Origin: Menidia menidia
Lineage: Eukaryota
Direction: 5' to 3'
NCBI GenBank assembly: GCA_048628825.1
Contig: CM109626.1
Coordinates: forward strand, 17,085,077 to 17,149,076
Length of the DNA: 64,000 nt
A program made the position numbers and the translations under genes. The notes below the pieces were generated by a model. That model was not told where the DNA came from. It made no database searches and saw only the letters and a list, made by a program, of their open reading frames with translations. This document shows positions 1-64,000 of this stretch, piece after piece (position 1 is the stretch's first letter; each line of letters begins with the position of its first letter).

Positions 1-667
1 GCAGGATGTGCTGCCCCGACGGACAGCTGCAGCACGTAGTGGTGACCGCAAAGAAACACAGCAGGTAGTCCTAAAATACGAGCTCTATACTATAACCAAA
101 CCTTACTGACAACACAGTAACCCATAGTTCTGTCATTCTGTAGATTTATCAGGCAAAGCCAGGTCTGTCTACTTTCGCTTTTTTCCCCACTTCCTGTTTT
201 GTTTGGGGCCCAAAAAACTAAAGATTTCCAGTCAGTGCTGCTTTTAAAGGGCATCCTTACCGGGTGGTGCAAACATGAATGAGTATTTTTCCTAAATATT
301 TGGGTTTGTCAGGTTCTTTTATTATTTTTTCTTGTTACCAGGGAATATTTCTCCATTAATTGTAGTTCAAGCCTCTTTGAAACCAAAAGAGGTCAAAGAA
401 CACACTCACATATCTGTTAGGAATACCAGAAGAAAAGACAGCTAATATTATCCTCTGGTTATAAAAGCAAATAAAGTGAGATTTCACATATTCTGAACAC
501 CTAGACTCAATTTAAAAAAAATTACTTAAAAGATATGTAACAGAAACTTGGAGCTTTGTGATCAGAGTTGGTCGGAGCCACATGTTGGTGCTCCTCTTTA
601 ATCCGGATCCTTTAACTCTCTCGTCACTTGAAGCTTTTGGATTTGCCTTTAAACAGTTTCTTCCCCT

Positions 668-759
668 TTAGGGACGTGTACCGCTGTGCCCGGAATAGCG
701 ACTGGGGCGATCGGCTGCCGATCCTTGAAAAGGCCACGGAGGACGTCCACACAGAGTGA
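668..759 (+). other. Possible terminal coding exon and 3'UTR of an unidentified upstream gene. An acceptor-like tttag precedes it, one frame reads ...DVYRCARNSDWGDRLPILEKATEDVHTE*, and an AATAAA lies at about 871.
   Basis: A polypyrimidine tract plus AG at about 667, an open frame to a TGA at 757-759, and a canonical AATAAA about 110 bp downstream. No family was recognised. Confidence 0.2.
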
Positions 760-1291
760 AGCTGGGAGCAGACAGTCTTTGGACTTTTGAACTAATTGAG
801 ATAAAACCTCCCACTGCAGACAGCTGCTGATGGTTGTAACGCTGCTCGTCTTTTTTGTTTACTGCCTCTAATAAACCTTTGAATATCCTCCTTTTTAAAC
901 TAACACGGGACCCTTAGAGAGTGTCATATTTATGTTTCCTCCTGTGTATGTTTTGTTACTCTGAATCAGAGCTGTTCAGCCTCATCAATCCACTAACGAT
1001 ACATTTTTATGATCTGTTCATAATTTTTAAAAATCCGTTCATCTGTTAAGAAAATTAGTTGGTTTAAAAAAGAAATCACAGAAATTAATAATTACTGCTT
1101 TTTTCTCCTTAGATGTAATTTAATGTAAAGCGCACAAAACACAATTCCTCTGCTGTTTTCTGTGATTTTAAAACATCAACAAACCTCAGATCTGATGGAT
1201 ACTTTTTACCCATAAAGAGCCCATGTATGCACATCTAAAATCATGTTATACAGTGATTAGGAAAACAAAGTGACAGGGATTCGTTCGTTCA

Positions 1292-1719
1292 TTAGCTTGC
1301 AACGATCTGCTTCAAAGCTGAGGCCAGGTCTGGGTATCTGTACTGAAACCCAGACTCTAAAGTCCGCTTTGGAACGACTCTCTGGCCCTGAGTGAGCACA
1401 ACGGCCCTCTCGGAGCCCATCAGGGTGTTCATGACAAATGCAGGCACGGGAAAAATGGTGGGCCGCCTCAGGACCCGGCCCAGTTCTTTGGTGAACTCGT
1501 AGTTCGTGTTCAGTGTGGGCGCCACCCCGTTGTAGACCTGCGGTGAGGCCGAGGGGGGGTCAGCGGGGGGCTCCAGAGACTGGGCGATGATTCCTGCCAG
1601 GTCTGAGACGTGGATCCAGGGGAAGGGCTGACTCCCAGAGCCCAGGGTGCCGCCGAGGCCCAGCCAGAAGGGAAGAAGCATCTGTTTCATGGCTCCACCG
1701 TCACGACCCAACACTGCCC
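1292..1719 (-). CDS. sdr39u1: sdr39u1 (epimerase family protein SDR39U1), last coding exon
   Basis: The translation ...AVLGRDGGAMKQMLLPFWLGLGGTLGSGSQPFPWIHVSDLAGI...ALKQIVAS* aligns with human SDR39U1 ([44 protein letters not shown]). A minus-strand acceptor ccaccag| precedes it. Confidence 0.8.
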
Positions 1720-1949
1720 CTGGTGGCCAGACGGAGAAGTAAAGAACACATCAAACATCTTTCTGAGGGTACAGCTGAACCCCCAAAGGGGTGAAAAGAA
1801 GTCTGTACAAAACTATAACCCAGCTAGTAGCATATTTATGCAAAAACAAAAATGTTATCTAATGTGTGATAACACTTTTGTGACTGAATTGGATCAATCA
1901 TGGGTATTACAGCTTTTAAATCTGAACCAGTGAGACTCTGTGCACTTAC

Positions 1950-2102
1950 CGGGCCGAATGACAACTTGCTTGGTGGTTTTTGTCAAGTTTTCTGGAAGAA
2001 GTGCCGCGGCTTCCCACTCTTTGACGAGCTTCGAGAGCAGGTCGAACGGCGTCCACTCGCTGTCTTCCGTGTACTCAGCGGTCAGGCTGGGCTTGTAGCA
2101 AG
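1950..2102 (-). CDS. sdr39u1: sdr39u1 exon
   Basis: (A)CYKPSLTAEYTEDSEWTPFDLLSKLVKEWEAAALLPENLTKTTKQVVIRPG matches human AYYQPSLTAEYDED...RQVVVRSG. The acceptor is cccgcag| and the donor is G|GTAAGT. Confidence 0.75.
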
Positions 2103-2194
2103 CTGCGGGTAAAGCAGCGACACGGACCATTAAAGAGTCAGTCTATTAAAAACGTTGGTTTTAACTGGCATGCTCAGCATGGAGCTACACACAC

Positions 2195-2316
2195 CTACGC
2201 CCGATACCAGCACCCAGGAGTGAGGTGGGCTGGGGGAGGCGGCGATGGCCCGAGACAGAGCTTTTGTAGTGTCAACGCGACTGGAGAACAAGTCCTTTTT
2301 ATAGCTCTCATTCCAC
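2195..2316 (-). CDS. sdr39u1: sdr39u1 exon
   Basis: WNESYKKDLFSSRVDTTKALSRAIAASPSPPHSWVLVSGV matches human WNETFQKEVLGSRLETTQLLAKAI...WVLVTGV. The donor is G|GTGTGT. Confidence 0.7.
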
Positions 2317-2525
2317 CTTAAAAAAAAAAAAAGGAGAATTACTCAAATGCTTCTCATTAAGGAATACTGAGTGTTTTGAGAGATTCAGTGTTTTGAATGC
2401 ATTTGTCGTCTCAGCGTCTGCAGTAAACACACAGTTTATCATCCAACATGGCAGAACTGTCTAAAGTTGTTGTATCCCACATTTCACTTTGCAGTTCTGA
2501 TTAGATATTACTCACCATCGGAGTG

Positions 2526-2608
2526 GATTCATGAGATTCTCTCCTGCCAGGTTTACGGCACCATCACACTGTGGGAGGCCGTCAGACTCCAATTCACCCT
2601 GAATGAAG
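2526..2608 (-). CDS. sdr39u1: sdr39u1 exon
   Basis: GELESDGLPQCDGAVNLAGENLMNPLR matches human DELAASGLPSCDAAVNLAGENILNPLRR. The acceptor is cattcag| and the donor is TG|GTGAGT. Confidence 0.7.
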
Positions 2609-2738
2609 AAGTACAATGATTGGCAATGTGATAGATAGGGGATAAATGGAAATAAATCAGATCATTCTGGTGCAGAGAGGCTGGCCTGCCTCAAATCCAG
2701 CTCCTTAAGGGCTACTTTGTGTTAACCTGAGATCATAC

Positions 2739-2845
2739 CCATGTTATCTTCCCCGGTCCTGGTTGGCGAGATATCACCGTGACCTCATGACCCTTGTCTC
2801 TGAGCAGGCGTGTCAGCTCACGGCCCACAAAGCCAGACCCGCCTC
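2739..2845 (-). CDS. sdr39u1: sdr39u1 exon encoding the NAD-binding GxxGxxG region. The ATG-containing exon lies further upstream and was not located.
   Basis: (G)GGSGFVGRELTRLLRDKGHEVTVISRQPGPGKITW matches human GGGTGFIGTALTQLLNARGHEVTLVSRKPGPGRITW. It is bounded by the acceptor ccatgcag| and the donor TGG|GTATGA. There is no in-frame ATG in this exon. Confidence 0.7.
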
Positions 2846-5800
2846 CTGCATGGAAAGAAAGGGATAAAAATGCAAATGCGGATACAACATTTTTCCTTGA
2901 AAGTAAACGAATTGTTGATAGATGTTTTCTTTAGACTTAATTTAACCCATTTGTTAAACCGACCCATTTAATAGGAATGGGACTTATTAAAAGAAACCAG
3001 TGGCAATTTATCTTGACAAGTGTTAAAAGTTTTAAATAACACACCAAGACAGTCAAAGCAGTGCGCATGCGTACTGTGCACGCTTACAAAACAGGACTGC
3101 CTTCAATGACCGAACATAAACTGAATAACAAAGAAAACAACAAATAAACTGTGTTAGCTCTGCAGATCAAAAGCCATCTCCGGCCAGATAGACAATCTTC
3201 ATATGTCAGTCAACACAAAAATAAATTCAGCACAATAACTGGCTGCAGATTTAACATTAGCCAACAGCTAGCAATGTGTCACACTGACCTTTCCAGGCAA
3301 CTTTTTTAAATGATTAAATTATGTAAAAGAGCCACGTACCAATTAATACTCTCATAGCCAAAAAAAACTACCGCCAAAGGCAAAGGTTTGTGTCCCTGAA
3401 CGTCGCAGTTTCTCACACCTTGGCTGTCCGACTACGCTGGCTTGGTTACTGTTAGCGAGTTATTTGCCTTTTTGGACTGCTGGGCTTCCCGTACTCCTGG
3501 GAGGCGGAAACTCATTTTGTCTCTGAGCTGAAGTCAGTGATGGAAACACCTGCAGTCCTCTGGTCTCACGGACCATCACATTTCCATCACAACGACGATG
3601 GAAAAACGCCGAAACGAGAGCTGTTCTTTTTAATTTATAGATTCATTAAAAGCTCACTAAAGGGGATGTTTGATTATTGTTTCTGGACATTTTTTTATTT
3701 AAATAATATAATGAATAGTGTTAGAATAAAGAAGGAAATATTTATTTAGATGCCATGGTATAGTGAGGATCTGTTTGCTGAGATACAGGACAGAAAATGG
3801 ATTTTAAAATAAATGTGCCTTTTTCTGTTTTTTACGTGATTATTAGCAAAGATTTGTGACTACAAAAAATTGTGTTGGCTTTTTCTACGATTAAAAAATT
3901 TGATTAAGCAAACTAGATTACTTCCAAATAATCAAATTATGGTTTGTTACTCATTCATTTATTTGGACAGACACAGGAAGAAGACTGTCTCCTCTGATAA
4001 TTACTTGTGCACCTTTCTTTCTTGTGTTTATCCTGAAACATCTTTGGGATTTTAGTGAAACTAAATGTTTTCTGTTGATGTCAGACCAAAGCTCCCTAAA
4101 TTCAGCCATGATAAAACTAAAAATTGTTAGTTTTCTATTTGCAAATTTTAGATGAATGTGTCTATTATCAACGTTATCGTAATTGGGGTTTAGGAATAAA
4201 TACGAAGGCTTATTAAATGGATTCAGAAGTGTTTTTCTGTTTTGCTTTATGTTTCCTGGGCTGTTTCCCGCTCCCACTAAACCCGGAAGCGTCGGTAAAC
4301 ACGTGGTTTGATAAGGAGATAAATAGAGGCGCAGCCTCATTAACGTCCTCTCTTCCTGGTTGCGGTTGTGCGGGTCGGACGTGTGGTGACCAGAGAGCCA
4401 AACACCGGCATGTTTCCAGGCCTCTTCGCGGTGAGTGCCTTTAATAACCTGCGTTATGCCGCAGGTGATGCGTTTGTTTTCGTGCGTGAGGCATTTGGCT
4501 GTGGTTGATCCGTGAGGCTGCTGTTAGCTCCTCGCTACCAGCAGCCAGCCACAACATGGCCACAGATCCTCAGCTGTGCGACCATTAACTGACCAAAGAT
4601 GCATATTTGCGTCTGTGGTTCCTTTAAAAATGCCTTAAAACGGTTAAACTGACAACCAGGGATGTTTTGGGATTATTTTACAGATTTGAAACTTTTAGTT
4701 TGTCTTTGGTACAATCAAATGCAGGTCTTCCTGAAATTGTTTAAAGCTAAAATAACTGTGGGGACTCTTGATGTTCTGTTAAACTGCAGTGTTTATTTTA
4801 TTTTTGATCTTTACTATGTGAATGTAAGTGGAGTCGAAGCCCAGTGATGAGTTGCATGTGAGTCCGTGTTTCACCTGAAGCTGATGATTATTCTTTCACT
4901 GCACTGATGGGTTTTGACATCCAAAGCTCAGCATGTGAGGTCGGCTGCTGGCGAAACACTCCTCTAATCTGCCTTTTTCTCTTTTCTTTAGGACTGGTGA
5001 GGCTGCTACAACCACATTTTAATCAGGTAAGAACTTGAGTCTTGTTGCATGTGCCAACTAAGACTTAACCCTGTTCATGTTGTACAATCATTTCTGGTTC
5101 AATATGTCCTTAATCCAGTCCTTCAGATATTTTAAGCGTTCTGAAACATGCATCACATTTCATTCTGTCTTGTCCTACTTTTGTCTTAAATGGTTTTTGC
5201 CTAAAAGTGAAACTGAACTGTTGCTGTGAAATGTTAAGCCTTTCCTTTCTGGTTTTCCAGGTGGGACCACTAATGGAGCACTGAAGCTGTGAGGGGACGT
5301 TTTATCACCCGTTTGAAATAAATTCAGTTTACACTCATCTGGTGCCTTTTTTCTTTCTTTTTTATGCGTAGTTGACTGTAGTTTGTTGAATTAAATTGGT
5401 TCCAACAGTGAGGTCTGGCCAGTGTCACCATGATGCCCGTCAGTGGTTCCTACTAATGAGCTAATGGCTGCCTAGCTGCTTGGACCTCATTTGTGATTGA
5501 AACCCACCTAAACTGAGTAGTTACTGAGGAGAAAGTCTCCTAAATGGCTTACTTAAACAGGCAAAAGGATGAGATTCTGGGGTTTTGTTTGTTTTTGTTT
5601 TTTAACCTGGTATTTTATGTAAAATCACCAAAGCTGAGTAGATGAACAGAGTACATGAGCTGTTCTGATATACAAATGACCATAAGGCCATCACTCCATA
5701 TGACCCTTCTGTGTTGAACATCAGTGCTAAACTTTGAGCTCCAGAAATTCAGATGTGCTTTCAGAAACTTTATTTATAAATAAACTTGCAGTAGAAAAAG

Positions 5801-6715
5801 TAATTTACTTGAAATAGACAAGAACTCAAGCTTGCATCATGTACAAAGAGTTTGCAGCAAATACTTGCATAATAATTTGAATCAAAACATGTTGGTACAA
5901 TGGTTTGTCAACTCAAATTAGATTAGTTTACAGGGTTTAAATACACAAAATTGGATGTCCCAGAAGCAACATCTGATTAAAAAATTCATCAGCATGACAT
6001 TACATTTATAAAATGTAAATGTTCTTTTTGTTTACAGTCCACCACATTTAGCTAAAACACTACAGCTGTTTTACATTTGTATAATTTTTTTCTTTTGAAG
6101 ACTGCATTAAAACCAGAAAAATGACATATGATGAAATGCATTCAACCTAAAAAGAATACATTTCAAGCTAAACATGGGAACATAATTCATACAGGCAACA
6201 AAAATGTAGCTAAATGAAGTCACTTCAATATATCCAATCAGAAGTAAAACATTTAAATTTGATCTAAAATGTACATTATGAACAGGAATCTTATCAGGAA
6301 TATTATCTCACACCTTGAATTTCTCACTACAGAGACTTTTCTTAACCTTTCTGGTGGTAAAGTTTTTTGCATCAACACAATGTTTTCCAACACAGCCCAC
6401 AATCTGCTGTCTTCATCCGCCCTCTGCAGAGCTTAAAGAGCTGATTCACTCATCTGAATCAGCTGGAACCGAAACTAAAAAAAATGCAGGATCGAGGGCC
6501 CTTTAGACCCGGGTTAGGGAACACGGAGAACCACATTACAGACGGTACTTTTTGTCATGTCCGTTAAAAACAAGCTGATTTTGTCAGCTCAAAAGAGTGA
6601 AATAAAAAGCACAATAGTATCGCATTTTCAGAAAAAACTGATCCTAACATCCCACATGTAGTTTTACTCATGAATCCATGAGTTTTCAATTGTGTACAAA
6701 GTCCACTCAGATGCT

Positions 6716-6961
6716 TTAACTAACCTCAGCCGTTCCGTTTTGTGTGGAAGTGTTTACTGACTCAGCGTTTTGTCCGCTACTGTTTTTACCCTTCATCCGA
6801 CTCTTTTTGTTCCCCATTTGATCAGACGTGCCTTCAAAGAGCTTGGCCATGAAGGCAAAGCCGTTCCTCTTGATGTAGGACTTGCCTGCAAATGTGTAGA
6901 GGATGGGATTGGCACAGCTACTGATGAAAGCAAAGGCTGAAGTCACTGCGCGGCTGGATTT
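6716..6961 (-). CDS. ltb4r: ltb4r (leukotriene B4 receptor 1-like GPCR) coding exon 3: TM7 and the C-terminal tail
   Basis: KSSRAVTSAFAFISSCANPILYTFAGKSYIKRNGFAFMAKLFEGTSDQ... matches human LTB4R (NVLIALAFLSSSVNPVLYACAG...GFVAKLLEGTG). A phase-0 acceptor catccag| lies at 6962. An alternative acceptor at 6995 (cattaag|) would need a phase-2 donor that is absent from exon 2. Confidence 0.65.
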   Translation of the reverse strand, partial: KSSRAVTSAFAFISSCANPILYTFAGKSYIKRNGFAFMAKLFEGTSDQMGNKKSRMKGKNSSGQNAESVNTSTQNGTAEVS

Positions 6962-7372
6962 CTGGATGTGGTCCAAACTGTCGGCACAGGAAGAGCTTAA
7001 TGACAAACAAACCCTTAGAATGGTTCACTTCAGTTCTTTAGGGCATAACTTTTCTTCCAATTCATAGATAATTACACTGTAAGGCAGAGTTCCTCATCAG
7101 TGTTTCAGTCATTTGTCATGAAAAAAAAGGACCCAGGAAATCCTGTATAAATAGAAGCTGTAAAACCTCTCAACATTAAACCGCCTCCTCATAATAACCA
7201 GCAGAGCATCCCTCTAATTCAGTGAAACTGAATAAGGCAACTCACATTTCTCTGGTGGGTGAATCCATTGGATACCACTCTGCTGCCACCTTAAACAGAT
7301 CAAAACATACCCGTTGTCTAATCAGAAGAAAACCGGTCCACGTCGATGAGAAATGAAGCCCCCTTAACTCAC

Positions 7373-7573
7373 CTGTATCATGTTCACTACATGGTACGGC
7401 AGCCAGAAGAGGCCAAAGGTCACCACGATGGCCAGGATGAGTTTCTCGCTGCGCACCTTTCGGCGGAACTTGGTCTGCCTCAGGCGCCTCAGGATGAGCA
7501 CGTAGCTGGTGATGATGACCGCGTAGGGGAGGATAAATCCGCACACCGACTCGAGGGCGTACTGAAACCTCAC
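7373..7573 (-). CDS. ltb4r: ltb4r coding exon 2 (TM5-TM6)
   Basis: VRFQYALESVCGFILPYAVIITSYVLILRRLRQTKFRRKVRSEKLILAIVVTFGLFWLPYHVVNMIQ matches human ...FHLIFEAVTGFLLPFLAVVASYSDIGRRLQARRFRRSRRTGRLVVLIILTFAAFWLPYHVVNLAEA. The donor is CAG|GTGAGT and the acceptor is ...gaag|GTGAGG. Confidence 0.75.
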
Positions 7574-7857
7574 CTTCACCAGGGCGGTGGCAATCGAACA
7601 AACAAAAACAAAAAAAGCAAAATGAGAAACGATAAATTGACTAATCGGTGGGAAGTGTCGTCCCAGAGATCCCAGAATTTATCTCTGGGGTTCGAGCTGA
7701 GTCGTTTAAAGTTTTAAAAAATCACAGAAAGACGCTGCTACATGATCAGTAGTCTGAAAATGAACTGGTAAAGCAGGGATCATTCGGTCATCACACCCAG
7801 AATCTTCCCCTTTAAACCCATTCGTTCGTCAATTTTGCAAAAACTTTCTGTACTCAC

Positions 7858-8451
7858 ATATCGAGCCAGGCTGTGTTCGGGGGCACACACCAGCCGCGTC
7901 TTGTTCTTCTCATCGCTGTCCTCTCTCACGTCCCGAAACACCAGCGAGGGGACGGAGATCACCATCACCAGGCCCCACATGCCCAGGATCACCCACCTCA
8001 CCGTCTTCCTGGTGATCCGCTGGGACAGCCTCTGTGGCCAGAGCATGACCACCATCCGGTGCACGCTCATCAGCGTGATGAGAAAGATGGAGGCGTACAT
8101 GTTGGCGTTGCACAGGTAGAAGAGGCATTTGCACATGGGGTGCCCGAAGACCCAGGTCTGCTTGGCGAGGTAGACGATGAAGAAGATGGTGAGGGCCATG
8201 ATGAAGCCGTCCGCGCAGGCCAGGTTGAGGATGAGCAGCGTGGTGACCGAGCGCCTCCGGATTCGGGCCAGGATGCTCCAGACGATGAAAAGGTTCCCGG
8301 GGACGCCCAACACGAAGACCAGGCTGAGGATGAGCGCGCCCAGGGAGGTGGAGAAGTCGTTGCTCACGACGCTGTCGTCCTCCGGGTTTGTGTCGTTAAC
8401 CGAGTCCCCCAGAAAGGAGCGACCGTCGGGATCCATGCCAGAAGTCCCCAT
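7858..8451 (-). CDS. ltb4r: ltb4r coding exon 1 (N-terminus to TM4/ECL2). The ATG at 8451 sits in a caggATGG context.
   Basis: MGTSGMDPDG...LGVPGNLFIVWSILARIRRRSVTTLLILNLACADGF...CKCLFYLCNANMYASIFLITLMSVHR... matches human LTB4R1 ([34 protein letters not shown]...CRLCHYVCGVSMYASVLLITAMSLDR) more closely than LTB4R2. The donor is TAT|GTGAGTAC at 7857. Confidence 0.8.
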
Positions 8452-11400
8452 CCTGCACGCTCAAGACAAAGAGCACATAACACAGAGTCATTTTCATGTC
8501 AGATCACAGGGAAAAATGACTGGAGATGGGCAAAGTGACAATACCTGAGAGAAAAACGACTCCCCTCATCGGCATTTGTTCAGTTTTAAAATCCATGTTT
8601 AGTCTAGTCTGATGTTCCACATGTTTGCTTGGTATTTAGCCAGTTGTAAAGCTTCAGCCAACATTAAGCTTTAAAAATCTGTTTCTGGATGATGAGCAAC
8701 TTTCATCTCTGCTAAATAAACAGAGCTCCTCATGCTTTGTTGAACCACAGCCTTAACGGGCTAAACAGAACCCGCAGTTTGTCCAAAATCCAGTGAGATC
8801 AGCATTGTGCAAACCATATGAGGAGATGAAGCCATAACGCGCTCACAGGGAAAGTTCAATGTTGGACTGCAACCGAAACCATTTAGGAACACTCAACTAT
8901 TCCCAGTCCAAATGGAGTTGGTCTGGTCTGTAAGCATCACTCTCTCAAGTCAAAGATGAGTCCTTGTCAGAAATCGACTGAGAGGAGTTTCAGTGTCTCC
9001 AATGGTGGGAAAATTTTGAATGAATGATTTCTGGGATAATTCTGGTAGAAGTTTAAGAAAGGAGACCGGAATTTAATAGAAATTTGCAAAGACATGACAG
9101 CAATTGATTTTTTTGCACATTTCAACGGGCTGTTGAAAAGGTTTTTTGTCGTCTTTGACTTAAGAGACAACAAGTTTTTACCTCTGACGAAATACAGTTT
9201 TGAGATTTATCAGAGCTAGGTTGTGTTTGTTTTGTCCATGCACCCAAATTCTCCCATAAAAAGAAAAAATATAGTTATGTCCGACAACTTAATCTTAAGG
9301 CAACAATAATGAGCGCTATCTGGGAATTATTAGATACAAACTGTAGTCCATATTCCGGACATTTTGATGATGACATCTGAATTGATCTTTGACATTGTGA
9401 AACATTTGTGCAGCAGTACAAACCACACAGCAGACGTTCACTTCACAATCTTCTTAGGGGTGCTTCACACAGGAAATATTTGCTCATCCCCTTGCAATTT
9501 TGTATCTAAAAAATCTTTAAACCTTCTTACTCACTATTGTGCCACTCAGCTTGAGGAAATAAAAGAAAGTTCTTTTTGAAGAAACTGTGAATTGCTTAAA
9601 AAGTGGTAAAAGAGGGAGGCGGTGACTCAAAAACGGACAGAAACTGTATTTTCTTAAAAACTAAATGACTCTCTGTGGCTTGTATGTTGGATATCTAATA
9701 GCCACTGGACGGGGATGTTTACCAATAGTCACCAATCCTTCAAGGCTGGTTTACAGAGCGAGAGAATGTGGCTTCCAGCCTGACGCACACTCAGAAATAT
9801 TTCCATCAGAGCCTGTAGCAAAAGCGACGGCAGCGTGCTAAAACACGCCGAACCACGGCAGTCCTGCGTCAAACACAGGCTACATTTCGACACACTGATT
9901 CATGTTTTTTTCCACGTCCTGAGCGGTCCTCCTGGTTGCATTCGGTTCACATGGAAACAGCTGGTACAAAGGTCAACACGTTGACCTCTCAGTTAGTTTT
10001 ACCCACAGTAGTAAAAGATGCCCCTGACCCACTCGAAAGAAAACCCAATTGTTACACAGAGAAAAAAGTAATTTGATCCCAAAGTTGACGTCACAAGATG
10101 AGAATAAGACATCAAGTATTCATTTCCTTTTCAAGCTAAAACCCATCTTTTTATTTTCCCCAGATGGTTTCATACTGTGTGAACAAAATGCATCTGTTTA
10201 CATTACTGCAACTAAAGGCAACATAAAAAAAAGAATCATGGCATGGTTTGCTTTTATACTTTTAGTTCAACAATAGAATAAATCAGAAGTGGAGCAAAAC
10301 TATTATATGAAACTGTTGTAGCACAGATGCCACAATATTTCATGGAAATGTGAAAAGGATCAACAATAAACAGGATAAATAAACAGAAAAAACGTTGGAA
10401 AAGCCAAAAGAGAGCAATAATGGTAAGATCGCATATTTACTTTTTACTGAAAGAAACCTTCTGCCACCAAATTCTCGTCCAAATTACAGCGATCCCAGAG
10501 CTTTGCGTTACATCTGCTACGAGCAAATAACTGAGTAAATCAAGTTAAAATGGGTCCACTGGAATAGGTTGGAAATAGGAACGGGCAAAGTAAAAAAAAA
10601 ATGACCAGGAAAAAGGCAGTAACTTACCTCTCTGGGATGTGAAGGCTCTAAATGATCTCCTGTCCTGCTCTGACTGTGTCTCTGTTAGCTCAGCTCATAA
10701 TTAGCTGGATCACATCCTCCCTGCAGGCTGTAACATGCTGCCCTGATGAGAGGTGTGTCCTCCTCTAAAACTCTCACTCCTTCCTCTGTCTGCAGTTGTG
10801 TTTGTGTTCATGTTTTTTCACCGTGTTCATTTCAAATGTGCCTGAACGAAAAATGCATGGAGAGTTTTTTTTGGGGGGTAAACAAGCATTCTTTTGGGAA
10901 GCATTTCCAAGTGTCATTAATTAATGTATGTTTTTGTGTCATGGGGCACTTTCTACTATACAATCGCAACTAACGAAGGGGAACCGATTAGTATCAGTGA
11001 CTCAGAAAGCTTGTGTCATGGATCCTGTGCACACAGGTGCAAACATGAAGATAAAGAATGCACATACGTAAAAAAAAATGAGCCTCTCGGGTTCAAACAA
11101 GCCTTGTTCTGTCAGGAATTCTGGTTTCCACGAAAGAGTGGAGAACAAAGAAAAGATTTCTTTGAAGATGTTCAATAGAAATTAATAAACCTCACCGGTC
11201 AGGGGGATCAGGCTGAGAGGAGAAACACCTTCAAGATTAAAAAACATCTCATTTGATTATACTACCAATTAGTGTGAGGGGATGGTGAGGGAAATTAAAG
11301 GTTGAATTTGATATGATTGAGCCTCACAAAGGCCACCGGCTTAGGACACATGCCTCAATAATGACGCACGACGAAAGCGACCCAAATCCAGTGGATACCT

Positions 11401-12026
11401 GTCCACTTCTTCAGACCTTCACATCTTTTTTTTTTCTAACTTGCACCACAATTTGTCTCATGTTGGCAGCAAAATCAGTAAAATAAGAGCCAAAATAAGT
11501 TCCTTTTCATGGGTCAGCTGGTTTGTTCTGGTCCATTTAATGAATTCATCTGAGCTTTTTGCCTTCCTCAAACTGCTTTGCCATAAACAGGAGTATCAAA
11601 TATGATTAAATAAATCATATTAAATAAAGATTAAAGATAAGATTAAGAGATTAAATAAAGATTAAATAAAGACACCTGTAGATTTGAGACTGTCTTGTAC
11701 AGAGCTGAGTCCTCTGACAGGGCAGCAGCACCCTCTGCAGCTTCTACAGAGAAGCGGAGAGGCTTAAAGCATCCAAGCGAAATCCTGCTGAGTTTTTTAA
11801 ACCAGAAGAGAAAAGGGCATGCCATGTGTTGTATGACCACTGGGCAAGAATATGATGTATTAGTTCCTCCACACAGATTAACCACACAGATTAACACAAT
11901 CATGAGGGCTGATAGAGAGAGGGCCACAATCTCTGAGGTGGGGGGGTTCGGCGGAGGTCAGAAGAATGGAATTTAAATCCATGCGTGTAATATTAAGTGT
12001 TAAATCTAAAGGAAACAAACTAATGC

Positions 12027-12310
12027 GACCAGGACCATAGAAATCAAACATACCAGGACCATAAAAATTTAGCATACCAGGACCATAAAAAATCTAACGT
12101 ACTAGGACCATAAAAAACATAAAATACCAGGAACATAAAAAATCTAACGAACCAGGACCATGAAAAACATAAAATACCAGGACCATAAAAAATCTAACGT
12201 ACCAGGACCATTAAAAACATAAAATACCAGGACCATAAAAAAATCTAACATACCCGGACCCTAGAGATCTAACATACCAGAACCGTAGAGATCTGCCATA
12301 CCAGGACTGT
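12027..12310. repeat. Minisatellite of about 11 copies of a roughly 25-bp unit (ataccaggaccataaaaaatctaac and variants)
   Basis: Direct tandem repetition is visible in the sequence. Confidence 0.85.
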
Positions 12311-13334
12311 AGAGATCTACTATGCCGTGTTTGAGAGGGATGATGACCACAAATGGCCAAAATTTTATCACAATTTGACCGAGTGTGTGAGATTTTGAAT
12401 TAGTTAAAAAATAAAAACACAGCAATATAAAAAGAATTGACTGTATGACAGTAAAACAGAGGCCAACATTTTCCCTAATCCACCCCCGCCCCTGCGTGCT
12501 GCTTAACTCATAACCACATGTTTATGAAGTTCCTATCACATCCACGATCCCACGTTTATCTTCTCCAAACTGCTTTGTCATCAAACAGGCTTGTAGATTT
12601 TTGGGATACTCTGATGGCTCGTAGTCACAGGGAAAAGATTAACTAACAATTTAGCTGTGCAGGTTGATGTCACTTTGTTTTTTTTGTTGCCATTTAAACA
12701 GACAGCTTTGGAAAACCCAGACAGGAAGAAGAGCAGCCAGCTGAAGACCGATCGAGATGTTTCACCCAAGCTGACACGTGTCCAGAAGCAGGTCAACCTG
12801 AATCTCCAAATATGTTCAGAGGGGGTCATTGCTGTTCAATGACTGATTCAAATATGTTAGAGCTCCAAAACGTTGTCAGAAAAAAAATGTGTATAGCTGA
12901 ATGTAGTAAAACAAACTGTCGGATTCTGGAAAAGAGGCTGGAAGTTGATGATTTGGTGGATATTCTTGAATGCAAATAGACTCAGAGACTCTAATAGAAA
13001 AAACTATGACGGTAAGAAGTAAAGCCCCCAAGAAAAAGTCTCTGTGCATTTCTTTTTTTTTTTCTCTTAAACCAGCAAATAACAGTTCCTTTCGATCATG
13101 TTACAGCTGTGTCATTCTGAGATACATTGCAAGGGTTTACCGATTCTTACAAAGAGCCCAAGAAATTCCTACGTCTGCCTGGTTGGTAGCACTCTTTCCT
13201 TTCCCTGACCACACTCAAACATCTTTAGATCAGTCCAGTATTTAAATCTGCCCACACAACCCCAGGAGGATGACAGGGGGAATGAAACAAGCCCCCGGTT
13301 ACACACCAGTTGAACATACGCCTTACGATTGTGG

Positions 13335-13660
13335 GAACCAAAGGCAGGCAAGGAAGGAGGAGGAGGAGGGGGGGGGGGGGGGGGTGATAGCTAAGAGTTG
13401 GGGGGAGGAGGAGGAGGAGTCCAGGCAGAGGGAGCCAGAGAGAGTGTGTTTATTTAAGTTTTTCGTCTCCTGACTCAGACAGAGAGCAGACTACAGAGGA
13501 TAATGAGAACCAGATCTTTGGTGGAGAGGAAGAGGAGGGAGGGGGAAAGAGAGTGCAGAGAAGAAGGGGGGGAAAGAAAAAATGAAGAAGAAGAGAGGGG
13601 CAGGAGGGGAGAGGGGGGGGGGGGGATGACAGCCAAAAAAAGAGGGGGGGCTGTGGCCAC
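13335..13660. repeat. Polypurine (GA/GGA-rich) tract containing two poly-G runs of about 20 nt, roughly 0.9-1.2 kb upstream of the nfatc4 start codon
   Basis: This is a low-complexity purine-only stretch (ggaggaggagg...gggggggggggggggg...gaagaagagagggg...). Confidence 0.85.
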
Positions 13661-14379
13661 AGGAAATAGGCCCTCTCATGTTCACTAAGTGACAGTTACC
13701 ATTGCAGCCCTGGTGGCCGTGCAGCCGTCGGCCCGCCGTGTGTCCTGTTCACCATTAGAATATTAATCACCCTGCTTTTTAGGGCTGGAGATGTGCAACA
13801 GGTATCTGAGCGGGCGGGGATTCGGACCTGAGTTTAAAATCCTGACGGTAGAGGAGGAAAAAAGAAGTGGATCGTGTTGGGATGAAGCAAAACGAGATCA
13901 GATCAGCCACATTAGCAGTGTGTATTTACATGTGAAATGAATGTGACTAAAAGAGAAACCTCCACAGAGAGCCAGGAGGGGGAGAGGAGGGAGGCTGGAG
14001 GCTGGGCAGGGGGGGATTCATGACTGACACATGGAAGGTCCTATGGGAAATGAGTAACGGACCAACTGGATCTGGGAAACCCACCCAAAGGCAATTAAGG
14101 GTAAAGGACGACAAAAATATCTGATAAACTTTTCTCCCCTCTCTCGTTCTTGATCTGGACAGATGGGAAAACAAGGAGTCATGGACTTAACGAGGAAAAA
14201 AGAGTGAAATGTCTTTCTTATTTATTTATTCTTACTTGGGAAGATGTTTTGGAAAACACCGTGAATTATCCGGAGCGAGGATCTGATTTGGAGCCATCAG
14301 CTTTTTTTTTTAAACTTCTGCAAACGGCCAAACAAGGGGGAAGCGATCTGGAGCAAGTTGGTGGTCGTAAAACTGGCGA

Positions 14380-15140
14380 TATGGGGACTACTTTTGCGCA
14401 ATGACACGCTGAGAGGGGGGGAAAGGGGGAAAAGTTCGAGACCACGGAGAAAAAGTTTGGCTTTATTTTTACGCGGCGCACCGAGGACGTCCCGGGCCGC
14501 TGTCTCCGTAGCGGGACGCGCGATTTGGGATCGGTGTGCGTGGGTCTTCGTCCCCCTGCTGCTGGAGGGGCGATGGGGGCCGCGCCGGGCGCGGGCTGGG
14601 AGGAAGGCGAGTTCGAGTTCAAGCTGGTGTTTGAGGAGGACCCGGTGCGCACGGCCGAGCCGGACACCGCCGCGGCCGGGAGGGAGGAAAGCGAGGGCAC
14701 CCTGCTGCAGCTGGACTCCTCCGAGAGCCGCAATCCGGGTCAGAGTCTTGACGAGATTACGCAGCCATGACGACAGGAAGTCTGAGTGGCCTTGAAAAGT
14801 TACTTAGTTTAATAGCCTACGCGGTGTAAACTGCGCGTATACAGAAACGAGGGCCCGCGTCTACGCGCTGGCTCTGATTGGGATGCGAGTTTGTGCGTGA
14901 GATGAGATGGCATGTGATGTGATGTGATGTGTGCGTGCCTGTTTCCGTGAGCGAGTTTTTGGATTCGTCGTGCGGTGCGCTCGTTCGGAGCGCGGTATGC
15001 GTTTGCGTGCATATCTGACCGTATTCTTGTTCCTTGAGTGCTTTTTGCGTGCGTGCGTGTGTGTGTGTTTGGGCATGTGTGCGTGCGGCCGCAGACTCAA
15101 TGTGTTTCTAATCAGCTGTGCGTGTGAGCAGAGTTAACAG
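14380..15140 (+). promoter_or_regulatory. nfatc4: CpG-island-like region spanning nfatc4 exon 1 (putative promoter / 5'UTR), with an adjacent GT/GC-rich tract at 14880-15130
   Basis: CpG density is very high, for example cgcggcgcaccgaggacgtcccgggccgctgtctccgtagcgggacgcgcg. A palindromic C/EBP-like TTGCGCAAT lies at about 14394. Confidence 0.5.
14573..14738 (+). CDS. nfatc4: nfatc4 coding exon 1
   Basis: MGAAPGAGWEEGEFEFKLVFEEDPV... matches human NFATC4 MGAASCEDEELEFKLVFGEEKE. The donor is G|GTCAGA, phase 1. Confidence 0.8.
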
Positions 15141-15199
15141 CTGCCATCTGGGGAAGGAACCTCAACCTCTTGTGTACTGAGCGCACCAAAGAGGCTACA

Positions 15200-15238
15200 C
15201 CCCCCCCCCCCCCCCCCCCCCCCCCCACCCCCCCCCCC
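15200..15238. repeat. Poly-C tract of about 39 nt with a single A interruption (a G-run on the minus strand) in nfatc4 intron 1
   Basis: The homopolymer is visible in the sequence. Confidence 0.9.
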
Positions 15239-18200
15239 TTCTTTTACTCGGCTTCCATCGCCTTCGTTTTTAACCTCCACTCCCTCACCAACACACACAC
15301 ACACACCTCACATCCACGCACTCGTTTGTTTCCCTCTGGCACTCACTGGTATTACCACACCCCGAGCCACTGCTTTCCACCCCCCCCCTTTCGTTGCAAA
15401 CTTTTCACGTCAAAGAGCAGAGGAACTGATCACTGGTGTCACTAAACGCGTGCACGTTTCCAGTTCACAGATGTCTTCACCTAAATATTAGTGTGACTAA
15501 ACTTTGTTTTTTGAAAACCACCTTACAAATGACAGATTTGAAGTTTTATTCACAGTATTTAGTCTCTCCTGGCTCCACATGCCTTCAGGGTTGAGGGTAT
15601 CTCTCAGTAATCTATGTGTTAATTTGGATGTAATGGAGCCCAGTCCAGGGGTCAGATGAATTAGATATTTCACATTCCTCCTCATATCTCACAGGCTGCT
15701 TTAAATAGATATTGTTTTTTCAATCTTATGCAAGATACACAGAAATTAATATTGGTATGCCTTAAAAGGACAACTTTGAGTATGGGGTTAATTCAAGGAG
15801 GTCAAGTGTTTTTTATTTGCTCTTAACCTCGTATTTGATATGATCCCGACTTTAGCAAGACTACAAGAGCACACCAATTCATCACTCAAATTCACAAATC
15901 TAATAAACCATTATTTTATACACAATAGAACCCATAGAGACCACCACATGTTGAAAGTAAGACATTTGACCTAATCAGGAAAACCATCAACACATATGTA
16001 AAGGAAAGATAGACAGGTAGACAAAATCATGTTTAATACATGAAGCATTCGTTCTTCTTTCAGATATGAGCTCAACTAATATGACTTGCTTTCTTATTGA
16101 ATTAAAATTGAGTTATTTTGATTTGATTTTTGGAAAAAGTCAAGATAACTTCGACTTTACAGTCCCAGAGAAAAAGAAAAATCCCTGTTTTTGTTCACGC
16201 CGCAATGCATCGTGGGTAGGGGTGACGTAAAGAGGGAATCTCTGTGGAACAGCTCCAGTTTCTGCACATTACAGCAGAATAAAGACGTCCTCTATTCAGT
16301 CATTCGTTTGAACCCAAATGCTCTTAAAGAGGTGAAGACGAGACTAAATGAATTACTGAAAAGTACACCAAGATGAAGAAGATCAGAGAGGAGAGGAGTG
16401 GAGCAAAGTCTGTGGTATTTGTGCAACAGCTGCTTCTCAGTGCTGAACAATGGGCTCCAGCTTCTGTTGTTAAGAGGGAACATGTCAACCAACATGCGAC
16501 TTTAGTGTCAGGATCCAGGTTACTTGTATTTTTTTTCTTGTCTTTGGGTTTCTTTATTTTCTTGCTTTGTGGTTTTGCTCTGCTTTGTGTCCTTAGTTGG
16601 CATTTTGTTCGAGATGAGTTTGTTTGTGTTCTTAAGCGATCATTATTTCCTTCTTTTTTAGTCGATATTTGTCTTTTTTTAGTTACATTTATGGTTTGTT
16701 TTTGGCTTTTTATGACAGCGAAAAGCAGAAATCCGACTCAGGCTGCTTTCATATCTGATGCTTTCCAGAGAGACCCCCGTCTGAAAGGTCGCCTCATATT
16801 TCAGCCCAGTTGTCTCTGATCGAAGGGAGACAGGGGTCACAGCGCTTTGCTGTTGGGATGCTGCGGGATCGAGCTTAAAAATGGACGACACAAGCGCAGC
16901 TTGGCATTTTGTCAACTTCACCTACACAACTTCAGAACTGCTACACGCTTGCTGCCTCGCGTACCGCCCAAAATGACCTCATAAAACATGTGTGTGACAT
17001 CACATCCTCAGACTGCTCCAAGAATCAGATTCAGAAAAAACTTTATTTACCCCCAGGGGCAATTAGCGGTCCCTGAATAAGTCATATGTAGCATTGACAA
17101 AATATACAAAATTCTTAAAGCAAGCAATTACGTAAACGAAAAGGCAAAAAATGTTGAAAACAGCCATTAGAAATGAAAAACGTCATGCAGAGAAAAGCTG
17201 CTCTGACTTGAATATGATGTTTTCTAAAAAAGTTAAAACAGAGGGGAATTTTGAGGTAAATTTGATCTGACAGGGTGTGGAAGCTTTGCAAACAAACCTC
17301 AGTTTTCCCACTTTGCAACACTTAGAACAATCAATTGTACCTAGTTACTTTTGAGTAAAGTAATTGCTGGCAAAACCGCCTATAACGCTTCACCAAATTC
17401 ATAATCCATGCTGCATCATGAAGCTCAGGATCTAACATTTGGTCAAAAGTGCAGTATTTTGTGACCACTGTTGTGGACTCTGAAGTAGAGTGGGGGGTGG
17501 GAGCTAAGGAGGTCAGTTTAGAGCACTTTCTTGGACTCTAAAAGAGCTTTTTACTGTGTTCAATAAGTGTTTGGTAAGCAGTGAGGTCTCATAAACTGCA
17601 CACACACACACACATGCCAAATCTGTGTTTCAAGCAACTGCAAAAAAAAACTCCCAGAGAAGAGTTACCTCAGCACTACAGCTTTAATCACTTGGAAATA
17701 TTTGTTTTGCCAGGAAACATTTCAAGAGATTTTTCAGCCCAAGTCTCAATTTGCTGGCGGTTTCTCTTCGTGTCCTCGTTGCCCAAAAATTGCCTGAGTG
17801 GCCGGCTGCCGAGCGGAGCAGCAGCGATCAGATGGAGCCTGGCTCATTACAGAGCAACTACTGTTTGGCCTCGTGTGGAAGCTGTCCCCGCAGCCCTGGG
17901 GATGAGGGGTTGTGTCCTCCTCTCTGTGGGCGTCGGGTAGACTATGAAGACGTTTTCTATGATAGAAAATGTTATTGTTTAATGTCATTATTTGCAGCAC
18001 AGAGTGGGATTTTTAAAGGAAAAGCTGTCTGATCACCATGACTTGCTTCAAGATTGAATTTCGCACGTTAATATATGAAACAATTCAAGTTTTGTTTCTT
18101 GAAATATGATATTATAATCTTCCTATTGTGTCTATTATTGAAACGTTTAGGACCCATGTTGTTTTGCAGTGCTGCTCAGTAGACTGATGCATTGAATTAT

Positions 18201-19420
18201 GATGGTAGTGAATGTTTTCTGACTTTCTCACATGGCTTGATTGCATTTTTCTGTCTTAATGCTAAGCTAAGCAGCTATCCTCCGGCAGTACCCAGAGTCA
18301 TCTGTTTTCCAGTACCAGTTTTAGTGCATAAACCTGATATTCGCATGCTTACTGATAAGTATTTGGTATTGGTGTTTTAATTCAACTACAACAGGACACA
18401 AAGTTGTAGTTTCAACAAAACTGCTAGGCAAAAGATACTGTAACTCATAAGAACCCAGACCATTTTTTCTCTAAAATCGAAATGTATTGGAGAAACGTGA
18501 CCAAATGGGATCACGTAAAAAAAAACTAGCTCTCCCATCAAATGTCATAGATCTGTGATGATCCCCATAAAAGCCATCCTGTAAGATGAACTGTTTTTAT
18601 ATTAACTGAGTAAAGCTGTTTAACTGCAATTTAGATTCTCGTGGTACAAATAAATTGAAATGTTCAAAAACCAGATGATGTACACAGAAAAATGCATTCA
18701 AAACAAACCCTGATTTCTTGACGTGTCATGAATCCTCCTCTGTGCTCATGACATCAACGAAAATTGTTCTAATAGAATTATCCACTAACAAGCTTCCTTT
18801 TAATGACATTAAAGTCTATTTACTAATATTAAGACAAGACAAAATGTATCAAGCTGTATTCATGCAAAATGAACTCTTAATAACACAGAAAAGAGCTCTT
18901 GATCGTGAAATAACAACATTGAAATAAATGATTGCAGTCACAGCTGCTGTTGGCTCCTCTTGAAAAGTTTGGTCCGTGTATTTTGCATATGGCAACAATT
19001 ATTGCCGGCTAAATCATGGGAAACTAATGTGTAATGAATGATAAAGGCATGTCGATGTTAAAAATGACTTTTACCGCAAATCTTTTTCAAAATATTTTGA
19101 TAGCCGTTTAATGAGCTTTTCTCATGCTATCTGTGAAAATAACCTGAGGGTTTGTGGAGCTGTTGTTTGGTTATAAAAAAAACAAAAAAGGTTAGCCTGA
19201 GATCACATAATCCTCCAAAACCTGCAACATATGACTGGAAAGAAAGTGTTTCATGCAACAGAAAGGAAGCTTTTGAGCCTAAGGGAATAAATCACATCAT
19301 AGAAATCAAAACGTGTATTAGAAATTAATAAAGAGGGCAGCACATGATTAATAGGATTATTAAGAAAACAAGCAGCTTTTAAAGACATTTAGCTTGACGA
19401 TTTCTCCCTTTTTTCTTCAG

Positions 19421-19587
19421 TAACAGATAACCACCTGGCGGCCTCCCATGCTGGACACTCAATCAGCATCCCCAGCCCTCCGCTGTCGTCCAATCAGCGG
19501 GCGGGGATGCACTCCCCGCCCCCTCGACGGGCCCCAATCAGAGAGTTCAGCGGGACCTACGAGAGCCTCCCTGCGCGCTCTGTACAG
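19421..19587 (+). CDS. nfatc4: nfatc4 coding exon 2
   Basis: ...SIPSPPLSSNQRAGMHSPPPRRAPIREFSGTYESLPARSVQ matches human IGIPRPPPPRPGMHSPPPRPAPSPGTWESQPARSVR. The acceptor is tttcttcag| and the donor is CAG|GTGAGG. Confidence 0.8.
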
Positions 19588-20477
19588 GTGAGGCTACATG
19601 CTCCTACATGGAAATCCTATATTCTGTGTGGGAGATTCAAGATTTTCCATTGACGTCCGTCATATTTCCACAGTCAGTGAAGCAGAAACCGGATCTCGTG
19701 TCAAACTACAAAGAATCCCCACCTGAGTGAGAAGCGGCTCTTTGTTGAGCTGTTTGTGCTGCAGTTTTATGGCCGTTGCCTTTAAGCTAGTTTTCCCAGA
19801 ACACGATGCATTAAGGCTGACATTTAGGACTAGGTATTTCTGTGTGGGGCGCAAGCTTTAAAACCCTTTTAGTAAAGTATTTGAGTGGAGGTTTTGGTGA
19901 AGACACTCTGCAGTCCCACTGTAAACAAATCAGTCAGCATTGGACAGAGTTTGTGGTTTTTGGATCCAAGTGTCTGCAGTTTTGGGGATAAGTTGAGCCA
20001 AGAATTTCTGTCCGACAGACTCTGGTCTGAAAGAATGAAGATACGTGACCTATTTGGCACATTGGGCAGGCTTTTATTACTTTTGAGACAAACAAAATGG
20101 GAGGAAATTAACTTTGTTTGAGTTTTTGTGTGCTGCAGTAGCATGTTCTGGCGAGATCTGCATAGACAGAGGGTTTTCCCAAAGAGTTTATAAATTCTTT
20201 AGTCCATACTCCAAACCTGTTTCTTCCTGCTGGCGCCCTTCCAGATTCCTGCCATAGCACCAAAAGGCAACACACCTCCTGAACAGGTCGCCGGTACAGT
20301 CCATCACGGGGCTAAAATACACATACACGATCCAAACATAAGCCACCTACATGTAAACATGCCGCTTTAACAGAGTGTGTTAACGGTCCACACTGGGCCA
20401 GCCCAGAACCTTCACGTGGGATTTTCTTTCTTTCAGAAAGGTAAAGCATCAACCGTTTCCTCTGATCTTTGGCCCAG

Positions 20478-20993
20478 GTTTCGGAATCCCGCGTGGTGGA
20501 GTGCCCCAGCATCCAGATTACCACCATCTCCCCCGAGGATGACCCGGCCCCCGTCGTTCCCAGCTACTGGGACATGGGCAGCGGCGGGGGGTGGGACAGG
20601 GAGCGGCTCTACCTCCCCCTGCTGGACCCCTTTTCCTACCGCGACAGATGCCCCGGCTCCCTGAGCCCCAGCCCGGCCTCCAGCCCGTCCTCCCGCGGCT
20701 GGCTCAGCCCGGCCTCCAGCTGCGACTCCCTGCTGGTGGAGGAGGAGGAGCTCAGCGAGGCCGCCATGGGCTTCGGTTTCTCGCCGTCCTCGCGGCCCAC
20801 TTCGCCCGGCGGCAAGAAGCGCAGGAACTCCCCGCTGGCCTCGCCCTGCGCCTCCCGGAGGGGCAGCTACTCGGACGAACTGCACGGCTGCGGCCTGGAG
20901 GGCGGCGAATCGTCCGCCCCGCAGTCACAAGCTCCGCCCAGCAGCTGTGAGCTCAGCATCCCTCAAAAAACCAGAAAAACGTCACTGGAACAG
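20478..20993 (+). CDS. nfatc4: nfatc4 coding exon 3: regulatory domain with the calcineurin-docking PxIxIT motif (CPSIQIT), SP-repeat serine-rich regions and the KKRR nuclear localisation signal
   Basis: VSESRVVECPSIQITTISPEDD...SPSPASSPSSRGWLSPASSCDS...SPGGKKRRNSPLASPCASRRGSYSDE...SIPQKTRKTSLEQ matches human RVLECPSIRITSISP...SPCGKRRYSSSG...IPQKTRRTSSEQ. The acceptor is cccag| and the donor is CAG|GTAAAA. Confidence 0.9.
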
Positions 20994-21077
20994 GTAAAAA
21001 AAAAAAAGAGGCAGGGTTCCAGATGTTTTTAGATTGGAAAACCGATGAAATATTAACAGGCTCGTGTTGTGTCCCAG

Positions 21078-21253
21078 TTGTCTCCCAGGGAGGTGGATCC
21101 GGAGCAGGCTCCAGGCCACGGCTCCCCCTGCCCGCTGCCAGAGACCCAGCAGACCAGGAGGGAGCTCCCCTCTCAGGGCATGGACTACCTCTCCGTGCCC
21201 CCGGCTCTGGCCTGGGGCCGAACCAGAGCCAGCGCCCACAGCCCTCTGTTCAG
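21078..21253 (+). CDS. nfatc4: nfatc4 coding exon 4. The probable donor is the non-canonical GC (AG|GCAGGA).
   Basis: LSPREVDPEQ...GMDYLSVPPALAWGRTRASAHSPLFR matches human AGMDYLAVPSPLAWSKARIGGHSPIFR. No GT donor gives the phase-2 junction needed to join exon 5 (SNALPPLDW...). A GC at 21254 restores F-R-S-N-A-L-P-P and a total CDS divisible by 3. Confidence 0.7.
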
Positions 21254-21554
21254 GCAGGAACACTCAACAGTATCATCAGAGGGGGAGAACGTGTGCCGTG
21301 CTCATTATTAGTTCAATCAAACAGTAAAACACCCCCAGAATGAAGTTTTTAGAGTGAATATTCAACAGTTATCTGTTAATATGTTCTCATATTCAGAATA
21401 TAACACTTACTTCAAACTGTTTTTTTACAATAACTGGAGCTAATTCTGTGTTTTGTGTGTAAACTAGATGGAAGTTTTCCTAACTGAATAGTTTTTTCAT
21501 GAGGAGAATGTGCGCCCACGTCTCAGAGTAGTCCACTGATCGAACTCCTTTCAG

Positions 21555-21717
21555 GTCCAACGCCCTGCCCCCCCTCGACTGGCCGCTTCCGTCCCAGTTT
21601 GAGCAGTACGAGCTGCGCATCGAGGTGCAGCCCCGCCCACACCACCGCGCCCACTACGAGACGGAGGGCAGCCGAGGAGCTGTCAAAGCCGCCCCGACAG
21701 GCCACCCCGTGGTTAAG
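21555..21717 (+). CDS. nfatc4: nfatc4 coding exon 5 (start of the Rel-homology domain)
   Basis: [54 protein letters not shown] is near-identical to human NFATC4. The donor is AAG|GTCAGT. Confidence 0.9.
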
Positions 21718-21915
21718 GTCAGTCTCAGCCCCCCGTAGGCCGACCGGGGGCTTTAACAAGGTCTCGGCTTTGGCAGGAGACCTTCCAAGCCCGCACAAAA
21801 TGTTGAAGTAGAAATTTTTGCTGAGGTCGCCGAGACCGAGTCACGTGTCGGGTCTCGGTGCCGACGGCCCCCCCTCACAGTTTGATCTCATCGCCCACTC
21901 TGAGTCTCTCTACAG

Positions 21916-22016
21916 CTGTGTGGATACGCGGAGAGGAAGCCGCTCTCGCTGCAGGTTTTCGTGGGAACAGCCGACGACCGCTCCATCCGGCCGCATCCCT
22001 TCTATCAGATACACAG
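21916..22016 (+). CDS. nfatc4: nfatc4 coding exon 6
   Basis: [34 protein letters not shown] matches human [33 protein letters not shown]. Confidence 0.9.
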
Positions 22017-22858
22017 GTGCTGACCCCCCGAGTCTGTACGTCCCACAACCAAAACCCCATCGCCGTGCACCCCTTTATGTCCAGCGTTGACCCCTCAGGC
22101 CACACAGTGCTTCCAGCACACACCACCCGACTGCATCTTTAAGTATTGTGCAACCAAACGCCCGCTGCTTCAACTGTTGCTTCAAGAAATTTCTGTCCAA
22201 TTACGCACCCAGTGGGACTCGCTCTGTCTGAGGACATTATCTCTGTGCAAAAAGCATCTGCTATGTCTGTACCACCCACAATGCTCATCTTCTGAGCTCC
22301 ATAGAGACGAAGAGCATGTCTGCCCCGGTTAATTGTCAGTCACATTAAGTTCTTATATCCCAGGAACTCTGTGAGATACTTTGCAAAATCAACAATATAA
22401 AAAAATATACAAATTTAGATTTCAGTGACCAAATTATCAATTTTTTTACCTTATATAGATGGATGGATGGAAATATAGGTGGATAGATAAAGATTTGAAA
22501 ATGCCATTATATATTATAACACCTGAGACATTTGATAGTTACAAGTTAATGAATGAAATAAATAAAGCTACATTCAGTAAAGGTGAAGATGATGACATAC
22601 GAGGAAGATTCATAGAGGATCAGCACGTTTTTACAGGCAGTTTTAACTCTTACTGTTTGCAGTAAAACTAGCAGTAATTCAGAGGAAAGAAATAAAATTG
22701 CTGCTCAACCTCTTGGGAAGGTGCTGCAGTGCGTTTTTTTCATATGGAAATCCCAGTTCTGGTGGGACTGGTGTTAGCTCAGATTCATACTCAAGAGAAC
22801 AGCGTGGATTTATAGACACCTTAAATGCGGGGCTGTTAATATCTTCGTCTGCCTGCAG

Positions 22859-22960
22859 GGTGACGGGAAAGATGGTCGGCACTGCCAGTCACGAGAGCGT
22901 CCAGGCAGGGACCAAGCTGCTGGACATCCCCCTCAACCCGGAGAACAGCATGACCGCTCT
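22859..22960 (+). CDS. nfatc4: nfatc4 coding exon 7
   Basis: VTGKMVGTASHESVQAGTKLLDIPLNPENSMTAL matches human [34 protein letters not shown]. The donor is CT|GTGAGT. Confidence 0.9.
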
Positions 22961-23190
22961 GTGAGTCAGCCTGTGGTGTTTCACACGGTTTATCCTTCAG
23001 CAGAGTCATGGATGTACCTACTGATTTATTGGATCATTTGTTTTATTCCACTGCTTCGGCATTGTAAATCTCTTGTTCTTTACATGATAAGATTTTGCAA
23101 ACAGTTAATGTAACAAACACCATATTTGAGTGTTCAAAGTTAATTTTGGTCTGAAGTTTGACGAGCTGAGAGAAGTCCTGTGATTCACAG

Positions 23191-23378
23191 CATCGACTGC
23201 GCGGGCATCCTGAAACTGAGGAACTCCGACATCGAGCTGAGGAAAGGGGAGACGGACGTCGGGAGGAAAAACACTCGTGTCCGGCTGGTGTTCCGCACCC
23301 ACCTGGCTCTGGCGCCCCCTGCGGCCCCCCCCGGACGGGTCTTGGCTCTTCAGGTGGCCTCTCTGCCCATCGAATGCT
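23191..23378 (+). CDS. nfatc4: nfatc4 coding exon 8 (RHD DNA-contact region)
   Basis: [39 protein letters not shown]...[10 protein letters not shown] is near-identical to human NFATC4 [37 protein letters not shown]... Confidence 0.9.
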
Positions 23379-23481
23379 GTGAGTGACCTCGGCTCTGACC
23401 GCTGGTGGTGGTGAACGCACCTCGCTCTGGGTGGGAATGCGTGTGACAGTGCTCAGCGTCCGGTGTTTTTTTTTCTCTCAG

Positions 23482-23622
23482 CCCAGCGCTCGGCTCAGGA
23501 GCTGCCCGTCATCGAGTCCGTCAGTCTCACGTCCAGCTCTGTGGAGGGGGGAGAGGAGCTACTGCTGGGCGGTAACAACTTCCTGCCAATCTCCAGAGTC
23601 CTTTTCATGGAGAGAGGAACAG
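23482..23622 (+). CDS. nfatc4: nfatc4 coding exon 9
   Basis: [47 protein letters not shown] matches human [47 protein letters not shown]. Confidence 0.85.
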
Positions 23623-23795
23623 GTAAACATACAGAACACTTTGGTAGTAGGTCAGAAATCAGTTTTTTTTTTGTTTTTTGTTATCAATATTCAGTGTTTT
23701 ATGCTCTGGTTGTGATTTTTGGTTTTAGAATGTATCAGAATGATGACAAATCGATGCTGGGCCTCCTTAACTCTTCCTCTTGCTCTCCTGTTTTA

Positions 23796-23851
23796 GATGG
23801 TAAATTACAGTGGGAGGAGGAGGCTCATGTGGACCGCGAAAGCAGCAATGA
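23796..23851 (+). CDS. nfatc4: nfatc4 coding exon 10
   Basis: DGKLQWEEEAHVDRESSNE matches human DGKLQWEEEATVNRLQSNE. The donor is GAG|GTCATT. Confidence 0.8.
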
Positions 23852-23955
23852 GGTCATTCATTTTCAGGCCCTTTAGTTTTGTTCCACCGGCTCTTCATTC
23901 ACCGATTACCCTCCATTGCCATGAGCAAACTTGTATCTATTTTTGCCGCCTGTAG

Positions 23956-24082
23956 GGTCTGTTGTGTGTGCGGGTCCCAGCCTACAGCGACCTCTCCATC
24001 AGTCGGCCGGTGTCCGTCAGTCTGTACGTCTCTAATGGGAAGAGAAAACGAAGCAGCACCCACTGCTTCAAGTACCTGCCTG
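23956..24082 (+). CDS. nfatc4: nfatc4 coding exon 11
   Basis: GLLCVRVPAYSDLSISRPVSVSLYVSNGKRKRSSTHCFKYLP matches human TLTLTVPEYSNKRVSRPVQVYFYVSNGRRKRSPTQSFRFLP. Confidence 0.85.
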
Positions 24083-24446
24083 GTGGGTGCGCGGCTGCAG
24101 CCTGTTGTTTCCTCCCTCGTGCTAATTTTATTCATTTTGTGCTTCATCGAAACAAACTTTGTCAGCATTCTCATGTGGTTACAAAAGCCAGTGACCTTGT
24201 TACCGTGGTTACTGCCTCACTGCGAGTTATAAACAGACAAAAATGCAGAAAAACACTGAGAAGTTCCTGCTTCTAAACTAGACTAAATGACTTTACACGC
24301 TACTTAAAATATTACTCATCTTTAAGCAATTTGAACATGATTTTTTGAGTTTGTGATCAGGTGCTGGGAGGTTTGCACATTATCTGTCAGTGGCAACAGA
24401 CAAAAAAATGACAGGATGACTAATTTTCCGTCATTCCTCCTCTCAG

Positions 24447-25133
24447 TTATGTTCAAAGAGGAGGATCCCCTGCTGCACCGGTCCTCTGCGGCCCCCCTAG
24501 ACGGGGGGACGATGTGTCCGGTGGGGGCTCCACCCAGGATGGACCGAGGCTTCCAAATGTCCGATGAGCGGGGCCTTGGTTTCCACCTGCCCCCCTACCC
24601 CTCCACCTACTCACCCCCCTGCCCGCCCATGAGCTACCACGAGGAGTTCTGCTCCAAACCCGACTCGGCTGTGGAGGAGCCGGCCGGGTCTGAGCGCCAC
24701 CCGAGTTTCGAGAACCTGGAGCTGGGTTTCACCGAGCTCCTCCCCCCTCTGTACCCACGCGGCCCACAGCCTCCCTCCCCCTCTCCTTCCCCATGGCTGG
24801 ACTCTCCATACCTATCCTCCTCCCCCTCCCCCTCCCACTCCTCCTCTCTCAGCCCGTTCCCCACTGGAAGCCCCATCTCAAACTCGCCTCTGCCCCCCAT
24901 CACCACCTCGCCGTATCCCCAGTACTCTGCTTTCCCTCAGGAGGTGTGTCCCTCCCCTCCATCCAACCCCTATCAGGACATCTGCTCGGCACCTTACTCC
25001 TACTACGAGGGCTGGGACCCCCAGGGGAGGGTGCTGGGTGCGGGTCACGGAGGAGAAGGGGACGCTAAGATCCAGGAGTGCCCTCTGGAGTTTACCAGCT
25101 CTGCCTCTATGCACCACATTACCTTTGAAGAAG
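24447..25133 (+). CDS. nfatc4: nfatc4 coding exon 12 (proline/serine-rich C-terminal transactivation region)
   Basis: VMFKEEDPLLHRSS...PPYPSTYSPPCPPMSYHEEFC...ITFEE matches human VICKEEPLPDSS...PPRPPYPSYPHEDPACETPY...ITLEE. The donor is G|GTGAGA. Confidence 0.8.
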
Positions 25134-26927
25134 GTGAGAAAAGCTTATTTACCTAAATGTGCAAGAATCTGTTCATACAATTTCTTTTTGGGCCACTGAT
25201 ACAAATAAGAGGATGAATTCAGAACAGGAAATGGCTATTTTCATTACTGTTAATTATTTTGTGGTAATATTTAATCTTCTCATCTTCTATGTTATAACTA
25301 TCGATTGAGAAGAGACATTTTAATCATGGTACCTGAAATTCCAGTACTTCTAATTCTTCCATCATGGCATCTGATGGAGGGTTACGTCACCAAGTGAGGG
25401 AAATGTTTTAATGAGTTTGATGCAATGTATAATGAAAGCAATGAATGGAATTTGTGTTTTTCTGTGGTGAAAAATGAGCTAATCAGTGTTCCTTGCACCG
25501 CACGGCTATGATAATTAACAGATAATAAATTAATCTGATTAATTTGTTTAGCTTTTTTAGTGCTTTAACGGTTATTTCCAGATTATTTGGAGTTGAAATT
25601 AGTGGTTGGGTCCTTTCAAAAACAAATGAATTTCCCCTGAAGATTTGTGATTATAATAATAGCTTAAGTTCTTACAGAAACAGTAAATCAGTGAGTATGA
25701 CCACACAGAGAATGGAGAGACGGATCCGGAAAACTTCTAAAATGACTGAAAAGTAGAAAGTAATTTGAGCCAGGATGAATAAAAGTGGTACATTTATAAT
25801 AGGCACGAACAAAGAGGTATTTGTTCTCTGTGTGCTTTGACAGACTCCAACTGCATCAGGAGGGACATTGCAAAAAGTCGATATTGTAGGAATCCTACAG
25901 TTAGACAAAGAATAGGAATCACCTAGCAGGTTTCCTTTGTCTTTATCCCTTTAAAAAAATCTGGTGTTTTGTGATCTTAACTGATTCATATAAAATATTT
26001 TATATTATGGGTTGCTGCTTTGGGAAGAGCTATTCACATTAGTAGAAAAAAAAGATTAGATTCATTTTACAACTGCAAACAAGCTAAGTAACTGCTCTGC
26101 TGCCTTGGAAATGCATGGACTGAACAGTTAAAGCAGCTTTTGTGTCCAAGGGCTCCTCTGTCCATACTTACCAGCAGTAGCTGTCAACATGTGCTTTGGT
26201 TTGGAGTCTAGAGACAGTGTTGCTGAAATCCGGCTCTGCATGTGTTAAATTCCTGTAATGGTTAATGAAAGGCGAACCAATAATGCTGCACCTTAACCAA
26301 ACCCGGAAAATAAAAAATTAATGCAAAAACAAACCATATGTCGGTCTGGACGACATTCTGGAGGCTCCAAAATTCCTCCAGAATCAAAGAGTGGGAGTGT
26401 CTAAAATCCAGAAAAAAACAAATAAATCAAGATTAAATATAAATAGTTTAGAAAATTGAATATAACATTTCTTTTTAGCATGTCCTTCACAGCGAACGTT
26501 AGAATCCGATGCCAAATATTGTGGTAAACTGACATTAGCTTGTGTATTTGCTGGCAACGCTTTCACCTCAGGATAGCTTACCTGATCTAAGATGTTATTG
26601 GATGCTGTTTTTCTGTTTTCTCCAGCTTCTCTTCAGCTGTTTTCTGAATTTTTTAGCTGAGCTACAGGGAAAATTCTGCCCTGATCTTTATATCAGGCCG
26701 TCGTGGCTAAAAAGGCTTGTGTAGCAGGCTGGAATTCCTCCAGCTCTCCAACTGTTTTCGTTCCTTTGTGTGATAAGCTATAAATAGTTTTATTGTCTTT
26801 TCATTCTAGCTTTTCCTGAGTCAAACAAACAATAACAGAGATGCAGTATAAGAAATGGAGAGATTGCTAATTAGGTTTACGCTGCAGTGCAAGGATGTGA
26901 TTTTCTCCTCTTTTGTCATCTCCACAG

Positions 26928-26998
26928 TGTCCGAGTTCATCGGAGAAGACATCCAGTCGTACCAGGGAGGCTCACAAATGAACAACCAGCCCAACTGA
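26928..26998 (+). CDS. nfatc4: nfatc4 terminal coding exon
   Basis: VSEFIGEDIQSYQGGSQMNNQPN* matches human VSEIIGRDLSG.... The acceptor is tctccacag|. With it the summed CDS is 2661 nt, or 887 codons. Confidence 0.7.
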
Positions 26999-29900
26999 GC
27001 TCCGATTACCCCAATTCGATATTCAGCATCTTTATAAATTCCTTGTGCACTTGGTATGAAGATGCTTTGCAGCAGTTATATGTAACATTGACAAGAGACA
27101 CTGTTGTTATTTCGCCCAGAGGTAACTGTTTTATAAAGGGAATTTAATGTTTTTAACATGTCTTCAATATAAATTATACAAGAAACAGTGGGTGTGGTGC
27201 GTCTTTCTGAGTGTTTTTTTTTTATGCACCTGGAAAAAATTCAGGGAATAAAAGAACACTGAGTCCAGAGGGGAGGCACAGAAGGAGAAGAGCTAATGGA
27301 AAATGAACAGGCAATGAACAGTGAGTTATTAATCATAGTTTCTGCGATACCGAGGTAGAAAACAATAAAACGTCCAGCATCTCAGCAGAGTCTCTACTTT
27401 CGAATTACACTTGCAGAAATGTTGCGGCGCTCAGCTGTTTCCGTGTGACGGAAACATTTTAATAATGGCTGCAGGTTTTATGATCCAGTGCTGTCAAATG
27501 GCAGCAGTTAGCTCTAATTTACTCTGTAATAGTTTACTGAAATAACTTTTCATCAGATAAGATAACTTGGAGTAGCTATTAAATAAGAATTTGCTCATTG
27601 AGTTGAAAAATTCCCTTCAGAAAAAAGTTCATATGGAGTTGCAGTGAGGCGTTAAAAGAAGCCAACAGCCTGACCTTTTCAACGGGCTGTGGGGTTTGAA
27701 GCCGTTGGAAATCTTTGTAAGAGGAAGTGTTAGTTTGATTGAGCAAAGCAGAGCTATATAAGAGCGCTGTGACACCAGAATTAGAGCAAACCTAAAACAG
27801 CAGCTGTTATTGATGAAACTCATCCTGTTGTCAAACTTCACTGGCCTAATTTTGGGTTTGTGCTCTCTACACAAATATTAGTCTTTAAGTCCTGCTAAAA
27901 AAGGCAGTAAAATTAACAGAACAACGTGGCTTTTTTAAAGTTTTATGTTTAGTTTATTTGGTTCACCGCTGACATACGAGCCCCAAAAAAAAGTTTGACG
28001 TCAAAAGAAAGCTGAGGCCGAGCTATGAGCATTTTTCAGGATTTACTTTGTTGTAGCTCCGCAGAAGCTATAACTCGCTCCAGACTCCGACCTTTCCAGC
28101 TTGGGCTCCTTTTTTTTTTGTCCCTGGATGCAGCTCAGGAAAGGTAGTTAGACACGGAAAGCCAAGAGAAGCCAAAAATAACAGAATGGAAAGCTCCTGG
28201 TGTTTAAAGCGCTCCCTTTACAATTTTAATTGCTTTTACACAATCTTGAGGCAACAGTTGGCACACGGTTTATTTTAAAAAAAAAAATCAATGGGGGAGG
28301 GGGTAGTGGTGTGGAACTTTTTTATTTAATTGATGTGTAGGGATGTCAGACAAAGAGAAAGACTCATGTGGAGACTGTTTTTATCCATTTTTAACAAAAC
28401 ATCTGTTCAATTTATTTATATGGCCCTCAGACATCTTTCAAACTATGAAGAAATGGAGAGAAAAAAGCAGAAAGTAAAGAGGAACTGAGCCAAGAGAGCA
28501 GGAATAATATCAAGTATGAGCTTTTTCTCTTCCAAAAAGAAAGGCAAAAAAGACCACTTCAATGCGTCCAATGCTGGTTATAGGTGTAAATTCAATTTTA
28601 AGTTACATAAATTCTTGTCAAATCTGGAAACACAGAACTGATTCAATCTCTGGCTGTCACTTCTAACTTTGGTTGTCAAAGTCTGGCATAGTTTCCCAGC
28701 CTCTGAGCAGACAAGCGGGTCAGTCTGACATTAACCTTCCAAATGACTCACTTTAAACGTTAGTTTCCAATCTTGAAAAAGAATGTACTGTGTATATGTA
28801 TACATATAGATATTCCTATATGAATCGTATTATATTTGAATTCAGATAGTAAATCCTGTCTGAATACCTAATTCTCGCTAATGCATCTGACCATGTCTGT
28901 TTCTCTTCTTTCAACACTTTTTGTTTTATGAAATCACACAAAATGACACCAGGGGGAGGTATAAACCCAAATATCAGGGACACAAAGAGGTTAACACAAC
29001 AGTTGCTTTCATGGAAATGTTTTCCGTGGACTCCTCCGTGCTGATGTGCTAACAGAGCGATAACGGTGTTGAAAGCCGCCTTCAGCTGGACTCCCTGAAG
29101 ACAAACCAACTATAGAATCATGAGGAGTTCAAACAAATGCTGTCTCTGAGCTCTAGGTGCAGTTTAAGAGTAAAACTGTTAAGACACAATTTGCCAGCTT
29201 GCATTGTTTATTCAAAGATCAGTTCACATGTCAGTTGCAGCTTTCAGCTGTTTTTGAAGTCTGATGCTGTTTTCAGGCATTGACTTTCTGTCAATTAATT
29301 TAGCATTAATCCCATTTTTGTAGTAGACTCACTCCTACACACCAACATTATGTCCCAGATAAAGATATCCAGCCTGGAAATCCACGTTAGAAAAATCCAA
29401 ACTAAAACTGGACCTAAACTTAGACTGAGATTAAGCAGCAAATGAGTGGCGAGCCCCCGGGAACCTCCTCCATCAACGCCATCACAGGTGTGGCAGCTCC
29501 AGACCACCCCAGGAATAGAGACCAGGGGAGGTGGAACACTGGAATCATATCTATTCTGCAGGAGCCATTTTAACTTGAAAGCTCACAGTAAATTTTGCAG
29601 GTCAGTCTGAAACAAAACGGCAGCAAACATCCACACGACCTGGACGGAGCTGGGTGGAGAAACGCACCGGCATCTGTTTCCTCAATCTTTGCCTCCTTTG
29701 CCCTGAGTGACCCTCACCCTTACAGGTCACTTTTACCCATTTTCATGCATTCCACTTCCTCAGTGGCGTCACGGTCTCTGTGGTCTTTGTTGTCCCTCCC
29801 TCTATTCTTACTTTTGATCTTCTGATTTCCATGTTTTGTGTTCTGCTTCCAGCCCTAATTACACAGCAGGGCTGTGTCTGAGAAGTCTACTAACTCACTA

Positions 29901-32900
29901 CCTCATCCACTACAGACAGCTGCTCATTTCATACTCTCCTGGATTCTAATTCATATATAAATGTCTGTCCATGTACACACAGCATGAACAAATAGGGCAA
30001 ACCTGTAGGGCTGAACAAAATGTGGAGTCTGGCACATAACTAAATCAAACTTTATGATACAGAATAAATACATTTTAAGCTTTTTTTGTGGTGCTTTGGA
30101 AATCATGTGGTAGGGGGTATTGTGACCAAAACAGTAGAGTAACTATTTTGTTTTAAGTGTTTCCTGTTCGATGCTTTGGGGGCTAATTAGAGTGTGTGGA
30201 ATTGGTTTTAGAGCAGCACCAGCTCCCATCACAGGGACGTCTTCTTCAGAGAAATCTTTGCAAATTTCACCACAACCACATTATTCATCGTACTGCATCT
30301 CTTCCAACGGCATGGCTGTGCAGTGGGAGGCCCTTTGATGCATTATGATTCGCAAAATCTGATTTCGCCCTGGACACCGGGGACTGGCGAGCAGATACAA
30401 TCTCATATCTGGTCCTGCATCTGGTCCCCACAGCTCCCAGATGTTGTCAGCCTGCTGTTAAAAGGAGAGGGATGCTACAGAAGGATGTTCCACCTTCAAC
30501 GTATGATGTTTTGCATGTTATATTCTAAGAAAAAGAAAATACATGCAAATCATTTAACAAAAAAAAAGCCCACCATTGTTTCTGATGGGTTGCAAAAAGG
30601 GAGCTACATGACAATTAACACCCCACGTGTTCACGGACAAACCTCCACGAGTGGGTGGTTTCTGGACATGAATACTGATAATTCATCTGTTCCTGTTGGC
30701 TGAGACAGACTCTGGCTTCCTCGTGTCCGAGATTCACACCAGATGTTTTCAAAGGGGGAGCAAATCACCGGCCCTCCTCTGACTTTAAACATCATAAGTG
30801 GAAGATTCTTCTGGGAAATGTCTTGTTTTGTGACTCCTCCTGGCACGAAAAGAGCAACCAGTGCTCACCAAACAATTAAACAGCTCAAACAAAAGTGATA
30901 TAGTGGTAGGATGATTTTTAAACACGCTGACTGAGGGAACATTTCTGGAAGTTCATTCCATGAATAGTCAGTTGACTTTTAGAATACACATCTGACAAAA
31001 ATGTAGATAAACCTCAGCTGTCGAGGTCCCTGAGCAGCACTTTACTTGGGAGGGGATAAGATTAATGGACTGCCAAGGTCTCTCTCCAGTGTTACTGCAT
31101 TTTTACCTGATGAATAAGACTAAAACTGCAGTATCTTTATGTCTTGAGACCACAGAAAGAGGAATAAAACATACAACACACAGCATAAGATTCTCTAGGT
31201 GTTACTTTACCAATACTGATCTACTAGCCCTTTACAGAGGTCACTGGGCTCTGGGCAACAAATCAAATCCCATTCAAGCCAGAAACGGGACAAATTTATC
31301 TTTACTTCTACTTGAATATGCAAAGTCGCCGAAGCAGGGAAAAGATTCCATTAGCAGGTCTTTCAGGTGTCCAATTTTCATACTTTTTCAAATAAGTTTT
31401 TAAGTCTTATGCTGCTTTGTTCAGAGGTGGAAAAATGTCTCCAACTGAATTTAGTAAGTCATTTTTTTCTTTTTGAAACCAACCATAAAGTGATTTTATG
31501 CTGTGTTCTGTGTGGGGCCGTTTTGAGGTCACGATGCTCCCTCACAGCACAGCCTAACAAAAAACACTTCATTAAACTCAAAACTGCTGCTCCTCAGGCT
31601 GAGCAATCGCTAGGATGAATAAACAGAGGGCAAAAAGACCTTCGCCTGAACAACAGAGGTACAAATTTACACTGAACAGGAAGCACCTGATTACAACACA
31701 GACGAGGGTCAGCGTGAGGCTGAAAATGTGTCTAAATCATTTGAGCATGTGGCTGAACAACACAACGAATACACTCTGTGTGTGACGCACTCACAGCTGT
31801 TTGCTGTATCCCTGACAGTTTGGGATGGAGAAGAGGCTCCAAACTGGGGGTTCAGGAAACACGATGCCCATCACAACAGCAATGGCCCTAAGAGTGAATC
31901 AGCCATTTTCTACAGTGAGCAATTAAGCATTGTCATTCTAGTGTGGTTCCACACTCCAGTCCTGGCTGGGGGCAGAACAACACATGCATGTGGGACAAAA
32001 GTCTCACTGTGGCCTCTCTCCTTTGTATCAGGCTATTGTGGTGCCGATGACTCAGTCTTTGTTCCTCTTCTCGTGAAAGTGGGAATGCCTAGAATGAATT
32101 TAGATCCTGCGGCGGAATGGAAAGGCCACGCCCTGCCGGGCCTTTCAGCTACTAACGGCACCAAACCTACGGGAAGATCTAAACGAAAAATAATAATACT
32201 GTGCTCCCAAATTGAACTTAGATGAGGCTAATCCTTGACCAACAGCGAGGAGTGGAAAACAAGATGTTCAGATCATAACTGAGTTCTTGTCAGTGAGTGG
32301 TAATAACAGAAAGTGACTTATAATGTATTACATATATCCTAAAATATGAAGAAAGGAACCACAAAAAATGCTCTGACCACTTTTGTTTACAGTGTGAAAA
32401 AAATAGATGGAGGCAAAAAAAGGTGTATTCTGCAGCATTCCATAGAAAAAACGTTGCCCCTAAGAGGAGAAGTGAATGTGTAAAACACCGTCAATACACT
32501 GTCACTCGATGCACACGGGCTGTTTGCTCTCTTGCTGCTTAGGAAGCTGGCCAGAAGTCGCCACATCCCCTTTCCTCTGGCAAAATTAACTCCATGACAT
32601 GTCATTGTACCGAGACCGGGGGTCATTGTTGTCCTGTTTCCCGGCGATATATTTATGGTTGACACATGTGTCGGGTGTCCTGCTTCAGGTCTGTGTAGCA
32701 ACAAGCGATCAAAACTCTAAGGTCTGTGTGAGTCATCCGCAATCTGATTTAGGGTCATTTTTGCCGCCGTCTGCTGAGAGCCCGAGAGGGTGTGGCAGTA
32801 AGAGAGGAAGAGGAGGCAGGGGATGGTGGTGATTGAAAAGATAAACTGGGAAAATATGAAAAAGCTGCAGATTTCTTATTTGACTTTCACATCAGACAAA

Positions 32901-33479
32901 CATTTTCCATTAGATAATTTGTTTATCTGTGCAAACGTGCCTGACAGAGATGGCTGAAAGTATAAATCCAAAGGATGAGACGAACCAGAACCAGACACAA
33001 TCATCAGTTTCTCTGTTTACAATATGGCTTTTATTGGAACACTGGATTACATTTTCCTACAACACTTACGTGGCTTTCACACTTGAAACGGTGGAATATA
33101 TATATATATAAAAAAGGTATAAACTCTAACACTGTCAACATTTACAGAGAGAAAAAGCATCTTTTCTATGTGGGTGGGGGCGGGGAGGGGTGGTTACTTT
33201 TATAACAATAGATCCAATCATCAGTCTCCGAATGAACGAGTGAACTTTGATTTTATTCTTTCATCTTTAGATTTCTGACATTGATTGTAGCTTGCAGATA
33301 CAGATATATCATAGCAGCAGCAGAGGTTTAACATTTCTGAAATACCAAACATGAATGTCCTTCCAGCCCTGAACAATAAATTTGACGACCTTAGGGGTAT
33401 ATAGATAAGACTGATGGTGATTAGGCAATAATCTCTGTGGAAAACAAAACCATCAAAAGGTGAAATCTTTATTAAATGA

Positions 33480-33605
33480 AGAAACCTGGCGCCCAGTCTA
33501 AGATGTACCACGCCTCTCACCCGTCATCATGGGATAGGCTCCAGCCCCCCCGCGACCCCACTGGGAGTAAGCGGTATAGAAAATGGATGGATGGTGAAAC
33601 GTAAA
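33480..33605. repeat. Probable fragment of a dispersed teleost repeat (...ggataggctccagcccccccgcgaccccactgggagtaagcggtatagaaaatggatggatgg)
   Basis: The motif resembles sequences I recall from a common percomorph interspersed repeat. It is not verified. Confidence 0.3.
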
Positions 33606-34630
33606 AAAATTTGATCCCCACTTAGATATAACTGCATACATCTTATACATATCACTTTGTCCATGTTTAAAGAGCAAAAATATTCATAGTCAGGCTTACT
33701 CATTGACATGCAACAAACAAAACCACTATTAGCTTTTTTTCCTTCATTTTCTGTCACAAACAATGTTTACATGCACATTTTTAGTACTTTCAGTGGCCAG
33801 AATCCATCAGAGGAACACAACGCTTCAGAGGACATGAGAGGCTAAAGTTTGTGCTTTCTGGCGTTTTTATATTTGGAAAAATTGTTGATTTTGTACATTT
33901 TCTTTTGGCTTCTGAGATGTACTTGATGTTACCTTCGTTTCTGTTTAAATTGTCCTGATTTCTTTTGGTTACCTGTGCATGCTTTCGCTGATTGGCTTAA
34001 TTCAAATCTGCAATCTTAACTGATAGTTAGCTGCGTTGTCTGGCTTTGCAGACTGCAACAAATCAATCACCATTTCTAAATCTGCCTTTGTCTTCTCGCT
34101 AAAAGGATTTCACTCTGGCCTCCAAGAATAAAGATACACAGGCCACTGGCAGCAAAGCACACGAACAGTAAGCCTCAGTAATGGAAGGAAATGTCATTGT
34201 ACATGTAAACAAACCATTGATTTAAGCTTCACCCACTTTTTTTTTTGTTCTCTAAGATTATCTGCTGTGCTGTATGCTTCACATAAAATTGAATTTGGCG
34301 GCTCTACGGGGCAAAAACAAAAAAGATTTAAAGAAGAGGCCAAAAGGAGCACAGGTGTTGGGTTTTGACCAGCTAGATGTGTCAGTTTCCTACCTTGAAA
34401 AGCATCATTCATGGTGCATGTGCGCTTCTCCTCTGATACATTCCGAGCCAACCTTTACACAGCTACTTTAGGCTTCATCCCCTCCTGTTATATTCAGAAC
34501 CAGCGCAGGTGCTGAGGACAATAGGGTGTCCTTGCAGCAGTGTATTTGACAGCAGTTTTACAGCCTTTACTTAAGTGGCCAAATTCAATCTTATTTGGAG
34601 CACACTAGCTAGCCCGGCGCCCTTGAGCCC

Positions 34631-35512
34631 TCAAGCGCTGACGAACACGAGGCGGGTGGAGTAGATGAGGTCGGCCAGGTAGAGGATGAAGTTGACGGCG
34701 GTGAGCACGGCCACGGCCATCAGCTTATCCCACACGCACAAACCCATCTGGCTGCTGCAGCTGTACGGCCGGTTCTTCGTCCCGCCGTGATTGGGGTGAA
34801 AGTTGAAGATGGGCCAGACGATGGTCGCCGACAGATAGAGGACCACGGCCAGCAGGGCGTAGGCCGACAGGAAACGGGCGAACGGGAAGGGCAGGCAGCC
34901 CGTGCACTCGCCGATGCAGAGCAGGATGATGGCCGCCGACAGGATGAAGCAGATGCAGTAGACCGACATGCAGTACTTGAGTGCGTCGTGGCGGTCGTAC
35001 AGCACCGGGTCGCTGATGAAAACGAAGATGATGCAGGCCACGAAGGTCTCGCAGACCTTCAGCAGGCCGGGGGCCGTGGCCATGTAGCCGGCCACCTCGC
35101 CCGGACGCGCCTTGCTGATGCTCACCTCGGTCATGTAGGCGATGGTGGCCAGGCAGGAGAAGACCGTCGCCACGATGCGGAAGTCCCGGACCTCGCTCTG
35201 GCCGGCGGAGCCCTTGAGGAAGTAGAGGGGGAAGATGATGGAGGCGGACAGGCAGAGGAGGGCGGCGTAGCAGGCAAAGGTGATGGGGAAGTTCTTCCAG
35301 GAAACGGGGGCCCGGGTCTGCAGGCCGAACAGCTCCACCAGGATGACCAGCAGGGTGCCGGCGAAGCTGAAGGCCCAGCAGAAGATGCACCAGTCCCCGG
35401 TGCCGTGGTAGAGTCTGGCGCCGTGCACGGCCACAGAGAAGGCCACGCAGGAGAAGGCCAGGGCGGCCAGCCGTGTCCACAGCAGAGGGCTGGACTGGAG
35501 GACTATCGCCAT
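34631..35512 (-). CDS. myadm: myadm-like (myeloid-associated differentiation marker family, two MARVEL domains), a single-exon 293-aa ORF
   Basis: The full-length ORF aligns along its length with human MYADM (...[55 protein letters not shown]... versus ...[52 protein letters not shown]... and [28 protein letters not shown] versus [28 protein letters not shown]). Confidence 0.85.
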
Positions 35513-38500
35513 GATGGGATTTCTTATGTATGAAGAAACAGGCTGATGACTTTCTTTCCTTTTGGTGGTCTTAGTCTTTTATCAATCAGCCGCTCAGGTA
35601 GAGGAAACTGTTAAGAAACAAGACAATTAAAGAAGAATTAGTGTTTTTGAGATTTTTGCATAAGTTGTTCTACTTTTCCATGAAATAAAGCCTCCAGAAA
35701 CATGAGACCAACAGCTTGCAACTACCTAAACAGACTCTGTCCTCCTACATAGGATTTACTCAGGGGCACAATGTTGTGATTGTATTCCATGAATGGCAGA
35801 CAAAACAACTCAGATCATGAAAATACAATTTGAAACCACAAATAATGACCGCACTGTGGTCACGCTGGTCATCGCACATTTGAATCTGCTCCCGTCAGCT
35901 GGAGAACGCGCTCCTTTGTGTTTTTCTGCCTCGTACCACACTGCAGATCTAACAGCATTCCTGCACTCGCTCTGACATTCCTCAATGGTCAAGTCCTCCT
36001 GATAGGAGTGGCGCCGCATCCTCCACTAAATCCACACTGTATCTGTCAACATGCTCTAAACATGGCTCTCTTCATTCGTTCCACTCCCACTCCCAAAAGC
36101 TCAGTGGAGCTTGAGTTCTGAACTTCTGCACCTTCGTTAGCAGAAAGATTTCATCACAATTTGAACTTGAGAGCCACTCTGGGTATGGGAATTTTTCAAA
36201 ATGCCTTTGGATGTTTTATTCTAGTGTTTGGGTTTGATCTATGCACTTTGAGTCAGTTTTTTTCAGAGGCTTGACAGATAACAGTATGGTTGCGTTTAAA
36301 TCAGGTTGGTGTACTTAGTTCTTTAACTTTCTTGTGAAGTTCTTTTAATTATAATTGTTTGAGAATTTCATAGTAAAAAAAGGTTCTAAATTTAATTTGA
36401 TACTTTTTCTATGTTTTGTCTGTTGAGTCCCTTAAACTATATTACTTCCAAAAAAGTTGAACAAGATGGCCTTAAATTTTATCTAAATTCAACATTGCAA
36501 CTGAACCACCAGATGTGGCTAAACTAAAGGTTCACACACATCCTCCCGTTCTCACAGCTGTTGTTGCCCCTGTTTGCACTAAACAAATGGAAAGCAAAGA
36601 GTCTTCCCTTCTCTGCCAGCTCTAAAATGACTTCGCTACCAGCAAAGCAAGACAAATGTTCTGTTTATTGCTGCAAGAGCAAATGCAATGCTCTTCCACT
36701 TAAGGCAATAGGAGGTATTACCCATAACCAGAGCATTACCGGCAGCACACCCATTTTGAAAAATCAGCCTACAGAATGGCAAAAAACCTAATTCATCACT
36801 TTGGACTGGAAAGGCAGCAAAGTATGATTTTTTAAAAGTGTTTCTCTGCTGGTCAAACTTTCCAGAAAGGAGTTCGGCTGCTGTATTTCTGACATCATTG
36901 TTGGCGAATGTTGTGACAAAAACAAGCTACCAAATGATCAAGCCCAAAGAAAGCATATGCCCAAAGCAGTGAGTCCTTACTGAACACTATCTGAGACATG
37001 CCCTTATCCAGTAATATACGATCACATTTTCCAAAAGCAAATGAGGAATGAATCAGAGAGCATGTCCCTCACCATCCACTCTGTCAAGCCAAAGTAAAAT
37101 TTCAGATTTTACATGCATGCTTAAGTAAAAGTCTGCCTACAAATACAGTGTTCAATAAACCCATTGGATCAACCCATTTCTGACTTAAACACTTAAACAT
37201 AAATTATTAAGCTAACAGGAACAAGATCCTCTTAAAACAACAGGCAAAGTTTGTTTTAAGTACTTTATACTTTCTATTCTGATAGGTTGGATGTTCTTAC
37301 AGCTGACATGACCACAAGTACAAGCGTCAAGATAATGATAAAACACAATGTAATCAAGTGTCCTACAAAGGTCAGTAACCTTGCTTAGTAATGTAAAAAC
37401 ATGGCACCGTGGTAATAGTAGCTTAGCTAAAACTGTAAGACTCCATTTGTTTACTTGTTTATGTTTGTATTACATTACACTTATAACAAGGCTTAAACAA
37501 TTGGGCAGGACAACTTTGCACTAACCACTTTAGTTTATGCAAACTACTCAGATCCCATCCCAGGTTTGGTCATGAGCCATTAGCACAGTAAAACTGATGC
37601 CATTCCTTTTGATTGAAGTTGTAAAGAACTGATGCATAGTACTTTCCTAAACAGTCCCTTCCTTGCCGCTTCTATTCTACGTTAATTTTTCTTGACCTTT
37701 TGAAATAAGATCTTTAAAAAGCCTGAACATAGCCACCGAACAGACATAACGGGTGTTTGTTAAACACGAAGACACTCTGACCACACTAGCAGCTCTCCCT
37801 CCCATCCCGCCAGACACCCGTCGCCCACTTGGCTCCCACAGCACTGAGCTCCGAGTTCCCAGTTTACACAGAGAGATGGATATAAACAAGGAGAAATGGC
37901 TGGTTTACATTAGCCGCATTAAACACCTATGGAGCAGTCAAAGCTGGGGAGTTGAAAAGCTGAACTGGTGGCACGGCATAGTCGCAAATAGGGGGAAAAA
38001 AATTAGACCAAAGTGGAAAAGTAGACCTGCAAAATGTCATGCAGGATGGCTGAGGAGGTAGGGGAGGGAGTAAAATTGGAGAACATGGGGGAAGCCCTGT
38101 GCCTCGGCCACAAAAGGACACATAGCTTAAACAAAGTGACGGAGTGGAATAGCAATAGAGTGAGTCAGCACTGAGCTCCTCTGTTTCTCCACTTTTCCTC
38201 TCTCCCCACCTCCTCCCCAATTTCTTGTAAGATTTTCCAGCTTGCTGATGCTTTCCAGATGTGCAGCAGTCTGGTGGCTGCTGAACAACTGGTAACTTTG
38301 TCATATTTGCCAAGTTTTTCCTTCCCCGTTGTTTCCTCTTCGTTTCTCCCTTCCCTTTTGTGGCTGTTGCACTTCTCTTTTCCATCTGCTGTCCTCTTTT
38401 CCCCTCTCTGTTCAATACTCCCTCCAAAGCCTTATAGTCAAGCTACCAATTATACCTCATGTAAACTGCTTGCAATAAACATATATGGAGGGTCATGATG

Positions 38501-38751
38501 GAAAAAAAATCAAACCGTCGGGAGCTGCCATGATTGCTTTGCTGCTTATGGCATCAGGTCAGGAAAGGAAATAGGAGATGAAAGTGGTACAAGAGAGAAT
38601 AATAAAAGTGTGGAAAAAAGTGTCTTTTCACAGCTCAGCATGGAAAACACGACCCAGGACTTCCCCAAATGGAAAATTTACCGAGTGTAGATTCAAACAT
38701 TAGCACAGCATGTGATAACACTATGCTTTTCTGTACGTGCCCCGTTTCAGA

Positions 38752-38808
38752 CGTACACACGCACACACACACGCACACACACACGCACGCACACACACCC
38801 AGACATTA
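38752..38808. repeat. Imperfect (CA)n/(CACG)n microsatellite
   Basis: acacacgcacacacacacgcacacacacacgcacgcacacacac. Confidence 0.8.
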
Positions 38809-40499
38809 ACAAAGTTGAGACGTTCAGGAAACAACTGTTTGTCTCCAGCAGAAAAGGTCACGCGCTTTGTTTGCTGCGTTGTCAGGACAGAACATCACTT
38901 AGTCAATTTCACCCCTAATCCACTTACAGCAGATCCGTGGGTCCAAACACAAGACGAGCTCTGTTGGCAAACCACCCCGGTGTGTATGAGCCAGAGCTGA
39001 TGCCAGTTAAGCTGATATTCAAGCAGTGGCCTTTCAAACTTTCTCTGAGTTATTTACAAACAGTAAAGATGTCATACATTAATTTTTTTTCGAAAAAGAA
39101 CTAAATGAAAAAGCATTCATCCCTTCAAATTCTGTGATTTTTAAAAAATCAGACGGACCAAACCATTTAACAAACAGAAAGGCTTGGACACAGTCTCTCA
39201 CTTAAAGGAAAAAACTTTGGGACCTCAAAGTAACACATAAAACAGTCAGATCAATTCTGTCATGTTCTGAAAAAGCCAAAAGGGAAATGGTGAGTACATT
39301 CCCCCTCGGTTTGGAGGGCATGTGAAAGTGCGAAAGCTGTTTTGACTCGTGCAGAGGTTCATTCATTGACAGTCAGGGTGGGTGTGCCACCTACCACACC
39401 CTGCTCCAACCACACTCTACACAGCAGCCTTTTAATCACAAACTAACCAAAAAAAGCAGATATCTAGGAGAAACAGCAGTTTCCTTCATTCTAAACTCCA
39501 GAAATGAAGCACACACAAGTCCAAAAAAGAGTCAAACTTTCCCTTCCAACACATCCAGGGATGACTGAAGCCTGGAACCAGCTGAATATGTAAAGTCTTC
39601 CTTCCACACGAATGAAGATTTTCCACATTTCACACTGCTCTATGACTTCCTCAGTCGAGTTTTCTCTACAGGTAAACAGCATGCAACAAGTCTCCACCTC
39701 TAATAAACTTAAAAACACTTGATGACCAGAGTTTAAACCAGATGTTGCCTACCTTGCTGTTCGCTGTTCAGCAGAGCATCCAGCCTTAAAGAATCGCGGA
39801 TTGCAGCTCCTCGGCCCCCTGACTGGATTTACAACCACCCAGAAATAACGGCTCCCCGCCCAGAAACCCATATTAGGCATTAACGTGCTGCACCGTTACT
39901 CACATCTCACTGAGCTCCACCTCCTCCATCCTGCTCTCGGTCGAAGCCACTTCTGCCCACACCCATGGTGGACAAGTAAGTCCCCCGTAGACAAAGATAT
40001 ATATATTTTTATTTTTTATTTTTTTTGCATCGTAACAGCACATTACAGTCATGTTGTTGCATTAAACTGCAAATCATCACATCGTTTCATTTGTTTAATT
40101 AAAATTAAACGTAAATGATCGACAGACTGTACACTCAGATTATTTGTATATACGTTGCCGGGCAACGGCAGCAGTAGCCCTTGGCAACCACACGTATTTA
40201 CTTAGAGTTTCAAAAATGACACACTTCCTGGCCTAGAGGGAAAGAAATCAAACTTCAAGTGCACACACTTAGCGTTATCTTCTTCAAATATAAATATTCG
40301 TATTTTCTCATGGTAAGTCAGAAGAAAACAGCTATTATATGACAGCAGGAGAGCAGGCTGTATTGCAGATGTCCTATAATTTGAAACATGAAGTAGTCTG
40401 TTGTTGTGCATCATCCTGTAATTATGTCGTGCGTTTAATAGGTCCTGCAACAGTTTAACAATTCAGTTAATGTCAACACTTTTTTTTACTCCCAAGCTT

Positions 40500-43040
40500 C
40501 AACTAACCAAGGTCAGATAACAGATAGATGAGAACAGAAAAATATATTTAAAAATGGAAGGTTTGGCATAAATCCTTAGTTCATTAATACTTTCTAAATC
40601 CAAGAAGGAACATGTTGACTTATGTTTAGATTTGATCTGCAGAACGGAAATGGCACAAATCAAAAAATCCAGATGATCTAACAAAATTTCAGGCACTGCT
40701 GTCTGCATTCTCTTTAAGCATGACTGATGCAAAAAAGACTTTCTATACTGATAAGATTCACAGTACAACCGACACTCGAAAATTATTCTCCATCTTCAAA
40801 AATCTGCTTAACCCTCCTCCTCCGCCACCTGTTACTAGCTTAACGGCAGACTCGTTCGCCTCATTTTTTACTGACAAAGTGGCAGCTATAAGCAAACAGT
40901 TTACTGAACGGCTTGCACATGAAACTTCTCATAGTACATATACAAGCAGAAGTCCTACTGCTTTTTTCTCCTCCTTCGCTCCCCTCACTGAGAGCAATGT
41001 GTCCAAACTTCTCACATGTAGCCGTCCTACTACATGCCTGCTGGACCCAGTTCCTACAAACCTACTCCAGTCCATAGCTCCTACAGTTACTGCAGCAGTC
41101 ACACATGTGATCAATGCTTCGCTGACAACTGGCACATTTCCTAACTCATACAAGCAAGCTTTGGTCACACCGCTGCTCAAAAAACCCTCTCTCCCACCAA
41201 CTCAGGTGGAAAACTATCGGCCGGTTTCTCTGCTTCCATTTCTGTCAAAGACCATTGAAAGGGCAGTCTTTAAGCAGGTCACAGACTACCTCTCACAAAA
41301 CAATCTCCTTGATACAAATCAATCTGGGTTTAAAAGTGGCCACTCCACTGAAACGGCTCTGTTGTCTGTGACAGAAGCCCTAAAAGAGGCAAGGGCAAAT
41401 GCCAAGTCCTCAGTACTTATCCTTCTTGACTTATCAGCCGCATTTGACACAGTCAATCATGACATCCTTCTGTCTATACTCTCGAGTATGGGCATCACAG
41501 GGAGAGCACACTCCTGGTTTGAGTCGTACCTCACTGGTCGATCATTTAAAGTATCCTGGCTTGGTCACACTTCTGCAGTGCACCACCTCGCCACAGGGGT
41601 TCCTCAAGGTTCAGTACTTGGACCTCTTCTCTTTGCTATATATACCACTTCCTTGGCCCAGATCATTCAATCACATGGTTTCTCCTACCACTGCTATGCT
41701 GATGATACACAGCTCTATCTGTCATTCCCACCTGATGACCACTCGGTCTCAGCACGCATCTCAGACTGTCTCTCTGACATATCAAAATGGATGAAAGCCC
41801 ACCACCTCCAGCTGAATCTCTCAAAAACTGAACTGCTTGTCTTTCCAGCCAAACCAACTATTCACCACAATATTCACATCCAAACTGAATCCCTCTCTCT
41901 GACTCCATCAAAGGCAGCAAGAAACTTGGGTGTCATGATTGATGACCAGCTGACCTTTAAAGATCACGTTGCCTCTGTTTCTCGATCCTGTCGCTTCGCA
42001 TTACTAAACATAAGAAAGATCCGGCCGTACCTAACACAACATGCTACCCAGCTCCTGGTGCAGTCTATGGTCATCTCCCGCCTAGACTATTGCAACGCAC
42101 TCCTGACTGGTCTCCCGGCCTGTACGGTAAAACCTTTACAAATGATCCAGAACGCGGCGGCGCGCCTGGTCTTCAATCTGCCCAAAAAATCTCACGTCAC
42201 CCCTCTGTTCATTGAACTCCACTGGTTACCTCTGGCTGCCCGTATCAAATTCAAGTCCCTGATGCTAGCCTACAAAGTGCTTAAGGGTATGGCTCCCATC
42301 TACTTGAATCCCCTTGCAAAGGCTTATGTCACAACTCGATCACTCCGGTCATCAATGGATTGTCCTCTAGCAGTGCCTTCACCACGCTTAAGACAATCCA
42401 GACTGTTTAATGTGTCGTTCCAAGATGGTGGAACGACCTACCAAGCTCCACAAGAACAGCAGAGTCCCTGTCTGTTTTCAAGAAACTCTTGAAGACCCAC
42501 CTCTTCAAAGAGCATCTCCTATCCTAACCCTAACCCGTACCTCTACCCCCCCACAGCTCCTTCTGTAGCCCCTCTACCTCTATCTCTATCTCACCACTGA
42601 CTCTGATCAGTGTTTCTGTTCTATATAGTTTATTGTCATTGTGATGAGAAATGTAATATTGTGTCTACTCTGTAAGTCGCTTTGGATAAAAGCGTCTGCC
42701 AAATGCATAAACATAAACATAACATAAACATAGATTTTCCATTAGATTTTTACTTTATCTGTGACGTTCATGTAAATTACAAACCGTTTTGTTTATTTTA
42801 AGAATGGTGCTGCGACACTGAGCTCATGTATTATCTATATGGTTATATTCTTTATACTTCTGGAAGGCTTTTAATGCCCTGCAGCGCTGCACCACTACAG
42901 CATTTTTAGTTGTTTCTGTATGTTTTGTATGTCTTTTTTGTATTGTTTTATGGCTTTGTTGTAAAGCACTTTGAGTACCATTTGGGTATTGTAAAGGGCT
43001 ATACAAATAAAATTGATTGATTGATTGATTGATTGATACT
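40500..43040 (+). mobile_element. 5'-truncated non-LTR retrotransposon of the L2 clade. It has a 590-aa reverse-transcriptase ORF (40720-42492), a 3' tail carrying the conserved teleost LINE/SINE tail motif and a terminal (GATT)n
   Basis: Reverse-transcriptase motifs are present (LLDLSAAFDTVNH, GVPQGSVLGPLLF, YADDTQLY). No endonuclease domain lies upstream. The tail tgtaagtcgctttggataaaagcgtctgccaaatg at about 42670 is shared by fish L2-type LINEs and their partner SINEs. (gattgatt)n lies at 43013-43040. Confidence 0.8.
43013..43040. repeat. (GATT)n microsatellite forming the 3' end of the L2-type LINE
   Basis: attgattgattgattgattgattgata. Confidence 0.85.
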
Positions 43041-44589
43041 CCCAAATTCCTCTTCACTCTATGACTCACAGAGTTATGATCACATTTCAGTAGAATTCGC
43101 ATGAATCAGGAGCTGGTCCATTCATGTCAGAGGTTACTGACCAATAAGACTTGGTTGTGCCATGTCCAGCCTTCCTAAAGCACAGAGCAGGTCCATCCCA
43201 AAACAACAAATGTCCATCACATCCAGAAATCTAGGCTTTTTCTGATGGAGATCCTCAAAGAGCTTTGTCAAGTGGAGCCCAGCGCAGAATTATTTTACCT
43301 GTGACCTACATAAATGACACATTTTTACTCATTTATTTATTATCATTATTCATTATTGAGAATAATAAATAATTAATTTATTCTCAGGCATCCAAAAAAG
43401 GAATATGGCTAACAAACATTAGAGTACAAATCATTATCAAAAAGATGCTGTTGCTAAAGAAAACAAAACATCTGAAAATAACTGAGTAACATGTTCAGGG
43501 TTTAAAAAAGTAGAGAGCATCTGGTGGATTTTTTCAGAGGTGGCTGTAATTTGGCTAGGGTGTTGTTTTGAAACTAAGCAACAAAGCGGATGAGTGCACA
43601 AGCAGCATAGACAGTCACAGAAGGGACAGGTCCAAATCTGACAGTTCAACATCTGCAGTACAGAGACACAATTCACCATTCAACAGGCACTGAAACCCCC
43701 TTCCACCCCAAACCCTCACCTCACATCAGAAATTAGTTTAGATTTTTTTATATTTTCAAAATGTTCTTGATTTGAAGGTCTTATTCCAGATTTAGAGGGC
43801 CATGTTAGCCAACATTAGCTGACAGTAAGCAAACAGTTAGCTAACCGGTATCTAGCAGATGACATCTTTCCTGTTGCCATGGTAATGCATCACAACAGAC
43901 TAATCAGATCTGCTGATAGAGGTCCTTTCAGCAGCACCGGAAAACATTAAAAATGTTTCAGAAAACTGGTTTTCACAGAAAGAAATCACACTAGAAAATC
44001 TAAATGGATGGATGAACACTTATCTACAGATGCTGTTGGAACAGAGTGCACTGATCAACTAAAGCTTTTTCGTATTTAATTTTTTTAATACTGTGTTTTT
44101 ATGTAAATAGTTGTTGGAAAAGAGTATAAAGTAATGTAAGAAGAAAAAGAATAAGTACATGAAAGGAGGAGACTTTCACTGAATGGGCAACAATAGTAAA
44201 GTGACCATCATTTCTGGACTTCCAAGTATTTCCATCTGCTCATAAGACAGTTTACAGGCCTCTATCTAGGCTTTTCTGTTCAGTATAGACACCATTAAAA
44301 TACTTTATATTAAAATCATATTCATGATTAATCATAGGTCATATCTAATTGAACATATTTCATATCATAATGAGCAAACAATGCTTATAAATATACATTT
44401 TAAAATAACTTTTGTAATAATCATAACTTCAATGAATCGCAAAGAATTTTAAATTTAGCGGATATTTTTCGTAAAAGTACAAATTAAATATATTAACAAT
44501 TAGCGAAAAAATAAACAGAATGAATCAACTTCTGTAAAGATGACAAAAGGGAAACACCTCACGGCTTCGGCCACTAGATGGCGCCATGT

Positions 44590-44697
44590 GAGTCCGTTCG
44601 ACCGAAGGCCGTGACGTAGATGAGTCGTCGACAGTTTTACAGCAGAAACGTCAATATTCTGAGACCTTCGGTTGGTGGCTGCAGTTTGGAGAACATC
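44590..44697 (+). promoter_or_regulatory. pex19: Putative pex19 core promoter with a YY1/CTCF-like motif GGCCACTAGATGGCGCCATG at about 44593-44612 and a CRE-like TGACGTAG at about 44620
   Basis: The motifs were read directly, about 80-100 bp upstream of the pex19 ATG in a CpG-containing segment. Confidence 0.35.
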
Positions 44698-44761
44698 ATG
44701 GCGTCAGGAAAAGAGGATTCGTCCGGTGGACACGACGCCGAACTGGACGAACTGTTGGACA
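44698..44761 (+). CDS. pex19: pex19 coding exon 1
   Basis: MASGKEDSSGGHDAELDELLD matches human ...ADRELEELLES. The donor is A|GTGAGT. Confidence 0.8.
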
Positions 44762-44984
44762 GTGAGTGTTGGCACTAGGGTTGACCGGAGGCGACATTTT
44801 GGCAGAGTCTTGCGGTATCTTCTGGTGTTAAACTTGACGGTGTCAGTCGCTTTGTTTAACCGTGTCAGCGGTTCAGGTGCTCGGTGGGACCTCCGGTGAA
44901 GCAACGTCCGTTGCTGACCGTGGACCGTCAGTCGAAAGGCTGCTCGTGACATTTGGAATTTGAAAAAAAAGAAGAAAATATTAA

Positions 44985-46312
44985 CCCTCCTGTTATGTTC
45001 ATTTTTTAGGAACAGCAATGCTGTTCCCGGGTCAGTTTGACCCGGTGCATGTTTAATTATCCAAAAGATGTCTGAAACCCAAAAAATCCTAACAAGCATT
45101 GTTAATATTTCATTACTAACTTCATTACTAACAATTCTATCAATATTTAGTGCAATGGTCTTTCTTACCTCTAACAGGCAATGATCCAATTATGATAATT
45201 CACTCGTTTTCTTTTTTTTTAAACTGCATGTTCAAACTTTTTTTAATGTTTCTCCACTTTATTACTTTTGAAAGACCAACATATAAAACACAATAGTTTT
45301 ACACAACATTGAAACTAAATTTAAGATTGAGGGGCCCTGTCCTTGATTACCAGCAGCTCAGCAGGGAGATCAGCCCTGTTCTTTCGGACAGTTCTGACCA
45401 TTGTGAGCTTTTTCTTTAGAAGCTCCTGACCTAAGTTGTAGTTTGTGAAAAAATGGTCACAGGTTATGTTCTGTCCCCTGAGACCCTGTGCCATATGGAG
45501 CACAACACTTGTGCCCTGATTCTTCTCTGGGGCTCCTCCAACCGGCTTTCCAGTGTAAACCTGCATGTTCAATGCATAGCTGGTGTTTGCTTCATATGCT
45601 GCCCAGATTTAGCTGGTTTGAAAGGCATGTATTGCCTAAATGGGCAGCGACCTCTGAATGCCACCAGCCTTTCATCCACTGTGACATTAGGGCCTGGGTT
45701 ATAGAGTAGTGGACGTTGCTCTACCCACTTGTCCCACACTGTCCCAATAGCTGCCAGCTCGTCTCTCTCCCGTCAACCAGCCCTTGTCTCTTGATTATCA
45801 AATTGGATTACTCTGGAGAAAATGTGAAATGTCTCAAGAGACATTGTGGCTCAAAATATAGCCCTGCCTGTCTCTGCATCCCACAGACTGGCTGTCGATT
45901 CATCCTTAGACTTACAGACCCCAGCCAGGACGAGGAACCCCAAATACGCATCTAAACGCCTTTTGTCCGGCTCCTTCCACTTCTCCCCAAAAACACGCCT
46001 CCCTTCAAGATTAGTCAGTTCCCAAATGATTTTCTGCATTGAATCTGGCATGACCAGCTCAAAAGCTGACTTGATGTCAGTCACATGAGTCACTGCCATC
46101 TTAGTGGGCCCTGGCACTGTCTTTATGATGTTTTCTGCAGACAGTTTTGCCTTACGCATATTTGGGGATGAAGACCACTGTATTTCACCATTTTTTTACA
46201 TGAATGCCATGTTTGGAGGAATAGGAATAGCAATTCCATCATCAGGTTCAAAATCATAATCATTAGAATCAGAATTTAGCTCAAGATAGTCTTCATCTTC
46301 AGACACATCCTC

Positions 46313-46351
<39 letters not shown>

Positions 46352-46694
46352 TGTGTGTGTATAGGTGTGTGTGTGTGTGTGTATGTGTGTGTGTGAGTGA
46401 GATTGGGGTTAAACATGTCTCACAGTTGCAAAGAAAGAAATAGTCTGACATTTCTGACACCATTTTACCTCCAGTTTGACTGCTGGGTCAAATTGACCCG
46501 AACAGTATCTATGTGATATAAACATGCAGGGGGTGGTTCCAAATATGTGAGATGAACCATTTTCATATTATATGTTGATTACACTATTTAAGGCAAGCAG
46601 AAGAAGTTTCATACTAAAAAAATATTTTTAACTATTTTTCCCAGATCTTCAAACTTTAAAACGGGTCAATTTGACCCGCAACATAACAGGAGGG
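44985..46694 (-). mobile_element. Decayed piggyBac-superfamily DNA transposon of about 1.7 kb in pex19 intron 1. It has perfect 15-bp TIRs (CCCTCCTGTTATGTT), TTAA target-site duplications at 44981-84 and 46695-98, and frame-shifted transposase remnants on the minus strand
   Basis: The TIR and TSD were read directly. The remnants ...GPTKMAVTHVTDIKSAFELVMPDSMQKIIWELTNLEGRR...LGFLVLAGVCKSKDESTASLWD and ...NITCDHFFTNYNLGQELLKKKLTMVRTVRKNRADLPAEL match piggyBac transposase (GPTRMC...IVKWTNAEISLKRRE...FGILVMTAVRKDNHMSTDDLFD and NITCDNWFTSIPLAKNLL...GTVRSNKREIPEVL). Subterminal gggtcaaattgaccc palindromes are present. Confidence 0.75.
46318..46400. repeat. (GT)n microsatellite inside the piggyBac-like element
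   Basis: gtgtgtgtgtgtgtgtgtgtgtgtatgtgtgtgtgtgtgt... Confidence 0.9.
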
Positions 46695-47411
46695 TTAATG
46701 ATTATAACGCAAAGATGACAGTTCCTGTTGAACATTGACAGGTTTATGCACGCTTACTAAATAAGCTTTCTAACTCAACCTTTTTTCTTTTAAAATTAAT
46801 TCGAAATACGTGTTCGTGAGTATTTTGCTGCTTTAGAAAGGACTGGAAGCCACATTTTCCGAAGAAATGTATCTAGGCTCAATGTGTTGTAACTTTACAA
46901 TTCACATTAGTTGAAAACTTCATTTGAAAATGTTCAGAGGATTCACCTTCCAGTGAACACAAAGCTTCACAGTGCTGCTGAAAGATACAGATGTAGCGAT
47001 CAGTGTTGTTAGGGTATTAAACTGGATACAGACACCATTCAGAAACACACGAAGGAAGGCAGATTAATTTAGGGGAACACACTTTTCTTATTAAACAAAA
47101 ATCTAGTTTGTAAATACACTGGCACAAAGATGAGCAGCTAAACTCTGTATTGACTGTCTCGTATCCCATCATATGAACCACCTCCTTCACAAAAAAAAAG
47201 TAGCTTTTTGTCGCTAAAACGTGTCAAAACGGAACATTTGTCAGTGTTGAATTGTGCGGTGACTTTGCTTATTCAGTGGACCCATCCGTTGCATTAGTCA
47301 GGTCGAGGAACCAAACTAGTTATCCCCACTAATGTGGTTTTTGGAGAAATATTGCAACAAGACATGCATGTCTTTCTGGCTCAGGTCAAAGGTCATCTCT
47401 CTTTTCTTCAG

Positions 47412-47500
47412 GTGCTTTGGACGACTTCGACAAAGCGTCTGCTCCTCCAGCACCTGAACCTGCAGCTGCTTCCTCCTCTGCCAGCGCCAGCTCAGAGAAG
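47412..47500 (+). CDS. pex19: pex19 coding exon 2
   Basis: SALDDFDKASAPPAPEPAAASSSASASSEK matches human SALDDFDKAKPSPAPP.... Confidence 0.85.
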
Positions 47501-47880
47501 GTCGGCCTTTCTCTCCTGTCTGGATTGCACTTGTGTTCTTTCATCAGGTTGCAAAATATTTCACAGTCAGCTGGTCGCAAGATGTTTTGGAATCAGGCGA
47601 TTTGTCAGGCTTCAGTTGAATAATTCATTTGCTTTTCTATTTCCTTTTTTTTGGAACTCTGGATATAGTTTGGTTGTTGCAGAGCGAATCTCGTTAATGT
47701 TCATGTTGTTCTTTAGTTTGTTCGATCCAGAATGTGTGGGAAGTTTACTTGAAAGGAAAATAGTTTTATCCATTATTTCAAGTTTGAAGTACGAGAACTA
47801 CCACAACAAGCCGGAAATTAAATTAAAAAAGGTTTCTGTGTTCTTGCTTCTATCACCACCTGTAGCCCCCCCCGCTAGAG

Positions 47881-48028
47881 GACAGCAAACTCTTTGAGAG
47901 TCTGTTTGAAGGGGACATGGCTTCCCAGGCCAGGGAGGAGTGGGAGAAGGCCATGACAGAGCTGGCCCAAGAGGAGCCAGAACTGCTTCAGCACTTTCAA
48001 AAACTATCAGAGGCTGCAGGAAAAGTTG
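47881..48028 (+). CDS. pex19: pex19 coding exon 3
   Basis: DSKLFESLFEGDMASQAREEWEKAMTELAQEEPELLQHFQKLSEAAGKVG matches human ...FQELFDSELASQATAEFEKAMKELAEEEPHLVEQFQKLSEAAGRVG. Confidence 0.85.
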
Positions 48029-48110
48029 GTAAGAGCCACATCATTTAATTTTGAACAGGAGAAATTCTTTGTCTCACTCTGAAATTCTTGTGCTTCCATT
48101 TTCTCAACAG

Positions 48111-48196
48111 GTACCGACACTGCCTCCCAACAAGAGTTCACTTCCTGTCTTAAAGATACCCTTCGTGGCCTTGCAAAAAATGCGGACAACCTGCAG
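48111..48196 (+). CDS. pex19: pex19 coding exon 4
   Basis: TDTASQQEFTSCLKDTLRGLAKNADNLQ matches human SDMTSQQEFTSCLKETLSGLAKNATDLQ. Confidence 0.9.
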
Positions 48197-48271
48197 GTAG
48201 GTCACATCTGCAGTTGTTTTGAAGCTATAAGATGAGAGTGATAACTAACTACCTGAGTTCTGTCCTGTCAG

Positions 48272-48445
48272 TCCACTGGACTCGCTGGAGATGACCTGGT
48301 AAAAACACTTGAAGGCTTGGGGTTGGATGAAGGCAGCGAAGGAGGTGGGGAGGATGGCAACATCCTGCCCATCATGCAGTCCATCATGCAGAACCTTCTC
48401 TCAAAGGAAGTGCTTTATCCATCTCTCAAAGAGATCACCACCAAG
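48272..48445 (+). CDS. pex19: pex19 coding exon 5
   Basis: ...GNILPIMQSIMQNLLSKEVLYPSLKEITTK is near-identical to human GNILPIMQSIMQNLLSKDVLYPSLKEITEK. Confidence 0.9.
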
Positions 48446-48522
48446 GTGAGTCTCTGTTTCCACAGTTGACACAACTCAGGGTCCTTTTTAGTGCATGTAG
48501 TAACGGGAACTTACCTTCACAG

Positions 48523-48693
48523 TACCCAGAGTGGCTGGACGCCAATAAGCCAAGCCTCAGCACAGAGGACTACCAGCGCTACGAGCAGCAGGCCAAAATT
48601 ATGGGAGAGATCTGTAAGCTGTTTGAGAAAGAAGACGAGCGGGCCGAAGATAAGGAGAGAACATTTGAGAGTGTCATGGACCTGATGCAAAAG
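48523..48693 (+). CDS. pex19: pex19 coding exon 6
   Basis: YPEWLDANKPSLSTEDYQRYEQQAKIMGEICKLFE...FESVMDLMQK matches human YPEWLQSHRESLPPEQFEKYQEQHSVMCKICEQFE...FEMVLDLMQQ. Confidence 0.85.
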
Positions 48694-49121
48694 GTGACAC
48701 ATTAAAACACTTCCATTAAACAGATGGTGTTTTTCCTAAGTAGTAAGTTAAATATTTTGTCATATTTGCTTAGTGAACCCTAAATTATTTTTTGATATCT
48801 GACCAGATTTGGCAGAGCTGAACAGAAATCTGCTCACTAGTGAGAAATACTATGCAAAATACTTTTTGCATGGCTGGCTCCTGTTTTGATATCTGTCCAT
48901 AGGGGGAAATTGATGTTAAATCAGCATTTAAAACTATCTTTCTTTTTTTTCCCACAAATGTGATCAATAAATGTATTACATTTGTAGATGGGTTGTAACT
49001 CAGGTTGAATAGAGGTGGTAGGTAATTTCTGTGTATGACATGAAAGAGAAACACGCGGAGACTTTCCTTTTCAATGAAAAAACACTAAAACTGATCATTC
49101 ATACAGATGTTTTATTTACAG

Positions 49122-49166
49122 CTGCAAGACCTTGGCCAGCCACCCAAAGAGTTGGCAGGGGATACT
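49122..49166 (+). CDS. pex19: pex19 coding exon 7
   Basis: LQDLGQPPKELAGDT matches human LQDLGHPPKELAGEM. Confidence 0.8.
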
Positions 49167-49712
49167 GTAAGTCCCATCGCTACATTCGTTTCTATGAAGT
49201 GTGCAAAACCAGTGCTATATTTTCAGATTTGATGTAGAACCGACGTTCTTTCTGCAGTATTTGTAAATATTGAGATGTTTCTGATGTCCACATGAATCAC
49301 AGCGATGCAGCTTACATTACTTTTCTCTAATTAATTCAGAAAAGCTCAAACCGTTGTGGTGTGTAACAATTTTAACAGCCAAATGAAAACTAACAAGATT
49401 GCAAGCTGGTTTTCTTTTTTTAATTTTTGTTATTTGAACTTTATAAAAATGAATACATATGAATCTGAAGCATCTTTGTCTCCATTCATCCATTAAATGG
49501 TGTTTTAAAAGGATGAGTCCTTAATGTCAGACATTACAAATATAGCTGATGGCAAAGTAAATTCATTAATGAGTCAAACTGCTTCATAATGACGAATTGT
49601 ATCCTTTATTCAGACTGAGTAGAATTATTTGGTAGCAGAGTTGTGGGGGAGTCAAAGTATTTTAAATGCTTTCTTCAGGACTGAATTCTCCCCCTTTCCT
49701 CTTCCCCTCCAG

Positions 49713-49799
49713 CCTCCCGGCTTTAACTTTGACATGGAGTCTCTGAACCTCCCCGGAGGCCCTGGGGCCGGGGCAGCAGAGCAGTGCTCCGTCATGTGA
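49713..49799 (+). CDS. pex19: pex19 terminal coding exon with the C-terminal farnesylation CAAX box (CSVM*)
   Basis: PPGFNFDMESLNLPGGPGAGAAEQCSVM* matches human PPGLNFDLDALNLSGPPGASGEQCLIM*. The summed CDS is 864 nt, or 288 codons. Confidence 0.85.
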   Translation, partial: PPGFNFDMESLNLPGGPGAGAAEQCSVM

Positions 49800-52068
49800 G
49801 GCGGCGCGGTCCATCAGAACTTCTGGAGTCGAACTGCCGCTCTGAGTTTGTCAGCTAAAAAGAGGGGTGACAGAGTGAAGCAGAGGTCAGGCAGCAGGGT
49901 GACCAAACACGGTTCTGCTTTTACAATGAAGGAGTGTGCACACGAGAGGAGCCACGAAAACAGCAGGACAACACACTCAAACACACTGTCATCTCTGTAA
50001 AATCACTGAACGCACAACAGAGAACATCTCTCCTTCTCTGCCGTAGCTTGTCAGCGTTTGCCACATCTCCACGGTTCATTTTAACAGCATAGAAAAAAAA
50101 CGACCACTGTGTTTTTACATACCGTTTAGCCTCATGGCAAACTCTATCGAGCCACTTCACGGGTTGGAACGGTGCCTTTTCACTTTAAATGAGTTTAAAT
50201 TATTGTTTTAAATTAACATTCTGTGCAGCACTTCAGATTATACTTTTAAAATAACATCGATTTGCAAAGTCATCCTAGGTTTACAAGCAGCAAATCTTGT
50301 TTGTGTGGGGGTGTTAAACAAATTGTAATATCTGTACAGGGCTAGATTAAAACTTTGATAAGACGATTATTAACAAACTGGAAACAGATGAGTGTATGTT
50401 TGCCAATTAAGTTAAAAAAAAAGAACTGAGATAAGATGGTGATTTGTCCGGCTTCAGTCCCTTTAATGACCCTTTCCCAACATCTTAGTCTCCATTCCCA
50501 ACTAATTATTTGAAGTGATGTATGTTTTGGCCTCTGGATGCCTCTGCTGTGGTAACGGTGATCATTACAGTCTTGAATTCATGTGCTAAGTGCTTCCTGT
50601 GTGAGTGTGTTCAATGTACAGTGGTGGTTCCTTTTGGTTTGGAGTCCCGGCGTGAGCCCCAAACACCACGCTGTTTCCAGAAGAAGTAGCAGAGTGGCAA
50701 ACATCACAGTGTGTCCCAAACATGTCTGAATCCTGCTGGGTAACAACAACAGACTGATGTTTGCGCTTTTTGCCGGTGATGCTGGGTTTGTTTACCACAG
50801 CGACCATTTTGTGGGCGGACAAAAGTTTGCCAGTGTTATCGTGTGGAGAGGTCCAGAAATGACACGACCATCAGCCCATCAGCAAACGTACAATAAAAGG
50901 ATTTAGTCAGCTATGCACTGAAAAGAGATCAGAGTTGCATCAAAACGCTGAGGGGGGCTGTGGTCAGGAGTGTAAAGACCCGTGTTTTCATCAGAGGGTG
51001 GGAGGTACGACCTATTCAGCTCTCAGGGCCGTCGCCATCCCACAGCACTGTTTAAAAGATACCACCTGTCATTTGACACCGCATTGTTTTGTAAATATAT
51101 AGATTAAAAATGATATAATGCAACTCCTTTTTGTCTTGTGAATTATTTTTATTGCCTTTGTTTCTGCATCCGGATGATAAAAAAACTCATGTTTTACCCA
51201 TCACATTCACCATTGTTACCTTTACGTTTAAAATCCTGAACAAATCAGCACATTAGAGCATGTAAAGCACTGCTTTGTGTGTAAACTGAAATTATTTTGT
51301 CCTTTATTGAAGGAACAAGAATTTAGACTTCAGAAGTTTAAGCTGTTAACCTTTAAACATTCACCTTTTGGGCCCTTTTCACCATCTGTGCATCTCTGTC
51401 ATTTTAAGAACCATAGCTTGGGGGTGACATTAACATAGACCATAAGACGACGTTTCAAGTTGGTAAAAATAATCTTTATGGCAATTTAAGAATACAAAAA
51501 TTATTTTTGAAATATTTCCTTCCATTGGTTTTAGTATAAGTTATGTAATGATACAAAAACAGATAGCCACAGGTGGAAATTATCTCAGTAAAATCTTTTT
51601 TTGATCATTAGAAATTTGATTTTTACTGAGTTTCAGTGTTTCCGTGTGGTTTGTGGTTTTAAATACGATATTCCCAGTAAATGATGTTCCGACATCACAC
51701 CACCTTTTTGACTTCGTCGTTCTATACACAAGCAGCCATTTACATTTAGAAATAGTGTTTATAGATTTATTATGATAGCGTTTGCACACTGTAATCAAAT
51801 TGTAAACCCCACAGAGAGGTTCTATGAATTGTATTTCTACGTTCTGTTGCCGTGGCCCTTCCTGCATCACATTTTGACTGCAAAACTTTATTGTTCAAAG
51901 CCGGAAGACAAAACAGGCTACGTGTCAGGAAAAGGAGAATCGGCTAAAGGGGCGAAAGCGACAAGGCCCCCTGAGTCTACCTGTCTGCAGTATTTCAAGT
52001 TGTTTTTGTTGTCGAGTTGGAGTTATCTTTCCAAATTTTTATAGGGAGACAACTGAGGACCTGTGACG

Positions 52069-52108
52069 ATGTTAACCAAATTTGAGACAAAGTCGGCCCG
52101 AGTGAAAG
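52069..52108 (+). CDS. copa: copa (coatomer subunit alpha) coding exon 1
   Basis: MLTKFETKSARVK(G) is identical to the human COPA N-terminus. The donor is G|GTAAAA. Confidence 0.9.
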
Positions 52109-52357
52109 GTAAAAGAAGTCTAACCATACAGTTAGCACAGTAGCTAACGTTAGCTAGCTGACTTATCTTTAATTGATTTGTAAAGAGACTGATGGCTAAT
52201 ATATTACCTTCGTAAGATGTTTATACAGTTTAAATCCTTATTGCAACGACGTCGTACACTGACTTTGTTTAGATGTATCTTTATTTAACAGGCACCGCAT
52301 TGTTTGTGTAGCTAACATTAAAAAAAAAAGAATGACAATTTGATGCGCTTTCTTTGA

Positions 52358-52504
<147 letters not shown>

Positions 52505-52574
52505 TGACGTGTCCGGTGTGAGATCCCTGTTAAGTCGGATGGAAATAACTCTTTGTTTTTGGTATTATCTGAAG

Positions 52575-52648
52575 GTCCCGTCAGAGGTATTGATTTCCAC
52601 AAACAGCAGCCACTTTTTGTGTCCGGAGGAGATGACTACAAAATCAAG
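52575..52648 (+). CDS. copa: copa exon 3
   Basis: [24 protein letters not shown] is identical to human. Confidence 0.95.
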
Positions 52649-52726
52649 GTAAGACTGTGGGAGTACCACAAAATTCTTATTTCCATAAGTGTTTGCTAAA
52701 ATTAAACTAATACTAATAATTCTTGA

Positions 52727-52870
<144 letters not shown>

Positions 52871-52989
52871 TAACAGTGATACTTTTGTTGATTTTTTTCA
52901 CTGTGCATAAAACCAAACTAATTCAATGGTGTTCAAAGCCTGTATATTGTCTCTTTTACTGTAATAATGAGTTATAACCGTACATGTAG

Positions 52990-53066
52990 GAGTACCCTTG
53001 GATTCTGAGTGCTTCGGACGATCAAACCATTCGCATTTGGAACTGGCAGTCCAGGACCTGCGTGTG
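52990..53066 (+). CDS. copa: copa exon 5
   Basis: EYPWILSASDDQTIRIWNWQSRTCV is identical to human. Confidence 0.95.
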
Positions 53067-53346
53067 GTAAGAAGCTCTGTGTGTCTTATTGTTGGGGACT
53101 GGAGTTTAGATTTAAGATGGACTTGACCATGGAATTGTGAATTTTTAGCATATCCACAGATTTGATATGACACAATTATTACACATTAATCATTTTTTCA
53201 TTATATATATTTTTTGTCTTAAATAGGTTCATTATATCATTAAATGCCAAACCTTGATTAATAAACTCAGGATTGTTTTTAAAATTGACTTTAAGATACA
53301 TCTTAAAAAGTGTTATTGAATAGATTTGGTTTTCCCTGAAAAATGA

Positions 53347-53529
<183 letters not shown>

Positions 53530-55116
53530 TAGTGGGCTGGGTTTGGATGAGGGGTTGTAGACAGAGTGGCTTAAAGAATGAAGAAGGAGGCATGGACAGG
53601 AATGATGTCAATTCCTGGATGTCTTCTTCTTCTTCATTTTGTAGAGGACAGATCTCTGTGGGCTGTTTGCAGAAACACTCTCCTTTAGAACAGCTAGACA
53701 CTGAATGAACTGAAGATTTATGGTGTGGCATTTGTTTGGGAATGCCGCACTGTAAATACAGATCAGACAGTTACAGCATAATTTTGAAGAAACAGGAGAG
53801 GCGTTTCTGTGACTTTGCATGCTCTTAAAGTGTTTGGGATGTTTTTTTCCTTTCCTCTAATGTCTTATGTTTTTACACTAACTGAATAATTTATTACCTC
53901 TTTTATGTTGTAACATTTTATGTATGAAAATGCCAGAAACTTGGATCTTTGACTCTCATCTGCCCTGTCTCTTTATGCTTTGACATTCTTTGTGCTTTGA
54001 GCATTATAGCATCCATCTTTGACGAGTTTTAAAACTTCATGAAATGACATGACATAACTACGGCATGGACAGTTTCATATTACTCTGCATGCTTCATGCA
54101 TGACCAGAATTATCCTCCCTGAAAGGACCACTTTGCACTCAAACTCTCCCTATAGAAAGTTCAAAATGTTGTTTGTACCACTTTAATTTACTCAAAGACA
54201 AATGTCAACAATAACCACTAACGGGTTTTTTTTTTTTTTAAACTAACATTTCCTAAGTGTTGATATTAAAATATTCTCATATTCAGGCAGAGTCTCGCAT
54301 GGTTGGATCTGCTACTCGGATATAGAACATAGATTAAGTCATTCTAACATGAATTTTCACTATCTGGTTTTAATGCATGTAACTCAGACATTCTAACTGA
54401 AACATGCACGTACCTTTTAAGATCACAAACTTTCCAGCTCATTCTCCTGACATTCAACGCCCCATCAGAGCACGTCTTTACAACGCGACCCACCACACAC
54501 CCCGCCCCTCATCAGCCAAGTCCCCCTGTGTCCTGCTTGTCCCATGCTCCCCCTGGAAACATCCACATCTGCACATGGGCTCCTAGAGCCCTTTCTTTCC
54601 TTTATATGCTTTTCCCCCTACTGCTGTTGAGCTACCTGTTCACCACACTGACTTATTGGGGTGAAATCATGAATACAAACTGTGTCTTCTTGTAGTTTTC
54701 TCTCCCGATCTCATAAGTCTTGGAGGTAATCGGTAATCTTGATCTGACATCCAGTCAAATCATAAAAATTCCTCTGTATTGATTCATTAACCTAATCAAC
54801 AGTTGCTGCTTTTAAGATTGCTTCCAGACTTAAGCTTTGGGGTAATGAGAAGGCAAAAGTTGTGTTAGTGTGTTTCAGCCCTGTGTGTGTGTTCGGTGGT
54901 CCAACAGTTTCCAATCCTTTCTTCCCTTATTTTTTAAATTTTTTTATTTTTTTGCTGGCTTTCTTCTCCCAGGATACTGGCCCGTATTTGACCATTTGTA
55001 TAATCTGTGTGTTATCCTTTGTGTTTTTTCTTCCACGGTTGTATCGGGGTCCTGCCCTGTGTAACATGAAAATGGCTTTCCTTGCGTGCGCACGGTGCTC
55101 TGAATGATGGTTCCAG

Positions 55117-55226
55117 GTCTGAGGAAGAAGAATTTGTCTCCCGGCGCCGTGGAGACGGATGTGCGCGGCATCTCTGGAGTGGACTTGTTTGGCGCCTCAG
55201 ATGCTGTTGTGAAGCATGTCCTGGAG
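55117..55226 (+). CDS. copa: copa exon 7
   Basis: [36 protein letters not shown]. Confidence 0.95.
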
Positions 55227-55251
55227 GTGAGCGGGTCCTATCACTGTTTAG

Positions 55252-55653
<402 letters not shown>

Positions 55654-55680
55654 TGACTTCTAATGTCTTTAAAATGGTGA

Positions 55681-55926
<246 letters not shown>

Positions 55927-56057
55927 TAGTTTCACAAACCTACATCTGGATTGATTTGAACAGGGCAGTAACCTGTAAACGGATGTTAGAAAGTGGAGTG
56001 CAGAAACCGAAATTTAGTAAGAATTTTGCCCTGGCTGATTTTTGTTTCGTCCTTCAG

Positions 56058-56208
56058 GTCACGATAGCGGCATGATTGTGTTCAAGCTGGAACGCGAGCG
56101 CCCCGCATACGCTGTGCACGGCAACATGCTGTACTACGTGAAGGACCGCTTCCTCCGTCAGCTGGACTTCAACAGCAGCAAAGACACCGCCGTCATGCAG
56201 CTGCGCAG
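56058..56208 (+). CDS. copa: copa exon 10
   Basis: [49 protein letters not shown]. Confidence 0.95.
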
Positions 56209-56655
56209 GTCGGCATCAGCTCAGTTATTCCTAAAGAAATACAGCCACTTATGGACTAAATCAAAGTTTTTAATGTTACTATTTTACCAAAATCTTTGCA
56301 AAGCTTCATCTAAATTTTTCTGATCAGCAAGTTGGCTGGAAAATGATTAAACTGGGTGACTTAGCTTCTGGAAAAAAAGGTCATAGACGAAATGAGTTGC
56401 GGCCCACCAAACAAATTTTGAATAAAAGCAGAATATGAGCAGAACAACACATACATGTACCCAGAAATCACAAACAGGGGCTCTCTTTAAGGATTATCAG
56501 TTTAGTGAGCCCTCAATTTGTCCTGCTAACACTGTTCTCTCCTCGGCTAAGAATTTACCTGCTTTGTGGACGCAAAAGTCTGTGGTTTCTTGAAAATGGG
56601 TGAGAGCAAACATGCAAAAAGTCTGTTTTTAATGAATTGTTATCCTCTTCCACAG

Positions 56656-56722
56656 TGGGTCGAAGTTCCCGGTGTTCAGCATGTCTTACAACCCTGCTGA
56701 AAACGCCGTGCTTCTCTGCACC
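56656..56722 (+). CDS. copa: copa exon 11
   Basis: [23 protein letters not shown]. Confidence 0.95.
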
Positions 56723-56803
56723 GTAAGCCTTTCTCCACCTGTAAATGCAGCCTGTTGCAGTGGTTTTGTGTACATTTTGTGTAATGGTTTGTGCTTCCTG
56801 TAG

Positions 56804-56879
56804 AGAGCAACCAACCTGGAGAACAGCACCTATGACCTGTACTCCATTCCCAAAGAAAGTGACTCCCAGAACCCTGATG
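56804..56879 (+). CDS. copa: copa exon 12
   Basis: [25 protein letters not shown]. Confidence 0.95.
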
Positions 56880-56928
56880 GTAAGTACACTACTACTGAGG
56901 GTTGTTCTAAAAATTCATGCACAGTTAG

Positions 56929-57144
<216 letters not shown>

Positions 57145-57354
57145 TGATCATCCATGATTGATATTTATGAATGTGGTGGAGAGTATGAGTAATACAGGGT
57201 TATGAGTGGGCTCAGGGGAGGATTATTCCAACAGAGAAAATATGACTGTGTTGTCCTATATTCATTTTAAGCATTTTTATGTTTTATGCCTGCAAGGATG
57301 ATCTTTGCTTTGTTTAAAAGTTGTTTAATAGGAGATTTTCTTTTTTCATCACAG

Positions 57355-57580
57355 CTTCTGATTAAAAACCTGAAGAATGAGATCGTGAAGAAAGTCCAGG
57401 TGCCGAGCTGCGAGGAAATCTTCTACGCGGGCACCGGCTCGCTGCTGCTGCGCGACGCTGACGGCATCACGCTGTTCGACGTGCAGCAGAAGCGCTCTCT
57501 GGCCACCGTCAAAATCGCCAAGGTCAAGTACGTGGTGTGGAGCTCTGACACCAGCCACGTGGCTCTGCTGGCCAAACACG
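57355..57580 (+). CDS. copa: copa exon 14
   Basis: [75 protein letters not shown]. Confidence 0.95.
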
Positions 57581-57854
57581 GTGAGCCAGAGATTTTTACA
57601 AAAAAACTGCTGATTAGGCTGAGAAATGCTCCACATTTCTATCAGATTGTGCCTTACAACATCAGTAACATCTCAAAGTCGATGCTACATTTTGAGGATT
57701 TGATTGATATAATCTCTGAATTCTTTGAAAAAATGTTTAAAAAACTCAACTCAAAACCCCCAGAGCAGGTTTTATTCAGCCAATAGAACATGTGAAATTT
57801 GTCTTTGTGGGTAGGAGTAAAAGTCACTCTCTTCTTTTGCCTTTCCCCCATCAG

Positions 57855-57993
57855 CTATTATGATCTGCAACCGTAAGCTGGAGAGTCTTTGCAACATTCA
57901 TGAGAACATCAGAGTGAAGAGCGGAGCCTGGGACGAGAGTGGGGTCTTCATCTACACCACCTCCAACCACATTAAATACGCCCTGACTTCAGG
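57855..57993 (+). CDS. copa: copa exon 15
   Basis: [47 protein letters not shown]. Confidence 0.95.
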
Positions 57994-58128
57994 GTAGGTC
58001 CACAACTTTTATCGGTTGTTGTTGCATAGAAGTTTGAACAAATTTATTTCTGGTTGCTTCGGTTCAGAGGTGCACCTTTTTAAACAGCAGCTTTGTTATG
58101 ATACAGTACTTTTCTGTTGTCCCTGCAG

Positions 58129-58291
58129 TGATCACGGCATCATCAGGACCCTGGATTTGCCCATTTATGTGACCCGTGTGCGAGGGAACAGCGTCTACTG
58201 CCTGGACAGAGAGTGCAGGCCCCGTGTCCTCACCATCGACCCCACGGAGTACCGCTTCAAGCTGGCCCTGGTCAACCGTAAATACGATGAG
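58129..58291 (+). CDS. copa: copa exon 16
   Basis: [54 protein letters not shown]. Confidence 0.95.
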
Positions 58292-58306
58292 GTGCGTTCG
58301 CTGTAG

Positions 58307-58585
<279 letters not shown>

Positions 58586-58650
58586 TAAGAAAAAAAAAAA
58601 CTGCTGCCGGACAGTCTGTCGGATCAACAGTGACCTCTGTTTGCCTCCAG

Positions 58651-58840
58651 GTGGCGCTGGAGGCGGCGAAGGCCCTGGATGAGCGCAGCTGCTGGGAGCG
58701 TCTGGGCGAGGCGGCTCTGCTCCAGGGGCACCACCAGGTGGTGGAAATGTGCTACCAGAGGACCAAGAACTTCGACAAGCTCACCTTCCTCTACCTCATC
58801 ACTGGGAATTTGGCCAAGCTGCGCAAAATGATGAAGATTG
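58651..58840 (+). CDS. copa: copa exon 18
   Basis: [63 protein letters not shown]. Confidence 0.95.
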
Positions 58841-58905
58841 GTGAGTTCTGATGATTTATTCTAAATGTATAGCAATTGGATGCAATGTTATTTCATATAC
58901 AATGA

Positions 58906-59133
<228 letters not shown>

Positions 59134-59693
59134 TAAGTCACCCATCCATTTAAAAGTTTAAGATGTTAAAATTGTCTTGTTTCAATGCTTTCATTTAAAA
59201 AGACAAATGAACCACGATGCATGTTTTTTTATTTTCTGCAATATGAGTAAAACATATACTGTGATAATCTCTCAGAATTGGAGGCCTTCCATCAGGGGTA
59301 TCAGGGTCATTAAATGGGAACTAAACACACGAGCGTCAGCACTGTTTGTTTAGAGGCAATCCGGTTGCTTCTAGAATATTTTCAGTAGTTTTCCATGTCG
59401 GTGTTGCTATGGTGCCCGATCCTGTATTCTATAAATGTTTGGACCACCTGTTTAAAATGCGGAAGATTTTGGAACATATTTTGAAACCTGTGTCCATTTA
59501 GACAAGTAAATTATCAGTAATTCTCATTATTACTGTCTATGTACATGTACAGAGCAAAGTTACATTTAGAAATCTATTATTATGGTAACATTTCTACATC
59601 TTAAATTGAATATTTTCAGTTAAAGAAATTAAGCATTCGCTATGTTGTACCATAAAACAAAAATGAAAACATAAGACGGTAATAACTTGGTAA

Positions 59694-59816
<123 letters not shown>

Positions 59817-59943
59817 TGACGCGTAACACGGGAGAAGTAGTAGACACTGTAGTCTAAAGGCTTGTACAATAATGCCATAGTGTTTCTGATGTAATGACCC
59901 ACGACTTATTCGCTGACATGAGGATTGGCCTTGTGCCTCGTAG

Positions 59944-60067
59944 GTGCCAGAGGTTGATCCGAATGCACAGCTGCTGCAGCCTCCTCCACCCGTCAACCCT
60001 CTGGACACCAACTGGCCTCTGCTCACCGTGTCAAAGGGCTTCTTTGAGGGAGCCATTGCCGCAAAAG
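59944..60067 (+). CDS. copa: copa exon 21
   Basis: [42 protein letters not shown]. Confidence 0.95.
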
Positions 60068-60155
60068 GTGAGTCATAGGGCATGAAACACGACTTTCTTT
60101 GTGCTGCAGTCACTTGTGCGGGAGTGAGAGCAGCGTGTTTCCGTTGGTGTCGCAG

Positions 60156-60245
60156 GGAAAGCGGGTCAGATGGCTGCAGACCTGGATATGGATGCTGCTG
60201 GAGGCGAGGGCTGGGGAGACGATGCTGAGCTGACCATGGTGGAAG
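60156..60245 (+). CDS. copa: copa exon 22 (acidic linker)
   Basis: KAGQMAADLDMDAAGGEGWGDDAELTMVE. Confidence 0.9.
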
Positions 60246-60333
60246 GTAAATGCAGAATTCATCGAAAGATGTTTTCCTTCTTAAATTTTAGAAGTACTTT
60301 TTTTTTAAGTGTCTGTGTTTCTGTCTTTCTCAG

Positions 60334-60437
60334 ATGGCTTTGTGGATGCCCAAGAGGGATTCGGGGATGAGGGAATCGCGAAAGAGGAGGGAGGAGGCTG
60401 GGAGGTTGAGGAAGACTTGGAGCTTCCTCCGGAGCTT
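60334..60437 (+). CDS. copa: copa exon 23 (acidic linker)
   Basis: [35 protein letters not shown]. Confidence 0.9.
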
Positions 60438-60583
60438 GTAAGATCCACATCATTATATACCCAAAAACTGAGAACGCCTTCAGTCTCATCAGATTTTTTA
60501 AAAAGTGTTTGTTTGTGCCTTAAGACACTGAAATGTCTTCATGTCAAGCATGAATTTCCAAATGTAAACTCTTCTCCAAACAG

Positions 60584-60730
60584 GACGTGCCCGTGGGAGC
60601 AGGTGGAGGAACAGAGGATGGGTTCTTCGTCCCTCCCACCAAGGGCACGAGTCCCAGCCAGATGTGGTGCAACAACTCCCAGCTGTCGGTGGACCACATC
60701 CTGGCCGGCTCCTTCGAAACGGCCATGAGA
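60584..60730 (+). CDS. copa: copa exon 24
   Basis: [49 protein letters not shown]. Confidence 0.95.
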
Positions 60731-60839
60731 GTACGCTCATCACACCATACGTTGCTTCCATTCTGCTTGGTGCCTAATTTGTGTCTAATTTGCTACTCGC
60801 ATGTGCAGTAAGGCCGAGCTCTATCTTTGTCTTCCACAG

Positions 60840-60980
60840 CTGCTCCACGACCAGGTTGGAGTGGTGAACTTTGGGCCCTACAAGTCGCTCTTCATGCAGA
60901 CCATGTCCAGAGGCCGGACCTGCTACCTGGGCCTGCCTTCGCTGCCCTGCCTGCGCAGCCACCCGCAGCGGAACTGGAAG
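60840..60980 (+). CDS. copa: copa exon 25
   Basis: [47 protein letters not shown]. Confidence 0.95.
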
Positions 60981-61057
60981 GTACAGCTGTTGGTTTGGTA
61001 GCTTAGCAGATGTTTCCAGATGTACGTTTGTGTTTAAACGTCTTGTGTTCTGGTCAG

Positions 61058-61240
61058 GACTGCGGCCTGAAGCAGGGGCTGCCCGCCGTGGGGCTGCGCC
61101 TCTCTGACCTCATCGCCCGCCTGCAGCAGTGCTACCAGCTGACCACCGCCGGGCGCTTCGAGGAGGCGGTGGAGCGCTTCAGGGCCATCCTGCTCTCCGT
61201 GCCCCTGCTGGTGGTCGACAACAAGCAGGAAATCGCAGAG
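61058..61240 (+). CDS. copa: copa exon 26
   Basis: [61 protein letters not shown]. Confidence 0.95.
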
Positions 61241-61351
61241 GTTGGCTCCAGGCCTGCCGTCCACCATGTCTTTGCCTGTGGTCATTTAACGGTTTCCGCC
61301 TCACTTCCGTGAACTACTTTGCTAAATGCGACTCGTCTGAATGCGTTTCAG

Positions 61352-61462
61352 GCTCAGCAGCTGATCACAATCTGCAGAGAGTACATTGTGGGTCTGACCA
61401 TGGAGACCGAGAGGAAGAAGCTGCCTAAAGACACGTTGGATCAGCAGAAGAGGCTGTGTGAG
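61352..61462 (+). CDS. copa: copa exon 27
   Basis: [37 protein letters not shown]. Confidence 0.95.
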
Positions 61463-61654
61463 GTAAAGGATTATGTCACCATTAAAAAGCCCTTTTTACT
61501 TTTTATGATTAAGACATAGTGGTCATCCAAACTGCCCCTCCACAATACTGCAGCTGAGGGGCTAGATGGCCACACTGCCTTGGCCCCAAAAGTGAAGAAG
61601 AGCTTTGTACCTGCAAAATAGAAATCACCGCATTCTGTTTGTTTTTCCTTGCAG

Positions 61655-61816
61655 ATGGCTGCTTATTTCACCCACTGCAACCTGCAGCCCGTCCACATGG
61701 TGCTGGTGTTGCGCACCGCTCTGAACCTCTTCTTCAAACTCCGTAACTTTAAAACAGCGGCAGGATTTGCACGACGCCTCCTCGAGCTCGGGCCGAAGCC
61801 AGATGTCGCACAGCAG
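61655..61816 (+). CDS. copa: copa exon 28
   Basis: [54 protein letters not shown]. Confidence 0.95.
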
Positions 61817-61904
61817 GTTTTTGTCAATGTCCACGTTGCGTCTGAAGCTATTACGCTGCTCTTCATCTCGTGCCGATTTTAACGTGGATCTCCCCGATAT
61901 TTAG

Positions 61905-62099
61905 ACCCGGAAAATTTTGGCGGCCTGTGAGAAAACTCTGACGGACGCCCATCAGTTGAACTACGATCCCCACAATCCATTCGACCTGTGCGCCGCCTCC
62001 TACGTTCCCCTCTACCGCGGGCGTCCGGTTGAGAAATGCCCGCTGTCTGGAGCCTGCTACTGCCCCACTTATAAGGGCCAGATCTGCAGGGTCACTCAG
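61905..62099 (+). CDS. copa: copa exon 29
   Basis: [65 protein letters not shown]. Confidence 0.95.
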
Positions 62100-62795
62100 G
62101 TAGGCCCGGTCACCCTTTAAGTAACAGAAGCCTCAGCAGTTTCTCAGATTAATACACTGTCACGAAAAAGGGACGATGTGATTCAATTGACGTTACAAAT
62201 GTACATCTAAATGCAAATGTTGCTGAAGAACGAAATAGTTAAAATACCACTTTTTTTTTAAACTTTATTTTGAAATTTTCAATTTTAGAAGAACAATACA
62301 ACTTAATACCATTGAAATAAAAACAAAACAATATATAATATGGAAAATCATATTAACGGTAATCCAAAAAACAGATTATCAAAAATAATCGATCATTTAT
62401 CTAGAAAAGTGAAAAGAAAAATAGGAAAAACAAATAAGTAGATAAATCTAAATAAATATTCAAGGGTGGGTTTCTTCTTCCACTCTACAGTTGCCAATCG
62501 AAGGTTATTCAGTTAGACAGCAATGCTCTGATTACTTCAGTTGTCACTTAATTAACTTACATTGAATTAAAAAATCTAATTTTTCTGCTTTTTATAAGAA
62601 TTATTAGAATTTTCAGGTATAGGGATTTTTCCAGGTTTAAGTTTGAATGTTTGTTCTAATATCATAAAACATAACTGTTCCACAGTGTTCAGTCCAATTT
62701 GTTCTGTACAGAGATTATCTTAAAAGATAATGATTACAATACTTCTTTCTCTTTAAAAAAAAGAAATCTAAGCGACATTTTACGTGCATTTGCAG

Positions 62796-62855
62796 GTGAC
62801 GGAGATCGGAAAGGATGTGATCGGTCTTCGTGTGAGTCCACTCCAGTTCCGCTAG
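62796..62855 (+). CDS. copa: copa terminal exon 30
   Basis: VTEIGKDVIGLRVSPLQFR* is identical to the human COPA C-terminus. The summed CDS is 3669 nt, or 1223 codons. Confidence 0.95.
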   Translation: MTEIGKDVIGLRVSPLQFR

Positions 62856-63570
62856 AAAGAAGAGGTGGAACTGCTCAGCAGATATTTCCCTGAATTCTCC
62901 GGAGAGTTGAATACAGTGATATACTTTTTGTTGTCCTCTGGGTGGTGTTAACACTCACAGTCCTCTCAGCTAATCACCTATTCTATCTTTCAAAAGTCTA
63001 TTAAGTGCTGTTGCATTAACACTTCCTTGTGTGCTTTATTAAGTCTGTAAAAACCTCACTGTTTGCTTTCTTTGGCTGTAAAGATCCCAAATAAATCAAG
63101 AAAAATGAGTAACTCTGCTCTGTGTATCTTGGAAAAATAAATGGAAACCCTAGATCTGAAACGTGTGGGTGTGACTTTATGAGCTTTTTTTTATGTGGTT
63201 GTGGTTTAGTGCCAGTGTGGCATCTTTGTGGTGAGTAAAACTGAGAGGATTTTTTTGGGTGTTTTTTATTCAGACCTGGAAATTGAACTTGAACCACAAG
63301 CCAAGTCAATCTTGCAATTCACAATGAGTTCACTGACCTCTGGAGAGGTGCTTCACAAGAAAAGGCGAGACTTATCTGCTCAATAACCAAATGCATAGAT
63401 ATACACCAAAACTACATCGATATATCTTTTTAAATGGGCTGAGAGAGCCAGAACTTTTTTTTTGTGTGTGTGGCGAATATAGTGAGCGGAACAGCAGAGC
63501 CCGGATGTTTCCCAGATATTCACTTCCTGTTGTGTTTTTCTGCTTTTCTAACCAGGAAGATGGATTTGCA

Positions 63571-63627
63571 GTCGAACAAATGGATCGTTAATATTGTATT
63601 CTTTTTGTTTTTGGCTGGTAAGTCGCT
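63571..63627 (+). other. Candidate first coding exon of a downstream gene: ATG, hydrophobic signal-peptide-like MDLQSNKWIVNIVFFLFLAG, then a GTAAGT donor
   Basis: ATG at 63571 and a strong donor G|GTAAGT at 63628. Human COPA is followed by NCSTN, but the N-terminus is too short to assign. Confidence 0.25.
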
Positions 63628-64000
63628 GCCCAACTCGGATAGACCCGTGTTTCTACAAATATGTAAACGACTTAAGTGCGTTTCTCTTTCAGGCGGTTAG
63701 CTTGGCAGACTTCTTTGTGTTCGAGTTAGCTAAAGCTACGCTAGTTAGCGTTAGCAACGGCTGGCCGGTTCCTCTTCAGTTTACACAGAATTTTCTTTTT
63801 AATCAAGTTTTACAATGGGGCTCTGAATTATTATTAAATGTAACACAACTCCGCCTTTACGACGTTCGGAAATGAACTTATAACTTGTTGTCAGTGGCTA
63901 TTATTCACTTTTTATGGAAGTAAGCCGGAGGTTGGAGCTGCCCTCCCCGGAGGTGGAACACAGGCTCAGCGTGACAGCTCGTGATTTTACCGCAGCGGCC

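Follow-up and report, generated by a model that had tools for sequence, protein, structure and literature searches.

The piggyBac superfamily was founded on piggyBac (IFP2; PDB 6x67/6x68) of Trichoplusia ni, an autonomous element of 2.475 kb that targets TTAA, carries short terminal inverted repeats (TIRs; 13 bp) of the CCC...GGG type with spacers of 3 bp and 31 bp (PMC5381638), and leaves a footprint-free empty site. Short TIRs beginning with C, typically CCC...GGG, are a criterion for piggyBac-like elements (PBLEs) generally (PMC5381638), and in structural group SG4 of Bouallegue et al. (2017, PMC5381638) the TIRs are accompanied by a palindromic subterminal motif, which makes the inverted and the direct repeats one and the same. 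Among teleosts, PBLEs named 'PGBD4-like' are found in Lates and Neoarius, and Teratorn, a piggyBac–alloherpesvirus fusion of about 180 kb with viral genes, is patchily distributed across species and has been suggested to mediate horizontal transfer.

The locus compared with these systems here lies in a 64,000-nucleotide stretch of DNA from Menidia menidia (the window), on contig CM109626.1 of assembly GCA_048628825.1. The preliminary description had placed a piggyBac-family transposon in the first intron of pex19, and tblastn with the M. menidia Pex19 protein (P0122) locates it there: the coding part of exon 1 occupies 44698–44761 and exon 2 starts at 47412 (plus strand), leaving an intron at 44762–47411 with a GTGAGT donor and a CAG acceptor. 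A human PEX19 sequence gave a lead to the exons only; the exon structure rests on P0122, and the Pex19 family was confirmed by PF04614 annotations of the matched proteins. The insertion makes up 1714 bp of the 2650-bp intron, and the transposon runs antisense to pex19. A TTAA duplication, CCC...GGG TIRs and DDE_Tnp_1_7 homology, by which the piggyBac superfamily is recognised, are all present, and there is little doubt that this is a defective, piggyBac-type element, flanked by TTAA target-site duplications and inserted antisense in pex19 intron 1 of Menidia.

The ends of the element are perfectly preserved. The left end (44981–44999) consists of TTAA followed by CCCTCCTGTTATGTT and the right end (46680–46698) of AACATAACAGGAGGG followed by TTAA, one the exact reverse complement of the other, just as had been claimed from inspection of the sequence. 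With the element read on the minus strand, the TIR at 44985–44999 (CCCTCCTGTTATGTT on the plus strand) marks its 3' end, which recurs in the Lates, Neoarius and Gymnodraco copies and in metagenome contig L007 described below, and the TIR at 46680–46694 (AACATAACAGGAGGG on the plus strand), identified from the sequence and a shuffle test, marks its 5' end. The TIRs match at 15/15 positions; the 20-nt perfect inverted repeat returned by a repeat search comprises the 15-nt TIR, the TTAA and one extra flanking base. When the terminal 19-mer was searched with up to three mismatches, only the two element ends were found in the 64 kb, compared to 0.01 matches expected from shuffles. The two copies of the target-site duplication (44981–44984 and 46695–46698) both align to one and the same TTAA of a second M. 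menidia assembly, GCA_907169785.1.

The palindromic subterminal repeats reported earlier could also be located, as three copies of GGGTCA-N3-TGACCC where 0.19 were expected. One of these, GGGTCAGTTTGACCC at 45029–45043, lies 29 bp inside the 3' TIR at the long-spacer end, while the other two are in the 5' region at 46485–46499 and 46663–46677, the latter 2 bp inside the TIR at the short-spacer end. The spacers are thus asymmetric in the orientation of the transposase (2 bp at the 5' end, 29 bp at the 3' end), similar to the 3 bp and 31 bp of T. ni piggyBac, and in both elements the short-spacer end is upstream of the transposase. The TIRs themselves differ from those of T. ni piggyBac in length (15 bp vs 13 bp) and sequence, and, unlike in that element, each of the three subterminal repeats is palindromic in itself. 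Since the motif serves as direct and inverted subterminal repeat at once, the element resembles SG4, an assignment made by description only. The palindromes lie within terminal non-coding regions (both minus strand) at 44985–45315, which is 91.4% identical to positions 2483–2816 of the Lates element, and at 46374–46694, which is 95.1% identical to its positions 1–325.

Between these ends lies a transposase pseudogene at 45323–46316 on the minus strand, which accounts for about 335 codons of the 1710-bp element and corresponds approximately to residues 18–352 of a relative of about 556 residues, as judged from tblastn coverage, Pfam and the 6x67 alignment. Joined over three stop codons and one frameshift, the fragments match PF13843 (DDE_Tnp_1_7) with E=9.2e-37 (127.6 bits compared to a cut-off of 22.4; profile positions 5–247 of 349), in agreement with the earlier reading of them as piggyBac transposase, a reading that failure of this profile search was to have refuted. 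The joined fragments also align to T. ni piggyBac (PDB 6x67) over residues 86–382 of 594 (E=1.6e-40), with 'tvDErl' opposite D268 and 'tcDhff' opposite D346, and the equivalents of the first two catalytic aspartates are consequently retained.

The reading frame had been described as frame-shifted and incomplete, and alignment to the relatives details the damage: in-frame stops at 46196–46198, 45851–45853 and 45773–45775, a frameshifting 13-bp deletion after 45611, and a large internal deletion with its junction at 45315–45324, all on the minus strand. This last lesion, placed by BLAST coordinates against the Lates and Neoarius copies, removed approximately 0.95 kb, and with it the transposase from about residue 353 to the end (some 205 residues at the C-terminus). 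The third catalytic aspartate (equivalent to D447), the second DNA-binding domain, the short intron and the Cys-rich domain all fall in the lost part. The deletion was misplaced in a global MAFFT alignment with the Lates copy, and its position is therefore taken from the BLAST segments. The extent of the missing part was set by a composite relative that aligns to residues 85–593 of 6x67, including D447 and the Cys-rich domain (E=2.1e-84); relative P0241 covers positions 5–349 of the DDE_Tnp_1_7 profile. Pfam did not recognise the 48-residue Cys-rich tail of the Lates relative on its own, and the identity of this tail rests on the end-to-end alignment to 6x67. At the other end of the pseudogene, the (GT)n array of the preliminary description was resolved by TRF as a (TG)42 microsatellite at 46316–46399, which in the alignment replaces a stretch of about 232 bp in Lates; this stretch contains the ATG and the codons next to it, and these are accordingly missing from the pex19 copy.

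The N-terminal region, first DNA-binding/dimerisation domain and two catalytic aspartates (the D268 and D346 equivalents) are therefore all that survives of the protein. Neither of the two features expected of an autonomous piggyBac, a complete catalytic triad in one open reading frame and a C-terminal Cys-rich domain, is found in the pex19 copy, the latter having been deleted. As it has no start codon, has lost approximately 205 C-terminal residues and contains three stops and a 13-bp frameshift, this copy is non-autonomous and unable to make transposase. The length of about 1.7 kb given in the preliminary description was accurate, but the 2.5 kb expected for a complete element was an underestimate, as the closest longer relative, in Lates, measures 2.8 kb.

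Relatives with the same TIRs were retrieved from Lates japonicus, Neoarius graeffei, Gymnodraco acuticeps and three metagenome contigs, so the family is represented by multiple copies with shared termini across these sources and the proposal that the TIRs would recur elsewhere is borne out. The Lates copy (BRZM01000024.1) is 2816 bp long and flanked by TTAA, is 90–95% identical to the Menidia copy over the shared parts, and has TIRs that match the Menidia TIR at 14/15 and 15/15 positions, indicating a full length of about 2.8 kb for the family. The copy in the ariid catfish Neoarius (CM050621.1), 93% identical, contains nested insertions and keeps the whole coding region. The Lates and Neoarius coding regions are 97.8% identical, each less than 1% from their common ancestor, and each has a single lesion: a 28-bp deletion in Lates and a TGA in the Cys-rich exon in Neoarius, but for which the coding sequence of the Neoarius copy, so far as it was examined, would be intact. 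In the relatives, unlike in T. ni piggyBac, a short intron precedes the Cys-rich exon. The Gymnodraco copy is 2.2 kb long with intact ends, and the MDSQ01 metagenome contigs L007, L008 and L009 hold TTAA-flanked copies at three different insertion sites, the one in L007 being an independent deletion derivative of 1375 bp, likewise with intact ends. None of the retrieved relatives is fully intact.

The teleost 'PGBD4-like' PBLEs of Lates and Neoarius belong to the same family as the pex19 copy, with TIRs, palindrome motifs and TTAA flanks in common. The 3'-side palindrome has its equivalent 47–48 nt from the 3' end in the Lates and Gymnodraco copies, and the 5'-side palindromes lie 21 and 199 nt from the end in Lates too, the first of them also in Gymnodraco; in Neoarius the presence of the 3'-side motif and of both 5'-side motifs was established. 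No Menidia protein was among the top protein matches, the Menidia annotation having been made on a repeat-masked genome (PMC8214408), nor among the cluster members of these matches, where the Neoarius copy surfaced. An exact look-up of the two longest reading-frame fragments (102 and 83 residues) in a public gene-position index returned no record.

The relation between filled and empty site could be examined directly, since GCA_907169785.1 has one uninterrupted TTAA at the exact insertion point. On the contig concerned (L004), positions 8327–10287 align to the left flank (window 43012–44984) and positions 10284–17605 to the right flank (window 46695–54000), so that the TTAA at 10284–10287 is common to both alignments, with no gap and no extra bases. 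The filled-site junctions read ...AAAATATTAA|CCCTCC and GGAGGG|TTAATGATTA, and the empty allele ...AAAATATTAATAATTAC. Such a footprint-free relation is a trait that the Menidia element shares with T. ni piggyBac, and the presence/absence comparison that had been suggested is thereby positive between two assemblies. As the site is filled in the window and empty in GCA_907169785.1, an insertion or a precise excision must have taken place since the two haplotypes, which differ by about 2%, split; the empty allele may either never have received the element or have lost it precisely.

The flanks are 97.2–98.4% identical between the window and GCA_907169785.1, with 2.8% divergence directly left of the insertion. 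With a single assembly for comparison, this degree of identity could also suit sister species, in which case the window would come from a congener, another Menidia species, in which the insertion may be fixed, and the difference would be interspecific. We regard this as rather unlikely, because Pex19 is the same as the M. menidia protein at 291 of 292 residues, and because the flank divergence falls within the 2.2% reported between M. menidia populations (PMC8214408).

The age of the insertion had been given as recent, which holds in a relative sense only: the element has accumulated more private change than its flanks. Of 955 sites, 37 (approximately 3.9%) are private to the Menidia copy, compared to 7–9 each for Lates and Neoarius, whose coding regions are whole. 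The per-lineage flank divergence is about 0.8–1.4%, so that the private change of the element is approximately 3–5 times higher. Set against the Lates and Neoarius copies, the Menidia copy differs to a similar extent at all three codon positions (18/17/22 and 22/20/16, respectively), a neutral pattern, and the differences to the Gymnodraco copy are skewed to third codon positions. As this codon-position-neutral change exceeds what the flanks allow for, the copy was probably already defective at its last move, i.e. mobilised in trans, an estimate that uses 37 substitutions, assumes equal rates in element and flanks and ignores divergence between the Menidia founder and that of Lates and Neoarius.

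A full-length autonomous copy could instead have landed here and decayed in place, with both deletions, the 13-bp deletion and the three stops all arising after insertion; the empty allele would then be a persistent old ancestral allele, and no defective copy would ever have been mobilised in trans. The extreme diversity and old haplotype blocks of M. menidia (PMC8214408) would accommodate such an allele, as would the 2.8% local divergence; microsatellite expansion and deletions can come about fast, and the Menidia founder may have differed from that of Lates and Neoarius. Private neutral divergence of 3.9%, however, is some 3–5 times that of the flanks, and the independent deletion derivatives with intact ends (1375 bp in L007, 2.2 kb in Gymnodraco) show that the family commonly circulates as defective copies, which together make decay in place rather unlikely.

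The cis requirements predicted for the family, two perfect 15-bp TIRs and three subterminal palindromes, are all kept in the pex19 copy. It is thus plausible, on the evidence of these intact ends, that the copy could still be mobilised in trans. By extension from the family, an intact copy elsewhere would supply transposase, which would bind the TIRs and palindromes of the pex19 copy; excision would proceed via hairpin intermediates, followed by pasting into a TTAA, and a single TTAA would be restored at the site left behind.

The 'PGBD4-like' names on the database matches could be taken to mean that the sequence is a piece of a host gene domesticated from piggyBac, but 'PGBD'-type names are given indiscriminately (Bouallegue et al., PMC5381638). 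PGBD and NeoPGBD genes are intact, single-copy orthologous reading frames without TIRs and under purifying selection; the pex19 copy is bounded by TIRs and a TTAA duplication, is interrupted by three stops and a frameshift, lacks a start codon and shows a neutral codon-position pattern of substitutions. No intact conserved reading frame was seen at the orthologous position across species; the element was looked for at the pex19 locus of Odontesthes and is absent there, as it is from the orthologous site in M. menidia GCA_907169785.1, and a domesticated gene can be considered extremely improbable. That the inverted repeat arose by chance, or that the window is misassembled, is equally improbable, as 0.01 matches are expected by chance, the interior is 90–95% identical end to end to TTAA-flanked elements of other fishes, and the boundaries are at once the exact limits of homology and the TTAA of the empty site. 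The element is not a MITE of a few hundred bp without coding remnant either, since it measures 1710 bp and still contains about 335 codons of transposase sequence, which identifies it as a deletion derivative. Nor is it a Teratorn-type herpesvirus fusion, as the 1710 bp consist of homology to the Lates element and the microsatellite, with no viral gene between the ends.

The nucleotide identity of 93–98% within the family spans an atheriniform, a centropomid and a catfish. Such identity among very distantly related fishes points to horizontal transfer as the best explanation for the distribution of the family. A search with the TIR and palindrome motif in a collection of viral contigs, mostly of phage, gave no matches, a weak negative for a viral vector.

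Conceptually the element is not new, being of a well-known kind, and its meaning lies in annotation, population genomics and transposon biology. The transposon takes up approximately 65% of pex19 intron 1 in the haplotype of the window, and gene models of this family that bear the name 'PGBD4-like' represent copies of a transposon and not host genes. The Atlantic silverside, in which structural variation is extreme, serves as a model of rapid adaptation, and the locus provides an insertion polymorphism resolved to the base pair, 219 bp downstream of exon 1 of a peroxisome-biogenesis gene, that can be genotyped from existing resequencing data of this species. The near-identity over Atheriniformes, Centropomidae and Siluriformes makes the family a clear candidate for horizontal transfer of piggyBac in fishes, and its copies are material for reconstructing an active vertebrate piggyBac. 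More tentatively, and as a possibility we would not favour at present, the family may represent a vertebrate piggyBac that is active today, or was until very recently, and that passes horizontally between distant ray-finned fishes; if so, a consensus of its copies could supply a fish piggyBac transposase that is new, active and of natural origin, together with defined minimal ends.

The ends of the element agree with the perfect 15-bp terminal inverted repeats (TIRs) flanked by TTAA that the preliminary description had placed at 44981-46698: window positions 44981-44999 read TTAA-CCCTCCTGTTATGTT and positions 46680-46698 read AACATAACAGGAGGG-TTAA, with both TIRs perfect. In a repeat search they came out as a perfect inverted repeat with arms of 20 nt, each made up of the 15-nt TIR, the TTAA and one further base, separated by 1680 nt. 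Allowing up to 3 mismatches, the 19-mer end matched at these two positions and nowhere else in the 64 kb of the window; shuffled sequences gave an expectation of 0.01. The surrounding gene, pex19, was located by a tblastn lead followed by a database search. It lies on the + strand, and its best match was the Menidia menidia Pex19 protein (P0122), the next-best matches, from Odontesthes bonariensis and other fishes, reaching only 87-88% identity. When P0122 was re-aligned to the window, 291 of 292 residues were identical, the single difference being A for T at position 40. The coding sequence of exon 1 (44698-44761) is followed by the intron 1 donor GTGAGT at 44762, the acceptor AG at 47410-47411, exon 2 from 47412 and further exons up to the stop at 49796. 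The 2650-bp intron 1 (44762-47411) encloses the element, as had been proposed, 219 bp downstream of the donor and with the transposase remnant antisense to pex19. At the M. menidia locus, a MARVEL-domain gene on the opposite strand lies upstream of pex19, and a very large WD40-repeat gene lies downstream.

The minus strand of the element carries a broken reading frame, which was joined across its stops and one frameshift for homology searches. The joined remnant matched Pfam PF13843 (DDE_Tnp_1_7), a search set beforehand as one on which the assignment could fail, with E=9.2e-37 (127.6 bits, cut-off 22.4), the match being limited to profile positions 5-247 of 349. Likewise, the remnant aligned with residues 86-382 of 594 of the T. 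ni piggyBac transposase (6x67; E=1.6e-40), placing 'tvDErl' opposite the D268 region and 'itcDhfft' opposite the D346 region, the residue numbers being those established for piggyBac. The remnant is frame-shifted and incomplete, as first described: three stop codons interrupt it (46196-46198, 45851-45853, 45773-45775), and 13 bp have been lost after 45611. Among longer relatives, the closest one found is a 2816-bp TTAA-flanked element from Lates japonicus (positions 4174-6989 of the locus taken from BRZM01000024.1); it shares 14/15 and 15/15 TIR positions with the window copy and is 95.1%, 90.3% and 91.4% identical to its three segments. Lates positions 1537-2482 (~0.95 kb) are missing from the window copy, the junction lying at 45315-45324, and positions 326-557, where the ATG (MTVQEALEV...) and first codons are located, are replaced by a microsatellite. 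The copy is thus incomplete at 1.7 kb, as had been stated, though the full length is ~2.8 kb judging from the Lates element instead of the ~2.5 kb once expected.

A 556-aa composite of the Neoarius graeffei protein P0241, which spans PF13843 positions 5-349, and the last exon from Lates aligned with T. ni piggyBac over residues 85-593, including 'tkggvDnlD' (D447) and the cysteine-rich tail. The window copy corresponds to residues 27-352 of this composite by tblastn, and from approximately residue 18 by nucleotide alignment. Since the third catalytic aspartate, the second DNA-binding/dimerisation region and the Cys-rich domain are all lost, the window copy cannot encode a transposase and, with its catalytic triad incomplete and the Cys-rich domain gone, is not an autonomous element. 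In the relatives, the transposase gene appears to have a short GT...AG intron directly before the Cys-rich exon (~6171-6377 in the Lates locus and ~5524-5700 in the Neoarius locus, splice sites read by eye), which contains its own (GT)n microsatellite. A second (GT)n is found in the 5' untranslated region; this is expanded in the window copy, where it takes the place of the start codon, and the array noted earlier is (TG)42 at 46316-46399.

The palindromic subterminal repeats were also recovered. The motif GGGTCA-N3-TGACCC occurs three times in the whole window (0.19 expected), always inside the element, at 45029-45043, 46485-46499 and 46663-46677. Viewed in the direction of the transposase, the first palindrome at the 5' end is 2 bp inside the TIR and another follows ~180 bp further inward, while at the 3' end 29 bp separate the palindrome from the TIR. 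In Lates the palindromes keep these offsets, at 21 and 199 nt counted from the 5' end and 48 nt counted from the 3' end; Gymnodraco has them at 21 nt (5') and 47 nt (3'), the third palindrome of its rearranged copy being at another place. All three motifs are present in Neoarius as well. Their conservation amid varying surrounding sequence suggests that the palindromes are putative transposase-binding sites. In T. ni piggyBac, the subterminal repeats are 19 bp long and lie 3 bp from the 5' TIR and 31 bp from the 3' TIR (PMC5381638), which is the same asymmetric spacer architecture; in both elements the end with the short spacer lies upstream of the transposase. The 29-bp spacer of the window copy holds an additional 9+1+9 palindrome, GGAACAGCA-A-TGCTGTTCC at 45011-45029; the Lates, Gymnodraco and L007 (metagenome) copies have only imperfect versions of it (GGAACACCATTGCTGTTCC and similar), and it is therefore probably incidental.

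Other copies sharing these ends, a prediction of the preliminary description, were found in Lates, Neoarius, Gymnodraco and metagenome contigs. Identity to the window copy is 90-95% for Lates japonicus (Carangaria, Centropomidae) and 93% for Neoarius graeffei (Otophysi, Siluriformes; ~1935-6644 of the locus taken from CM050621.1), the latter being 97.8% identical to the Lates copy in coding sequence, with each of the two <1% from their common ancestor. Gymnodraco acuticeps showed 81% identity and Erpetoichthys calabaricus ~85% over fragments. No fully intact copy was among those retrieved: the Lates copy has a 28-bp deletion, and in Neoarius the 505-codon first exon is open, the only lesion seen being a TGA in the exon for the Cys-rich domain. 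L007 (1375 bp) and the Gymnodraco copy (2.2 kb) are independent deletion derivatives that keep their ends and flanking TTAA; they show that defective copies are typical of the family. The fish transposon occupies three different TTAA sites on MDSQ01095701.1 (L007), MDSQ01013271.1 and MDSQ01082554.1, all of one 'metagenome' assembly, which evidently contains fish-host DNA.

The suggested presence/absence check was informative. In another M. menidia assembly (GCA_907169785.1, contig CAJRST010007779.1, locus L004), window 43012-44984 aligns with 8327-10287 (97.2% identity) and window 46695-54000 with 10284-17605 (98.3%), the two blocks having in common the TTAA at 10284-10287. A side-by-side reading shows the two flanks joined in L004 by one uninterrupted TTAA, with no other base between, which is the exact empty site expected of piggyBac insertion or precise excision. 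Assembly collapse would not give such a seamless junction. The orthologous Odontesthes locus and the 23 kb of L004 both lack the element, which makes the filled state a derived one in the Menidia lineage. The difference may lie between M. menidia and a close congener, but the flank divergence of 1.6-2.8% agrees with the 2.2% between-population divergence and 1.3-1.8% heterozygosity published for M. menidia (PMC8214408), making within-species polymorphism the simplest reading. A second presence/absence difference from L004, where the site is uninterrupted, is a 2.1-kb 5'-truncated non-LTR retrotransposon (LINE) at 40634-42730, with an open 618-codon frame (40636-42489, + strand; Pfam RVT_1, E=1.5e-38), an (ACATAA)-like tail and flanking TAGATTT target duplication. 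There is also a small indel or repeat-length difference just upstream of pex19 (window 43012-43037, L004 8274-8327), where 26 nt of the window are shared by both BLAST segments, which lie ~50 nt apart in L004.

The TTAA duplication, CCC...GGG TIRs, DDE_Tnp_1_7 homology, asymmetric subterminal repeats, footprint-free empty site and other copies with the same ends comprise all features tested for piggyBac-like elements, and on these the element is classed as non-autonomous, a deletion derivative within a piggyBac-like family of teleosts, which is a well-known kind; the interpretation first offered is supported. It does not have the features of Teratorn, a MITE or a domesticated PGBD gene.

With the Gymnodraco copy used for polarisation, 37 of 955 aligned coding sites (3.9%) carry substitutions private to the window copy, against 7 for Lates and 9 for Neoarius. 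Compared with Lates (18/17/22) or Neoarius (22/20/16), the window copy differs about equally often at all three codon positions, which is the neutral pattern, whereas 89 of 168 differences from Gymnodraco are at third positions, an excess pointing to a functional transposase lineage. If the insertion post-dates the haplotype split, change in place could amount to only ~0.8-1.4% (half of the flank divergence). As the private change exceeds this, the greater part of the neutral decay, and probably some lesions, would pre-date the last movement, and on balance the copy was likely already defective when it last moved, mobilised by transposase supplied in trans; this reasoning rests on small numbers, assumes equal rates in element and flanks, and takes the Menidia founder to have resembled that of Lates and Neoarius. 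An empty allele created by excision would lead to the same conclusion, a defective copy moved in trans. Of the 'recent insertion' first proposed, the young presence/absence state holds, while the copy itself is not young.

Non-coding pex19 flanks of Menidia and Odontesthes, of the same family, are only 73-77% identical, and only where alignable. Near-identity of neutrally evolving copies in a silverside, a centropomid and a catfish is not compatible with vertical descent, and horizontal transfer is the best explanation for the distribution of the family. The terminal motif had no matches in a viral contig collection (mostly phage), a scan that thus pointed to no vector. A strong candidate for recent transfer of this sort, across teleost cohorts, is the pair of Lates and Neoarius copies, given their coding identity and shallow ancestry. 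Horizontal transfer of the family fits prior knowledge: ray-finned fishes are known as a hotspot for such movement of transposons, and the per-copy transfer rate of piggyBac is high (10.1101/2024.12.18.629015). Two useful extras of the analysis are an insertion polymorphism resolved to the base pair, in a species that serves as a population-genomics model, and a clean candidate for horizontal transfer between orders.
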